A DNA stretch of 64,000 nt from assembly GCA_002104945.1 (NCBI GenBank), contig MCFH01000084.1, forward strand, positions 62,001-126,000. The letters run 5' to 3'. This document shows, in pieces, positions 1 to 64,000 of this stretch. Below the pieces are notes generated by a model. That model ran no database searches, was not told the DNA's origin, and worked only from the letters and a program-made list of their open reading frames with translations. The position numbers and the translations under genes are program-made. Each line of letters opens with the position of its first letter. Position 1 is the first letter of the stretch. Origin of the DNA: Piromyces finnis finn (Eukaryota > Fungi > Neocallimastigomycota).

Positions 1-1900
1 AAGGAACTTTTAGCTATTATAGTTGCTCTTGAAGAATGGCGTCATTATTTAGAAGGTGCACGTCATCCGTTCATAATTTATACTAATCACAAGAATTTAA
101 CATTTCCTAGAAAACCTGAAATGTTATCTCAGAGACAAATTAGATGGAATTTATTCTTATCCAGATTTGATTTTAAACTCATTTATAGAACTGGAAAGAA
201 ATCCGGTAAGCCTGATATCCTGTCTCGTAGAAGTGATCATTTGGTGAATGATTTTGATTCTGATGTTTCTTGTCTTACTATTTCACTTCATCATAGCGAT
301 AATAAACCGTTAATCGATTCTATTCTACTAGAACTTAAAAATGACGATTTGTATAATTCATTGTCCAATTTAAAATAAATGATTCTGCAAGTAATGCACC
401 TATTAAAAATATTGATAAAGTTATTATTGATAATGAAGGATTTTTGTTATATAATAATCTTATTTATGTTCCTAAATCTCTTAGGACAAGAGTTTTTGGA
501 ACTCCATCATGTTTTCGTTGCTGCTGACCATTTCGGCATTAAGAAAACTGTCGAACTTATTTCAAGAAACTTTTGGTGGCCAAGAATTCATTCAGATGTT
601 AAATCCTTTATTAAATCTTGCGTGACTTGTTGCAAATACAAAGTCCCCAGACATAAGCCTTATGGATTGTTATCCCCTTTGGACACTCCTAGTAGGCCTT
701 GGTCTGATATTTCTATCGACTTTATTGTTGATCTTCCTATGTCCAGAGATATGACAACACTTATGGTTGTTGTCGATAGATTTACTAAATTTGCTCACGC
801 CATTCCTTTACGTTGTCTTCCTACCGTTTCGATTGCTGCTGATGTTTTTATTGCTAATGTCTTCCGTTTGCATGGTCTTCCTGATTCCATCATCTCTGAT
901 AGAGGCTCGCAATTTACTTCTGACTTTTGGTCAAGACTTTGTGACCTTCTTAATATCAATCATTCATTATCGACTGCTAACCATCCGCAGACAGATGGTC
1001 AAACGGAGAGGGTGACCGGCATATTAGAACAATATTTCCATTGTTTTATAAATAAAAAGCAGAATAACTGGGTTGATCTTATCCCATTTGCTGAATTTGC
1101 ATATAATAATACTTTACAGCAATCTATAAATCAATCCTCATTCTTTGCTAATTATGGTTTTCATCCAAAGTTCAGTTTAGAAATTCCATCTAATGATAGA
1201 TCTAGTAGAGCTGAACAAAGAGTAATTGATATGAATGAAAACTTTAAATTATTAAAAGAAAACTTAGAAAAAGCAAAAGAAACATATAAGAAATATGCCG
1301 ATATGAAAAGAATGAGTCCCCCGGAGTTCGAAGTGGGAAAGAAAGTATGGTTATTGAAAGATTCTCCTGGAACTAACTTGAAGAAAAAATTAGCACCTCA
1401 AATGCTTGGTCCATTTGAGATAATTGAAAAAGTTAGTTCTCTCGCTTTCAAATTGAAATTTCCAAAGACAATGAGATGCCATCCAGTTTTTCATGTCTCA
1501 TTGTTAGAACCATACTTTGAAAATGAATTTAACGATAGGTGTAACCGTAGGAAGAAGAACATTCACCTTAACACAGATTTAATTGAAAAAATTCCAGAGA
1601 AAATTGAAAAGATGAAATCTGTTAATGGTGAAACATTTTATAAGTTATCATGGAAAGGATTTGACAAATCCACTTGGATTTCTGAAGATCAGATTCCAGA
1701 TAAACAATTAGTACAAGAGTTTGAAAGAAACTCTAAAAAGTCAAAACATAAGTCGAACGACACCTCCATGAAAATTAAAAAGAATAAAGTTGGTAATCTA
1801 ATCAAGCACAGAACCAACCATTTGTAATTGAAATTCCTTCGAGAAAGGATTCCCTATAAATTAATCTCGCAGGAGCTCGACTTAGAGAGAGAGATTGTAA
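1..1900 (+). mobile_element. Ty3/gypsy (chromovirus) LTR retrotransposon, 3' part of pol: RNase H end, integrase, chromodomain; frameshifted; PPT and probable start of 3' LTR
   Basis: Frame +1 from base 1 reads KELLAIIVALEEWRHYLEG...RWNLFLSRFDF (RNase H). ORF 379-1827 has the HH..CC zinc finger, DFIVDLP / SDRGSQF / DGQTER (DDE), GPF motif and a C-terminal chromodomain. Stop/frameshifts lie near 376-490. Purine tract AGAGAGAGAGA at 1884-1894 is followed by TGT at 1896. Confidence 0.92.
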
Positions 1901-2639
1901 AGTTATCAAACGCCTCAGCTTGATATCTTTAATGTAACTTAATCCACAAGTATTATTATTTAAGTTACACAATTTATATTACAGAAAAAGAAAATGAGAC
2001 ATAATTTATTTATTAATAATTAAAGTTTGAAACAAAATAAATTATAAATTTATTTTTAATGTTTTACAAATATATTAAATTTCTCAATTTAATTTCTTAG
2101 TTTTAGTATTGTTTTTGATAGAAAAAGATGAATAATATATAAATAATAAATGATTAATATATAAATAATACATGGGCACATATTCAAATTGAATAGTACT
2201 TAATTTGAACTGCCAGTTGTATTTTACTAAAAATAGTTATAGTTTAAATATTTATTAATAATTAAGATTTTAGTGTAGGTTTTAAATAATAATATATAGG
2301 AAATAAATAGTTATAATATAATATAAATGTATTTAGGAAAAATATAAATAGAAGATATTTTTCATCATTTTTCTATGTAATTGTTATTAATAAAATTCCT
2401 ATTATAATAAAAAATATTTTTTAATAAAACAATTTTTATTTTTTATTTTAAATTTAGTGTTATTGTAATAGAATAGATATCCTAATCTATTCTTTCTGTG
2501 TCACCATTACATATTTACATTTATATATATATTTTTTTATTTGCGTAATCCATTAAGAATTTCAAAATTTAATATTATTATTATAGGTAGCCTTTAAAAG
2601 TGGACATGAATCTTCAATTTTCTCGTTTATTTCTAATAA

Positions 2640-5492
2640 AATATTATTAGAAATAATTCCATAATTTTAATATTATTATTTTTGATTAAAAGGAAAGATA
2701 TTAACTCATATCTTTCTCATTAATATTTAATGGATTACCTTTTTCCTCTGCACAATCTATTAATATTTTTATTACTTCAGCATTATCTTTTACAATTGCT
2801 AATAAAAGTGGATATTGTTTGTAATTGTTACTTTCATCTTTATCCAAAGATATTTTTATTTGTTTAGAGTAATCTATTAAAAGGTTTATAATTTCAATAT
2901 TACTATTACGAACAGCTAATAAAAGTGGATACCATCCATCTTTATTTTTACTATTGATTTCTAACCTCATATTAATAGCATTAGCATAATTAATCAAAGT
3001 TTAACATTTTTAACATTATTATTACGAATAGCTAAAAGAAGTGGATATCATTCATTATGTTTTTTTATATTAATATTTAATTTTTTATTTTCTTTTTTTG
3101 CATTATTTAACTTTTTCTGTTCCTTCATTAAAAGCTTGTAAAAAGGAAATATTTTTCTCAAAAGTTCATTACTTTTACTAAAAGTTTCATTCAATTTAAA
3201 GTTTTGATTATTTTTATTCTGTTCCAATAACATCAATGTTTGAGTTTTTGGTATTTTTGAATTGATTCTGAATAATCTTTAAATTAATATTATGACGAGA
3301 AACATAATCAATTAATAATTTAATCATTTCTAAATTATCAAGAGTGGGAAATATTATTGTTTTCTTCACTAATATTTAATGGGATATTTCTCTCAGAAGC
3401 ATAGTCAATTAATAGTTTCAATATTATTATTTTCAATAGTTAATAAAAGAGGATAATCATTTTTTTTGATTTTTTTTTTAATATCCAAAGGTTTACCATA
3501 ATGATAGTCTGTATAATCAATCATAAAGTTTATATTTTTAATATTATTGTTTTTAATTGCCAATAAAAGTGGATATCATTCATCTTTACTCTCCTTTCCA
3601 ATTTCAATATTATTATCTTCTGCATATTCTTTTAATAACTTTAAAATTTCTGAATTATTGTTTTTAATAGCCAATAAAAGTGGATACCATCCATCATTAC
3701 CCACCTCTTTTTTAATTTCAATTTTAATGTTATTATCTTTTGCATATTTCCTTAATAATTCTAAATATGCTAAGAATAAAAATATTATTATGAATATTAA
3801 CGATAGTAATAAGGATAATAAATCGCCAATTTCAATAACTATTGAAAATAATTATTTTAATATAGTAAAACTATTAATCGGATACGCTAATGAAAATAAT
3901 ATTGTTTTAAAAGATTTAACAGAGAAAAATGTCAAACAAAAATATCCTATACTTTGGGCTTTTCGTAATAACAATTTAGAAATTACAAAATTATTAATTG
4001 CATATTTTGATAGATATAATAAACCATTAAATATTGATGAAAAAAATAATAATTTAAACTTTCAATATTATTGTTATATACTGCTAATAAAACTGGATAA
4101 TATCCATCTTTATCTTTATCATTCATATTTAACATTATATTGTTCTCATTAGCATATTCTTTTAATAATTCTGTAATTTTCATATAATTTTTATCAATAG
4201 TCCAGAGAAGTGGAAACTTTCCATTTTTGGTTTTCCGTTAATATTTAAAATTATTTTTTTATCTTTTACGTAATTGATTATATCTTTAATAATAGTAGTA
4301 TTATTATTTGAAATAACTAATAATAATGGATACCATCTATCATCATCACTATTATTAATATTTATTGATATATTCTTACGATTCGCATATTTTATTATTA
4401 ATTCTGTGATATTAGTATTATTATTTTTGATTTCCCATAAAAGTGGATATGATTCATCATTATTTTTTTCATTTATTTCTAAAGTAATTTTTTTACTTTC
4501 AGCATATTTAATTATTAATTCTGTAATATCAGTACTATTTTTACGAACAGCAATAAAAAGGACTTTATCTATTTTTATTTTTTACTTCAATATTTAACAA
4601 TTCCTTATCAGCATAGGTTATCAGTAATTCAATAATTTTATAATTATTCTTTTCTGAAGTTAGTAACAATGGTAAATTACCATCATTATTTTTATCATTT
4701 ATAGCAAGCTTAATATGATTATTGTTTGCATATTCAATTAATAATTTTGTTATTTCTATATTATCATTACGAATTGCCAATAATAAAGGAAAAAATCCTT
4801 CATCATTTTTTATATTAATATTTACTTTTTTGTTATTTATTTTAGTTTCTTCTAATATTGATTTAATATTTTTAATATTATTATTACGAACAGCTGATAA
4901 TAATATTTTATCATATTCATACTCTAATACTGAGTTGGAAAATAATTTTCTCCATAAGATTTTTTATCTTCATATTCACTTTTATTAATAGAGAGTCTCT
5001 CGTTTTTGATATTTAAATTTAAATATTGTGATTTTTTATTTTTTTCAAGTAATATGAGTATATCAATATTTATTTTTAAGGTATCCTTAATATCATTTTC
5101 ATCAATATTTATAAAATTTTTTTTCAATAACATATTCTATGATAAGTTTTATAATTTCAATATTATCATGACGAATTACTGATGTAAGTGTAAAATACTT
5201 TTTATTATTTTTTTCCATTAATCTTTAATGTAATATTTTTGTATAATTAATAATTCTGTTAATTCAATATTATTATTTTCAATAGATTTTAATAATGAAT
5301 AATCTCTATATATATTATTTTCATTGACATTCAAAGTAGTATTTATATGATTAGCATAATCAATTATTATTTTAACAATATCGATATTATTATTTTCGAT
5401 AGCCCACAGGAGGGGAGAAGATCCATCTTTATCTTTTTCAGAAATTATTTTCTCATCATGTTTATTTTCAGGTAATATTTTAACTTTATCAA

Positions 5493-5534
<42 letters not shown>

Positions 5535-5540
5535 TTCCAA
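2640..5540 (-). pseudogene. Ankyrin-repeat gene(s), fragmented by stops, frameshifts and an inverted insert
   Basis: Repeated units such as KDGWYPLLLAVRNSNIEIINLLIDY, KDGYYPVLLAVYNNNIES, DGNLPLLLTSEKNNYKIIELLITYA and DGSSPLLWAIENNNIDIVK occur across several short minus-strand ORFs. Confidence 0.85.
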
Positions 5541-6682
5541 AATATTAAGTTTTTTCCTTATAAAACCTTTCAAAAATTTTCTTTTATTAAATATATTTAA
5601 AAAAAAATATATTTATTATAAATTAAATTAAATAATGAAAATTTTATAAAAAATAATTGTTTTTCTTTTTTTTTACATTTATAATTATTATTAATATTTT
5701 TATCTTTTTAATAAATCAATGCTAAAAATATTAATTATTTTTCTTTCTTCTTTTTTTATACTTTTAAAATGAATATGTATATAATGATAACTTTTAACTA
5801 TTTTTCTTTTTTTTTTTTTTTCATACACTTTTATTTTTCGATCAAAGCAAAATAAAAAATTTAATTATGTTTATGTTACACGATAATTAATTAAAACTTA
5901 ATTAAAATTAAAATTGTCAGAATATATGAAATGTATGATACATGTATTGACATATATAGTCACATTGTAGTTTGAATGGAATGTAACAATAGTAGTTCTT
6001 TATTATAAATTATATTAATAAAGTTGACATAATTATAAAACCTAAATTAACAACTCCTAATAAAAATAATATACAAGTCTATTTAATAATAAAAAAAAAA
6101 TTATATTTATGTAGGTAAAATCCACTTTTACTATTAAAAATGACATTGAAATGTCTTTTTCCCTTTTATATTAATGAGATGAATTATTTTCAATTTTATA
6201 TTTATAAATAATATTTATAAATAATAATTACTAAAACTAGAAATAACAAAGTATTTTAAATAGCCTATAAATAATAAAATAATACAATAACCCCTAACTT
6301 TATTATTAAAATAAAAATAAAGCTTTAAAAAAAATTATAAAAATTATTAAAGCTTATAAAATACTATAAAATTCTTATAATAAATTTGCTAACTTTTGAT
6401 TAAGAAAAAATCAATAATTAAATTACAAATCTTTTTTCATTATTATCTAGTTTTAATAGTATCAAAGAACAAAAAAAGTTTTATTACTAATTAATGAATA
6501 TATTAAAACTTTTTCTATTGCTTTTTCAATAATCCATTTTTGTTATTATATTTATTAGAACAAATTATATATAAATAACAAGAAAAAAGTAAAAAAAAAT
6601 GAAATGAAATTTATTATTTTAATGGTTTCACTTTATTTACATATATTATATTAATTAAATAACACAAGCCTGTTTTTTTTTT

Positions 6683-7531
6683 TCAATATTTGAAATTATG
6701 AATATATTTAACAAATTTTGGATTTAAAAGGTCAACAATTTCACTATGACCAATATCCAATTTTTCTATTTCTTTCATATCAGCATAGGAAAGTTTGAAA
6801 TCAAATATGTTAATATTTTCTTTTAATTGATAGTCATAATCAGACTTTGGAATTACAATAACACCACGTTGAATATTCCAACGAAGTGCAATTTGAGCAA
6901 CAGTTTTATTATATTTTTTACTAATTTTCGTTAATATAGTATTTTTAAAAATATTTCTTTTTCCTTCATTTAGAGGTGCCCATGCTTCCGAAATAATACC
7001 ATAATTTTCCATTGTTTTAAGATTAAGATTCTGTTGATTGAAAGGATGCATTTCAACTTGATTGATCATAGGCTTAATCTTAACAGTTTGAGTTTCGCAT
7101 ATATCAGCAATTGTGTTTGGAAAACAATTAGACATACCAATTGCTTTGCAAGCACCTTCCTTATACATATTTTCAAGTCCTCGCCATGCTCCTAAATAAT
7201 CAGCCATTGGATGATGGAGTAACATTAAATCAACGTAATTAAGACCCATTATATCAAGAGAACGCTTAGTAGCTTCTTGAGCACCTTCAAAAGAATAATC
7301 TGGCAAGAATAATTTAGTGGTAATGAAAATATCTTTACGAGGAATGCCACTTTCACGAATAGCTTCACCAATTTCCTTCTCATTCTTATAGGTTTGAGCT
7401 GTATCAATTAAACGATAGCCTTGTTTAAGTGCAGCAAGAACATAATTCTTAGTTTTATTTGGGGATACTTTAAAAACACCAAGACCAACCATTGGCATTT
7501 TTATACCATTTGCTAAAGTTTTAAATTCCAT
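6683..7531 (-). CDS. Aldo/keto reductase (2,5-diketo-D-gluconate reductase-like), intronless, bacterial-type
   Basis: GLGVF, GYRLIDTAQTYKNE (catalytic D, Y), FITTK (K), LMLLHHP (H), AIGMSN, NQVEMHP and IPKS motifs in an intact 282-aa ORF. Confidence 0.92.
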   Translation of the reverse strand: MEFKTLANGIKMPMVGLGVFKVSPNKTKNYVLAALKQGYRLIDTAQTYKNEKEIGEAIRESGIPRKDIFITTKLFLPDYSFEGAQEATKRSLDIMGLNYVDLMLLHHPMADYLGAWRGLENMYKEGACKAIGMSNCFPNTIADICETQTVKIKPMINQVEMHPFNQQNLNLKTMENYGIISEAWAPLNEGKRNIFKNTILTKISKKYNKTVAQIALRWNIQRGVIVIPKSDYDYQLKENINIFDFKLSYADMKEIEKLDIGHSEIVDLLNPKFVKYIHNFKY

Positions 7532-7853
7532 TGAATTAATCAGAATGTATAATTATTAATATACTTATATTTTTATTCCTAGATTTAAAAATATTAAAAT
7601 ATTATAACAAAAATTAATAATTAAGAAGAAGAAAAAAGTATACTTTTAAGAATTTTATATCATAATTTAATTTAAATTTCATTTAAAAAAATTCTTTAAT
7701 TCAAATATAATATTTTGACATTTTATTATTAGTATTAATATTATTGTACATTTTATAATAATTTTCTTATTAATTTTACATCAAGAAATATTTAAATATA
7801 CCATATAAATTAAAAACTATTTTAAAAAAAAATATTTATTATATAGTCCATAC

Positions 7854-7887
<34 letters not shown>

Positions 7888-9612
7888 TTTTAATTTTATA
7901 TCAAGAAATATTTAGATATACCATATAAATTAAAAACTATTTTAAAAAAAAACTTTTAAATCATATTTATTTATTTTATTTATTTATTATTTATATATTA
8001 TTATACAAATAATTAAATAAACCATTATGTTTATTTCAATTTAACCGTTAAATCCTACATTTAATAACATATTATTAAAACAATATTTAATAACAATATT
8101 TAATAACTCTCCATTTTTTTTAATTATATGTATATTAAAAATATGTTAGTTTCAATCATTTATTTTTAAAATTATTGTATAATAATTCATGGAGGCATAA
8201 ACAACATAAATAACATATTTAAAAAGTATTAATTCCTTTATAAATAAAACATAAAACATAAAAAACAATTCTATTAAAAATTTTCATTTATTTACCAAAG
8301 TCAATTTCTACATAAAAATTATAAAATTTAGAATTTAAATTATTCCTAAATATATAATATTAAAATATATATAAAACAATATATTAAGAAACGATATTTA
8401 AAAACAATCTATTATAATTGTTGGTCCTAAAGATATTGTGAAAGTATGTAAATATTAAAATAATAACAGTAATAAACATTTACATAACATAATAGATTAA
8501 AGATTCAATTTTAGATTTTTTTTTTTAAAACATAGTTTAGATTTTATAAAAATGTAAAAAAAAAAAAAAAAATTAAACACATACATAAATATATTATATG
8601 TATTTACATGTATATTGTTATTATATAATTTTTAAAATAAATGATAATAAAACTAACTCATAGAAATAACATTTAAAAAGTATTTTTTACAATTATTTCT
8701 ATAAAAAGGTTAATATAAATATCTTTATAAAAAAAAAGCATAAATAAATAATTAAATAAATAAAAAGTTACTATTAAGAAAATATATTATGATAATTACT
8801 AATATTATATTATATAACCATTGTTTTAAGAACATATATATTTTTAATAAAATATTGATATTTTCTGATATTATTTTTATAAAATATATACTATATTCAC
8901 TTATTTACTTTACTATTACATGATATATTTAGAAATATTAAAAGGAAATAACATTTTTATATATACTTTTTTTAATTATATTTTTTATTTCCTGTCACAC
9001 CATTAAATTAATGATATTTAATATATATTTAATATATATTTAATATATAGATTCATATATTAATATTATTCAAAAATATTATTCGTTGAATTAAATTAAA
9101 AATATTTTTATATAAAATTTAATATAAATCTAAGTTTAAATTTAATTTATTTTTATTGAATTTAAAAATAGAATTTTTCTTTCAATAAACAAAATATATG
9201 AATGTAATATATTAAACAATATAATACAGTAATTATCCTCACTAAAAATTGAAATTTTAATAGTAATTAAAATTTCATTATTGAAATAGAATTTTTTATT
9301 TTATTTTTATTAATTACGATAATTAAAAAAAATATTAATAAATAATTAAAAAAATACCTTTTTTTTTTTCAAATATATAAATAAAAATAATAAGAAAGAA
9401 ATATTTAAATTTTTTTTTATTCTTTATTTTTTATAATTCTAAAAGTTATAAAAAAATATATAACTTTTTTTTCTCCTTATTTAAAAAAAATAAATAATAA
9501 AACATATAAAAAATATATTTATTATTTTAAGTAAATTAATATTCAAACTAAACAATAAAACTAATTGTTGTATATATTCAATATTTAATTAATATTTGAA
9601 AGAAAAAAAAAA

Positions 9613-10437
9613 ATGTTTTTTGGTAATAAATCAAAAGCTGTAAATATCGAATATAATTTTCAAAAAGAAGTTCCATTAGGTAAATTTGAATACCTTTTTA
9701 AATTTTCATTTTTTAGTTTATTATTACAGTAAAATCATTTTAAATTTTCATTTATTAGTTTATTAATTACAATAAAATCAATTTAACAAGTTTAATTATA
9801 TGGGTTATTAAAAATTCTACTAATAATACTAATATTAATTAATAAAAAAATTAAAACATAATTTTAATCTATAATCTATACAAAGAAAAAAGACAAGAAG
9901 AATCAAGAAAGATTTTAACTAATTATCCAGAAAGAATTCCAATAATTGTAGAAAGATTCCCAAATTGTGAATCAGTTCCAGAATTACAAAAAAAGTAATT
10001 CTATTAAACTTCATATTAAAAATTAATTAATTAACAAACTAAATTTTATATAAATTTAAAATAAACTAAATATAATTCATATATAGCAATGAATATAAAA
10101 TTTAAAATATTTAATTTATATGTTTTAAAATAATATTATTAGAAAATTCTTATGTCCAAGTCAAATTACTTTTGGTCAATTTACTGAAACTGTAAGAAGA
10201 AAACTTCAATTGGATCCTTCTCAAGCCTTATTTTTCTTTGTTCCAGATTTAATAAGTAATGAAGTTGTAATTTCCGATCTTTATGAAAAGAAAAAGAATC
10301 AAGAAGATGGTTTTTTAGTATGTATATAAATAATTTTTAATATATTATTTTTGAAACATTTAATAATTTTTTTTAAATATATAATATTATTCTAATAATA
10401 GTACATCACTTATTCTGGCGAAAATGTTTTTGGTTAA
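9613..10437 (+). CDS. ATG8: ATG8/LC3-family ubiquitin-like protein, divergent, 4 exons (9613-9679, 9886-9994, 10143-10317, 10402-10437), 128 aa
   Basis: Manual GT-AG splicing gives MFFGNKSKAVNIEYNFQKEVPLEKRQEESRKILTNYPERIPIIVERFPNCESVPELQKKKFLCPSQITFGQFTETVRRKLQLDPSQALFFFVPDLISNEVVISDLYEKKKNQEDGFLYITYSGENVFG*. All junctions stay in frame. Confidence 0.9.
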
Positions 10438-10464
10438 ATCTAATATTTAATAACTAAAAACGAT

Positions 10465-10504
<40 letters not shown>

Positions 10505-11596
10505 AATAACGCGTATCATAACCATAATCATTTATTTTTCTTTCAAATAATAATTTGATGTTTTAAATATAATATAAACTACTGTATACTTTTTAACCCT
10601 AATATTCAAAATAAAAAATAAAAAAAGTCTTTTTCTCAAATTTTTGTAATATTTTATATAATTTTATATAATTTTGTTTATTTAATATGATGAACCTTTG
10701 TTTTTTTTTAAAAAAATAAAGTATGTTATAAGAAAATAAAAATAAATAAATAAAAAAAATAAAAAATAATAAAAAAAAAAGTTGATATAGACTATGAATA
10801 ATAAATTTTAAACTATATTTAACACTAAATGTGCAGTCTTCTCTTTATTCCTAATATTAATAAAGCCACACCAAAAAAACATTCTAAATCTTAAGTATTG
10901 TCAAAAAATTATTTGTAATACATTTTAGGTTATATGATTGTTAATTAGATGGAAATATACTCAAATAATTTATTTAAATGAGTTAAAAATTGTTTTCATG
11001 TTTAAAGCCTAAAACCTATAAGACTATAAAATTAACCTTGTATATTATCTTTCCATTTTTTCCCTTTTATATATATATAATATATTAAATATAAGATATA
11101 ACTATTTTTTTAAGTTACATTAGGGATATATATTTTCTTTTAAAGTATTATAATAATAAATAATTTTAGTTATTCCATTTAAATAATATCTACCTATTTT
11201 TTTTTATCTAAATTTACAAATAAAATGAACTATTAAATATTATATAGAAAGAAACTTTTTTGTAAAATTCAAAAATAATTGGCATTTTATTTATAAAGTG
11301 AGAAAAGAAGAAAAAAAGTTGCTATAAAATAATTTTCCTTTTTTTTAAGTCAATAAAATTGAAAAAAAAAATAAAAATTAGAAAAATCCTTTATTTTTCA
11401 TTTCTTCTTATTAAATTAAAACTATTATTTACATAATATAATGAAAATTACATTTCTGAATAAATATATAATAATAAAAAAAAAGGAAGTTGCAATTCTT
11501 TCTTCATATTTCAATAAATATTAATTAATATATGAAATTACAAATTTTATTTATTGATTGATTATTCTATTTTATTTTATTTTATTTTATTTTATT

Positions 11597-11627
<31 letters not shown>

Positions 11628-11666
11628 TTTTCATTTTTCTATTGTTTTAATATCAATATTATAAAT

Positions 11667-14111
11667 TTATGAATCTTCTAAATTTGTAAATTCAATAATT
11701 TTTATGTAGGAAGAATACTTTATTTGACTTTGATTTAAAAAATGAAAATCATCAACAGAATATTGTTTTTTTAACTTAAATTTATGTTCGTTAAATATCT
11801 CTATTACTCTACTAGAATTTAATCCATATTCATAATGATTTGATAAATTGGAACCAGTAATATTTACATACATTAAATTATCACATTCACGATGACTATA
11901 TCTTAATGAACTTATTAAATATAATGGGGATGATTTATCAATAATATTTACTATTTTATTATCTCTCTTGATAAAGCATCGTTTATAGGTGATTGATGGG
12001 GATTCAATATCCTCATCCATTATATTACTATCAAAAAAAATAATAATAAAAGCACCATTTATATTTTTGCCTATATTGATAAGCATATTTGTAATATCAC
12101 TATAACAAAAATCATTTAAAGCGAAAAAGCATGTTGCAACATCAAAATTTTCTTGTAATGTCACTTTTTGAATATTATTATTAATAATTTTAACTCTATT
12201 TTTTATTTCTGCTTTTGAAAGACGGCTTTTTATTTTTTTAATTTTATCTGATTTAGATTCAACACATAAAATTTTATGAAAATGTTTCCATTTGTGTATA
12301 TCACCACCATTACCTGATCCTATATCTAATAAATTTCCTCTATAATTCTTTAATACATTATTTTTTATAATATTATGATATTTACGCATTAAGACATTTG
12401 ACTCTGGATTGAAAATATCTATATTTATTTTTTGGTGAGTTGCTAATAATACACTAATAAATGTGTTTATACTATTAGATGAAGGTTTATCTTCACGAAC
12501 CTTTACCATTTTTTGAGTATCAAGATTAAATTCTATTATAAATGGTTTCTTTTTTAATTTTTCTTTACAATAATAAACACATCTTATATTAGTCGGTGTA
12601 TTATATATATACTCAACATGTTTACGATAATGATAGTAAACATTATCTTTATTGCTTTTTTTTTTATGAATATTATATAATTTGCATATTTTTTTATATT
12701 CCGATAGTGATATATTTAAATATTTTTTATCTATCTTTTTTTGTTTAGCTAAGAAATAACGACCATTAAATTCAATATCCACTGAATTTATTGTTTTTAT
12801 TTTATAAACATTAGAATTTTCGAAATATGTTGATTTACTATCAGTTATAATAATACCATCATTTGGTAAATCATTATTCATTTCTGACGCTATATATTTT
12901 TGTATATCTTGATATGATTTTCCATATTTGATATGTTTTTTCATAACTTTATTTCCAAATTTATTAAAATCAAGGGAATTTAGAATATCTATTCTTTCAC
13001 AATAAGCTTTACTTCTTAAATCAACATCATTATAAATTATATCAAACGGAATAAATTTATTATTAATATATTCACAATCCATAACAATGTGAAAATCGCT
13101 TTCTATTTCATCTACAAATTCTACAGTAAAATTTTCTGTAATACTAAACATTAAATTATTAATTATAATTAATAATTTACGAAGACCATCGGTTTTCGTT
13201 GCAATATAAAAACTATTTTTAATTAGTTTTTTGGAATTATTGAATAGTATTTCAAATGAAGGTGTTATGGGTTTTTGAAATTCGAAATTTGGCAATAGCA
13301 TGAATAAATAATCTGTATAATAAGAAGGAGAATGGATTAATTTTATCATATTGTTTATAATATTTAACATATCTAATCTGTCAATATATATATTATTCGA
13401 AAAATCGATTTCAAATTGACTCTTTTCATCATAATATGTTACATCAAAACGTACATCTTTATCCATTAAAAAAGATCTTCGCTTTTTCAATACAGGATTA
13501 TTAGAATTTATAATTTTCCATTCTAAGCATTTATTGTTTGAAAAATTATTGGATTTTATATTTATTATATTTTTAATATCTAATGGTGTTTCAATACTAA
13601 GAACAATTTTAAATATATAGTAATACCCAGTAATTAGAGTTAATTTCTTTGTATATTCAATTTTCTCATCTAGAGTATTTGTAATTTCTTTCTTTGCATT
13701 AGCTTTTATAAAATCAAATAATTTATTTTCTTTTTCAGCATTAGATTTTATATTTTCAACTTTATTATTATTTGTATTTTCTTTTTTATTGTTATTTTTA
13801 TTTGCATTTATTAAACCTTCATTATTTTCTGAATAATAATGTGAATCACAAATTATTCTATACTTTGTACTTTGATTTTCTTTCAATAAATATTCTGAAT
13901 ACAAACATGAATTACTGCTAACAAAATTTTCAACATTTATATTAGCATATTTATTGAGTAATCTAAATTCTAATTCAAAATTTATATTATTATTTAATTG
14001 AGGAATATTTTTTAAAATCTCTATTTGATTATATATGTTTTCTAATATTTCTTTTAATGATAATTGTTTTTTTAAAGATAAATAATTATCAGTAGGTATA
14101 TTTCCATTCAT
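11667..14111 (-). CDS. Trifunctional viral-type mRNA capping enzyme (RNA triphosphatase + guanylyltransferase + cap guanine-N7 methyltransferase), 814 aa
   Basis: TPase: ELEFR (13962-13976), LSIET, KKRRSF, RFDVT, FEIDF. GTase motifs: I ATKTDG (KTDG at 13185-13196), III MDCEY, IIIa PFDII, IV NDGIII, V YKIK..NSVD, VI REDK..N. MTase: MRKYHNIIK, LLDIGSGNGGDIHKW (~12300-12326), FDVATCFFALN. Confidence 0.88.
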   Translation of the reverse strand: MNGNIPTDNYLSLKKQLSLKEILENIYNQIEILKNIPQLNNNINFELEFRLLNKYANINVENFVSSNSCLYSEYLLKENQSTKYRIICDSHYYSENNEGLINANKNNNKKENTNNNKVENIKSNAEKENKLFDFIKANAKKEITNTLDEKIEYTKKLTLITGYYYIFKIVLSIETPLDIKNIINIKSNNFSNNKCLEWKIINSNNPVLKKRRSFLMDKDVRFDVTYYDEKSQFEIDFSNNIYIDRLDMLNIINNMIKLIHSPSYYTDYLFMLLPNFEFQKPITPSFEILFNNSKKLIKNSFYIATKTDGLRKLLIIINNLMFSITENFTVEFVDEIESDFHIVMDCEYINNKFIPFDIIYNDVDLRSKAYCERIDILNSLDFNKFGNKVMKKHIKYGKSYQDIQKYIASEMNNDLPNDGIIITDSKSTYFENSNVYKIKTINSVDIEFNGRYFLAKQKKIDKKYLNISLSEYKKICKLYNIHKKKSNKDNVYYHYRKHVEYIYNTPTNIRCVYYCKEKLKKKPFIIEFNLDTQKMVKVREDKPSSNSINTFISVLLATHQKINIDIFNPESNVLMRKYHNIIKNNVLKNYRGNLLDIGSGNGGDIHKWKHFHKILCVESKSDKIKKIKSRLSKAEIKNRVKIINNNIQKVTLQENFDVATCFFALNDFCYSDITNMLINIGKNINGAFIIIFFDSNIMDEDIESPSITYKRCFIKRDNKIVNIIDKSSPLYLISSLRYSHRECDNLMYVNITGSNLSNHYEYGLNSSRVIEIFNEHKFKLKKQYSVDDFHFLNQSQIKYSSYIKIIEFTNLEDS

Positions 14112-14399
14112 TGTATAATACCTTTATTAAAAAAAATTTTTTTAAATAGTTTTATTTTTATTTTTATTTTTTTATTTACATTAATTTTGTTTATTTCATT
14201 TCATTGTTTTAAAGCATTTTTTGTTGTTTAAAAGTTTACAAACTATAATTATTGTTTGTTTATTTTTAAAATATTATTAAAATACATAATTAATTTTTAA
14301 TAAAATTTGTGTTACGATAAATTAATATATTACGTTACATTACATTAAGAAAAATTTTTATTATTCTTAGTTAAAATTGATTAATCTTAATATATTAAA

Positions 14400-14660
14400 A
14401 AAAAAAAAGATAATTAGTGGAATAATAAGGGTATACTTTAAAATAATTATTGTCAATAAGGGTTTTAAAATAATTATTCCTAATAATTAATAATAATTAA
14501 TGAATTAAAAAAATCTATATAAAAAAAAAGATAATTAATGGAACAATAAAGGTATACTTTAAAATAATTATATTGTCAATAATTAATAATAGAATAATAA
14601 AGGATTTAAAATAATTATTCCTAATAATTAATAATAATTAATGAATTAAAAAAATCTAAG
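14400..14660. repeat. Diverged tandem duplication (~120-140 bp) upstream of the capping gene
   Basis: AAAAAAAAGATAATTA(G/A)TGGAA...GGTATACTTTAAAATAATTAT...TTCCTAATAATTAATAATAATTAATGAATTAAAAAAATCTA occurs twice. Confidence 0.7.
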
Positions 14661-15034
14661 AAAAAATAAAAAAATTTAGGTTTTTTTTTTTAGGTATGGG
14701 GAGACATTACTAAATTCAAAATTTTGTTTTTTATAATAAAAGATTAATTTAAATTTCAATTTAATTAATAATATTTTACATCATTAAAAATTTCTATTAA
14801 ACTTTATTAATAAAATTTTTACCTTTTCCTTTTGATCAATACTATACTAATACCTTTAATTATCATTTATTTTTAAATTTTAATTTTAATAAATAGAAAT
14901 TTAAATTAGTAAAAAAAACTTTTGATACTTTTTTTTATTAATAAATATTAATACTATTTATACTAATAATAAAAAAAATATAATAATTATAAAAAATTTC
15001 AATTTAAAATTTTTACAAATTAAGAATTAACTAT

Positions 15035-15552
15035 AACTATTTCTCTTATTACTATCATATTATATTATACATAAAAATTGATATAACAAAATATACCAAA
15101 TACATCAAATTCGTATTCGTATTCTTCTAATAGAAGATTTTTTTTTAATAATGATAATACTTGAATACATCAGATATTGCTGGAAATGATCCAAGCAGTC
15201 AAGCTCTTTCCATTCCATATCTGATGTATATTAATGCTAGTAATATTTTTATTTTTATATTTAAAACAAAAAAAAAGTTAACTAGTTTATCAACTATTTC
15301 TCTTATTACTATCATATTATATTATACATAAAAATTGATATAACAAAATATACCAAATACATCAAATTCGTATTCGTATTCTTCTAATAGAAGATTTTTT
15401 TTTAATAATGATAATACTTGAATACATCAGATATTGCTGGAAATGATCCAAGCAGTCAAGCTCTTTCCATTCCATATCTGATGTATATTAATACTAGTAA
15501 TATTTTTATTTTTATATTTAAAACAAAAAAAAAGTTAACTAGTTTATCAACA
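15035..15552. repeat. 257-bp tandem duplication
   Basis: AACTATTTCTCTTATTACTATC... starts at 15035 and again at 15292, and the two copies are nearly identical. Confidence 0.85.
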
Positions 15553-15936
15553 CTTAGACTTTTTAAATACGAATTTAATATATTATATATTGTATGTATT
15601 TTGGTATATTTTGCTATATCATTTAATACTTCTGATATTTTATATATATTTTATATTGAAATTTAAATGTTTACTTTGTGTAACCTCAAAAATTTTTATT
15701 GTAAAGTTATATTTATAAATATTTACTAAAAGAAAACCAGCAATTCCTAATCCCCAACTAATAATATCACTAGATCATGGTTATTTTAATAAATGTATTT
15801 CACCCTCTTACTATGTTTATCATATACATAAGTAATACTACTTTTTCTAGGTTCTTTACAAAAATCATGTGTACATGAATTAGTTTTTAACTTTTTAACA
15901 CTAAAAACTACTAAATTATCTATACACTAGGTCTAT

Positions 15937-16134
15937 CTACCCAATAGAACCATTATTAATTAATCTACAATCATATATTTGATAAAAATATTCATTAATA
16001 GGATTAGTATCATACCACTTTACAAAATAATTATCTCTATTAATATTAAAACTAGTAGGATCACATGTACATTCACATAAAATAATATTAATATTAATTA
16101 AGCATATAATAACAGTCACAATTTTGTTAAGCAT
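15937..16134 (-). CDS. Small ORF with signal-peptide-like N-terminus and Cys cluster; possibly the 5' end of a decayed secreted or membrane protein gene
   Basis: MLNKIVTVIICLININIILCECTCDP...; coding-like text continues in broken frames to ~15540. No family recognised. Confidence 0.3.
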   Translation of the reverse strand: MLNKIVTVIICLININIILCECTCDPTSFNINRDNYFVKWYDTNPINEYFYQIYDCRLINNGSIG

Positions 16135-17126
16135 CTTTAATATTTATTTATATATAAGATATATTAATATATTCAATTATCTTTATATCTATCAAAATGT
16201 ACATAATGTGGTATTATATATATAAAAATATGGTATTAAATGTATTGATTAAAATATGTAAAAGTTTTGTGTCATTAAGAAGGAAGAAGGTACTAAAAAA
16301 AATAAACTTTTTTTTTAACTATATAATTTCAATTAGTTTATTAAATACTATAAAAAATAGATATAATTGTCAATGCAATAATTAAATGGTTTATAATACG
16401 GATAGAGAAAATTAGTGAGCTTGTCTGCACGGAGCATTATCTAGAGCATCTGAACCTTTAATTATTATTAAAATAATTATTAACATTATAATTGTTATTG
16501 ATGACACAAAATCATCAATTATTTTATGTTTATTTTTTTTTTACTTAAAAAATTATTTTTTAAAAAATTAAAAACTTTCATAAAGAAAAAAAATAAATAA
16601 TATTTTTATTTTCAATTTTTTATTATTATTATTTTATTTTTATTATATTTATTTAAAAAGTCTTAATAATAGTCTATAATTTAAGTTTTTAATTTTTTAA
16701 AAATAATTTTTTAAGAAAAAAAATAAATAATATTTTTATTTTCAATTTTTTATTATTATTATTTTATTTTTATTATATTTATTTAAAAAATCTTAATAAT
16801 AGTCTATAATTTAAAATATTACATTTTATCATTTAAATAATATTTTTTTTAAACATTACACTTTCTTTTTTTTTTTTGTTATTTACATTTATCATTATTT
16901 TCATTTATCATTATTTTCATTATTAATTTAAACTAATTTAAATGATTTAATTTTTTATTATTATTTTCTATCATTATATTCATCAAATTATTATTAATTT
17001 AAACTAATTTAAATGATTTAATTTTTTATTATTATTTTCTATCATTATATTCATCAAATTTAAACTAATTTAAATTTTAAGTTAATTTAAGCATTTTCTT
17101 AGCTGGCGTAATTATAAGCATTGCAT

Positions 17127-18566
17127 TTATGCGTCATCAGCCTTGTGGTTACGCTTTTCAATTTCCTTGTTGATTTCATCAATCTTTTCATCAGTTAATG
17201 AATAGAAGGAAATGATAATCATCATAACAATCATTAAAATAGCTGGAATAATAGCAACATTCCAACGAATACATTCCTTAGTAGAATCGGCTTGGTGCTT
17301 CATCTTGTAGAACCAACCAACGGAAGTATTGTGGATATTCATACAACAGAAAGCAGTAACGAAGTAGAAAGCAATAACACGTAATGGTCCGTTACGAATA
17401 AATTCAATCCATAAATCACTAACCTTAACATTTTCAGTTTCCTTGTCTTCCATAACAACACGTTCCTTAGACTTAACGAAACAGAATACAAGAAGTAAGA
17501 AACCAACAACAGCGTAAAGAATCATAGCAGAGAACCAAGCCTTTGAATCAGTAGTATAACCACTACCACCATCCTTAGCTTCAAGGTCTGCATCGTAGTG
17601 GAAGAAGTAAAGGAGCCATCCTGGAATAGCACCACCAAGAGCAAAACCGGCCTTGAAGAAAATACCAGTAAGAGCATTGATAATACCGGCAATACGACGA
17701 CCAGTAGTATATTCAGCATAAGAAATAACTTCTGGAACAATAGCCCACATGTAACCAGTAACAGTGGTAAGACCAGTTGACTTGATAAAGTTGGCAACTA
17801 ACATCCAGACACTCTTATCAGAGTCGGCAAGACCCATTCTACTGAAGATGTATAATAAGGCATAACCGATAATACCAATAACACCAAAGGAATAGAATAA
17901 TCCCTTCTTACCAGTGAACTTCTTAATGTATGGAACAAATGGCATGATGACAAAACCTGGAAGAGCACCAATAAAGTTGAATAAAACAACATTCCAATCA
18001 ATAGCTTGTTTGGAGAAGAGACCAGCAACAATTGGGAAACCAGTCCAGACAAATAAACCACCAATGTTAGCCATAGTCATACGAATAGAGGTAAGAACTG
18101 TAATTTCTTGAGTATCTCTAGTCATTGAAGCATTTAAGGCACCGTATGGAACGTTAGTAAGAGTGTAACACATTTGTAATAAAGTGTAGGTAATAGCGGC
18201 GTAAGTAATACTACCCTTGAAAATATCCCAGTAACAAAGAATAGCAAGAACACATAATGGGAAACCAGCTGTAACTAAATAGGAACGGTACTTACCCCAA
18301 CGTGGGTTGTGCTTATCAACAAAGGCACCAACAAATGGATCCCAAATAACATCAAGTAAACGAACAATAAGCATAAGTGCACCTGATACAGCTGTTGCTT
18401 TCTTTGAATCATTACCAATAATATATACATTAGTGTAGTAGAATGCAATAAAACCACTAACATTTTGGTAAATAAAGTTTTGTGCCATATCACCAGCACC
18501 ATAACCAATTCTGGTTAACCATGAAAGCTTGAAAAATCCATTGGCTTCGTCCTTTACTGTACTCAT
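17127..18566 (-). CDS. GPH-family (MelB/XynT-like) MFS sugar:cation symporter, copy 1, permuted helix order
   Basis: RIGYGAGDMAQN, VRLLDVIWDPFVG, WGKYRSY, NVPYGAL..SMT.D, KERV, W...PEVISYAEY.TGRR..G motifs; intronless 479 aa. Confidence 0.92.
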   Translation of the reverse strand: MSTVKDEANGFFKLSWLTRIGYGAGDMAQNFIYQNVSGFIAFYYTNVYIIGNDSKKATAVSGALMLIVRLLDVIWDPFVGAFVDKHNPRWGKYRSYLVTAGFPLCVLAILCYWDIFKGSITYAAITYTLLQMCYTLTNVPYGALNASMTRDTQEITVLTSIRMTMANIGGLFVWTGFPIVAGLFSKQAIDWNVVLFNFIGALPGFVIMPFVPYIKKFTGKKGLFYSFGVIGIIGYALLYIFSRMGLADSDKSVWMLVANFIKSTGLTTVTGYMWAIVPEVISYAEYTTGRRIAGIINALTGIFFKAGFALGGAIPGWLLYFFHYDADLEAKDGGSGYTTDSKAWFSAMILYAVVGFLLLVFCFVKSKERVVMEDKETENVKVSDLWIEFIRNGPLRVIAFYFVTAFCCMNIHNTSVGWFYKMKHQADSTKECIRWNVAIIPAILMIVMMIIISFYSLTDEKIDEINKEIEKRNHKADDA

Positions 18567-19493
18567 TTTTTTTCTTAAATTAACTTAAATGTCAATTTAT
18601 TAGTTTAAATTTTTAAATTTTTTTTTTTTATTTTATATACTACTTAAATTATTTTATTTTTTAAATATTAAGTAATTATATTACTTACTATTTATGTTTT
18701 TTCAAATTCTGTCTTCTTTTTTTGTTTTTATACATTTTAACTATTATATACATATATACAATACACAATAACAAATAACATAACAAAAAATGATATTTAT
18801 TTTTCTATATAAATTTAAATTAAAAATTGAAATATTAATATATATTGTATTTATATTAATAATAAATTTATAATAATTTTTAATTTATATTGTACTACAT
18901 ATTAAAATTTAAATATTAATATATTATATAATAGATTAAGATATTTTTAATATAGAAATTTCTAAAATAAAAAAAGTAACAATATTATAAATAAAATAAT
19001 AGGATCAAAGTATTTATGAAATATGAAATGAAATATAAATATGATATAAAACAAAAGCATAAAAATAGTTAAATATTATAACTAATTAAAAATATGCTTT
19101 AATGTTTTTTATTAATAAAGAATATGAATCTAAATAAATCTAAACTTTATTAATGATTTCATTAGATTTAAAATATTAATAATGAAAAAAAATTGATCAG
19201 TAAATCTATGTATTAAGTAATAATATGCAATATGATATTAAAGATAATAATAAACTAGCATATATAATTTAAGATTAAATCTAATTATTGTTTTATATAT
19301 CCTTATATTATTTTATATTATTTTTTTGTGTCATCTGTCAAAAAATTATTTCTACCTACTATCTACAACATTAATTAAATAACAATACTCTAGATAAAAT
19401 AAGCTTTTTCATATATAAATATACAATACTTATAAATATAAGTATTGTATATTTAGAGTGCCTATATTTTAATAATATTTCTTAAATTTAACT

Positions 19494-20191
19494 TTTTTTA
19501 TTTGTATTTTAGTATATTTTAACTAATAAATAATTTTATATAATAAAAAAACAATAACAAACAATATATTTATTTTTTTATATAAATATAAATTAAATAT
19601 TATATTAAAAAATAAATATATTGTTTTTTTTTTTGTTATTATTAACATATGTTGTATTTATATTAATAATTAATTTATATAATTTACTTATTATAATTTT
19701 TAATTTGCATTGTATTACATATTAATGGTAAATTTACATTGTACTACATATTAAAATTTACACATTAATAATATATTAAGTATTTTAATAAATCAATTTT
19801 TAAAAATTACTATAATAGTTAAAATGTATAAAAACAAAAAAAGTTTTTATTTGTATTTTAGTATATTTTAACTAATAAATAATTTTATATAATAAAAAAA
19901 CAATAACAAACAATATATTTATTTTTTTATATAAATATAAATTAAATATTATATTAAAAAATAAATATATTGTTTTTTTTTTGTTATTATTAACATATGT
20001 TGTATTTATATTAATAATTAATTTATATAATTTACTTATTATAATTTTTAATTTGCATTGTATTACATATTAATGGTAAATTTACATTGTACTACATATT
20101 AAAATTTACACATTAATAATATATTAAGTATTTTAATAAATCAATTTTTAAAAATTACTATAATAGTTAAAATGTATAAAAACAAAAAAAG
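19494..20191. repeat. 349-bp tandem duplication in the spacer/promoter region of the divergent transporter pair
   Basis: ATTTGTATTTTAGTATATTTTTAACTAATAAAT... starts at 19500 and at 19849, each unit ending ...AAAATGTATAAAAACAAAAAAAG. Confidence 0.85.
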
Positions 20192-20340
20192 AAGACAGAA
20201 TTTGAAAAAACATAAATAGTAAGTAATATAATTACTTAATATTTAAAAAATAAAATAATTTAAGTAGTATATAAAATAAAAAAAAAAAATTTAAAAATTT
20301 AAACTAATAAATTGACATTTAAGTTAATTTAAGAAAAAAA

Positions 20341-21780
20341 ATGAGTACAGTAAAGGACGAAGCCAATGGATTTTTCAAGCTTTCATGGTTAACCAGAATT
20401 GGTTATGGTGCTGGTGATATGGCACAAAACTTTATTTACCAAAATGTTAGTGGTTTTATTGCATTCTACTACACTAATGTATATATTATTGGTAATGATT
20501 CAAAGAAAGCAACAGCTGTATCAGGTGCACTTATGCTTATTGTTCGTTTACTTGATGTTATTTGGGATCCATTTGTTGGTGCCTTTGTTGATAAGCACAA
20601 CCCACGTTGGGGTAAGTACCGTTCCTATTTAGTTACAGCTGGTTTCCCATTATGTGTTCTTGCTATTCTTTGTTACTGGGATATTTTCAAGGGTAGTATT
20701 ACTTACGCCGCTATTACCTACACTTTATTACAAATGTGTTACACTCTTACTAACGTTCCATACGGTGCCTTAAATGCTTCAATGACTAGAGATACTCAAG
20801 AAATTACAGTTCTTACCTCTATTCGTATGACTATGGCTAACATTGGTGGTTTATTTGTCTGGACTGGTTTCCCAATTGTTGCTGGTCTCTTCTCCAAACA
20901 AGCTATTGATTGGAATGTTGTTTTATTCAACTTTATTGGTGCTCTTCCAGGTTTTGTCATCATGCCATTTGTTCCATACATTAAGAAGTTCACTGGTAAG
21001 AAGGGATTATTCTATTCCTTTGGTGTTATTGGTATTATCGGTTATGCCTTATTATACATCTTCAGTAGAATGGGTCTTGCCGACTCTGATAAGAGTGTCT
21101 GGATGTTAGTTGCCAACTTTATCAAGTCAACTGGTCTTACCACTGTTACTGGTTACATGTGGGCTATTGTTCCAGAAGTTATTTCTTATGCTGAATATAC
21201 TACTGGTCGTCGTATTGCCGGTATTATCAATGCTCTTACTGGTATTTTCTTCAAGGCCGGTTTTGCTCTTGGTGGTGCTATTCCAGGATGGCTCCTTTAC
21301 TTCTTCCACTACGATGCAGACCTTGAAGCTAAGGATGGTGGTAGTGGTTATACTACTGATTCAAAGGCTTGGTTCTCTGCTATGATTCTTTACGCTGTTG
21401 TTGGTTTCTTACTTCTTGTATTCTGTTTCGTTAAGTCTAAGGAACGTGTTGTTATGGAAGACAAGGAAACTGAAAATGTTAAGGTTAGTGATTTATGGAT
21501 TGAATTTATTCGTAACGGACCATTACGTGTTATTGCTTTCTACTTCGTTACTGCTTTCTGTTGTATGAATATCCACAATACTTCCGTTGGTTGGTTCTAC
21601 AAGATGAAGCACCAAGCCGATTCTACTAAGGAATGTATTCGTTGGAATGTTGCTATTATTCCAGCTATTTTAATGATTGTTATGATGATTATCATTTCCT
21701 TCTATTCATTAACTGATGAAAAGATTGATGAAATCAACAAGGAAATTGAAAAGCGTAACCACAAGGCTGATGACGCATAA
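20341..21780 (+). CDS. GPH-family MFS sugar:cation symporter, copy 2
   Basis: Translation identical to copy 1. Confidence 0.92.
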   Translation: MSTVKDEANGFFKLSWLTRIGYGAGDMAQNFIYQNVSGFIAFYYTNVYIIGNDSKKATAVSGALMLIVRLLDVIWDPFVGAFVDKHNPRWGKYRSYLVTAGFPLCVLAILCYWDIFKGSITYAAITYTLLQMCYTLTNVPYGALNASMTRDTQEITVLTSIRMTMANIGGLFVWTGFPIVAGLFSKQAIDWNVVLFNFIGALPGFVIMPFVPYIKKFTGKKGLFYSFGVIGIIGYALLYIFSRMGLADSDKSVWMLVANFIKSTGLTTVTGYMWAIVPEVISYAEYTTGRRIAGIINALTGIFFKAGFALGGAIPGWLLYFFHYDADLEAKDGGSGYTTDSKAWFSAMILYAVVGFLLLVFCFVKSKERVVMEDKETENVKVSDLWIEFIRNGPLRVIAFYFVTAFCCMNIHNTSVGWFYKMKHQADSTKECIRWNVAIIPAILMIVMMIIISFYSLTDEKIDEINKEIEKRNHKADDA

Positions 21781-22394
21781 ATGCAATGCTTATAATTACG
21801 CCAGCTAAGAAAATGCTTAAATTAACTTAAAATTTAAATTAGTTTAAATTTGATTAATAATAAAATAGTAAGCAATCCTAAATTAATTTAGTTTAAAATT
21901 ATGGATTATAATAATTAATAATCCGAAAGTGTAAATACAAATATATATTTCATATAAATTAAAAATTATTGAAATTATATTCTTAATTAAGTAATAATAC
22001 ATATAAAATAATAATGAATTTTATATAATAATAATAAATTATTTGAAATTCTTAAAAATAATGTATTGAAATAGAAAAAATAGAAATAATTCTATTAATA
22101 TAATTTTAATAAAGATAAAAATTAAAATATATATAGGTATTTTTTGGTTATGTTGTAAATTAAATGCTTTTGTTTAATTATAATTTTTTTTAAGTGGATT
22201 TAAAATTGAGTATTTAATAATATGGCTGTATGTGAGAAATGTATTTTTTTAAAAGGCTTAATAATTAGGTTTTTAGATATGATCGATTTGTGTTTTAAGA
22301 GTTTTTTATTTAAGTAATAATATTTGGAAATGTCTTATTAATCTTTAATAAATAAATATTTGGAATGTTCCTTTTCTTTGAAATGGAACTCTGA

Positions 22395-22805
22395 ATACAG
22401 AACTTCCTCACTTAGCTTTCTTGACGATCTTTTTACCCTTTTTCAAAATAAATACAATAATCTATTCATCCCTTACTTACTCCCTGAAATGGAAGTAAGA
22501 AAAATAATTTATAACTATTTTTTTACGTTCCTTCTTGGTGGAATTTTAGCTTATGATGAGCTACAAAACGATAAGGCGGAACAAAGACATTTGAATGAAC
22601 AGCTTTACAGTTCATCAGGGTCTCATGTTCCATATGTAGAGGGTCTCGCGGCTTTACTTACTAAAACAATTCCTATCATTAGTAGCTCAATGAAGCTACT
22701 TTTTGATAGGCTTAGTAAGACACCTAACATAATTAAGAGCACCGACGTAGTACCGATATGGCAAAGGAGCATTCTTAATGCTCCGTACACAGGGTTATTT
22801 TGTTT

Positions 22806-22837
<32 letters not shown>

Positions 22838-22850
22838 TAATAAATACATA
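22395..22850 (+). mobile_element. 3' fragment of LINE family 2, followed by an (AAT)n tract
   Basis: MKLLFDRLSKTPNIIKSTDVVPIWQRSILNAPYTG matches MKLLFDKTPNIIKSADVVPIWQRNILSVPYTG at the 3' end of the degenerate LINE at 30.7-31.1 kb. Confidence 0.75.
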
Positions 22851-22984
22851 ATAACTATATCACATAATTCACATAATTATTAATAACTGGAATATATTAT
22901 TTCAGCAATATTCCTTATTACCACAACCTCAAAATAAATAATAATATTATGATATTTTATTTTATAACGTATCATTGTAAAAGG

Positions 22985-24520
22985 TGTTTTTTATAAAATT
23001 AGTTAATAAGTTATATAATTAGTTAATTAAGTTAGTTATTACCTCTCTATACGAGTTAATAACTAAATAAAGTTTTATAAAAAATAATAAAAGAAAGAAA
23101 ATAAATATTATAACACAAAAATAAATATAACTATATATAAATATTATTATGAAATAAATTTACTTAAATAATTGTTTTTAATTATATCTTTTATTTATTT
23201 AGTATAATTATAATACATTAATTATTATTTTAGCTATTAATTTACTTTAATACTAACGCTAAAGTATTTAACGTTAGTTTTAACTATACTATTTAACTAT
23301 ATTAGTTTATTTTCTTTACCACTTGATTGGGTAAAGCAAATAAACTTCCTATTTAATTAATAACCATTAATATATGGTTATACATATATTTAGCCAATAA
23401 ATGGTGTCCAGAATATATGGTTTCAATTGAAATATTTGTGGGCAAACTTATGGCCACAAATATTTCTTACAGTGCCCCCCTAAGGAGAAAACCTAGGTAG
23501 GGTTTTGGACACTAACCATGAATTCCTGGTAGCATTTATCTTGAAATTCCTTGAGTAGCTTATCATAGTGGGAGTTCTTGTCGATGATATCAGCATCAAC
23601 CCACTCTTGTCTAAAGTCACTAAAGGTAGCTAAGTATTGGTAGTTATCCTTCTTTCTTCGGGCATTCATGATTTTGATGATTTTCTGGCAGCCCACTGGT
23701 GCAGGTGTTAGTTCTTCAGGTTTGTTATGGTAGGGTTCAAGTTCACTGATATGAAACACTGGGTAGACGTTGGGGAAAGGTGACTTGCTGATATCCAACC
23801 GGTAGTTAAGTTTGCTTTCATCAATTCCAATAACCTTGAAAGGACCGTACTTTCTTGTTTGTAGCTTGTAGAAGGGAAGAGGGTTGTAATTTTCTGGTTT
23901 TCTTAACCACACCAAATCCATGAGCCTAATTTTAGGGTAGTTAAGTTCTCTCCTATGGTCCAAGTGGTCCAAGAACCGTGTTCTTGATATGCCCAGCATG
24001 TGCTTTAAGTTGCCTAAGTTGTGAGCAAAGCTATCTAATACAGGTGCTTCACCAAGTGAGTGGACAAGTTCTGAGTCTTGAGGGTTCATATGTACCTGGT
24101 AGTTATACAAAGCTAGGAATGGGGACTGCTTGGTAGAACTGTGTACTGCATTATTATAACAGAACTCAGCTAAGTACAAGTACTTCAACCATTCGTCGTC
24201 ATCAAAGGTCTTCACAAAGCATCTAAGGTACATACTTACGTAGGAGTTGTTACGTTCTACCTGACCAACCGTTTCATGATGGCCGGTGGTAGCAAGGTTT
24301 ACTTCTACGCCAAAGAACCCCATAATGTCCTTCCACAACTTACTAGTGAACTGGGCACCACGATCCGTAGTAACCGATTTGGGACAACCATGTAACTTGA
24401 ATACATGTTGTAAGTATGCTAAGGCTATTTCTTTAGCAGTAGGCATACTCCTAAACCCCACTAAGTGTATCATTTTGGTTAACTTATCGCTACAAACCAT
24501 GATACAACCTGTAAAGATAT
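22985..24520 (-). mobile_element. Second Ty3/gypsy remnant, 5'-truncated: integrase core + chromodomain (ORF 23493-24500), PPT and probable 3' LTR (~22985-23471)
   Basis: TDRGAQFTS, VGQVERNN, YGPFKV, YPVFHISELEPY and a chromo-like tail. On the minus strand TAGGGGGGCAC is followed by TGTAAG at 23471. The distal LTR end is approximate. Confidence 0.85.
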
Positions 24521-24850
24521 AAAGTATATCTTTAAATTATTTAATAATTAATTAATAATTATTGAATAATAATTTTGATATTTTAATGAAAAAAATTGTT
24601 TATAAAATTTATTGTATAAATTTTATGGAATAATTAAATAAAGATTAATTTTAAAATATCAAAGTTACAAATGAAATTTGGATAAATGTTTAAATTAATG
24701 GATAATTAAATTTAAATATTTTAAATATTCAAATTAAATCTTAAAAAGTTTTTATTTAATTAAAATTAGTTTAATAACTTTAGCGTAGTTTGAAATTAGC
24801 ATTTTTAATTATAAATATATAATAAATAGTATTGTTAATATTTAATTAAT

Positions 24851-25300
24851 ATATAGGTAATACATGGACTGTATTCAATTTGCAGTTTACTCAAATTGAA
24901 TCAAAAGTGTATTTAATTAGTTTTAGTTTAGTTTTATTATTTTATTATTTAATTAAATTAGTATTAAATTAGTTTTGTTTATTTTATATTGAATATATGT
25001 ATAATTAAATAGAATAGTATATTAAAATATAATTTACAAAAAATATAAATACATGTAAAATTTCTTGATTAAAACGATGTAATTGTTATTGACTATTATT
25101 TAGTTAATAACTAAATAAAATTAATAAAAGAGATATTTTAAATATAATTTATTTTTCTTGTTTCTTTTTTATTTATTTTGTGTTTATTGTTTTATTGTAA
25201 AAATTTTATAATCTGTTTTAAATTTTATAAAACTTTTACACTTTTAATTCAACTTGAGTAAACTAAAAATTGAATAAAGCCCATGTATTATCTATAAATT
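24851..25300. mobile_element. MITE-like element, ~450 bp, with ~60-bp imperfect terminal inverted repeats
   Basis: TAATACATGGACTGTATTCAATTTGCAGTTTACTCAAATTGAATCAAAAGTGTA versus TACACTTTTAATTCAACTTGAGTAAACTAAAAATTGAATAAAGCCCATGTATTA. A related arm lies at ~2165-2210. Confidence 0.55.
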
Positions 25301-26059
25301 TATTAATACTATTCATTATATATTTCCTATTGAAATATAAACAAATCTATTTTTAAAACTAAGTTAAAATTATTAAACTATTCTAACTTTAAATAAAAAA
25401 GTATAATCTATTCTAAAATTAAATAAAAAGTATTTAAAAAATATTTTAATTTTTTAAAATATTTAAAATATTTAAATTTAATTAAAATTATTTTATTCCT
25501 TAAATTTAAATATTTATCTTAATTTAATTTTAACGGAATTAGTATAAATTAGTATAAAATAATTTATTATTAAATTATTCCATAAAATTTATTCAAAAAT
25601 TTTATAATCAATTTTACTAAATATTAATAATTAATAATTAATAATTAATTATTAAATAATATATTTTTATGAGATTGGTACTATTTATCAACATTATATA
25701 ATTTATAAAAAATACTATCATATAAATTATTTAATAAAAAAAAAAAATTTTAAAATTTCAAAAAGTTATAATTGGAATAATTATTAATAAACTACACATT
25801 AATATGTATAGTCGGGATTTCACATATAAATTTTTTGTTACATTTTTTATTTTTATTTTTATTACAGTTTTCATAAAATAATTTTAATTATTTTATTTTT
25901 TGCTTTATTTTATTTTTTTTTTTTTTTTTTCTTACATTTCTTTGATTTTTATTCTTTATTTAAAAACAGTAATTTAAAATATTTTTTTAATATTAAAAAT
26001 CATAGCATTAAAAATATATTTTATATTTCTTCTTACTTAATGTACCTATTATTTTAAAT

Positions 26060-28446
26060 TTAATTTATGATAGTACTGCGAATCATTGTGACAGTTTTAG
26101 TAATAGTTTTAATTTCATTTGTTGCGGTTGCAGTAATTGTAACTAAATCCTCTTCTTCTTCAGAATCACTTTCATCAATAGCTGTTACTTCTTCTTCAAC
26201 TTCAAGAGCTTCATCATCAGAAATATATTCTACATCAATTGAAGTTGGAGTTGGTTCAGTTGAAGAATTAGTTTGAGTTTCAATAAATGAATCAGAATAA
26301 GTCTCAGTTGGTGATTCAGTTGATGTTTCGACAATAGTTTCATTCGAAGCTTCACTTGGTGATTCAGTTGGTGTTTCAAATACAACTTCAGTATAATTAT
26401 AATCAATTGATGTTTCAGTTGGCATTTCATATGAATAATAAGTAGAATACCAACCATCAAATCCAAAATCATAGTTATAATTAACATTAAGTTCTTCAAC
26501 AACTGGATATTCATAATTCTCATCTAAATAAGTTGAATCACATTCTAATGAATAGTAATCACAAGTATATCTATATCTCATAAGAATCCAATACTTTAAT
26601 CCATAGGATTCCATATCTGAATAGCCATTAGTAAATTCAGAATAAGCATCCCATTGTTCTAAAGAAAAGTTTCCATCAATACCACCTGTATTAAAATGAC
26701 CAGGATAATTACCATTAGCATCTGGTGTTTTATCTAATATAACATATGGTTTAATGTACTCTTTAATTTCATCAATATGAGAATAAAGTGTTGATGGATT
26801 AAAAACTTTACTAATAACTTCACTTAATATTTTTTCAAATCTAGCTGAATCATTGAAAATTAGTACTTCTATAAGATGAATATTTCCATAAGCGGCTGTA
26901 ATTGTAATTGGAGCATTGAAAAACATACTTACTTGTCCGAAATCATGATCAAAATCATGAGATAAATAAATCCATTTACCATTAGGTTGTTTGTACATAT
27001 AGTAATTATGAGTATTTTGAATATGGTCATAGGCACCTGTTAAATAATCAATGGCCATTTCATATAAAAAATGATCAATTTCGAAAATATCTTCAAGATC
27101 TGCGGCTGATTTAGCATTTTCAATTGCTGTTAAAAATTCAATCCATTCAGTATCATTATCAATTTCTTCATTTTCATTAATACATCCATAAGAATATTCT
27201 GGAAGTAAATCAATCATGCTATCACACTTATATAAATTTTTTGCATTCTTTTCACCATAAACTTCTTCAATCCATGATAATTTATAATCATCATTAAATG
27301 TATATAATCCCATGAATTCATCATTAATGTAAAGTTGTACATAAGTAGATGAAACTGATTTTAATCCTAAACGATTATGAATATCTGAAATTAATTTTGT
27401 TCTCATAATAGTTGGATCATTTAAATCAGCGCGAAGTTTAAATTGACTACGTCCATGAAGATCCTTATTACCTCTGATTTTTAAATTAAAACCTGGTTTT
27501 TGGAAGAATCGAGAGTATGCACCACCTAATTTAAAAGTTACTTTATCAAATGAATTTTGTTCTCTACAAAAGACATATGTATACAATATATATTTAAAAG
27601 TAATAATTAATAACAATATTGTATTAATAATATTAATATAAATCTAATGAATATTATTACTATTGGTAATAATAAATTTATTAATTACTTACCCATTAAT
27701 TTCGAAAATCATAGTAGCATTTTTAGTTTTGAATGATTTCATAACTTCTTCTTCTTCTTCTTCATTAATACTAATAATAGATCTAATATCAGATGGGATA
27801 CTTGCATTTTGTATTATTTCAAGTAATTCCATATCATTATGATTGTCTGACATTTTTAAACCATCAAGTACTTCTGAAATTCTTATCATATTGAAATCTT
27901 CATTACTTTCTAAAATTTCATAATATACTTCATAAAAATCTTCCATACTAACTATACTAATATTTTCTAAATTAAAGTCGAATCCATTTATTACTTCTAT
28001 TGCATCAAAAGTAGGAAAACCATCTTCTCCTATTTTTAATTCTGGAAGAATTTCATCAAAATTATAGCCAGGGTAATATTCTTTGAAATTTACTTTTTTT
28101 AAACCAAAAATTACATTATATAAAGTAGCTTTAATCATATTAATAGCAGAAGAAGCAGTTAATTCATAGTTAACCTTCATATATGAACTTTCTTTCAATT
28201 TAATAAATTCCTCATCAGGCATATATATTTTTAAATTTGGCATTGCATTATCTGTAAGTTCAAATAATTCTGCTCTTTTCCCTTTATCAATGAAAGTAGA
28301 TATAGCCAAAGTACTGTAAACTATATATAATTCATTTCAAAAATATATTTAGTTAGTCAATATATCAATTACCTTTTTTATTATTTACTACTTATTTAAT
28401 ACTAACCGCAACAACATAATAAAATGAATAAATTTTTAATTAACAT
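26060..28446 (-). CDS. Secreted CotH-family kinase-domain protein, 3 exons (28446-28407, 28320-27693, 27563-26060), with an S/T/E-rich C-terminal tail
   Basis: Spliced N-terminus MLIKNLFILLCCCVYSTLA looks like a signal peptide. CotH motifs KLGGAYSR, FKLRAD..DPT, YVQLYINDEFMGLY, HNYYMY..PNGKW..L.HDFD. GT-AG introns in frame; intron 1 has a CTAAC branch site. Confidence 0.88.
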
Positions 28447-29650
28447 TTTTAAATATAATTTTTGTTTTTTGTTTTTTGTTTTTGTTTTGTTTTAGTTTTT
28501 TTTTAAAGAACAAAAAGTTTCGCTTTTTTTTCTTTTATTTATACTTTTTTTTTTTTTTTTTAGAATATTCTCAATGATTTTATTGGTTTAAATTTAATTA
28601 GTTTTTTATTTAATTAATATCTTACAAAATTAAAAAATTTTTAACTGCCTTAAACATTAATTAAAAGTATTGTTATGAAAAATTAATATTATGAATTACT
28701 ATAAAATATATTTTTATTATTTGAAAATGTAGAATAAAATATGTACACTATAAAATAATTAGAGAAAATATATTCTATGAAAATATTCAAATAACAAATT
28801 ATTATATAAAAAGTTCAAATTTATCAAATATATGTAGTATAATAATGACAGCAGTGATAGTATCACTTTTTTGAGAAAAGTTGAAGTTGAAACAATTATT
28901 TCTGAGGATTAGATTATACATATGAACATATAGTTATAGGAAAATATTTTATTTTATTAATAAGAATATACTAAATCAACCTTTTTTAATTATATATTTA
29001 AAAAAAAATATTTTTAAATTTTAAAAATAAATAAAAAATTATAAAATAAAAATGCAATTTAAAAATAAAATATTATATATAGTAAATATATAATCTAATG
29101 TAATTAATACTTATTAATTATTGTCAAGAATTCAATCCATTCTCTATTATCATTATAATTATAATTATAAATTCTTTTTCATTTACATCGATACATTCAT
29201 TTTAATATACTACTAATAATAAATCAGATAAATTTTACATTAATTGGAAAATCAAAGTAAAAATAATTTAGATGATGAAAGTAAGACTAATATTTTTAAT
29301 GAATTCTCAATTATTGATTTATTTTTTTTTTAAATAAAAATATGACTTTTGATATTCATAATATTTATTGAATATGAATACGAATATAAATTTACTTTTT
29401 CATTTTTATGTTAAAGTTTCTAAAGTTGATAATTGACTTATTTGTAAACCATAATATATCTTATAATAAAAGGTTTTAAAATTTATCATTCATAAAAAAC
29501 ATTTTATAATTATAATTAAAATTTTCATTATTACTATTTTCATTAACAAAAAAGATTAATAAACTATCTATAATATTTATATATTGGCTATTTGTATTTG
29601 TGTATGAAATACTCTATACTTTTAAATTTTGCTTTTGATTATTATTTTCA

Positions 29651-29912
<262 letters not shown>

Positions 29913-30699
29913 TGTTAGTGTATTGCTTTTACTAATATTTGATTTTAAATTTTCTTCATATATATATATATACTTTAAATTTTCTTTTGTAATTTTAAAC
30001 ATAAAATTTATCAGATGTTTTATATAGTTTTCAAACATAATAATATATTTTCTTGATATAATTTATTAACATTTGTACCAAAATAAATGAATATTTAAAA
30101 ATTATAAAAATATTAAATTTTTTATTAATGATAAGAACTTAACTATACTTAACCATACCTAAAATATATATATATTTCTATACTTTTTATCTTATATCAT
30201 AATATTAATTATAGAGATTTATTAATGATTTTTGATATCAATTTAAAGTTTAATATACATTTTTATATCCTAATTATTAAAATAAATAAATTTATTATAT
30301 CTTTCTTCTTTTTTTATTATCTTTAAATTTTCTTCTTTATTAAATATATCTAGTAGAAAAAAAATAAGGTAACACAGTCTTTATTATAAAAATTAAATTA
30401 TTAAAATCTAAATTATGAAAAAAATCATATAAATTGTCTTTGTGTTATATTTATTTTAGAAATAAAATAGTCAACGTTATTTTTTTTTAAAACTAAGAAG
30501 ATATTACACTTTCTTCTTTTATTTATTCATTTAATTTGTGATTTTACATTATATTAGGTGATAATACATATTGAAATAATAAATAATAAATAAAAATAAT
30601 AAATATATATATATATATATATATAAAAATAAAGTAATTATTAAAGTTACATAAAAGTTTAATGAACTCTGCAATTTGTACTGTGTGGGATTGGTCCCT

Positions 30700-33695
30700 A
30701 CCTAATAAATTAAATGAAATAAAAAAAAAAGAAGTAACATCAGGTAGGATAGTGTGGTGTCCACTAAACTCTCCCATGAGTTCATAATGCTTTCATTCGA
30801 AGAAATACTAACATTGAACCCTGTGTACGGAACACTGAGAATGTTCCTTTGCCATATCGGTACGACGTCGGCGCTCTTGATTATGTTAGGTGTCTTATCA
30901 AAAAGTAGCTTCATAGAGCTACTAATGATAGGGATTGTTTTAATAAGAAAAGCTGAGAGACCCTCTACCTATGGAACATGAGACCCCTGATGAACTGTAA
31001 AGCTGTTCATTCAAGTATCTTTGTTCCGCCTTATCGATTTGTAGCTCATCATAAGCTAAAGTTCCATCAAGAAGGAACGTAAAAATATAGTTATAAATTG
31101 TTTTTTCTTATTTCCATTTCAGGGAGTAAGTATGTGATGAATTGATTCTTATATTCATCGAATACAAATAATCCAGGTAATTCCTAAATTTAAGTGAGGT
31201 TTTTTGAGACCGATATGCATTAGGCGATTTGAATTAAGGAATTTGTTGTTAGTATATCTGATGGCTTTACTTCCATTATTTAGGCTACTATTATTCCAAT
31301 AATATTCTCTAATATCTTTAGTACTTTTAATATTTATTTTCATAAGCTTCTTATGTAGTGAACAAGATTCTTTGGCCCAAGAGTAATGAGACATGGGAGG
31401 AATAGATCAGACGAGATCTTTAATAATACAATTTGATTTTCTCCATTTAACAAAGCATTTCACTTGTTGCGCAGCACAAATACCTGAAAGGGTAGGAATC
31501 TTCATATCTCTTGTAAGAGCATACAGACTAATAAATGAATTTCGTTCAAAAACAAAATCTTTGTTATTAAAACTTTTATTGTGAAAGCTATTGACACTCC
31601 ATAAAACAGCAGTATTGATAAGAGATTGGACTCTTCTAGTTCTATTTTCGTTGGAACCAGGTAAAGGAGCATAATAAGAGACTTTGCTTAAAATATAGGA
31701 ATGAATTACTATATTTTTTAAGCCAATAGGAACACTATTGTTAGTGAGGAAGCTCTTAAAAGAGAATAAGGATTTCTGAACTTTTTTGTACATATTAGAC
31801 AGAATAGGAATCAGAGAGAGATCTTCTCGAATGGGATTCCAAAATAAGTATAGCAAGAAACCTTTGGAATCGAGTACATACCGATGTAAAATGTTGGGTC
31901 GACATAACTAGGGGATCTATTAAAGTTTATAGGTTTAACAACAATAGTTGCACATTTATTTATTCCAAAAGACATTTCATTTAAATTAGCCTAATCAAGG
32001 ACTAGATTGAGCATCTTTTGAAGGTTCTTCTTGCTAAGAGCAATCAGAACAATGTCATCAGCGAAAAGACCACCACAGCAACATTTATTTCCTAAGCTAA
32101 CACCAAACCTTTCACATTTATTTAAAATATCATTGATGAAGAGATTAAATAGAATAGGAGAAAGAGGACATTCTTGTCTTACACCACGATTGATAGGGAA
32201 TTCATTAGAAAGCATATCCAAGAAACGTGAACGAGCTTTTGAGGTAGAGTAGAAATTATTGAGAAAATCAAAACACTTACCACGTATACCTAATTTATAT
32301 AGCTTTGTAAGGATATTAAAAATAGGAACTGAGTCGTATGCTTTTTTAAGGTCAAGAAAAGCAACATAAGTGGTTTTTCCTTTAAATTTTCTTCTTTGAC
32401 AGATTTCTCTAATGGAAATAAATAAGCTAATACATTCTTCTTTATTGCGAAATCCAAATTGCTCAGGTCTTATAAAATTATGAGAAAGAGCATATTTTGA
32501 AATTCTATTAATTACAATTTTTGAAATGATTTTAAGATCTACGTTGATGAGAGAAATACCACGATAATTATTACAGTCTGAAAGATCGCCTTTCTTTGGA
32601 ATAGAAACAATGGAAGTAGAATTCCATTTCAAAGGAAAGGATCCATTCCAGATTTTATTAAAAATTAATTTAAGACAATTACCAGCAGACTTATGTTCTT
32701 TTTCCAATTCTTCGTTACAAAAGAAAGCTTTGAAGAATTCAATTGGTATACCATCGGGACCTGGAGCCTTATTATTCTTCATTGATAGAACAGTATTTCT
32801 AATTTCCTCAATAGAGATGGGATCATTAATATTCCATGCTATTTGATTGATATGATTGAATTGGAAGGCTCTTTCCCAGTAACCCCGATTTAAGCTATGA
32901 TTTGTAACATCAGATGCAAGATTTTCATAATGTTCAGCCTAACGTTTTAATTGTTCTTGAGGAGTAAATAAATCCTTGCCATTCTTGTCCTTAAGAGTTG
33001 AAACATGAAAGGATGAATAACTTGGTTTGGCAGGTTTTTTAAGGCCTTTTCAACCTTGTCTAATGCTTTTATCAATAAAATGTTTACCGATAGAAACAAT
33101 ATTAGCTTTACAGAGATTGGATCTGAATTTACTCTTAACCTTTTTGATGGTATTACATAAATTTTGGTATATGGAGAACTGGTTAAGATAATTATCCATG
33201 TCAGCGCAATCTGAAAGGGATTTAATATTTTTGTAAGCCAGATGTTTTTCATGTAATAAGTTTTTGATGTATTGAGGGCAATGGAATGCTGGACCTTTTA
33301 AATCTGCAGTCACAATGGCTTTTATATCTTTACCTAAAGTTTTGGAAGTATCTAAAAATTTTGAAACCATATCGTCAGCCGATAGGCTATCGCAATTAGC
33401 TTCAAGCTTAGAAGCTAGAACAGCAAAACGATTACTAGTAAGAATGTCAGAACACTTTGTGTTACAGATATGACTTGACCACTTAAAGGTCTTCTTAGGC
33501 TTTTTGAAACCATCAGAAGTCTTTTTTAAAAGACACAAGGATCAGAAACATCGGGAAAAACTTCGCAAACTGAAGATTTGTTTATGTGTTCTGTCATAGC
33601 TTTGTTGTATATAATATGGTCAATGCATGAAGATTTAGATCCTTTTTCCCAAGTAAAATTATTACCAGTTAACTCAGCCATAGTCCAATCAAGGA
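30700..33695 (-). mobile_element. Degenerate LINE (family 2): end of APE domain, RT and C-terminal region, broken by frameshifts; 5' part lost at the family-1 junction
   Basis: KAPGPDGIP, YRGISLIN, EQFGFR, FLDLKKAYDSV, GVRQECPLSPILFNLFINDI and FADDIV. APE tail TWEKGSKSSCIDHII at ~33610-33660. Confidence 0.88.
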
Positions 33696-35549
33696 TTTTT
33701 TTTTTTTTTTTTTTTTTTTAACGGCATCAAATATTTTTAAACTTTATTATTAATTAAATTAAAATTATAATACATGTTATATAAAAAATTAAAAATTAAA
33801 ATAAAAATAAAATATTGTTTAAATAAACACAAATGAATAAAAATTGGGTATAATGTATTCTAGTAATTTTAATTAAAGTAAGAAAGCCACTATTATACTA
33901 AAGTATAATAATTGTATTTGACTTCCAATGGGACACCGAGCCAAAGATCAAAATTTTATCATGGGACAAAATTATGATCTCCATTGGTTGCGCTGGCCCT
34001 CCTGGCCTGTCTTACTGTTTCTTCAGCATTGACGCTCTTGGATGTTGCTTCAAACCTTTTGAACATTGACCATTGCTGGCCAATAGCAAAAGGCATGATT
34101 TTGGTTAGAAGTTCCGCGGTTACCGTCAAGAATGGTGTTCCTTCGTTAGTACCAGATTGAATCTGACGCTTACAAAGTTCTTTCCATTCCCTTGAATTGT
34201 AATTAATATTGTTAAAACTTCTTCCCCCAAAAAAGAATTTAAATATTTTACTGCACAGACTAGAATAATCATACACACTAATATTCACCGGATTATTAGA
34301 ACTATTACTATCATTAACTAAATTACTATCTAAATTAGAATTATTATCTTCACTATTGCTATCATTACTAGTATTATTATTTCTATAACTACTATTGTTA
34401 TTATTACTATTTCTATTACTACTATTGTTATTATTACTATTGTTACTATTACTATTGTTATTACTACTATTGTTACTATTACTATTAATGTTATTACTAT
34501 CTCTACTGATATTATCAATTTCATTATTATTGATAGGACTATTGGAATTACGTTGACTGAAAAAATTTAATAGCTGGACTATAGAATCATAATGTTTAAT
34601 ACGGATATCTCTAAATGTTGGACAATCTAATAACCAATGTTTAATACTTTGATCTCCACACTTGCAACATGGACAGTAGTTAGGACAAACTGGATCAACA
34701 AATTTGGCAGCTTTGGCAACTCTAGCATCCAACTTGTATCCGCTTCTTGCTTTCAATAGCCAGTAGAAGCCATAGGCAAACTCTGGGTACTCATAACATA
34801 ATTTAATAAAATCTTTAGTTTCAATAAATTTATTATCATCATAATATTGCGCTTTGATTGAATTCCCTTTGAGATCTTTCCAATAAAAGCTTTTAACTGC
34901 TTTAACATCTCCATGCTTCTTTAGTTTTTTATCAAGTGTCCTACTTGATTTGCACCACGTGTATTTTCTAAATTTAGGAATGTAATTGACAAGGTATGAG
35001 ATAATACAATTTGAGTTTTTCCATTTGTTAAAACATCTAACCTGAGCTAATGCACATTTGGCTGACAATGGAGGAATATTCAAATCTTTTGAAATAGAGT
35101 ATAAAGATATAAACGATACAGCTTTATGAACTCCAGCAACCCATCGTATTCCTTTGTTAACATGCTTCTGAGCAATCCTAGACCTAGCTTTGTTGGATCC
35201 AAGTAATGGTGCAAAGTATGAAACTCTGCTAATCACTTGTGAGTTAAGTACTAGCTTTTTGAAGGGAATAGGAATATTAGGATTTCTTAAGAATTTACTG
35301 ACTGAGAAAAGTCCTTTCAAATCCTTGTTATTAAGAGCTTTAATTACTGGTTTAAGGGACAAATTCTTATCAAATGGAACACCAAGATAAGTATAACAAT
35401 CAGTAGTTGGAATGGGTTGTCCTGCTAAGTAAAATGTTGGATCTCTCTTGTTCTGATTTTTTTTTTCTACTCTCTCAGTACCATGAGCATGAGTAGAGCC
35501 CCTTGAGAAACTTCATTAATTAAATAATTGAAATCACGTTCCCAAGGGG
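33696..35549 (-). mobile_element. LINE family 1 copy C: poly(A), 3' UTR, 3' ~1.5 kb of ORF, internally deleted and joined to a 5' monomer
   Basis: Poly-T followed by AACGGCATC at 33696; ORF 33959-35362 matches the C-terminus of the full copies. At ~35460 the ORF joins the monomer at a shared TTTCTA. Confidence 0.88.
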
Positions 35550-36007
35550 TTTTTTTTTTTTTTTTTTTTTTTTTAACGGCATCAAATATTATAAACTTTA
35601 TTATTAATTTAATTAAAATTATAATACATGTAATAAAAAATTAAAAAATAAAAATAAAAATAAAAAAAATATGTTTAAATAAACACAAATGAATAAAAAT
35701 TGGGTATAATGTATTCTAGTAATTTTAATTAAAGTAAGAAAGCCACTATCATACTAAAGTATAATAATTGTATTTGACTTCCAATGGGACACCGAGCCAA
35801 AGATCAAAATTTTGTCATGGAACAAAATTATGATCTCCATTGGTTGCGCTGGCCCTCCTGGCCTGTCTTACTGTTTCTTCAGCATTGACGCTCTTGGATG
35901 TTGCTTCAAACCTTTTGAACATTGTCCATTGCTGGCCAATAGCAAAAGGCATGATTTTGGTTAGAAGTTCCGCGGTTACCGTCAAGAATGGTGTTCCTTC
36001 GTTAGTA
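35550..36007 (-). mobile_element. LINE family 1 copy E, severely 5'-truncated (~460 bp), TSD CCCAAGGGG
   Basis: Poly-T + 3' UTR + last ~70 codons; the same 9-mer flanks it at 35541-35549 and 36008-36016. Confidence 0.88.
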
Positions 36008-36284
36008 CCCAAGGGGGTAGATTTTTTTTTTTTTTTTTTTTTTAACGGCATCAAATATTTTAAACTTTATTATTAATTTAATTAAAATTATAATACATGT
36101 AATATAAAAAATTAAAAATTAAAATAAAAATAAAAAAAGCATGTTTAAATAAACACAAATGAATAAAATTTGGGTATAATGTATTCTAGTAATTTTAATT
36201 AAAGTAAGAAAGCCACTATCATACTAAAGTATAATAATTGTATTTGACTTCCAATGGGACACCGAGCCAAAGATCAAAATTTTA

Positions 36285-39200
36285 TCATGGATCAAAATTA
36301 TGATCTCCATTGGTTGCGCTGGCCCTCCTGGCCTGTCTTACTGTTTCTTCAGCATTGACGCTCTTGGATGTTGCTTCAAACCTTTTGAACATTGACCATT
36401 GCTGGCCAATAGCAAAAGGCATGATTTTGGTTAGAAGTTCCGCGGTTACCGTCAAGAATGGTGTTCCTTCATTAGTACCAGATTGAATCTGACGCTTACA
36501 AAGTTCTTTCCATTCCCTTGAATTGTAATTAATATTGTTAAAACTTCTTCCCCCAAGAAGGAATTTAAATATTTCACTGCACACACTAGAATAATCATAC
36601 ACATTAATATTCACCGGATTATTAGAACTATTACTATCATTAACTAAATTACTATCTAAATTAGAATTATTATCTTCACTATTGCTATCATTACTAATAT
36701 TATTATTTCTATTATTGTTATTATTACTATTGTTACTATTACTATTGTTACTATTACTATTGTTACTATTACTATTGTTACTATTACTATTAATGTTATT
36801 ACTATCTCTACTGATATTATCAATTTCATTATTATAGATAGGACTATTGGAATTACGTTGACTGAAAAAATTTAATAGCTGGACTATGGAATCATAATGT
36901 TTAATACGGATATCTCTAAATGTTGGACAATCTAATAACCAATGTTTAATACTTTGATCTCCACACTTGCAACATGGACAGTAGTTAGGACAAACTGGAT
37001 CAACAAATTTAGCAGCTTTGGCAACTCTAGCATCCAACTTGTATCCGCTTCTTGCTTTCAAGAGCCAGTAGAAGCCATAGGCAAACTCTGGGTACTCATA
37101 ACATAATTTAATAAAATCTTTAGTTTCAATAAATTTATTATCATCATAATATTGCGCTTTGATTGAATTCCCTTTGAGATCTTTCCAATAAAAGTTTTTA
37201 ACTGCTTTAACATCTCCATGTTTCTTTAATTTTTTATCAAGTGTCCTACTTGATTTGCACCACGTGTATTTTCTAAATTTAGGAATGTAATTGACAAGGT
37301 GTGAGATAATACAATTTGAGTTTTTCCATTTGTTAAAACATCTAACCTGAGCTAACGCACATTTGGCTGACAATGGAGGAATATTCAAATCTTTTGAAAT
37401 AGAGTATAAAGATATAAACGATACAGCTTTATGAACTCCAGCAACCCATCGTATTCCTTTGTTAACATGCTTCTGAGCAATCCTAGACCTAGCTTTGTTG
37501 GATCCAAGTAATGGTGCAAAGTATGAAACTCTGCTAATCACTTGTGAGTTAAGTACTAGTTTTTTGAAAGGAATAGGAATATTAGGATTTCTTAAGAATT
37601 TACTGACTGAGAAAAGCCCTTTCAAAACCTTGTTATTAAGAGCTTTAATTACTGGTTTAAGGGACAGATTCTTATCAAATGGAACACCAAGATAAGTATA
37701 GCAATCAGTAGTTGGAATGGGTTGTCCTGCTAAGTAAAATGTTGGATCTCTCTTGTTCTGATTTTCTATTGATTCAGGACGAATCACCATCGTTGAACAT
37801 TTCTGGATACCAAATTCCATTTCATTATACAAGGCCCATTCATTAACTCTTCTAAGCATCTTTTTTAAGCATCCTCTTGTTGGAGCACAAATAACTATAT
37901 CATCTGCAAAAAGTCCACCACAGCATCGAGTGTCACCTAAACTGACTCCTAGATCTTCGCACTCTCTAAATATATCATTAATAAAGAGATTAAAGAGAAT
38001 AGGAGAAAGAGGGCATCCTTGACGGACTCCTTTCTTCACATCAAAAGATTTCGAGAATTGTCCATCTAATTTGACATTAGCCTTAGATGTTAAATATAAA
38101 TTTTTGATAAATTGTAGACTCTTACCTCGGATTCCTAAACAATCTAATTTATGGAGAATATTACCGATTGGGACTGAATCGTATGCTTTCCTGAGATCTA
38201 AAAAGGCCAAATATGTCTCTTTATTATCTAATTGACGTCTACGGCATATTTCTTGGATTGAAATGAAAAGACTGATACTTTCTTCCTTTTTTCGAAAACC
38301 AAATTGTTCAGGTCTAATGAAATTATTCTTTAAACCATATTCTGAGATTCTAGTGGTGACAATTTTGGAAATCAACTTAATACCATTATTGATAAGTGAT
38401 ATACCTCGATAGATATCACAATCTGTCAAATCTCCCTTCTTAGGAATAGAAACAATACTGGATTCATTCCATGAGTTGGGGAAATCTCCATCCCAAATAC
38501 GGTTGAATAATTTAAGAATAAAATTTAAACCATGAGCATCATTATCTGAAGTAGTATTACCAGAAGAATTATTATCTGTAGCATTATTAGAATCATTACT
38601 TGATGGAATTAATGCTTTGTAAAATTCAATTGGAATACCATCCGGACCTGATGCTTTATAATTTGGAGTAGTGAGGATAGCTGACTTGACTTCATCAATA
38701 CTAATATCTTGGTTGATATCCCACTCATCAAGCATAGGAAGTGAAAAACGTTTATTCGTTGGTTCTTCATACCAATGCTCCAAATCAAGACTTACACCAC
38801 TTGGATCTGATGCAAGATTTTCGAAATGATCATGCCACACATCTAGTTGTTCTTCCGTAGCAACAACTAATTCTCCGTTTTTATTTTTAATTGGTTGAGC
38901 AATAAAGAAAGAATCTTTTCCAATTTTTGCAGTTTTCTTGATCCATTTCCAGGCCTTCTTAGGATTATGACTCTTCATATACTCACATCCTGTTTTAATC
39001 CAATGAAGATATTCTTGCTTCCTAAATTCATTACATCTTTTGTGGATGTAATCAATGAGTTTACGGTAGATTTTAATTCTTTTAATAAATTCATCTATAT
39101 CATAAATTCTTTCTTTTTTAAATCTCTTATACAACTTCATTTTGATTTTTTGGAGATTAAAAAATTGTTGTGAAATATGAAATGAAGACTTTATAACATT

Positions 39201-40808
39201 ATTTGCTGAGGTAATACTGAGCTCGTCTGCAATTGAAAAAGCAGTTGAAGTAAACTCTTTGGAAAGTTCATCTGTAGAAACATTAGGATCGTTGAATTTT
39301 GCTGAAAGTATTTGGAATTTATTATGACTGATAATAGATTCCTTTTCCTCAATACATTTTAATCTATTCCATTTCTGAATTTTCTTAGGAACATTAAAGT
39401 CATTAGAAAAATCTTCCATAGGAATAATTTTACCATTAATAAGAAGTGGCTTATGGTCTGATACAGGATAAAAATTATTTATAAATGATCCTGAGTGAAT
39501 AAGATCTTTCATCTTCGAATTGATAAGAGCATGGTCAATGTCGGAAGATTGATCACCTCGAGTCCAAGAGATAGTAGACCCTCTAAGCGGAAGAATTTCC
39601 CAATCTCCTAATCCATTAGTTGATAACCAGTTGGATAATTTTACTTTAGACATATTAAAATCACCAACAAGAATCGATGGATGGGATGAATGAGTTTGTA
39701 ACCACAAGCGAGCTTCTAACTTTGCATGATCAACATAGATGTTGTGATGACTATGAGGCATATAAACATTACCAATCGAGCATTTGAATCTATTCCAGAG
39801 ACTAAAAGTATAAATAGAAATAATATACTTTCCAGAGAAGTTTTCAAGTGAGGCTTGACACGAATTGTGAAAACCTAAATATAAACCTCTCATTCCCGGA
39901 ACTGATTCGTCAGCTTTCTTGAAAAAGTGTCTATAGTTTCGCAAAGTAACACGACAAGGATAATCTGTATTCGATCCAGAACCATTACCAGTTTCTTGGA
40001 AACATAAAAATAATGGTTTGAAAATAGCTGTGAAATAGCTAATACTATCTCTCTTTTCGTGATTCCACCCATTGGTGTTCCAACTAAGACAAAAAGAAAA
40101 GTTATCAGGCTTGTTGGATGAGGAAGAATCGTTGCTATTATTATTATTATTAAAGTCATCGTTATTAATGGATGATGCATCAGAGGAATAAGTAGAACTA
40201 TTACTAGATGGCTGTGAAACTGAAGAACTATCAACTATTGAACTGTTATCAGAGTTGATAGAGCTATTAGAATTAATTGTTGAATGTTGAGATTGAAATT
40301 GTGTTTGCTGTAGATCTGGAATATTTTCATGATTGGAAACTTGTTGAAGATCTTGTTGAAGATCTAGTTGAAGATCGGATTGTTGATGAGATTGTTGAAC
40401 TGATTGTTGAAATGATTGTTGAATAGAATGTTGATGTTTATTAGAAACTAAAATTTTACGTTTGAGAGTGGAAAAAGTGTATTTGTGATTCCTTCTACTA
40501 CGAGCTGAAAAGGAAATTGAGGTAACTGAAAGTTTCTTCTTTAACATGTGTAAGATTTTAATACAATCTTTCGATGAACCATGAACCTTGACTAAGAAAA
40601 AGTGATCATTGAAAGTCTGAAAATATTTAACACTAATAACTGAATTAAATTTATCTTCTAGAATAACCTCGAGTTTTTCCCATAGCATATTTACTGACCA
40701 TGATCGAATACCACGGATAAAGAAGGAGCGAATATCATCTAAGGGGATACCATAAGACCGGGTACCACGTCTGATATAATTCTTGTCTTTAATATAAAGG
40801 ACTGACAT
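36285..40808 (-). CDS. LINE single ORF (N-terminal extension, APE endonuclease, reverse transcriptase, CCHC-like C-terminus), 1507 aa
   Basis: SWNTNG, FQET, VGDFN, IDH, SDHKP (APE); GPDG, YRGISL, DLRKAYD, GVRQGCPLSP, FADD (RT); CPCCKCGDQSIKHWLLDCP. Confidence 0.95.
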   Translation of the reverse strand: MSVLYIKDKNYIRRGTRSYGIPLDDIRSFFIRGIRSWSVNMLWEKLEVILEDKFNSVISVKYFQTFNDHFFLVKVHGSSKDCIKILHMLKKKLSVTSISFSARSRRNHKYTFSTLKRKILVSNKHQHSIQQSFQQSVQQSHQQSDLQLDLQQDLQQVSNHENIPDLQQTQFQSQHSTINSNSSINSDNSSIVDSSSVSQPSSNSSTYSSDASSINNDDFNNNNNSNDSSSSNKPDNFSFCLSWNTNGWNHEKRDSISYFTAIFKPLFLCFQETGNGSGSNTDYPCRVTLRNYRHFFKKADESVPGMRGLYLGFHNSCQASLENFSGKYIISIYTFSLWNRFKCSIGNVYMPHSHHNIYVDHAKLEARLWLQTHSSHPSILVGDFNMSKVKLSNWLSTNGLGDWEILPLRGSTISWTRGDQSSDIDHALINSKMKDLIHSGSFINNFYPVSDHKPLLINGKIIPMEDFSNDFNVPKKIQKWNRLKCIEEKESIISHNKFQILSAKFNDPNVSTDELSKEFTSTAFSIADELSITSANNVIKSSFHISQQFFNLQKIKMKLYKRFKKERIYDIDEFIKRIKIYRKLIDYIHKRCNEFRKQEYLHWIKTGCEYMKSHNPKKAWKWIKKTAKIGKDSFFIAQPIKNKNGELVVATEEQLDVWHDHFENLASDPSGVSLDLEHWYEEPTNKRFSLPMLDEWDINQDISIDEVKSAILTTPNYKASGPDGIPIEFYKALIPSSNDSNNATDNNSSGNTTSDNDAHGLNFILKLFNRIWDGDFPNSWNESSIVSIPKKGDLTDCDIYRGISLINNGIKLISKIVTTRISEYGLKNNFIRPEQFGFRKKEESISLFISIQEICRRRQLDNKETYLAFLDLRKAYDSVPIGNILHKLDCLGIRGKSLQFIKNLYLTSKANVKLDGQFSKSFDVKKGVRQGCPLSPILFNLFINDIFRECEDLGVSLGDTRCCGGLFADDIVICAPTRGCLKKMLRRVNEWALYNEMEFGIQKCSTMVIRPESIENQNKRDPTFYLAGQPIPTTDCYTYLGVPFDKNLSLKPVIKALNNKVLKGLFSVSKFLRNPNIPIPFKKLVLNSQVISRVSYFAPLLGSNKARSRIAQKHVNKGIRWVAGVHKAVSFISLYSISKDLNIPPLSAKCALAQVRCFNKWKNSNCIISHLVNYIPKFRKYTWCKSSRTLDKKLKKHGDVKAVKNFYWKDLKGNSIKAQYYDDNKFIETKDFIKLCYEYPEFAYGFYWLLKARSGYKLDARVAKAAKFVDPVCPNYCPCCKCGDQSIKHWLLDCPTFRDIRIKHYDSIVQLLNFFSQRNSNSPIYNNEIDNISRDSNNINSNSNNSNSNNSNSNNSNSNNSNNNNNRNNNISNDSNSEDNNSNLDSNLVNDSNSSNNPVNINVYDYSSVCSEIFKFLLGGRSFNNINYNSREWKELCKRQIQSGTNEGTPFLTVTAELLTKIMPFAIGQQWSMFKRFEATSKSVNAEETVRQARRASATNGDHNFDP

Positions 40809-41643
40809 GATAATAAATTCTAATTAAAAATATTGAATATAAAATAAATACTAATAAAAATTATAAATATAACGTATATGGAAAAAAAATCTGTCTCTCT
40901 CTCTCTTCTTAAAAGTACTGGATAGTACAAAAATTGTTACGATGCTTTGTTTAAAGTTTCTTTTTTTGAATTCTAGTTGTAAATTTTCTTTAAAAATTCT
41001 AGTTTTGGTTTGTTGTTAGTAAATTCGATTCGCTTTTTGACACTAAACTTGTTTGACTTACTTTTCATTAAATATTTAAATTGGTAAAAAATTTGAATCA
41101 AGAATGTCGACACCAGAAAGCTTGTGAATAGTATTTTTACATGATGTAGAGTGAATCAGTCTCTTACAAGAAACAATACAACAATAGCTACATGAATATA
41201 AAAATACAATGCAAATGCTAAAGTTGACTACATTGGATTCTTACAAGAGAAGAGTAGTACTACATGAATACATGAATAAAAGAAAAAATACAGCAACAAA
41301 ATGTATTACTCTTCTAATTAAATACTATACAAACTTACCTGAATATCAAACATTCAACTTATTCATCAAATACTTAATTCGATGAATAAAATGTTTTTTA
41401 ATCGCTCAGTACCATGAGCTTAGTCCTAATAATTTTCCCTTAAAGACTAACCAAGCATCCATTGCGCAATGTTTGGATTTAATTCTTTCTACTCTCTCAG
41501 TACCATGAGCATGAGTAGACCCCCTTGATAAACTCCATTATTAAATAAATGAAGGCACGTTCCTAAGAGGGCACCAAGCATCCATCCATTGAGCAATACT
41601 TGGATTTAATTCTTTCTACTCTCTCAGTACCATGAGCATGAGT

Positions 41644-41681
<38 letters not shown>

Positions 41682-42460
41682 GGCATCAAATATTTTAAAC
41701 TTTATTATTAATTTAATTAAAATTATAATACATGTAATAAAAAATTAAAAATAAATAAAAATAAAAAAAAATATGTTTAAATAAACACAAATGAATAAAA
41801 ATTGGGTATAATGTATTCTAGTAATTTTAATTAAAGTAAGAAAGCCACTATCATACTAAAGAATAATAATTGTATTTGACTTCCAATGGGACACCGAGCC
41901 AAAGATCAAAATTTTGTCATGGAACAAAATTATGATCTCCATTGGTTGCGCTGGCCCTCCTGGCCTGTCTTACTGTTTCTTCAGCATTGACGCTCTTGGA
42001 TGTTGCTTCAAACCTTTTGAACATTGTCCATTGCTGGCCAATAGCAAAAGGCATGATTTTGGTTAGAAGTTCCGCGGTTACCGTCAAGAATGGTGCTCCT
42101 TCATTAGTACCAGATTGAATCTGACGCTTACAAAGTTCTTTCCATTCCCTTGAATTGTAATTGATATTGTTAAAACTTCTTCCCCCAAGAAGGAATTTAA
42201 ATATTTTACTGCACACACTAGAATAATCATACACACTAATATTCACCGGATTATTAGAACTATTACTATCATTAACTAAATTACTATCTAAATTAGAATT
42301 ATTATCTTCACTATTGCTATCATTACTAATATTATTATTTCTATTACTACTATTGTTATTATTACTATTTCTATTATTACTATTACTACTATTGTTATTA
42401 TTACTATTGTTACTATTACTATTGTTATTATTACTATTGTTACTATTACTATTAATATTA

Positions 42461-42464
<4 letters not shown>

Positions 42465-42526
<62 letters not shown>

Positions 42527-45500
42527 GGCATCAAATATTTTAAACTTTATTATTAATTTAATTAAAATTATAATACATGTAATATAAAAATTAAAATAAA
42601 ATAAAAATAAAAAAAAATATGTTTAAATAAACACAAATGAATAAAAATTGGGTATAATGTATTCTAGTAATTTTAATTAAAGTAAGAAAGCCACTATCAT
42701 ACTAAAGTATAATAATTGTATTTGACTTCCAATGGGACACCGAGCCAAAGATCAAAATTTTATCATGGGACAAAATTATGATCTCCATTGGTTGCGCTGG
42801 CCCTCCTGGCCTGTCTTACTGTTTCTTCAGCATTGACGCTCTTGGATGTTGCTTCAAACCTTTTGAACATTGACCATTGCTGGCCAATAGCAAAAGGCAT
42901 GATTTTGGTTAGAAGTTCCGCGGTTACCGTCAAGAATGGTGTTCCTTCGTTAGTACCAGATTGAATCTGACGCTTACAAAGTTCTTTCCATTCCCTTGAA
43001 TTGTAATTAATATTGTTAAAACTTCTTCCCCCAAGAAGGAATTTAAATATTTTACTGCACACACTAGAATAATCATACACATTAATATTCACCGGATTAT
43101 TAGAACTATTACTATCATTAACTAAATTACTATCTAAATTAGAATTATTATCTTCACTATTGCTATCATTACTAATATTATTATTTCTATTACTACTATT
43201 GTTATTATTACTATTGTTACTATTACTATTGTTATTATTACTATTGTTACTATTACTATTAATATTATTACTATCTCTACTGATATTATCAATTTCATTA
43301 TTATTGATAGGACTATTGGAATTACGTTGACTGAAAAAATTTAATAGCTGGACTATGGAATCATAATGTTTAATACGGATATCTCTAAATGTTGGACAAT
43401 CTAATAACCAATGTTTAATACTTTGATCTCCACACTTGCAACATGGACAGTAGTTAGGACAAACTGGATCAACAAATTTGGCAGCTTTGGCAACTCTAGC
43501 ATCCAACTTGTATCCGCTTCTTGCTTTCAATAGCCAGTAGAAGCCATAGGCAAACTCTGGGTACTCATAACATAATTTAATAAAATCTTTAGTATCAATA
43601 AACTTATTATCATCATAATATTGCGCTTTGATTGAATTCCCTTTGAGATCTTTCCAATAAAAGTTTTTAACTGCTTTAACATCTCCATGTTTCTTTAGTT
43701 TTTTATCAAGTGTCCTACTTGATTTGCACCACGTGTATTTTCTAAATTTAGGAATGTAATTGACAAGGTGTGAGATAATACAATTTGAGTTTTTCCATTT
43801 GTTAAAACATCTAACCTGAGCTAATGCACATTTGGCTGACAATGGAGGAATATTCAAATCTTTTGAAATAGAGTATAAAGATATAAACGATACAGCTTTA
43901 TGAACTCCGGCAACCCATCGTATTCCTTTGTTAACATGCTTCTGTGCAATCCTAGACCTGGCTTTGTTGGATCCAAGTAATGGTGCAAAGTATGAAACTC
44001 TGCTAATCACTTGTGAGTTAAGTACTAGCTTTTTGAAGGGAATAGGAATATTAGGATTTCTTAAGAATTTACTGACTGAGAAAAGTCCTTTCAAAACCTT
44101 GTTATTAAGAGCTTTAATAACTGGTTTAAGGGACAGATTCTTATCAAATGGAACACCAAGATAAGTATAACAATCAGTAGTTGGAATGGGTTGTCCTGCT
44201 AAGTAAAATGTTGGATCTCTCTTGTTCTGATTTTCTATTGATTCAGGACGAATCACCATCGTTGAACATTTCTGGATACCAAATTCCATTTCATTATACA
44301 AGGCCCATTCATTAACTCTTCTAAGCATCTTTTTTAAGCATCCTCTTGTTGGAGCACAAATAACTATATCATCTGCAAAAAGTCCACCACAGCATCGAGT
44401 GTCACCTAAACTGACTCCGAGATCTTCACACTCTTTAAATATATCATTAATAAAGAGATTAAAGAGAATAGGAGAAAGAGGGCATCCTTGACGGACTCCT
44501 TTCTTCACATCAAAAGATTTCGAGAATTGTCCATCTAATTTGACATTAGCCTTAGATGTTAAATATAAATTTTTGATGAATTGTAAACTCTTACCTCGGA
44601 TTCCTAAACAATCTAATTTATGGAGAATATTACCGATTGGGACTGAATCGTATGCTTTCCTGAGATCTAAAAAGGCCAAATATGTCTCTTTATTATCTAA
44701 TTGACGTCTACGGCATATTTCTTGGATTGAAATGAAAAGACTGATACTTTCTTCCTTTTTTCGAAAACCAAATTGTTCAGGTCTAATGAAATTATTCTTT
44801 AGACCATATTCTGAGATTCTAGTGGTGACAATTTTGGAAATCAACTTAATACCATTATTGATAAGTGATATACCTCGATAGTTATCACAATCTGTCAAAT
44901 CTCCCTTCTTAGGAATAGAAACAATACTGGATTCATTCCATGAGTTGGGGAAGTCTCCATCCCAAATACGGTTGTATAATTTAAGAATAAAATTTAAACC
45001 ATAAGAATCATTATCTGAAGTGGTATTACCGGAAGAATTATTATCTGTAGCATTATTAGAATCATTACTTGATGGAATTAATGCTTTGTAAAATTCAATT
45101 GGAATACCATCCGGACCTGATGCTTTATAATTCGGAGTAGAGAGGATAGCTGACTTGACTTCATCAATACTAATATCTTGGTTGATATCCCATTCATCAA
45201 GCATAGGGAGTGAAAAACGTTTATTCGTTGGTTCTTCATACCAATGCTCCAAATCAAGACTTACGCCACTTGGATCTGATGCAAGATTTTCGAAATGATC
45301 ATGCCACACATCTAGTTGTTCTTCCGTAGCAACAACTAACTCTCCATTTTTATTTTTAATTGGTTGAGCAATAAAGAAGGAATCTTTTCCAATTTTTGCA
45401 GTTTTCTTGATCCATTTCCAGGCCTTCTTAGGATTATGACTCTTCATATACTCACATCCTGTTTTAATCCAATGAAGATATTCTTGTTTCCTAAATTCAT

Positions 45501-48249
45501 TACATCTTTTGTGGATGTAATCAATGAGCTTACGGTAGATTTTAATTCTTTTAATAAATTCATCTATATCATAAATTCTTTCTTTTTTAAATCTCTTATA
45601 CAACTTCATTTTGATTTTTTGGAGATTAAAAATTTGTTGTGAAATATGAAATGAAGACTTTATAACATTATTTGCTGAGGTAATACTGAGCTCGTCTGCA
45701 ATTGAAAAAGCAGTTGAAGTAAATTCTTTGGAAAGATCATCTGTAGAAACATTAGGATCGTTGAATTTTGCTGAAAGTATTTGGAATTTATTATGACTGA
45801 GAATAGATTCCTTTTCCTCAATACATTTTAATCTATTCCATTTCAGAATTTTCTTAGGAACGTTAAAGTCATTAGAAAAATCTTCCATAGGAATAATTTT
45901 ACCATTAATAAGAAGTGGCTTATGGTCTGATACAGGATAAAAATTATTTATAAATGATCCTGAGTGAATAAGATCTTTCATCTTCGAATTGATAAGAGCA
46001 TGGTCAATGTCGGAAGATTGTTCACCTCGAGTCCAAGAGATAGTAGACCCTCTAAGCGGAAGAATTTCCCAATCTCCTAATCCATTAGTTGATAACCAGT
46101 TGGATAATTTTACTTTAGACATATTAAAATCACCAACAAGAATCGATGGATGGGATGAATGAGTTTGTAACCACAAGCGAACTTCTAACTTTGCATGATC
46201 AACATAGATGTTGTGATGACTATGAGGCATATAAACATTTCCAATCGAGCATTTGAATCTATTCCAGAGACTAAAAGTATAAATAGAAATAATATACTTT
46301 CCAGAGAAGTTTTCAAGTGAGGCTTGACACGAATTGTGAAAACCTAAATATAAACCTCTCATTCCCGGAACTGATTCGTCAGCTTTCTTGAAAAAGTGTC
46401 TATAGTTTCGCAAAGTAACACGACAAGGATAATCTGTATTCGATCCAGAACCATTACCAGTTTCTTGGAAACATAAGAATAATGGTTTGAAAATAGCTGT
46501 GAAATAGCTAATACTATCTCTCTTTTCATGATTCCACCCATTGGTGTTCCAACTAAGACAAAAAGAAAAGTTATCAGGCTTGTTGGATGAGGAAGAATCG
46601 TTGCTATTATTATTATTATTAAAGTCATCGTTATTAATGGATGATGCATCAGAGGAATAAGTAGAACTATTACTAGATGGCTGTGAAACTGAAGAACTAT
46701 CAACTATTGAACTGTTATCAGAGTTGATAGAACTATTAGAATTAATTGTTGAATGTTGAGATTGAAATTGTGTTTGCTGTAGATCTGGAATATTTTCATG
46801 ATGGGAAACTTGTTGAAGATCCTGTTGAAGATCTCGTTGAAGATCGGATTGTTGATGAGATTGTTGAACTGATTGTTGAACTGATTGTTGAAATGATTGT
46901 TGAATAGAATGTTGATGTTTATTAGAAACTAAAATTTTACGTTTGAGAGTGGAAAAAGTGTATTTGTGATTCCTTCTACTACGAGCTGAAAAGGAAATTG
47001 AGGTAACTGAAAGTTTCTTCTTTAACATGTGTAAGATTTTAATACAATCTTTTGATGAACCATGAACCTTGACTAAGAAAAAGTGATCATTGAAAGTTTG
47101 AAAATATTTAACACTAATAACTGAATTAAATTTATCTTCTAGAATAACCTCGAGTTTTTCCCATAGCATATTTACTGACCATGATCGAATACCACGGATA
47201 AAGAAGGAGCGAATATCATCTAAGGGGATACCATAAGACCGGGTACCACGTCTGATATAATTCTTATCTTTAATATAAAGGACTGACATGATAATAAATT
47301 CTAATTAAAAAATATTGAATATAAAATAAATACTAATAAAAATTACAAATATAACGTATATGGAAAAAAATCTGTCTCTCTCTCTCTTCTTAAAAGTACT
47401 GGATAGTACAAAAATTGTTACGATGCTTTGTTTAAAGTTTCTTATTTTTTGAATTCTAGTTGTAAATTTTCTTTAAAAATTCTAGTTTTGGTTTGTTGTT
47501 AGTAAATTCGATTCGCTTTTTGACACTAAACTTGTTTGACTTTACTTTTCATTAAATATTTAAATTGGTAAAAAATTTGAATCAAGAATGTCGACACCAG
47601 AAAGCTTGTGAATAGTATTTTTACATGATGTAGAGTGAATCAGTCTCTTACAAGAAACAATACAACAATAGCTACATGAATATAAAAGTACAATGCAAAT
47701 GCTAAAGTTGACTACATTGGATTCTTACAAGAGAAGAGTAGTACTACATGAATACATGAATAAAAGAAAAAATACAGCAACAAAATGTATTACTCTTCTA
47801 ATTAAATACTATACAAACTTACCTGAAAAATCAAACATTCACTTATTCATCAAATACTTAAATTTGATGAATAAAATGTTTATTAATCGCTCAGTACCAT
47901 GAGCTTAGTCCTAATAATTTTCCCTTGAAGACTAACCAAGCATCCATTGCGCAATGCTTGGATTTAATTCTTTCTACTCTCTCAGTACCATGAGCATGAG
48001 TAGACCCCCTTGAGAAATTACATTTATTAAATAAATGAAGGCACATTCCTAAGAGGGCACCAAGCATCCATTGCGCAATACTTGGATTTAATTCTTTCTA
48101 CTCTCTCAGTACCATGAGCATGAGTAGACCCCCTTGAGAAACTACATTTATTAAATAAATGAAGGCACGTTCCCAAGAGGGATGAGCATGAGTAGACCCC
48201 CTTGAGAAACTACATTTATTAAATAAATGAAGGCACGTTCCCAAGAGGG
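42465..48249 (-). mobile_element. LINE family 1 copy B, full length; TSD AATATTATTAC
   Basis: 11-mer at 42454-42464 and 48250-48260; long poly(A) tail and intact ORF. Confidence 0.87.
42763..47289 (-). CDS. LINE single ORF (APE-RT-CCHC), 1508 aa, nearly identical to copy A
   Basis: Same motifs as 36285-40808, with only scattered substitutions and length changes in the Q- and N-rich repeats. Confidence 0.95.
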   Translation of the reverse strand: MSVLYIKDKNYIRRGTRSYGIPLDDIRSFFIRGIRSWSVNMLWEKLEVILEDKFNSVISVKYFQTFNDHFFLVKVHGSSKDCIKILHMLKKKLSVTSISFSARSRRNHKYTFSTLKRKILVSNKHQHSIQQSFQQSVQQSVQQSHQQSDLQRDLQQDLQQVSHHENIPDLQQTQFQSQHSTINSNSSINSDNSSIVDSSSVSQPSSNSSTYSSDASSINNDDFNNNNNSNDSSSSNKPDNFSFCLSWNTNGWNHEKRDSISYFTAIFKPLFLCFQETGNGSGSNTDYPCRVTLRNYRHFFKKADESVPGMRGLYLGFHNSCQASLENFSGKYIISIYTFSLWNRFKCSIGNVYMPHSHHNIYVDHAKLEVRLWLQTHSSHPSILVGDFNMSKVKLSNWLSTNGLGDWEILPLRGSTISWTRGEQSSDIDHALINSKMKDLIHSGSFINNFYPVSDHKPLLINGKIIPMEDFSNDFNVPKKILKWNRLKCIEEKESILSHNKFQILSAKFNDPNVSTDDLSKEFTSTAFSIADELSITSANNVIKSSFHISQQIFNLQKIKMKLYKRFKKERIYDIDEFIKRIKIYRKLIDYIHKRCNEFRKQEYLHWIKTGCEYMKSHNPKKAWKWIKKTAKIGKDSFFIAQPIKNKNGELVVATEEQLDVWHDHFENLASDPSGVSLDLEHWYEEPTNKRFSLPMLDEWDINQDISIDEVKSAILSTPNYKASGPDGIPIEFYKALIPSSNDSNNATDNNSSGNTTSDNDSYGLNFILKLYNRIWDGDFPNSWNESSIVSIPKKGDLTDCDNYRGISLINNGIKLISKIVTTRISEYGLKNNFIRPEQFGFRKKEESISLFISIQEICRRRQLDNKETYLAFLDLRKAYDSVPIGNILHKLDCLGIRGKSLQFIKNLYLTSKANVKLDGQFSKSFDVKKGVRQGCPLSPILFNLFINDIFKECEDLGVSLGDTRCCGGLFADDIVICAPTRGCLKKMLRRVNEWALYNEMEFGIQKCSTMVIRPESIENQNKRDPTFYLAGQPIPTTDCYTYLGVPFDKNLSLKPVIKALNNKVLKGLFSVSKFLRNPNIPIPFKKLVLNSQVISRVSYFAPLLGSNKARSRIAQKHVNKGIRWVAGVHKAVSFISLYSISKDLNIPPLSAKCALAQVRCFNKWKNSNCIISHLVNYIPKFRKYTWCKSSRTLDKKLKKHGDVKAVKNFYWKDLKGNSIKAQYYDDNKFIDTKDFIKLCYEYPEFAYGFYWLLKARSGYKLDARVAKAAKFVDPVCPNYCPCCKCGDQSIKHWLLDCPTFRDIRIKHYDSIVQLLNFFSQRNSNSPINNNEIDNISRDSNNINSNSNNSNNNNSNSNNSNNNNSSNRNNNISNDSNSEDNNSNLDSNLVNDSNSSNNPVNINVYDYSSVCSKIFKFLLGGRSFNNINYNSREWKELCKRQIQSGTNEGTPFLTVTAELLTKIMPFAIGQQWSMFKRFEATSKSVNAEETVRQARRASATNGDHNFVP

Positions 48250-48341
48250 AATATTATTACTATCTCTACTGATATAGCATGAGTAGACCCCCTTGAGAAA
48301 CTACATTTATTAAATAAATGAAGGCACGTTCCCAAGAGGGA
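47887..48341 (-). repeat. Tandem ~124-bp hairpin-rich monomers at the LINE 5' end (also at 41402-41646 and 35462-35549)
   Basis: CTCAGTACCATGAGC at 47981 and 48105 (period 124); a 68-bp half-monomer duplication at 48182. Confidence 0.85.
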
Positions 48342-48974
48342 CAAGGGGGTAGAAACAATGAAAGCAGAGTTCTATTTCAAAGAAAAGGAACATTCCAAAT
48401 TTATTAAAAATTAATAAGACATTTCCAAATATTATTGCTTAAACAAAAAACTCTTAAAACACAAATCGATCATATCTAAAAACCTAATTATTAAGCCTTT
48501 TAAAAAAATGCATTTCTCACATACAGCCAAATTATTAAATACTCAATTTTAAATCCACTTAAAAAAAATTATAATTAAACAAAAGCATTTAATTTACAAC
48601 ATAACCAAAAAATACCTATATATATTTTAATTTTTATCTTTATTAAAATTATATTAATAGAATTATTTCTATTTTTTCTATTTCAATACATTATTTTTAA
48701 GAATTTCAAATAATTTATTATTATTATATAAAATTCATTATTATTTTATATGTATTATTACTTAATTAAGAATATAATTTCAATAATTTTTAATTTATAT
48801 GAAATATATATTTTGTATTTACACTTTCGGATTATTAATTATTATAATCCATAATTTTAAACTAAATTAATTTAGGATTGCTTACTAATCAACAAATTTA
48901 AACTAATTTAAGTTAATTTAAGCATTTTTTTAGTTGCTTTATGATCATTTCATTCATACATTTATGCGATAAAT

Positions 48975-50414
48975 TTATGCGTCATCAGCCTTGTGGTTAC
49001 GCTTTTCAATTTCCTTGTTGATTTCATCAATCTTTTCATCAGTTAATGAATAGAAGGAAATGATAATCATCATAACAATCATTAAAATAGCTGGAATAAT
49101 AGCAACATTCCAACGAATACATTCCTTAGTAGAATCGGCTTGGTGCTTCATCTTATAGAACCAACCAACGGAAGTATTGTGGATATTCATACAACAGAAA
49201 GCAGTAACGAAGTAGAAAGCAATAACACGTAATGGTCCGTTACGAATAAATTCAATCCATAAATCACTAACCTTAACATTTTCAGTTTCCTTGTCTTCCA
49301 TAACAACACGTTCCTTAGACTTAACGAAACAGAATACAAGAAGTAAGAAACCAACAACAGCGTAAAGAATCATAGCAGAGAACCAAGCCTTTGAATTAGT
49401 AGTGTAACCACTACCACCATCATTAGCTTCAAGGTCTGCATCGTAGTGGAAGAAGTAAAGGAGCCATCCTGGAATAGCACCACCAAGAGCAAAACCGGCC
49501 TTGAAGAAAATACCAGTAAGAGCATTGATAATACCGGCAATACGACGACCAGTAGTATATTCAGCATAAGAAATAACTTCTGGAACAATAGCCCACATGT
49601 AACCAGTAACAGTGGTAAGACCAGTTGACTTGATAAAGTTGGCAACTAACATCCAGACACTCTTATCAGAGTCGGCAAGACCCATTCTACTGAAGATGTA
49701 TAATAAGGCATAACCGATAATACCAATAACACCAAAGGAATAGAATAATCCCTTCTTACCAGTGAACTTCTTAATGTATGGAACAAATGGCATGATGACA
49801 AAACCTGGAAGAGCACCAATAAAGTTGAATAAAACAACATTCCAATCAATAGCTTGTTTGGAGAAGAGACCAGCAACAATTGGGAAACCAGTCCAGACAA
49901 ATAAACCACCAATGTTAGCCATAGTCATACGAATAGAGGTAAGAACTGTAATTTCTTGAGTATCTCTAGTCATTGAAGCATTTAAGGCACCGTATGGAAC
50001 GTTAGTAAGAGTGTAACACATTTGTAATAAAGTGTAGGTAATAGCGGCGTAAGTAATACTACCCTTGAAAATATCCCAGTAACAAAGAATAGCAAGAACA
50101 CATAATGGGAAACCAGCTGTAACTAAATAGGAACGGTACTTACCCCAACGTGGGTTGTGCTTATCAACAAAGGCACCAACAAATGGATCCCAAATAACAT
50201 CAAGTAAACGAACAACAAGCATAAGTGCACCTGATACAGCTGTTGCCTTCTTTGAATCATTACCAATAATATATACATTAGTGTAGTAGAATGCAATGAA
50301 ACCACTAACATTTTGGTAAATAAAGTTTTGTGCCATATCACCAGCACCATAACCAATTCTGGTTAACCATGAAAGCTTGAAAAAGCCATTGGCTTCGTCC
50401 TTTACTGTACTCAT
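48975..50414 (-). CDS. GPH-family MFS sugar:cation symporter, copy 3
   Basis: 479 aa; differs from copy 1 by a few residues (LIVRL>LVVRL, EAKDG>EANDG, TTDSK>TTNSK). Confidence 0.92.
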   Translation of the reverse strand: MSTVKDEANGFFKLSWLTRIGYGAGDMAQNFIYQNVSGFIAFYYTNVYIIGNDSKKATAVSGALMLVVRLLDVIWDPFVGAFVDKHNPRWGKYRSYLVTAGFPLCVLAILCYWDIFKGSITYAAITYTLLQMCYTLTNVPYGALNASMTRDTQEITVLTSIRMTMANIGGLFVWTGFPIVAGLFSKQAIDWNVVLFNFIGALPGFVIMPFVPYIKKFTGKKGLFYSFGVIGIIGYALLYIFSRMGLADSDKSVWMLVANFIKSTGLTTVTGYMWAIVPEVISYAEYTTGRRIAGIINALTGIFFKAGFALGGAIPGWLLYFFHYDADLEANDGGSGYTTNSKAWFSAMILYAVVGFLLLVFCFVKSKERVVMEDKETENVKVSDLWIEFIRNGPLRVIAFYFVTAFCCMNIHNTSVGWFYKMKHQADSTKECIRWNVAIIPAILMIVMMIIISFYSLTDEKIDEINKEIEKRNHKADDA

Positions 50415-52989
50415 TTTTTTTCTTAAATTAACTTAAATGTAAAACTATTAGTTTAAATTTTAATTTTTTACTTAAATTATTATCTTAAAATATTAAGTAA
50501 TTTTATTACTTAATTTATTTTATTGAATATTAAAAAAATAGTCTTTTCGTTTTACTTTTATACTTCTTTTTTATTAAAAAACTTTTGTATATATTACATT
50601 ATTAATATAATATATATTTATTATTAAAAAAATAAATTAATTATTGTGTAATATATTAAAATTTACACAAATATTAACATAATATTTTATAATAAATTAT
50701 AAAATTATATATGTTTAAAAATATATTTTTTAAAGTTAAATATACCTTATTATGTTAAATAGCACAATAATGAAAAATGATGGTTTATAAATAATAAATA
50801 TAATTTATAATATCTATAAAAAAATATACATTTACACATATCATTTTTATAATTGCAATAATAAAAATAATTTTATAAATATTTATTCATTTATTCTAAT
50901 CTTTGATTAATAATTAAGTTAAAACTTACAAATCTGCTCCTATATTCAACTAATATTCAATCACATAGTAAATAGAGTTTATTTTTGGAAACTTTAATTT
51001 ATTATTTATTAAATTTTTAATTTATAATATTAAGCACTTTTTATTAAAATGAGTAAGGTCTATTCATTATTTTTATTAAATTGAATAATAGAAATGTAGA
51101 AAAATAAGTTATTTAAACGATATATTTATCTTTTAAATATATATACAATATATATTGTATAATTAATTAAAATAAATATTGAAAAATTAATCAAATATTG
51201 AATATATATGAATATATAAATCTTATTGAATGTAAATAAATTATTTATCTAAAAATAGAAAATAATTACACAATACAAAATTAAATTGATGTAATATATA
51301 TTATAACATTGATGAAATTTAATGTAAATAATTATTCTCATATATTACTTATAATAAATCATATATACATATAAAAAAAAAATTAACATCATTATATTAT
51401 TAACAGATTAGATCTTAATATTATTCTATTATTTTAAATGCTAACATGCATATATTTTTAAAATTTAATTCGATTGATAGTTATTATATCTATAGTATTA
51501 CATAAGAATAAGAAAATACATTTATTTTAATATTTTATGAAAAATCAAAGAAATTTAGTTTTTATTAATTTAAAACCTAAGAAGTGAATTACTTAATAAG
51601 AATCATTAATATAAAAATATTTATAATAAGCATTGTAACATTGTAACTCCACAATTATATTTATGGTAATATAAGTTTACTAATGAAGTAAATTTTTTTT
51701 TACTTTCTTAAAATAATTAATAACAATATTAATTCAAAAAAAGTTTATTTTTATAAATTTTTAATTTAAAATTTAATTAGTGATTGTAAACTCTATTATA
51801 TATTAAATCAGATCAAATCAAATGTCATTATTGGATGAACAAAATAATAAGGGAATTTAATCAAAATGTAAACTTTATTTTATATTAAGAAATTGTTTTA
51901 ATTCATCCTTATTTTATGTTAAATTAAACTTTGCTAATCAAGATAAATAAAGATATATGTATAACGGTAAAGTAATGATTTAATAATAAATAAACTTTTT
52001 ACTTTAATTTTAAAATGATATATTTAATAATTACGTAACTATGGTTAATGGATGAATTATTATTATTATAATCATAATGTAAAAAAAAAGTAAACTGTAA
52101 TTAAAGAAAAATTAAGATTTTCTTTGATTTATAAAAAATAAATGTAATAAAGAAGGTAACTATAAGGAAAATGTTTATATGAATCTTTTTTTATGAAATA
52201 ATGTAATATATTTTATTAATTAATAATTAGTAATGTACAACTAATATTTATCAAAATTCCTATCCTCAAATATATTAATACATTGGCGTTTATTTTGTTC
52301 ATTCTCCAGTCAAATAATAAAATATAAAAGAAAAAAGAAATAAAAATTTTATTAATTTAATAATGAATCATTTTAGGAAATATTTCATAAAATTAAAAAT
52401 TGTGTTAATAAATACAATTTATTATATTTTAAAAATTATTGGAGAGGTTTTTTTAAGAAATTTAGAAAATTATGTTAATTTTTTTATTAAATAGAATATT
52501 CAAAAGAATTTTGTTAATGTTTATTTAAAAATTTTGTTAATTAATAAATATTGCATTTATAATAAAAGCATTTGAATAAACACTTTATTTCCTTTTCATG
52601 GAGATATATTAAAATAATCATACTTAAAGCAAATGTTTAACAATAGTATTATCATTTTAAAAAAGATTAAAATTATGACTTTAATCGATACTTGTTAAAG
52701 TTAAAATTTTATTAAAAAGTAGTAACCTCCTAGATATAGTTAGATAAATTAAATTTAAAAATTTTTTATGGAAAAATTAAAAAGAAATTCAATTAAAGAA
52801 ACTTGATTTTAATTATTTTTTTAATTTTGTTATATTCTTTGTTATTATAAATATTAAGAAGTAAAAAAAAAAAATAAAGTTCTTTTCACTTTTTTTTTTT
52901 TTTTTTTTTTTTAATTAAAAAAATAATATTTATATTGCCATTTTGGAGGAATGAGGAATTTATTGTTATTATATAATAAAGAAAATAAA

Positions 52990-55900
52990 AATTGAGATAC
53001 AGCTCGGTTCACTTTACTCAGATTTTGTGGAACGACTTATATACTTTATTTATAAATTATTAAAATACATTTTTAATATTTTTATATATGATCGTAAGAA
53101 TATCTTTTCCTAATTATTATAATCTTAAATAAAGTTTTATTTATATTTTCTACTAATTTAACTATAAAGTTTGTGTTTGTTTATCTGTTTATATTAAATA
53201 CTATAATACTTTATGATATGAAATTAATATGTCTAGCTACATATTCGTCCTATTTAAAATAATTTTTATTATTTAAAATATTCAATTTCATATTTAAAAA
53301 TTTATATCAAATATTTTATAATAATAATAATATAATAATTGATATATATTAATTATAGAATTAATGTACATATTTCATCATATTCTTATATATTAATATA
53401 TATATTAGTATATCATTCATATTGTTAAATGTAGAGTTACATTTTATTGTAATATTAATTTGTATTACATTATTATAGTAATATTTCATTTAAATATATT
53501 GTAAAATATATTGTATTATATTATATTTAATTATTTTCATATATTATGAATGCACTATATTATATAATTGACATTCAATTATATTTAATTATAGGAATTT
53601 TATAATATAAAGATATTCACGTATAATAATTAATTAGAGGTTTTTATATAAATAAATTAAAATAGTCATGTAATAACGTGACTAATAGCAATTGAGGCGT
53701 AGAGATATTCACAAGATAAAATAAATTTAAGTGATAACATAAATTTATTAATTATAAATTTAAATAATAAAAACATAAAATTATAACATAATTTTATGTT
53801 ATATAAATAATTTCTTTTGTTTATTATTTTTATTTCTAATGTTTTATATTTATATTTTATTATATTTTTATTATACTTTAATATTTTTATACTTTTTATA
53901 CTAGTTTATTATAAATTATTAATTAAACAAACAAAATGTAATTTTGTAATTTATAATATTAAAAGATGATATGAAATACTATATAAAACTCTAATTATTA
54001 ATAAAATTATTTTATTAATAATTACATAAAATAAATTAAAATAGTCATGTAATTACGTGACTAAAATAATTGAGGCGTAAGTAAATTCACAAGATAAAAT
54101 AAATTAAGTGATAGCATAAATTTATTTTATTAATTTAAATACTTAAAAAACATAAAATTATAACATAATTTTTTGTTATGTAAATAATTTCTTTTATTTA
54201 TTATTTATTATTTTTATTTATAATATTTTATATTTTATATTTATTTTATTATATTTTTATTATACTTTAATAAATATTTTTATACTAGTTATTATATATT
54301 TATTAATTAAACAAACAAAATATAGTTTATACTTATTAAAAGATGTATAAATGTATTATTATTTCTTGTAATTAATTCTTTGCTTCTTTGTTATATTATA
54401 GCCAAATTTATATTTAATAAAATTAATTTTAAAAACATTAATACATAAAGTTTCCCCCTAAAAAGGAAATAGAACCGAGTTATATCAAAGATATATAAAT
54501 GTATTTATTATTTCATTTATATTTAATTCTTTTATTGCCAAATGATAATATTTAATAAAAATTAATTTAAAAATTTATACAAAAAAATCACACATGGGTG
54601 ACAAAGATAAAAAAGTAAATATTTTAAAATAAAAAATGGGAGAAACTTTCTTACCAAAGTAAACTATTAAAGGGAGATGTGATAAATAAAATTATACTTT
54701 TGTTTTTGTTGATTTTTATTGAAAGTAGTAAAAGATGGTAAAAGAGTAATATTTTTTGGGTTTATTTGTTATATTTTCTATTATACTAAAATCTAATTAT
54801 AAATTTTTATTTATTTTCATTCTTCCATCTTTAATAATTTCCATTTTAGAAAGATGTTATAAAATGGAATAAAAATATAAAAACTTTATTTAATAATATA
54901 ATTAAATATTACTATAAATGTTATATAAGCATAGATTAAAGTAAGATTAGAATAGATTATAATGTAGTTATATTTTAAATCATGTGATATATAAAGTGAT
55001 ATATGTTTCTTTTATGTTGTATTAAGAACAATAATATTATATTTTTCTCAGTTTATTATATTAAGTGAAAATATATTATAATTTGATATAAAATGAACAT
55101 AAAAACCTTAATTAATAATATTGTGATATAAATTTTATTAATAAATAATTTTATTAATAAAGTTAACAAAAAGAAAAAGTTCCATTTTAAAGTTATATAA
55201 TAAGATGTAAGGACATGTGATAATAAAAATAAAATAAAATAAATAAAAAAATAACTATCTCTACAACACGTAGACATTACGTTTACAATACTTTTAATAT
55301 TTTATGTTTTTATAAGTTAGTCACACAAATATAATTAATATCAAAATAATAATGTAGTTTTTAGTACATTTCATTTAGTACATTAATGTATTTATCATAT
55401 TTTATAATCATGTGATAAATTAAATGATACGGGTTAATTTTATGTAGAAAGAATTAAACTTTAAATAATATATGTTTTATTAATAATTTTATTTATTACG
55501 TTCCAACTAAAAAGTTCTGTCGTTGTCAAATATTAAAATTCTAACTAAAACAAGAAGTCCTTTTTAATAATATTTATTCTAATCTATTTATACTAATGAG
55601 GCTTACTTTATAATTAATTGTCCAATTATAAGGCTGGAACTATATGGATTCTACATCTACATTATTCCTTTACAGTACATGATATTACATTTGTCATACA
55701 TTTTCATTACATTCTTGTACATTGTAGAAACAATTAATATTATAATAAAACTATATAAATTTAATATTAGGAAAAATTACTAATATAATAATATGTTCAA
55801 GTCACATATTATTTTTATATCATAAAGTATTTAAATTATAGCATTTAATATTAACAGATAAGCAAACAAATTTTATAGTTAAATTAGTAGAAAATATAAT

Positions 55901-56042
55901 AAATAAACCTTTATTTAAGAATATGATAGTTAGTAAAAGATATTCTTACGATCATATAATATTAAGTATTTTAATAATTTATAAATAAAGTATATAAGTC
56001 ATCCCACAAATCTTGAGTGTATTGAACCGAGTTGTATCAAAT
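52990..56042. repeat. ~120-bp imperfect inverted repeat pair (52990-53110 and ~55937-56042) bracketing ~2.8 kb of non-coding DNA; possibly a decayed DNA transposon
   Basis: GATACAGCTCGGTTCA...GATCGTAAGAATATCTTTT versus AAAAGATATTCTTACGATC...TGAACCGAGTTGTATC. Confidence 0.5.
53600..54350. repeat. Diverged ~380-bp tandem duplication
   Basis: AAATAAATTAAAATAGTCATGTAAT(A/T)ACGTGACTA...TTGAGGCGTA...TTCACAAGATAAAAT occurs at ~53650 and ~54030. Confidence 0.7.
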
Positions 56043-56228
56043 TAAAAGTAACTTTTCTTACCTAATAATTTCACTTCTATAATTATTTATATATTTTCAT
56101 ATTAATTATAAAACATAAATAATTTTATATTATAAAATTCCAATAACTAAATATAATTGAATATCAATTATATAATATATTTTATTCATAATATATGGGT
56201 AATAATTAAACACTAAATTATTTGATTT

Positions 56229-56348
56229 TACTTTTCATTAAATATTTAAATTGGTAAAAAATTTGAATCAAGAATGTCGACACCAGAAAGCTTGTGAATA
56301 GTATTTTTACATGATGTAGAGTGATTCAGTCTCTTACAAGAAATAATA
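56229..56348 (-). mobile_element. Isolated ~120-bp piece of the LINE family 1 5' UTR
   Basis: CTTTTCATTAAATATTTAAATTGGT...GTCGACACCAGAAAGCTTG...CAGTCTCTTACAAGAAA is nearly identical to ~41060-41175. Confidence 0.8.
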
Positions 56349-56908
56349 CATTAAAGATAATAGATATAATAATTTCAAAAGATATTTTATTTATAATTTC
56401 ATTTTTAAATACTGGAAACATTCAAAATAATATCATTTATAGAAAAGCAACTACAACAGCATTTACTCATTATACTACTAACCAGATTTTTAAAAAATAA
56501 GACTTATATCATAATTAATACAAAACACATTATTATATATTTTTAATAATTACTATATTTTATTATTTTATTATATATAATATTACCATTATAAAATATA
56601 TATTTTTAATTAATATTATTATTTTATTTTTATTATATTTATTTAAAATATCTTAATAATAGTCTATAATATATAATATATTATATTTTATCTTTTTAAT
56701 AATATTTAACATTACATTACTTTTTTTTTTTTTGTTATTTACATTTTTCATTATTCTTATTAATTTAAACTAATTTAAATGATTTAATTTTTTATTATTA
56801 TTTTCTATCATTATATTCATCATTATTAAACTAATTTAAATTTAAGTTAATTTAAGCATTTTTTTAGTTGCTTTATGATCATTTCATTCATACATTTATG
56901 CGATAAAT

Positions 56909-58348
56909 TTATGCGTCATCAGCCTTGTGGTTACGCTTTTCAATTTCCTTGTTGATTTCATCAATCTTTTCATCAGTTAATGAATAGAAGGAAATGATAA
57001 TCATCATAACAATCATTAAAATAGCTGGAATAATAGCAACATTCCAACGAATACATTCCTTAGTAGAATCGGCTTGGTGCTTCATCTTGTAGAACCAACC
57101 AACGGAAGTATTGTGGATATTCATACAACAGAAAGCAGTAACGAAGTAGAAAGCAATAACACGTAATGGTCCGTTACGAATAAATTCAATCCATAAATCA
57201 CTAACCTTAACATTTTCAGTTTCCTTGTCTTCCATAACAACACGTTCCTTAGACTTAACGAAACAGAATACAAGAAGTAAGAAACCAACAACAGCGTAAA
57301 GAATCATAGCAGAGAACCAAGCCTTTGAATCAGTAGTATAACCACTACCACCATCCTTAGCTTCAAGGTCTGCATCGTAGTGGAAGAAGTAAAGGAGCCA
57401 TCCTGGAATAGCACCACCAAGAGCAAAACCGGCCTTGAAGAAAATACCAGTAAGAGCATTGATAATACCGGCAATACGACGACCAGTAGTATATTCAGCA
57501 TAAGAAATAACTTCTGGAACAATAGCCCACATGTAACCAGTAACAGTGGTAAGACCAGTTGACTTGATAAAGTTGGCAACTAACATCCAGACGCTCTTAT
57601 CAGAGTCGGCAAGACCCATTCTACTGAAGATGTATAATAAGGCATAACCGATAATACCAATGACACCAAAGGAATAGAATAATCCCTTCTTACCAGTGAA
57701 CTTCTTAATGTATGGAACAAATGGCATGATGACAAAACCTGGAAGAGCACCAATAAAGTTGAATAAAACAACATTCCAATCAATAGCTTGTTTGGAGAAG
57801 AGACCAGCAACAATTGGGAAACCAGTCCAGACAAATAAACCACCAATGTTAGCCATAGTCATACGAATAGAGGTAAGAACTGTAATTTCTTGAGTATCTC
57901 TAGTCATTGAAGCATTTAAGGCACCGTATGGAACGTTAGTAAGAGTGTAACACATTTGTAATAAAGTGTAGGTAATAGCGGCGTAAGTAATACTACCCTT
58001 GAAAATATCCCAGTAACAAAGAATAGCAAGAACACATAATGGGAAACCAGCTGTTACTAAATAGGAACGGTACTTACCCCAACGTGGGTTGTGCTTATCA
58101 ACAAAGGCACCAACAAATGGATCCCAAATAACATCAAGTAAACGAACAATAAGCATAAGTGCACCTGATACAGCTGTTGCCTTCTTTGAATCATTACCAA
58201 TAATATATACATTAGTGTAGTAGAATGCAATGAAACCACTAACATTTTGGTAAATAAAGTTTTGTGCCATATCACCAGCACCATAACCAATTCTGGTTAA
58301 CCATGAAAGCTTGAAAAAGCCATTGGCTTCGTCCTTTACTGTACTCAT
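56909..58348 (-). CDS. GPH-family MFS sugar:cation symporter, copy 4
   Basis: Protein identical to copies 1 and 2; a few synonymous changes. Confidence 0.92.
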   Translation of the reverse strand: MSTVKDEANGFFKLSWLTRIGYGAGDMAQNFIYQNVSGFIAFYYTNVYIIGNDSKKATAVSGALMLIVRLLDVIWDPFVGAFVDKHNPRWGKYRSYLVTAGFPLCVLAILCYWDIFKGSITYAAITYTLLQMCYTLTNVPYGALNASMTRDTQEITVLTSIRMTMANIGGLFVWTGFPIVAGLFSKQAIDWNVVLFNFIGALPGFVIMPFVPYIKKFTGKKGLFYSFGVIGIIGYALLYIFSRMGLADSDKSVWMLVANFIKSTGLTTVTGYMWAIVPEVISYAEYTTGRRIAGIINALTGIFFKAGFALGGAIPGWLLYFFHYDADLEAKDGGSGYTTDSKAWFSAMILYAVVGFLLLVFCFVKSKERVVMEDKETENVKVSDLWIEFIRNGPLRVIAFYFVTAFCCMNIHNTSVGWFYKMKHQADSTKECIRWNVAIIPAILMIVMMIIISFYSLTDEKIDEINKEIEKRNHKADDA

Positions 58349-59459
58349 TTTTTTTTCTTAAATTAACTTAAATGTAAAACTATTAGTTTAAAATTTAACT
58401 TTTTTTTAATTATTTTATATACTACTTAAATTATTTTATTTTTTTAAATATTAAGTAATTATATTACTTATTATTTATGTTTTTTAAAATTCAGTCTTCT
58501 TTTTTCGCTTTTATACATTTCAACTGTTGTATAATTTTATTTAATAATTTTATTAAAAAACAATAACAAAAAATAATATTTAATTTTTATTATAAATTTA
58601 AATTAAATATATATTGTATTTATATTAATAATTAATTTATATAATGTAATTATAATAATATTTAATTTATATTGTATTACATAGGAATAGTAAACTTACA
58701 TTGTACTACATATTAAAATTTACACATTAATATAATAAATTAAGATATTTTTAATATAGAAATTTTTAAAATAAAAAAGTAATAATGTGGAGTTTAATAT
58801 TATAATACCAAAAAACAAAAGTACAAAAGTTAAATTTAAGGAACATATTAAAATATTCTAAATATATAATGTATACAATGTCTATATTTATAGAAAAAGT
58901 TTATTGTATTAAAAGTATTAATTAATATTTTGTAGATGGTAGATGGAAATGATTTTTTGATAGATTGCACAAAAAATGTAATATAAAATAATATATAAAT
59001 AAAAATATAGAATATATAAAACAATAATTAGATTTAATCTAAAATTCTATTTATCATTTATTATTATCTTTTTAATATTATCATAAATAAAAGATAAATA
59101 GAATATTAATTAGTAAAGTGTATAATGTACATAAAATTAATATGCCTTCGTTTATAATTTGTTAATAATGATATGCATTTATGCCTATTTAAATTTGAAC
59201 TATTTTTATATTTTTTCTATGACATGAATGATGAAATGATAAAATGATGCATGACATATCATTTCATAAATACTTGAATCATAGGGGTTAAGTATAATTA
59301 AACTTTATCACATTATTTATAAAATAAAATATAATTATAACAATATCAAATTAAGTTATATTTATATAAGATTCTAATACTTTTACCTTTTTTATATTAT
59401 TTTTTAATTTATTATATATTACTACTAACAAAGATATTATAATGCAAATGATGGTTATC

Positions 59460-59790
59460 AAAGCGGTTAAATTAGATATTTGTAATTATTTTAATATTGT
59501 TAATTAAAGAAATTGTTTTATTTTTACAATAAATAATTTTTAAATAATAATTAGATTGAAATAGGCAAAATAATAAAAAAAAATGAACTATTTTAATATT
59601 GAATAGAAATTTTATTATTAGATTTAAAGCGGTTAAATTAGATATTTGTAATTATTTTAATATTGTTAATTAAAGAAATTGTTTTATTTTTACAATAAAT
59701 AATTTTTAAATAATAATTAGATTGAAATAGGCAAAATAATAAAAAAAAATGAACTATTTTAATATTGAATAGAAATTTTATTATTAGATT
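59460..59790. repeat. ~167-bp tandem duplication
   Basis: AAAGCGGTTAAATTAGATATTTG... at ~59460 and ~59627. Confidence 0.8.
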
Positions 59791-60319
59791 TTAAGATTTT
59801 TATTAATTAAATTTCAAACATTGATTATATGATTATATTTAATTATATATTAAAATATTTAATAATTATTATAATTAAATATGTATAATTGAAATGTTCA
59901 AAAAAGTTAAAAAAAAGTTTCTTGAAAGTAATTGAAAAATATTATTAACTAAATATCTTTCTTAGCTTTATACTCATGAGAAAAATGCAAAATATGGAAA
60001 AGCCAGTATTGTCTTTAAAATCATTTATATAAATGAATGGGATAACCTTGATATATTATAAATCGCTACTATTTTAAACTCAAAATTGCAGTATATAACT
60101 TAGATTAAAATTGATGGGTTTATTCATAATTATTTCACATATATTAATACTGAAAGGCATTTTATTTAAATTATCAGTAATCATCACATAAATGTTTATT
60201 CCCTATTCGATTTTTTTTTTAAAGGTGTAAGGTTAAAAAAAAAAAAGCAAACATAAGTAACTTTTTCTTTGAAAAAGTTTATCTGATAGATATAAATAGA
60301 TTACTGTGTTCTTCTATAT

Positions 60320-60544
60320 TTATTGAAAATAGTTATAAAACATTTGATTAATGTTCTTTCTTAAGTTCTTGATTGCGAAAGGTAGCTTTAAAAATTCAAT
60401 TGGGATACTGTCAGGACTGGAAGCTTTATTACTCTTTATAAAAAGAAATGTATCTCTACTCTTTTCAATAACTTTTTTAAATAAATAATTAATTAATGAA
60501 TATGTCATTTTTTTAGATTTGTAAAATATTTGTTCTGTTTTCAA
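60320..60544 (-). mobile_element. LINE relic (region just before RT)
   Basis: KSNKASSPDSIPIEFLK resembles NNKAPGPDGIPIEFFK of family 2. Confidence 0.6.
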
Positions 60545-60742
60545 TCTGTATTACATTTTAAGTGAAATTGGCTACTAACATTTCAGTTATATTTTTTATT
60601 CAATTGTTATTCTATTTTTGATAAAATAATTTTTGGTGAAATAGTATTTTATACTATTTTATTGTAACATATTTTAGCGTGTATTTTTATATATCATATT
60701 GATATATTATTTAATAATTCTATAGGTATGTTTTTTATTTAA

Positions 60743-61085
60743 AGAATTTTCTTAGTACATTCAACAGTACTTTTATTATTTAATTTCTTTAATGGAGCAA
60801 CTGTGTTTTGCTTTTTTGACTACCATTATTATGTATCTTAAGAACTTTCTTAGTACATTCAACAGTACTTTTATTATTTAATTTCTTTAATGGAGCAACT
60901 GTGTTTTGCTTTTTTGACTACCATTATTATGTATCTTAAGAACTTTCTTAGTACATTCAACAGTACTTTTATTATTTTATTTCTTTCATGGAGCAACTGT
61001 GTTTTGCTTTTTTGACTACCATTATTATGTATCTTAAGAACTTTCTTAGTACATTCAACAGTACTTTTATTATTTTATTTCTTCC
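60743..61085. repeat. 98-bp minisatellite, ~3.5 copies
   Basis: Units start at 60841, 60939 and 61037 (AGAACTTTCTTAGTACATTCAACAG...). Confidence 0.9.
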
Positions 61086-61104
61086 ATGCTTTTCTGGCTA
61101 CTGC

Positions 61105-61135
<31 letters not shown>

Positions 61136-61559
61136 CTTAATGTTTATTCATATTTATTAAATATTCGTTTCGCTATTATACCAATAAATAAGGATAAATT
61201 TAATTATTTATTTTTTTTATTATATTACATTATATGATTTATATAATTAAAATAAAATATTTATTTCTGTTAGTCAAATCAAAAGGTATGATTTAAAATC
61301 ATTTAATGTTAGTTTTTTGTTGTGCTATGCTATAGATTTTATATATATAAATTTTGGTAATATATAATTAAATTTATTAATAAAAAATAAAATATATAAA
61401 AATTAAAATGAAATATAAATTAATAAAAGAAAACTACATAGTGAGTAAAGAGGACGAATGAGCCTCTAATTCTTTCCATTCCTTGATGATAATTCTTGTA
61501 TATTATAATTATCATTTAATTCTATATCAGAATTTATGAATGCAATTGATTAAGGTAAG

Positions 61560-61790
61560 AAATAATACAATTATAGTTTTTCCATTTGTTGTAATACCTA
61601 ATCTGAGCTAATAAGCATTTTACCAATAACGGAGAACTATTCAAATCTTTTTGAAATGGAATATAAAAATGGAAATGATACATCTTTGAAAATTTTTTTA
61701 TTTTAACAGCATTTAAAATTATAATACATATTATAAAAAAAAAAAATTAAAAAATAAAAAATAAAAAAAAAATATACGTTTAAATAAAAC
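61560..61790 (-). mobile_element. Degenerate LINE family 1-like relic (ORF piece and 3' UTR piece)
   Basis: TTTTTCCATTTGTT...CTGAGCTAA...TTCAAATCTTTT matches ~37320-37400, and TTTTAACAGCAT...TAAAATTATAATACAT matches the 3' terminus. Confidence 0.6.
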
Positions 61791-62468
61791 TTTGAGAACT
61801 ATCGTTAACTCAATAACTATTTAAACTATAATAATTATTCAAACTTTAATGAATTATCATACAATATTTATAAATATTATTCCTTCCAATATAATTTATA
61901 ATATTAATAAGATCATTAAATCATATTACTACTTAAATAATAATAAAAAAAAGAAAATCTAAACTTTTAATACATTTTTTAAATATTTTTTTCAAACACG
62001 ATATTTAAAACATCAACATCCTTAAAAAATTTTATTTTTTAATTTTTAATTTTTATTTATTTTATTTATTTTATTTATTTATATTATTTTGTTTATTTTA
62101 TTTTACTTATTTTATTTACTTACTTGCTTATTATTTATTTATAGTTTTATTTATTCCTTTACTTATTTATTTATTTGTTTATTTACTTATTTTTTTTTAA
62201 AAAAAAAAAAAAGAAATACAGCATCTTTACATTTTTCTGATGATTAATTAATAAACAAGACTATTCCAAATACTTTTCATATATAAACTTAATTTATACC
62301 AATTAAGTAGTGTTTTTGGTTAATCTTTAAAATGCTGTAAATTATATATATATATATATATTATATTCCTTTCAAACTAATGCCCACACATTTGTTATGA
62401 ACATTGTTTTTAACAGAATTTTTTTTAAATTATAATAACTTGTATTTTAAATTTTATACATCAAAAAT

Positions 62469-63953
62469 CTATACATATAATGGAGAAAGAGTTTTAACAA
62501 CCTTGCAGTATTCTTCGTAAGCCTTGTCATAGACAGCAACATTTTCGGCAATTGGGTTAGCGCTCTTTGATTCATCAAGCTTAATGTGTTCAGTGCAAAG
62601 CTTGACAATATCACATTCTCCCTTTTGGCTGTTAAGACACCATAAAGCTTGAACAGCACCACCAAGAGCAGCAGCTTCATCTAAAAGTGGAACTCTAATT
62701 GGAAGGTTCATGATATCAGCAGCAATTTGTCTCCAAAGTGGGGATTTAGAACCACCACCAATAAGACGAATTTCTTTTGGCTTGAAACCTAACTTACGGA
62801 AAGCATCTAATCCACCACGCATAGCGAATACAGCGGATTCGAAACTAGCACGAGTAATGTTAGCACGGTTGGTGTTAGCAGAGGTAAGACCAGTAATGCT
62901 AGCACGACCATTTGGTAAGTTTGGAGTTCTTTCACCATTGAAGAATGGAATAACTAAAACACCTTCACTACCGCATGGAGATTTGGCAGCTTCTTCATTA
63001 AGTTGTTTAATATCCATTTGGAAAAGATCACGAACAAATTCAGTAGCAACAGTACAGTTCATGGTACAAAGTAATGGAAGCCAACCACCAGTAGAGGAAC
63101 AGAAACCACTTAAACCGTTAGCTGGGTCAGCAATTGGCTTGTCACTGTAACCGTAAAGAGTACCAGAAGTACCCATAGACATAGTAAGGAAACCATCAGC
63201 AACAGTACCAGTACCGACGGCACCCATCATATTATCACCACCACCAGCAGAAACTGGAATATCGGCTGGAATACCATAAGCCTTAGCAGCTTCAGCATTA
63301 ACCTTACCAGCTGGAGCACTTGGTTCAATTAACTTTGGAAGTAAACCTAAAAGCTTTGGATCAATAATATCACAAATCTTCTTTGACCAGCAACGGTTCT
63401 TAGAATCAAAGAGAGCAGTACCAGAGGCATCACCATATTCCATAACGTAATCACCAGTAAGTTTCCAGTTTAAGTAATCGTGTGGAAGCATGATGTATTT
63501 TAAAGCATCAAAAGCTTCTGGCTTGTTACGCTTGAGCCAAAGGATCTTTGGAGCAGTAAAACCAGTAAGCATAAGGTTTCCAAGAGCATCAACAACTTCG
63601 TTTTCACCACCAGCAGCTTCAGTGATGATCTTACATTCTTCAACTGTTGAAGTATCACACCAAAGCTTGATGTTGTATAAGGCCTTACCATCAGCACCAA
63701 GTGGAACAAAACCGTGTTGTTGTCCGGAAATACCAATAGCTTCAACAGTCTTTTTGTTTTCAGCACTGAGTTTACCGAAACAAACTTCTAAACCCTTATC
63801 AAACCATTCAGTAGTTTGTTCACGAGTACCATCACTTTCGGAAATTAATTCCATTGGGCAACTGGCAGTTTCAATAATTTCCTTCTTTTCATAGTCGTAT
63901 ATAACGACTTTCATACTTTGTGTTCCAAGATCAATTCCAGCAACAGTTCTCAT
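62469..63953 (-). CDS. xylB: D-xylulokinase (FGGY family), intronless, bacterial-type
   Basis: GIDLGTQSMK, ISGQQHG, TAPKILW, GGGDN, GTSG, PFFNGERTP and GGGSKS motifs; recalled as highly similar to Piromyces XylB. Confidence 0.95.
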   Translation of the reverse strand: MRTVAGIDLGTQSMKVVIYDYEKKEIIETASCPMELISESDGTREQTTEWFDKGLEVCFGKLSAENKKTVEAIGISGQQHGFVPLGADGKALYNIKLWCDTSTVEECKIITEAAGGENEVVDALGNLMLTGFTAPKILWLKRNKPEAFDALKYIMLPHDYLNWKLTGDYVMEYGDASGTALFDSKNRCWSKKICDIIDPKLLGLLPKLIEPSAPAGKVNAEAAKAYGIPADIPVSAGGGDNMMGAVGTGTVADGFLTMSMGTSGTLYGYSDKPIADPANGLSGFCSSTGGWLPLLCTMNCTVATEFVRDLFQMDIKQLNEEAAKSPCGSEGVLVIPFFNGERTPNLPNGRASITGLTSANTNRANITRASFESAVFAMRGGLDAFRKLGFKPKEIRLIGGGSKSPLWRQIAADIMNLPIRVPLLDEAAALGGAVQALWCLNSQKGECDIVKLCTEHIKLDESKSANPIAENVAVYDKAYEEYCKVVKTLSPLYV

Positions 63954-64000
63954 TTTATTTACCTTTTTACTTTTCTTTTTAAATAAATTTAAAATTTTTT

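Follow-up and report, generated by a model that had tools for sequence, protein, structure and literature searches.

Anaerobic gut fungi, including Piromyces finnis, carry in their genomes Pithovirus-related endogenous elements known as fundsalphaviruses (Gong, Zhang and Han 2020, PMC7017919), and compact units of RNA polymerase (RNAP), PolB, D5, UDG and helicase genes were reported there from every sampled gut fungus. The described gene content comprises UDG, an RPB1 split into two parts, RPB2, D5, PolB, a SNF2 helicase and a gene labelled “SAM” or “AdoMet_MTase”. The elements were screened by their DNA polymerase, and in the portions of that paper drawn on here the SAM gene is named as a methyltransferase only; the word “capping” is not applied there to this gene and is absent from the supplement. 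In Fig. S2 of the same paper, a 64,180-bp contig of A. robustus holds AdoMet_MTase, UDG, RPB2, D5 and POL, and lone POL copies among host genes are also listed.

Two other systems combine capping genes with fungal hosts. The virus-like elements (VLEs) of yeasts, which are cytoplasmic and AT-rich, encode a trifunctional capping enzyme (pGKL2 ORF3, YKP3; PMC6211774, PMC13348850). The Mycodnaviridae (PMC13533422) are giant-virus sequences, including capping genes, in zoosporic fungi; they were recovered as 200-290 kb bins with capsid genes, Neocallimastigomycota and Piromyces do not appear in the main text as far as it was drawn on here, and the passages used of that paper and of bioRxiv 2025.04.19.649669 are without mention of gut fungi.

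The gene described here lies in a stretch of 64 kb of P. finnis DNA, the whole of which was analysed and is called the window below. Its 814-aa product, of viral origin, is predicted to be a trifunctional mRNA capping enzyme as known from Nucleocytoviricota. With a probability of roughly 65%, we regard the gene as a stray copy, recently inserted or lightly decayed, of the capping enzyme of the fundsalphavirus family, whose parent element is no longer adjacent.

The predicted capping enzyme and its domains

The ORF and its three predicted domains are as follows.

11667..14111, minus strand: predicted trifunctional mRNA capping enzyme ORF, intronless, 814 aa, corresponding to Piromyces finnis BCR36DRAFT_416709
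13401..13988, minus strand: RNA 5'-triphosphatase (TPase) of the tunnel-metalloenzyme type, residues ~42-237 (profile match and D1 alignment)
12432..13289, minus strand: guanylyltransferase (GTase), nucleotidyltransferase plus OB fold, residues ~275-560 (mRNA_cap_C, E 5e-5)
11679..12404, minus strand: cap guanine-N7 methyltransferase (MTase), residues ~570-811 (fold match 2hv9)

The single unbroken, intronless frame reported in the preliminary description was recovered, together with its motifs (ELEF at residues 46-49, EID at 234-236, KTDG at 306-309 and DIGSGNGGD at 596-604); the probability that a frame of this length is open by chance at this composition is ~1e-39. The public protein BCR36DRAFT_416709, encoded on a 159,190-bp contig, is identical to the 814-aa ORF, to which its gene model adds 18 N-terminal residues via a predicted intron; the aligned relatives start at the ATG at 14111, without this extension. 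The ORF has a GC content of 20%. The earlier statement that its A/T-ending codons set it apart from host genes stood only in part: its GC3s is 0.10 versus 0.22-0.26 in xylB and the transporter, but the host genes for CotH (0.08) and an aldo-keto reductase (0.13) are equally A/T-ending, and the sole codon oddity is the use of ATA for Ile (53 of 103 codons, versus 4/39 and 0/47 in the comparison).

Pfam alone recognized a methyltransferase and, weakly, the capping OB fold (mRNA_cap_C, E 5e-5), and a single-sequence search of the PDB gave only a weak methyltransferase match; the remaining assignments required a family profile of 107 rows, built from relatives that were picked by length from two protein searches (the wider of the two comprised 604 proteins with E up to 0.001). 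Compared with the PDB, this profile matched GTases (E 6e-41), cap N7-methyltransferases (E 8e-21) and the mimivirus-type TPase chains 3bgy/2qy2 (E 7e-12). Both the profile matches and the predicted fold place the domains along the chain in the order TPase, GTase and N7-MTase, as had been proposed from the motifs. The structure model calculated from the 107-row alignment (pLDDT 85.6, pTM 0.82) replaced a first model from 17 rows (pLDDT 46.9), which was dropped. In the 107-row model, residues 73-124 and 188-203, both within the TPase domain, are predicted with low confidence. The model aligns with vaccinia D1 along its length, from residue 16-43 onward to residue 811, and its C-terminal domain matches the Encephalitozoon cap methyltransferase 2hv9 with Z 24.1 and an rmsd of 2.4 Å over 217 residues.

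The residues expected of the three activities were located by alignment. For the TPase, the columns of the 107-row alignment gave E46/E48 of motif A, R50, E174, R211 and E234/D236 of motif C. The GTase motifs I (KxDG), III, IIIa, IV and V and the OB-fold residues are present, with K306 (13194-13196), D345/E347, D357, D418/G419 and K437/K439 as the key positions, and the methyltransferase part has the N7-MTase fold, the YHN motif (MRKYHN at 575-580) and the SAM loop (12300-12326). K306 is conserved in 105 of the 107 rows; K306, D308, G309, D345, E347, D357, D418, G419, K437, K439, E527 and R539 all agree with the family majority, as do the catalytic positions of both the GTase and the MTase throughout. 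Judged from fold and conserved residues, the N-terminal tunnel domain would remove the gamma-phosphate of nascent RNA, K306 would take GMP from GTP and pass it to the diphosphate RNA end, and the C-terminal domain would methylate the guanine at N7 from SAM.

In the TPase, the ExE of motif A is intact and motif C reads EID, as was noticed from the sequence at the outset; at the site of Asp236, Glu is found in 97 and Asp in 7 of the 107 rows. A change from Glu to Asp at this metal site often inactivates Cet1 or vaccinia D1, and the TPase activity of the predicted enzyme is uncertain. The seven Asp rows are the P. finnis protein and gut-fungal relatives, including the element-borne A. robustus copy (P0008); P0006 and P0276 have Asp as well. 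We rejected EID as a mark of decay because Asp is common to element-borne copies; it is thus an inherited trait of the lineage.

Viral relatives and the fundsalphavirus elements

The nine best matches of the model in the BFVD were capping enzymes of Pithovirus, Tunisvirus/Marseillevirus and Solumvirus (TM 0.46-0.50). When Orpheovirus is included, these viral enzymes resemble the fungal protein in full-length fold and domain arrangement with TM 0.44-0.50 and E 1e-35 to 1e-23, whereas the sequence identity is 11-16% and the fungal copy lacks their C-terminal OTU-like extension, carries Asp where motif C has its second Glu and is located in a nuclear chromosome. With vaccinia D1 and ASFV NP868R it shares the order TPase-GTase-OB-MTase (aligned residues 16-811), but the packing of the domains differs in the model: in the viral fold library, the ASFV, pox and mimivirus-type enzymes reached a TM of only 0.21-0.27. 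No D12-like partner of the vaccinia D1 type was seen in the 64-kb window. Because the single domains match fungal enzymes well, one might suspect that host genes for Cet1, Ceg1 and Abd1 have fused. This is effectively refuted: all full-length fold matches are viral, the Atlas clusters next to that of the related protein P0005 belong to Nucleocytoviricota, the gene is intronless, and its relatives occur in an element context.

The protein search (7,997 candidates scored) yielded 37 matches, i.e., 25 named proteins of Neocallimastigomycota, 11 unnamed relatives with 48-66% identity to the P. finnis protein, and a distant one. The named relatives come from Piromyces, Anaeromyces and Neocallimastix, and many of them are multiple intact copies on contigs of 30-90 kb. 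Several of the contigs that carry relatives equal in bp the element contigs in Fig. S2 of Gong et al., namely those of 64,180 bp (P0008), 44,289 bp (P0240), 127,315 bp (P0042, P0043 and P0053) and 68,043 bp (P0037), a link made by size only. UDG and PolB searches found proteins on the same 64,180-bp contig as the capping relative, and PolB was also found on contigs of 93,040, 64,761 and 70,080 bp with capping genes (all again matched by size only). In two public gene models, parts of a capping gene are joined to parts of UDG or PolB. In both trees, the P. finnis protein is nested among P0008, P0240 and the fragments from the 127,315-bp contig, and its identity to relatives is 50-68%.

On the evidence of these sequences, with the element contigs linked by their size in bp, the SAM gene of the fundsalphaviruses is a trifunctional capping gene, and what had been a “SAM methyltransferase” is re-annotated as a full, predicted, trifunctional capping enzyme. 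The gene in the window belongs to the same protein family and has the same hosts as the published SAM gene. It differs from the published loci (as far as these were drawn on here) in that it has no POL, RPB, D5 or UDG beside it, lies on a contig that is not listed, is intact, and represents another lineage than the provirus copies of P. finnis. The family is already described; particular to this copy are its lone, intact state and its separate lineage. Together with RNA polymerase subunits, a helicase, PolB, D5 and UDG, a capping enzyme would give these compact elements, as described in the parts of PMC7017919 used, a transcription and replication kit of their own. On the parent element, the enzyme would serve to cap RNAs made by the RNA polymerase that the element itself encodes, independently of the Pol II machinery of the host.

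The preliminary description left the source of the gene between a large DNA virus and a cytoplasmic plasmid. The viral half is borne out by the Nucleocytoviricota type of the enzyme and by its fundsalphavirus relatives: the donor is the fundsalphavirus element family, not a yeast-type linear plasmid. An origin from such a plasmid (a VLE with a gene like pGKL2 ORF3) would account for the same three-domain layout and the very AT-rich sequence, and VLEs have been described from Mucoromycota, Zoopagomycota and, tentatively, a chytrid (in the part of PMC13348850 drawn on). Nevertheless it is highly improbable, because the relatives are linked to D5, UDG and PolB proteins carrying PF00136+PF03104, i.e., the RNA-primed type, whereas VLEs use the protein-primed pPolB according to the same part of that source; the two groups are set apart here by their described polymerase type. 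No protein-primed pPolB was found, the polymerases of the relatives being PF00136+PF03104 and the 64-kb window having no polymerase, and the best full-length folds are of the Pithovirus/Marseillevirus type.

Other collections contributed little. A search of viral contigs gave two distant GVMAG loci, and searches of them with P0055, P0065 and the PolB P0313 gave no match; prokaryotic genomes gave no locus and a plasmid collection no match. In metagenome contigs, at least four loci were found, of which one among the matches listed is close (L003, 1,631 nt, truncated at the 5' end).

The window, its linkage and possible transcription

The genes on either side of the capping ORF are the following.

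9613..10437, plus strand: intact host gene of the ATG8 family, four exons with GT-AG introns and a terminal Gly, convergent to the capping ORF
15000..16143, minus strand: upstream neighbour, a broken or intron-rich gene with short hydrophobic frames and no Pfam match

The ATG8 gene is the nearest neighbour (1,230 nt from the capping ORF), and the upstream neighbour contains an exact tandem duplication of 257 nt. The window holds 471 frames of at least 38 aa, of which 139 lie outside the known ORFs and are not of low complexity (131 were in the main Pfam scan, four were scanned separately, one in part, and three were left out). Only ankyrin, ATG8 and retroelement families were found in the scanned frames, with no viral family in the 131 frames, and UDG and PolB profiles had no match in the six frames of the 64-kb window. 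A tblastn match of a UDG protein at 30649-30782 was discarded; it stems from a LINE-like N-terminal piece of that protein and not from its UDG part. Within the 64 kb, no PolB, D5, RPB1/RPB2, helicase or UDG thus lies beside the gene (RPB and D5 by Pfam on short frames only), which agrees, for the window, with the earlier remark that other viral hallmark genes are missing nearby. The companion remark, that the neighbours have decayed, holds for the ankyrin region at 2.7-5.5 kb, which is in pieces, but not for the ATG8 gene, which is intact, or for two LINE ORFs of 1,507 and 1,508 aa, which are open, 98.6% identical to each other and belong to LINEs ending in poly(A). Of the five P. finnis contigs for which PMC7017919, in the part drawn on, lists a DNA polymerase, none is the 159,190-bp contig of the capping ORF.

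The stretch with the ORF is present in five sequencing runs of four studies (2016-2022), all labelled as the same organism, one of which is possibly the source. No differences from the stretch were seen in the four runs compared, and the DNA run, compared at 90% identity, showed no variant letters, i.e., no near-identical parent copy. The contig from this DNA run (2,572 nt) covers 11640-14120, and both its ends lie in A-rich repeats; the linkage to ATG8 therefore rests on the assembly. A mis-assembly, by which the ORF of a free element or of a contaminant was joined to fungal flanks, would be consistent with these contig ends, with the fact that no compared record joins the ORF to either neighbouring gene (ATG8 or the upstream one), and with sister genes on repeated ~42.4-kb contigs. 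We consider it very unlikely, given that five runs from four studies hold the stretch, without differences in the four compared, and that the DNA contig matches the flanks in the window to its very ends and not another gene.

None of the runs with the stretch is recorded as RNA. In three runs whose RNA label is guessed, contigs cover the ORF unspliced, one of them as a single contig of 2,394 nt. The DNA contig continues past 11706 and 11709, the positions at which two of the guessed-RNA contigs, each from another study, break off. The DNA run also covers the bin 14308-14380, for which the three guessed-RNA runs have no coverage, although this is no proof by itself. Taken together, the three guessed-RNA runs give a weak hint that the capping ORF is transcribed.

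Origin and intactness of the probable stray copy

The other P. finnis copies that were found are fragments (gene models of 137-410 aa), whereas the 814-aa copy is whole. Their identity to it is 55-59%, and in the tree they join P0006 instead; a clade of all P. finnis copies was rejected by the AU test (p 6e-5; LG+G4, 22 rows), the tested grouping having been chosen after a quick tree had been seen. The sister of the 814-aa protein is the metagenome protein P0003 (68% identity, support 99/98), and the closest relatives (P0003, P0004, P0005 and P0007) are full-length in several metagenomes. As the donor is the published fundsalphavirus family, this capture would be one among many in these genomes. 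Since a near-identical parent did not turn up and the remaining copies of P. finnis form a distinct clade, a recent capture would require that its donor was lost afterwards.

Two A-rich tracts flank the gene.

11569..11630, minus strand: (AAAT)n(AAAAT)n array, unique in the window and not pure poly(A), with its start 37 nt past the stop codon
14137..14212, minus strand: A-rich stretch resembling the one behind the stop codon (11572-11650)

The array behind the stop codon is possibly a decayed poly(A) tail. A unique A-rich array, in a window with young LINEs ending in poly(A), suits retrocopying of an element mRNA, and we propose that such an mRNA may have been reverse-transcribed by a young poly(A)-tailed host LINE and inserted here; this is the likeliest single route, slightly ahead of a deletion of the rest of a provirus. 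The likeness between the stretch at 14137..14212 and that at 11572-11650 is not significant against the AT-rich background, where ~10% of 1,398 random pairs reach at least the same score. A clean target-site duplication was looked for at the locus and not found: an imperfect flanking repeat stands at the 90th percentile of the background and overlaps the A-rich tail rather than following it.

Intactness was considered in two ways. First, the probability that neutral substitution leaves the ORF free of stop codons is 0.23 at a divergence of 1% and 0.05 at one of 2% (substitutions only); the intact ORF therefore points either to less than ~2% neutral change since insertion or to selection. Second, the protein departs from otherwise invariant columns of the alignment at 16 of 234 positions, compared with 0 to 14 in the other intact rows (the next has 14 of 232); the departures are mostly conservative and include P619S and T443S at positions conserved family-wide. 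They neither show nor exclude relaxed selection.

An older capture, transcribed by host Pol II and kept by selection, for instance because it takes part in cytoplasmic (re)capping or helps or hinders related elements that infect the fungus, must be weighed against the stray copy, and we hold it to be unlikely, if well short of negligible. The ORF is unbroken and keeps every catalytic residue of the GTase and the MTase in a genome whose paralogues surfaced as fragments, which fits selection as well; other element genes are missing from its surroundings, a close parent copy did not turn up, the weak RNA hint comes from three runs (RNA label guessed), each of a different study, and P0003, P0004, P0005 and P0007 are full-length in several metagenomes. 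These metagenome relatives, however, are on contigs of up to 12-23 kb and may be element-borne, the number of invariant-column departures (16 of 234, including P619S and T443S) is slightly above that of any other intact row, and solitary element genes are nothing unusual in these genomes, as the lone POL copies in the part of Fig. S2 of PMC7017919 drawn on show. Somewhat more doubtful still is the specific proposal of a domesticated Pithovirus-related capping enzyme that would provide Pol II-independent single-chain capping, to be used for cytoplasmic recapping or for control of a still-circulating ~42-kb element bearing an RNA polymerase. The stray copy that we prefer may be weakly transcribed. 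As a lone intact copy, the gene offers a clean test of the adoption of a giant-virus capping enzyme by a fungus, and its product is a candidate for biochemical work on single-chain capping enzymes.

Apart from the locus itself, sister genes (P0006) were observed on repeated contigs of ~42.4 kb. These contigs and the many intact copies suggest that the element is perhaps alive in gut fungi and not only a fossil, a wider lead that may matter more than the single copy in the window.

Contigs carrying the P0006-type capping enzymes

P0006 represents a cluster of capping enzymes on Logan contigs, seven proteins of 801-812 aa that are almost identical to one another. The nearest kin of this cluster are the broken provirus copies in P. 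finnis (67-82% identity), a grouping also seen in the tree. The longest contigs of the cluster measure 42,490, 42,473, 42,416, 42,384, 39,579, 28,339 and 27,066 bp. Because four of the seven sizes agree within 106 bp, the cluster suggests a discrete unit of about 42.4 kb, which is possibly a live element.

Capping genes in Neocallimastix

Neocallimastix lanati, "constans" and californiae carry dozens of intact capping copies (~925-950 aa) on contigs of 20-90 kb, and a cluster of UDG, another gene of the fundsalphavirus elements, has 63 members; together these copy numbers point to either a recent burst or a free element present in multiple copies. Judging from Fig. S2 of Gong et al. (2020; PMC7017919), chitin-binding (ChtBD1) genes adjoin the capping gene in the elements, and a Zancudomyces element contig carries a zymocin-alpha-like chitinase, a gene content reminiscent of killer plasmids. 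Neocallimastix also has a second, very divergent lineage of capping enzymes (P0056, P0193 and P0194; about 31% identity), in which the methyltransferase part is truncated. Its genes sit on chromosomal contigs as long as 1.14 Mb and 0.62 Mb, and in the tree it falls outside the main capping family.

Other capping enzymes in metagenomes

Many compact trifunctional capping enzymes (P0054-P0068 and similar; 610-750 aa) were found on metagenome contigs of 2-72 kb. Typical giant-virus capping enzymes are longer, and the compact type, queried with P0055 and P0065, had no match in the viral contigs. One giant-virus metagenome contig (L006) encodes a capping gene that is polyprotein-sized, with the capping methyltransferase match inside the following frame:

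L006:5927-15421, ORF of 3,164 aa

Other features of the window

The remaining features of the window are:

2700-5544, ankyrin-repeat region with many short frames
9613-10437, four-exon gene for a divergent ATG8-family protein of 128 aa, absent from the plain ORF listing
15035-15548, 257-nt stretch duplicated exactly in tandem within a membrane-protein-like gene that is either broken or rich in introns
17127-18566, 20341-21780, 48975-50414 and 56909-58348, four near-identical intronless MFS_2 sugar-transporter genes
26060-28336, CotH kinase gene split across two or more frames
36285-40808 and 42763-47289, a pair of LINE ORFs (1,507 and 1,508 aa), both intact and poly(A)-tailed
62469-63953, intronless xylulokinase gene beside the MFS_2 transporters

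The tandem duplication may be an assembly artefact. The transporter copies differ by 0-8 nt, those at 17127-18566 and 20341-21780 being identical and divergently oriented; with the xylulokinase gene they form a recently amplified xylose-use cluster, possibly bacterial-derived. The two LINE ORFs are 98.6% identical, and 3'-end LINE fragments are stacked behind both.

Follow-up and report, generated by a model that had tools for sequence, protein, structure and literature searches.

A GPH family transporter of gut fungi with its transmembrane helices in the order TM1-5, TM8-11, TM6-7, TM12, and its probable origin in Bacteroidales

The window, that is the whole 64-kb stretch of DNA analysed here, harbours four copies of a gene predicted to encode a sugar transporter of the GPH family (Table 1). 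According to tblastn, the copies share 99.4-100% amino acid identity, and all four are intact open reading frames of 479 codons. They are enclosed by DNA repeats of 1.5-2.1 kb with 94-99.9% identity, and the pair of repeats around copies 2 and 1 (17045-18748 and 21863-20159) is 99.9% identical. The window is extremely AT-rich, with a GC content of 13-33%. Ty3-like and LINE elements are also present, together with genes for CotH, for an aldo/keto reductase and for an FGGY sugar kinase, and the transporter copies are flanked by these retroelements and genes. Genes of the GH10 or GH43 families were not found beside the transporter copies in the neighbourhood within the window. The nearest named relatives of the encoded protein in the homology search belong to Piromyces and Anaeromyces, which points to an anaerobic gut fungus (Neocallimastigomycota) as the host.

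Table 1. Transporter copies in the window and helix blocks of copy 1 (positions refer to the window; tblastn match spans are given in the direction of the match).
Feature	Position	Strand	Remarks
Permuted GPH transporter gene, copy 1	20341..21780	+	479 aa, intronless, stop codon included; tblastn match 20341-21777
Copy 2	17127..18566	-	100% aa identity (tblastn), match 18566-17130; head-to-head with copy 1
Copy 3	48975..50414	-	99.4% aa identity (tblastn), match 50414-48978
Copy 4	56909..58348	-	100% aa identity (tblastn), match 58348-56912
Block A (TM1-5)	20377..20907	+	aa 13-189; colinear with canonical GPH ~3-180
Block B (homologue of canonical TM8-11)	20908..21351	+	aa 190-337; directly after TM5
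Block C (displaced TM6-central cytoplasmic loop-TM7)	21352..21612	+	aa 338-424; between TM11 and TM12
Block D (TM12 and C-terminal tail)	21613..21768	+	aa 425-476

The product of copy 1, here called the window protein, passes as a whole the curated cut-offs of the GPH family, with 234.2 bits against Pfam PF13347 MFS_2 (cutoff 27) and 269.4 bits against NCBIfam TIGR00792 gph (cutoff 231.35). Both matches are split into four stretches. Twelve helices are predicted, as required for the MFS fold, but they do not follow the colinear order TM1 to TM12 with a single central cytoplasmic loop, and the window protein is therefore a variant of the GPH family by descent and not an ordinary member. The analysis confirmed a GPH/MFS_2 transporter running TM1-5, TM8-11, TM6-loop-TM7, TM12. 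This is in agreement with the original prediction, which had placed the TM6-central loop-TM7 block after TM8-11: the segments that it quoted are all present in the 479-aa reading frame, and the position that it gave for the moved block (~21334-21609) agrees with block C. The latter bears the signature AWF...KERVVM...VKVSDLW.EF.RNGPLR..., and the junction from TM5 to TM8 is a short new periplasmic linker.

The order of the blocks was mapped in both directions. The canonical comparison set comprised six GPH proteins of E. coli K-12 (MelB, YicJ, YagG, UidB, YihO and YihP), and a family HMM was built from 60 members of the permuted family. This HMM matched six out of six E. coli proteins in non-colinear pieces, in which canonical residues ~3-180 correspond to family positions 13-190, residues ~180-262 (TM6-loop-TM7) to 338-424, residues ~270-400 (TM8-11) to 190-330, and residues ~400-450 (TM12) to 420-473. 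The displaced TM6-7 piece is individually significant in five out of the six proteins (iE 9e-8 to 6e-5); the exception is MelB, with two pieces only, which are likewise non-colinear. The reverse search, with a canonical HMM against the window protein, revealed the same four non-colinear domains, and block C matched profile positions 180-252 with an iE of 7.8e-9. A colinear full-length alignment to canonical GPH proteins was not obtained in these searches.

A divergent but colinear 12-TM MFS protein, in which residues 338-424 only mimic TM6-loop-TM7 by pseudo-symmetry or by the KER and N.PL motifs, could produce part of this pattern, since the halves of MFS proteins are internally homologous and weak off-diagonal matches can occur. 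Moreover, in a phmmer search against PDB sequences, residues 14-177 of the window protein align to MelB 3-162, and the following match of residues 196-324 to MelB 272-396, which skips TM6-7 of MelB, is weak and by itself insignificant. The map described above is nevertheless non-colinear in both directions. In addition, the blocks were put back in silico into the order A (1-189), C (338-424), B (190-337), D (425-479). The un-swapped protein gave one domain, covering profile positions 4-449 and residues 13-476, with 257 bits versus 221, whereas three control block orders were still fragmented by the canonical HMM. Chance or pseudo-symmetry is excluded as the source of the map because the un-swap alone restores a single domain. 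Together with the canonical-order orthologues and the structural comparison presented below, these results make a colinear protein extremely improbable.

Homologues with the same order of blocks are widespread. A word-index search retrieved thousands of full-length colinear homologues with 55-57% identity, which belong to Prevotella and Bacteroidaceae, and also many from gut fungi; at this identity, the homologues of Prevotella, Segatella and Bacteroidaceae align over 97-100% of the length. At least 587 loci of the family were detected when species-representative genomes were scanned. The best 80 of these loci are all colinear with the query, and were found in Prevotella, Segatella copri (including a complete chromosome), Hallella mizrahii, Bacteroidaceae, Muribaculaceae, Paludibacteraceae, Alistipes and Marinilabiliaceae, as well as in Succinivibrio dextrinosolvens DSM 3072 and Kiritimatiellia. 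Protein clusters of the permuted family possess hundreds of members.

This distribution bears on the question of whether the block order is an artefact of assembly or gene calling, either in the fungal genome or in metagenome bins. Such an artefact might be suspected in a highly repetitive, AT-rich window and in a family with many bacterial homologues from MAGs, and the chimeric 14-TM sequences described below prove that assemblies of this gene family can err. However, the order is shared by the four independent copies in the window, a point already made in the original prediction, and it recurs in the complete chromosome of S. copri and in the cultured isolates H. mizrahii and S. dextrinosolvens DSM 3072. 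The size of the clusters and an RNA contig that is colinear across the reading frame also speak against an error, for which we see practically no room.

In bacteria, the setting of the permuted gene is the core xylan cluster, consisting of an HTCS regulator, an esterase, the GPH transporter, GH10 and GH43. The S. copri gene has a GDSL esterase on one side and GH10-GH43 on the other, with an HTCS regulator and GH67 nearby, and in Succinivibrio the transporter gene is located 5′ of a GH43 gene. Names in use for the transporter of the core xylan cluster are XynD (Prevotella bryantii), BACOVA_04388 (Bacteroides ovatus) and NQ544_12690 (S. copri). Its assumed role is the uptake of short (arabino)xylo-oligosaccharides or monosaccharides out of the periplasm (PMC8002723, PMC11784079). 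The bacterial permuted family shares both the genomic context and the proposed importer role with these proteins. They have been treated as ordinary MFS members with no mention of helix order (PMC8002723, PMC11784079), whereas the locus analysed here in S. copri has the permuted order. For the named XynD, BACOVA_04388 and NQ544_12690 proteins themselves, we infer the helix order from species-level homologues.

A search with a 562-aa match yielded 226 proteins, which were sorted by block-specific HMMs into 154 permuted, 68 canonical-order and four 'double-C' proteins (A-C-B-C-D). Several abundant Prevotella clusters (P0121, P0123, P0136 and others) have the canonical order, and share 70-83% identity with the permuted Prevotella proteins in every block, which is hardly compatible with a merely divergent colinear protein. 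Their genes are found in an operon with GH10, GH43, a sigma factor, GH67 and HTCS. Both orders are thus positional orthologues in the same operon slot, from which it follows that the rearrangement happened in place. The presence of canonical-order positional orthologues in the same slot of the xylan operon is a new finding. The clade of P0121, P0123 and P0136, annotated as 'GPH family glycoside/pentoside/hexuronide:cation symporter', agrees with the permuted form in length and functional residues as well, and differs from it only in the position of the TM6-loop-TM7 unit (~87-95 aa) and in three linkers.

One of these orthologues, P0123, 70-83% identical per block, was also folded and served as structural control. 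AlphaFold models of both proteins were compared with the same targets by sequential structural alignment. The permuted model reached Z scores of 23.0 over 332 residues with MelB 8t60, 23.1 over 354 with MelB 7l16, 22.2 over 353 with MFSD2A 8d2t, and 22.9 over 344 with MFSD2A 7mjs. For P0123, the corresponding values were 39.5 over 414, 30.9 over 439, 41.4 over 440, and 41.0 over 425. Compared with the canonical-order orthologue, Z thus falls from about 40 to about 23 with about 83 fewer residues aligned; the shortfall of the permuted model is 79-87 residues, and block C has 87 aa. A shortfall of this size is the loss expected of a sequential aligner when the fold is the same and one two-helix unit is out of order, and it is a further point against a colinear chain. 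In Foldseek, TM values were 0.80-0.90 for P0123 and ~0.5 for the permuted proteins. The predicted structure could therefore not be aligned sequentially over the whole chain, whereas that of P0123 could.

MelB and MFSD2A are the best structural matches of the permuted model. Considering homology and the number of residues lost in the alignment, the moved helices most likely occupy the usual places of TM6 and TM7 in the MFS fold. AlphaFold is possibly biased toward the MFS fold, and this bears on the predicted placement of the moved helices.

The exchanged blocks contain even numbers of helices, which supports a preserved in/out topology, as the original prediction had argued; twelve helices are predicted. 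The connectivity would nevertheless differ from that of canonical GPH proteins, in which the helices follow the order 1-12 and the chain crosses between the N- and C-domains once. In the window protein, the chain would cross three times: twice on the outside (TM5 to TM8, TM11 to TM6) and once on the cytoplasmic side (TM6 to TM7). The linker from TM5 in the N domain to TM8 in the C domain would comprise ~8-10 residues, and the one from TM11 in the C domain back to TM6 in the N domain ~15-20 residues. TM6 would be joined to TM7 by the retained cytoplasmic loop, and TM7 would then meet TM12 within the C domain. Tethers between the two domains would consequently be present at both faces of the membrane, and TM6 would be synthesised after TM11. 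The extracellular tethers are expected because of the block order combined with the standard MFS topology.

Such a re-wired connectivity might not be neutral. The two extra periplasmic tethers and the late insertion of TM6 could alter the energetics of the rocker switch, or folding and stability, to the advantage of the cell, although we consider this a speculative and rather unlikely proposal. If true, it would account for the spread of the permuted form through most gut and rumen Bacteroidales, and for its repeated crossing into other phyla and into fungi. With 70-83% identity between them, the natural pair of permuted and canonical orthologues would in that case provide the first MFS system to link helix order experimentally to mechanism and co-translational folding.

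The window protein shares homology, twelve TM helices and the MFS fold with the canonical GPH:cation symporters (TC 2.A.2), such as MelB, UidB/GusB, YicJ, YagG and XylP/XynT. To our knowledge, every described member of the MFS, which ranks among the largest superfamilies of transporters, has TM1-12 connectivity with a single inter-domain loop. A search of the literature outside subscription journals found no description of a permuted, rearranged or non-canonical MFS or GPH order, or of the topology of XynD. An abundant and evidently functional natural family thus breaks the TM1-12 connectivity rule of the MFS. Madej, Kaback and co-workers reportedly proposed in 2013 a 'mix-and-match' hypothesis, by which helix triplets of MFS proteins were re-ordered in sequence while the fold was kept. 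That proposal concerns deep, inferred rearrangements of three-helix repeats; the present event, in contrast, is recent and unambiguous at 70-83% identity, and it involves a two-helix unit including the central loop. It is direct evidence for evolutionary re-ordering of MFS helix blocks, which has so far been argued from very distant comparisons. With orthologues of both orders at hand, the effect of helix order on insertion, folding and alternating access can be tested with almost no confounding divergence. The family also illustrates that permuted proteins receive too low a score or are broken up when sequential aligners and domain annotators are applied, as in the case of the Foldseek TM values of ~0.5 and the four pieces in Pfam.

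For the phylogeny, 24 closer canonical outgroups were taken from a 50%-representative library, including Dysgonamonadaceae P0227 (49%) and Leuconostoc XynT P0234. Divergent permuted members were added as well, namely Salinivirgaceae P0228, Kiritimatiellae P0222, and the JGI transcripts P0226 and P0243. All 69 sequences were put into one block order and analysed by a quick search in IQ-TREE with the LG+C20 model. In the resulting tree, a single clade (SH-aLRT 100) unites all permuted sequences apart from P0228, and this clade arises from an unresolved grade of canonical-order Prevotella sequences, with the canonical outgroups deeper. The fungal sequences are a clade (SH-aLRT 100) inside the bacterial permuted sequences. 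This placement, together with the colinear homologues of Prevotella and Bacteroidaceae, is in agreement with the inheritance from rumen Bacteroidota that had been suspected in the original prediction. In the free tree, P0228 does not group with the main permuted clade, and its placement was flagged as a meeting of long branches. When a single origin including P0228 was imposed as a constraint, the likelihood was higher than that of the free tree (p-AU 0.72).

An E. coli-rooted FastTree of the 226 sequences, in which the fungi are basal and the canonical-order clade (n=64) is nested in the permuted sequences, was set aside because its root is an outgroup of 35% identity joined to the long, AT-biased fungal branch. 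The tree of block C has the same shape. Taken at face value, these two trees would mean that the permuted order is ancestral in the Bacteroidales/fungal clade, and that canonical-order Prevotella are a secondary reversion. Besides the problem of the root, the closer outgroups and the site-heterogeneous model recovered one permuted clade with the fungi nested in it, and a second rearrangement that restored exactly the ancestral order is unlikely a priori. We regard the reversed polarity as improbable, and one event from canonical to permuted order in Bacteroidales as the best reading of the trees.

A single event would have rearranged, in situ, the gene for the inner-membrane transporter in the core xylan cluster of Bacteroidales. 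The ancestor would have had the canonical order, and its descendants would still hold the same operon slot in other Prevotella. Two blocks exchanged side by side correspond to a circular permutation of the internal segment TM6-11, and the classical route to circular permutation is duplication followed by loss. The nearest known parallel is permutation by duplication in soluble proteins. By this route, the TM6-central loop-TM7 unit (~87-95 aa) would have been duplicated into the TM11-TM12 loop, and the original copy then deleted, which is probably what occurred. The junctions offer a possible footprint. The C unit opens with x[L/T]P-[KE][DA]S.AWF in all architectures, and the TM5-TM8 linker of the 12-TM permuted proteins, ...E-TLP-IEM-ALFMG, keeps the 'xLP' of the start of the C unit and the 'xE[M/L]' of the end of the C-to-B linker. 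With 3+2 residues only, this is weak by itself, and it suggests that the original copy was deleted after a second copy was present in the TM11-TM12 loop.

The four A-C-B-C-D proteins (P0027, P0072, P0081 and P0183) possess 14 TM helices, with the TM6-7 block at both positions. They were considered as duplication intermediates and rejected, given that three out of the four (P0027, P0072 and P0081) are demonstrable mosaics. P0027 matches the canonical-order P0121 at 100% identity in its left part, up to a crossover in the middle of block B; in its right part it matches permuted proteins at 93-100% identity. P0072 and P0081 are identical (100%) up to the middle of block B and divergent afterwards. 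All four are singleton clusters on metagenome contigs of 2.8-6.2 kb. All four probably represent chimeras of the assembly, or else rare recombinants, and would have been joined across the almost invariant middle of block B in settings where both gene types co-occur.

A reliable 14-TM intermediate is accordingly absent among the retrieved proteins, as would be expected if the block had moved by cut-and-paste or inversion-like recombination without a duplicated intermediate. Several origins, for instance a separate one in Salinivirgaceae, would in turn fit the position of P0228 in the free tree. The occurrence of 'xLP' where the block was originally, and also where it is now, suggests, however, that the two boundaries once coexisted, and the single-origin tree has the higher likelihood while the free placement of P0228 was flagged for its long branch. 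We therefore hold a route without duplication, or more than one origin, to be possible but doubtful, and retain duplication followed by deletion in a single lineage.

From Bacteroidales, the permuted gene would have become widespread in gut and rumen bacteria belonging to several phyla, and moved horizontally into the ancestor of a large clade of gut fungi. In the fungus it is intronless, amplified, with four copies in the window, and transcribed. It is well documented that Neocallimastigomycota have acquired genes from rumen bacteria. The lack of a xylan operon context in the fungal window is as expected for a eukaryotic recipient of horizontal transfer. Taken jointly, a functional GPH symporter with a natural non-circular permutation, a single origin in Bacteroidales and horizontal transfer into gut fungi is an account that we consider highly probable.

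The residues known to be functional in MelB are conserved in the window protein. R52, D55, D59, Y120, T121, W342, R363 and K377 of MelB correspond to R69, D72, D76, Y134, T135, W274, R291 and K305, respectively. At the positions of MelB D19 and D124 the window protein has Asn, as do UidB and YicJ, so that it shares the D19N/D124N pattern with the UidB/YicJ pentoside-glucuronide branch. The literature on MFS/GPH order and XynD topology yielded no permuted member that has been characterised. Based on the bacterial xylan-cluster context and the conserved MelB functional residues, the predicted and most likely function is that of a xyloside/xylo-oligosaccharide:H+ symporter. For the fungus, the substrate is extrapolated from bacteria, as the window contains no adjacent GH10 or GH43. 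The fungal and bacterial genes are candidate importers of xylosides or xylo-oligosaccharides for the engineering of pentose-using yeasts.

The location of the fungal copies among retrotransposons in a repeat-rich region, and with no xylanase genes seen adjacent to them, could also indicate decaying relics of horizontal transfer, or pseudogenes, that no longer have a transport function. This is very unlikely, as the four reading frames are intact at 479 codons with their catalytic residues conserved, full length has been kept across a large fungal clade, and an FGGY sugar kinase is encoded in the same window. The gene of the fungal transporter is, furthermore, evidently transcribed. A metatranscriptomic contig of 1,479 nt spans the reading frame of copy 1 colinearly (20351-21782), and in three small runs of one organism transcript-like coverage reached a depth of 1e4-1e5, limited to the reading frame and short UTR-like flanks.

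The gene encoding the permuted transporter (TM1-5, TM8-11, TM6-loop-TM7, TM12) is present beyond Bacteroidales, in Succinivibrio and Succinatimonas (Gammaproteobacteria) and in Kiritimatiellia, and bins bearing a Lachnospiraceae, Oscillospiraceae or Waltera label carry it as well (loci L020, L025, L075, L084, L036, L041 and L047). This spread points to inter-phylum transfer in rumen and gut or, for the Firmicutes bins, to bin contamination.

Four metagenome proteins of 561-565 aa, P0027, P0072, P0081 and P0183, are 14-TM versions of the transporter, which carry the TM6-loop-TM7 block twice, at the canonical and at the permuted position. A mosaic structure is demonstrable in three of the four, with the crossover at the conserved centre of block B (the TM8-11 homolog). 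The 14-TM proteins are probably assembly chimeras of co-occurring canonical-order and permuted genes; alternatively, they are possibly rare recombinants. Four short relatives of 167-275 aa were matched in the representative library (P0237, P0245, P0250 and P0344). In these, block A (TM1-5) is joined nearly straight to block D (TM12 and the C-terminal tail), and the internal pieces are absent; in P0237, for example, the start of TM6 is fused to the TM11-12 loop. The short proteins may have arisen from the recombination-prone transporter gene by deletion, or they may be pseudogenes or misassemblies of it.

The repeat units holding copies 1 and 2 of the transporter in the window share 99.9% DNA identity at a spacing of about 1.4 kb, and the remaining copies are 97-99% identical across 1.5-2.1 kb. 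These identities therefore indicate recent amplification or gene conversion between copies. The copies are encircled by retroelement sequences, including two LINE-like reverse-transcriptase ORFs of ~1507 aa each. A sugar kinase and an aldo/keto reductase share the window with all four transporter copies, with which they may form a pentose-utilisation neighbourhood.

Coordinates of transporter repeat units and other ORFs in the window, and of one 14-TM gene
Feature	Position	Strand	Remark
P0072 gene, 14-TM transporter version	L089:239-1924		metagenome
Repeat units holding copies 2 and 1	17045-18748 and 20159-21863		head-to-head inverted duplication
LINE-like reverse-transcriptase ORFs (nested) and Ty3-type integrase fragments	31991-48353; 379-1827; 23493-24500		
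CotH kinase-family ORF	26060-27616	-	type typical of gut fungi
814-aa ORF with methyltransferase domain	11667-14111	-	
FGGY-family sugar kinase	62469-63953	-	xylulokinase-like
Aldo/keto reductase	6683-7531	-
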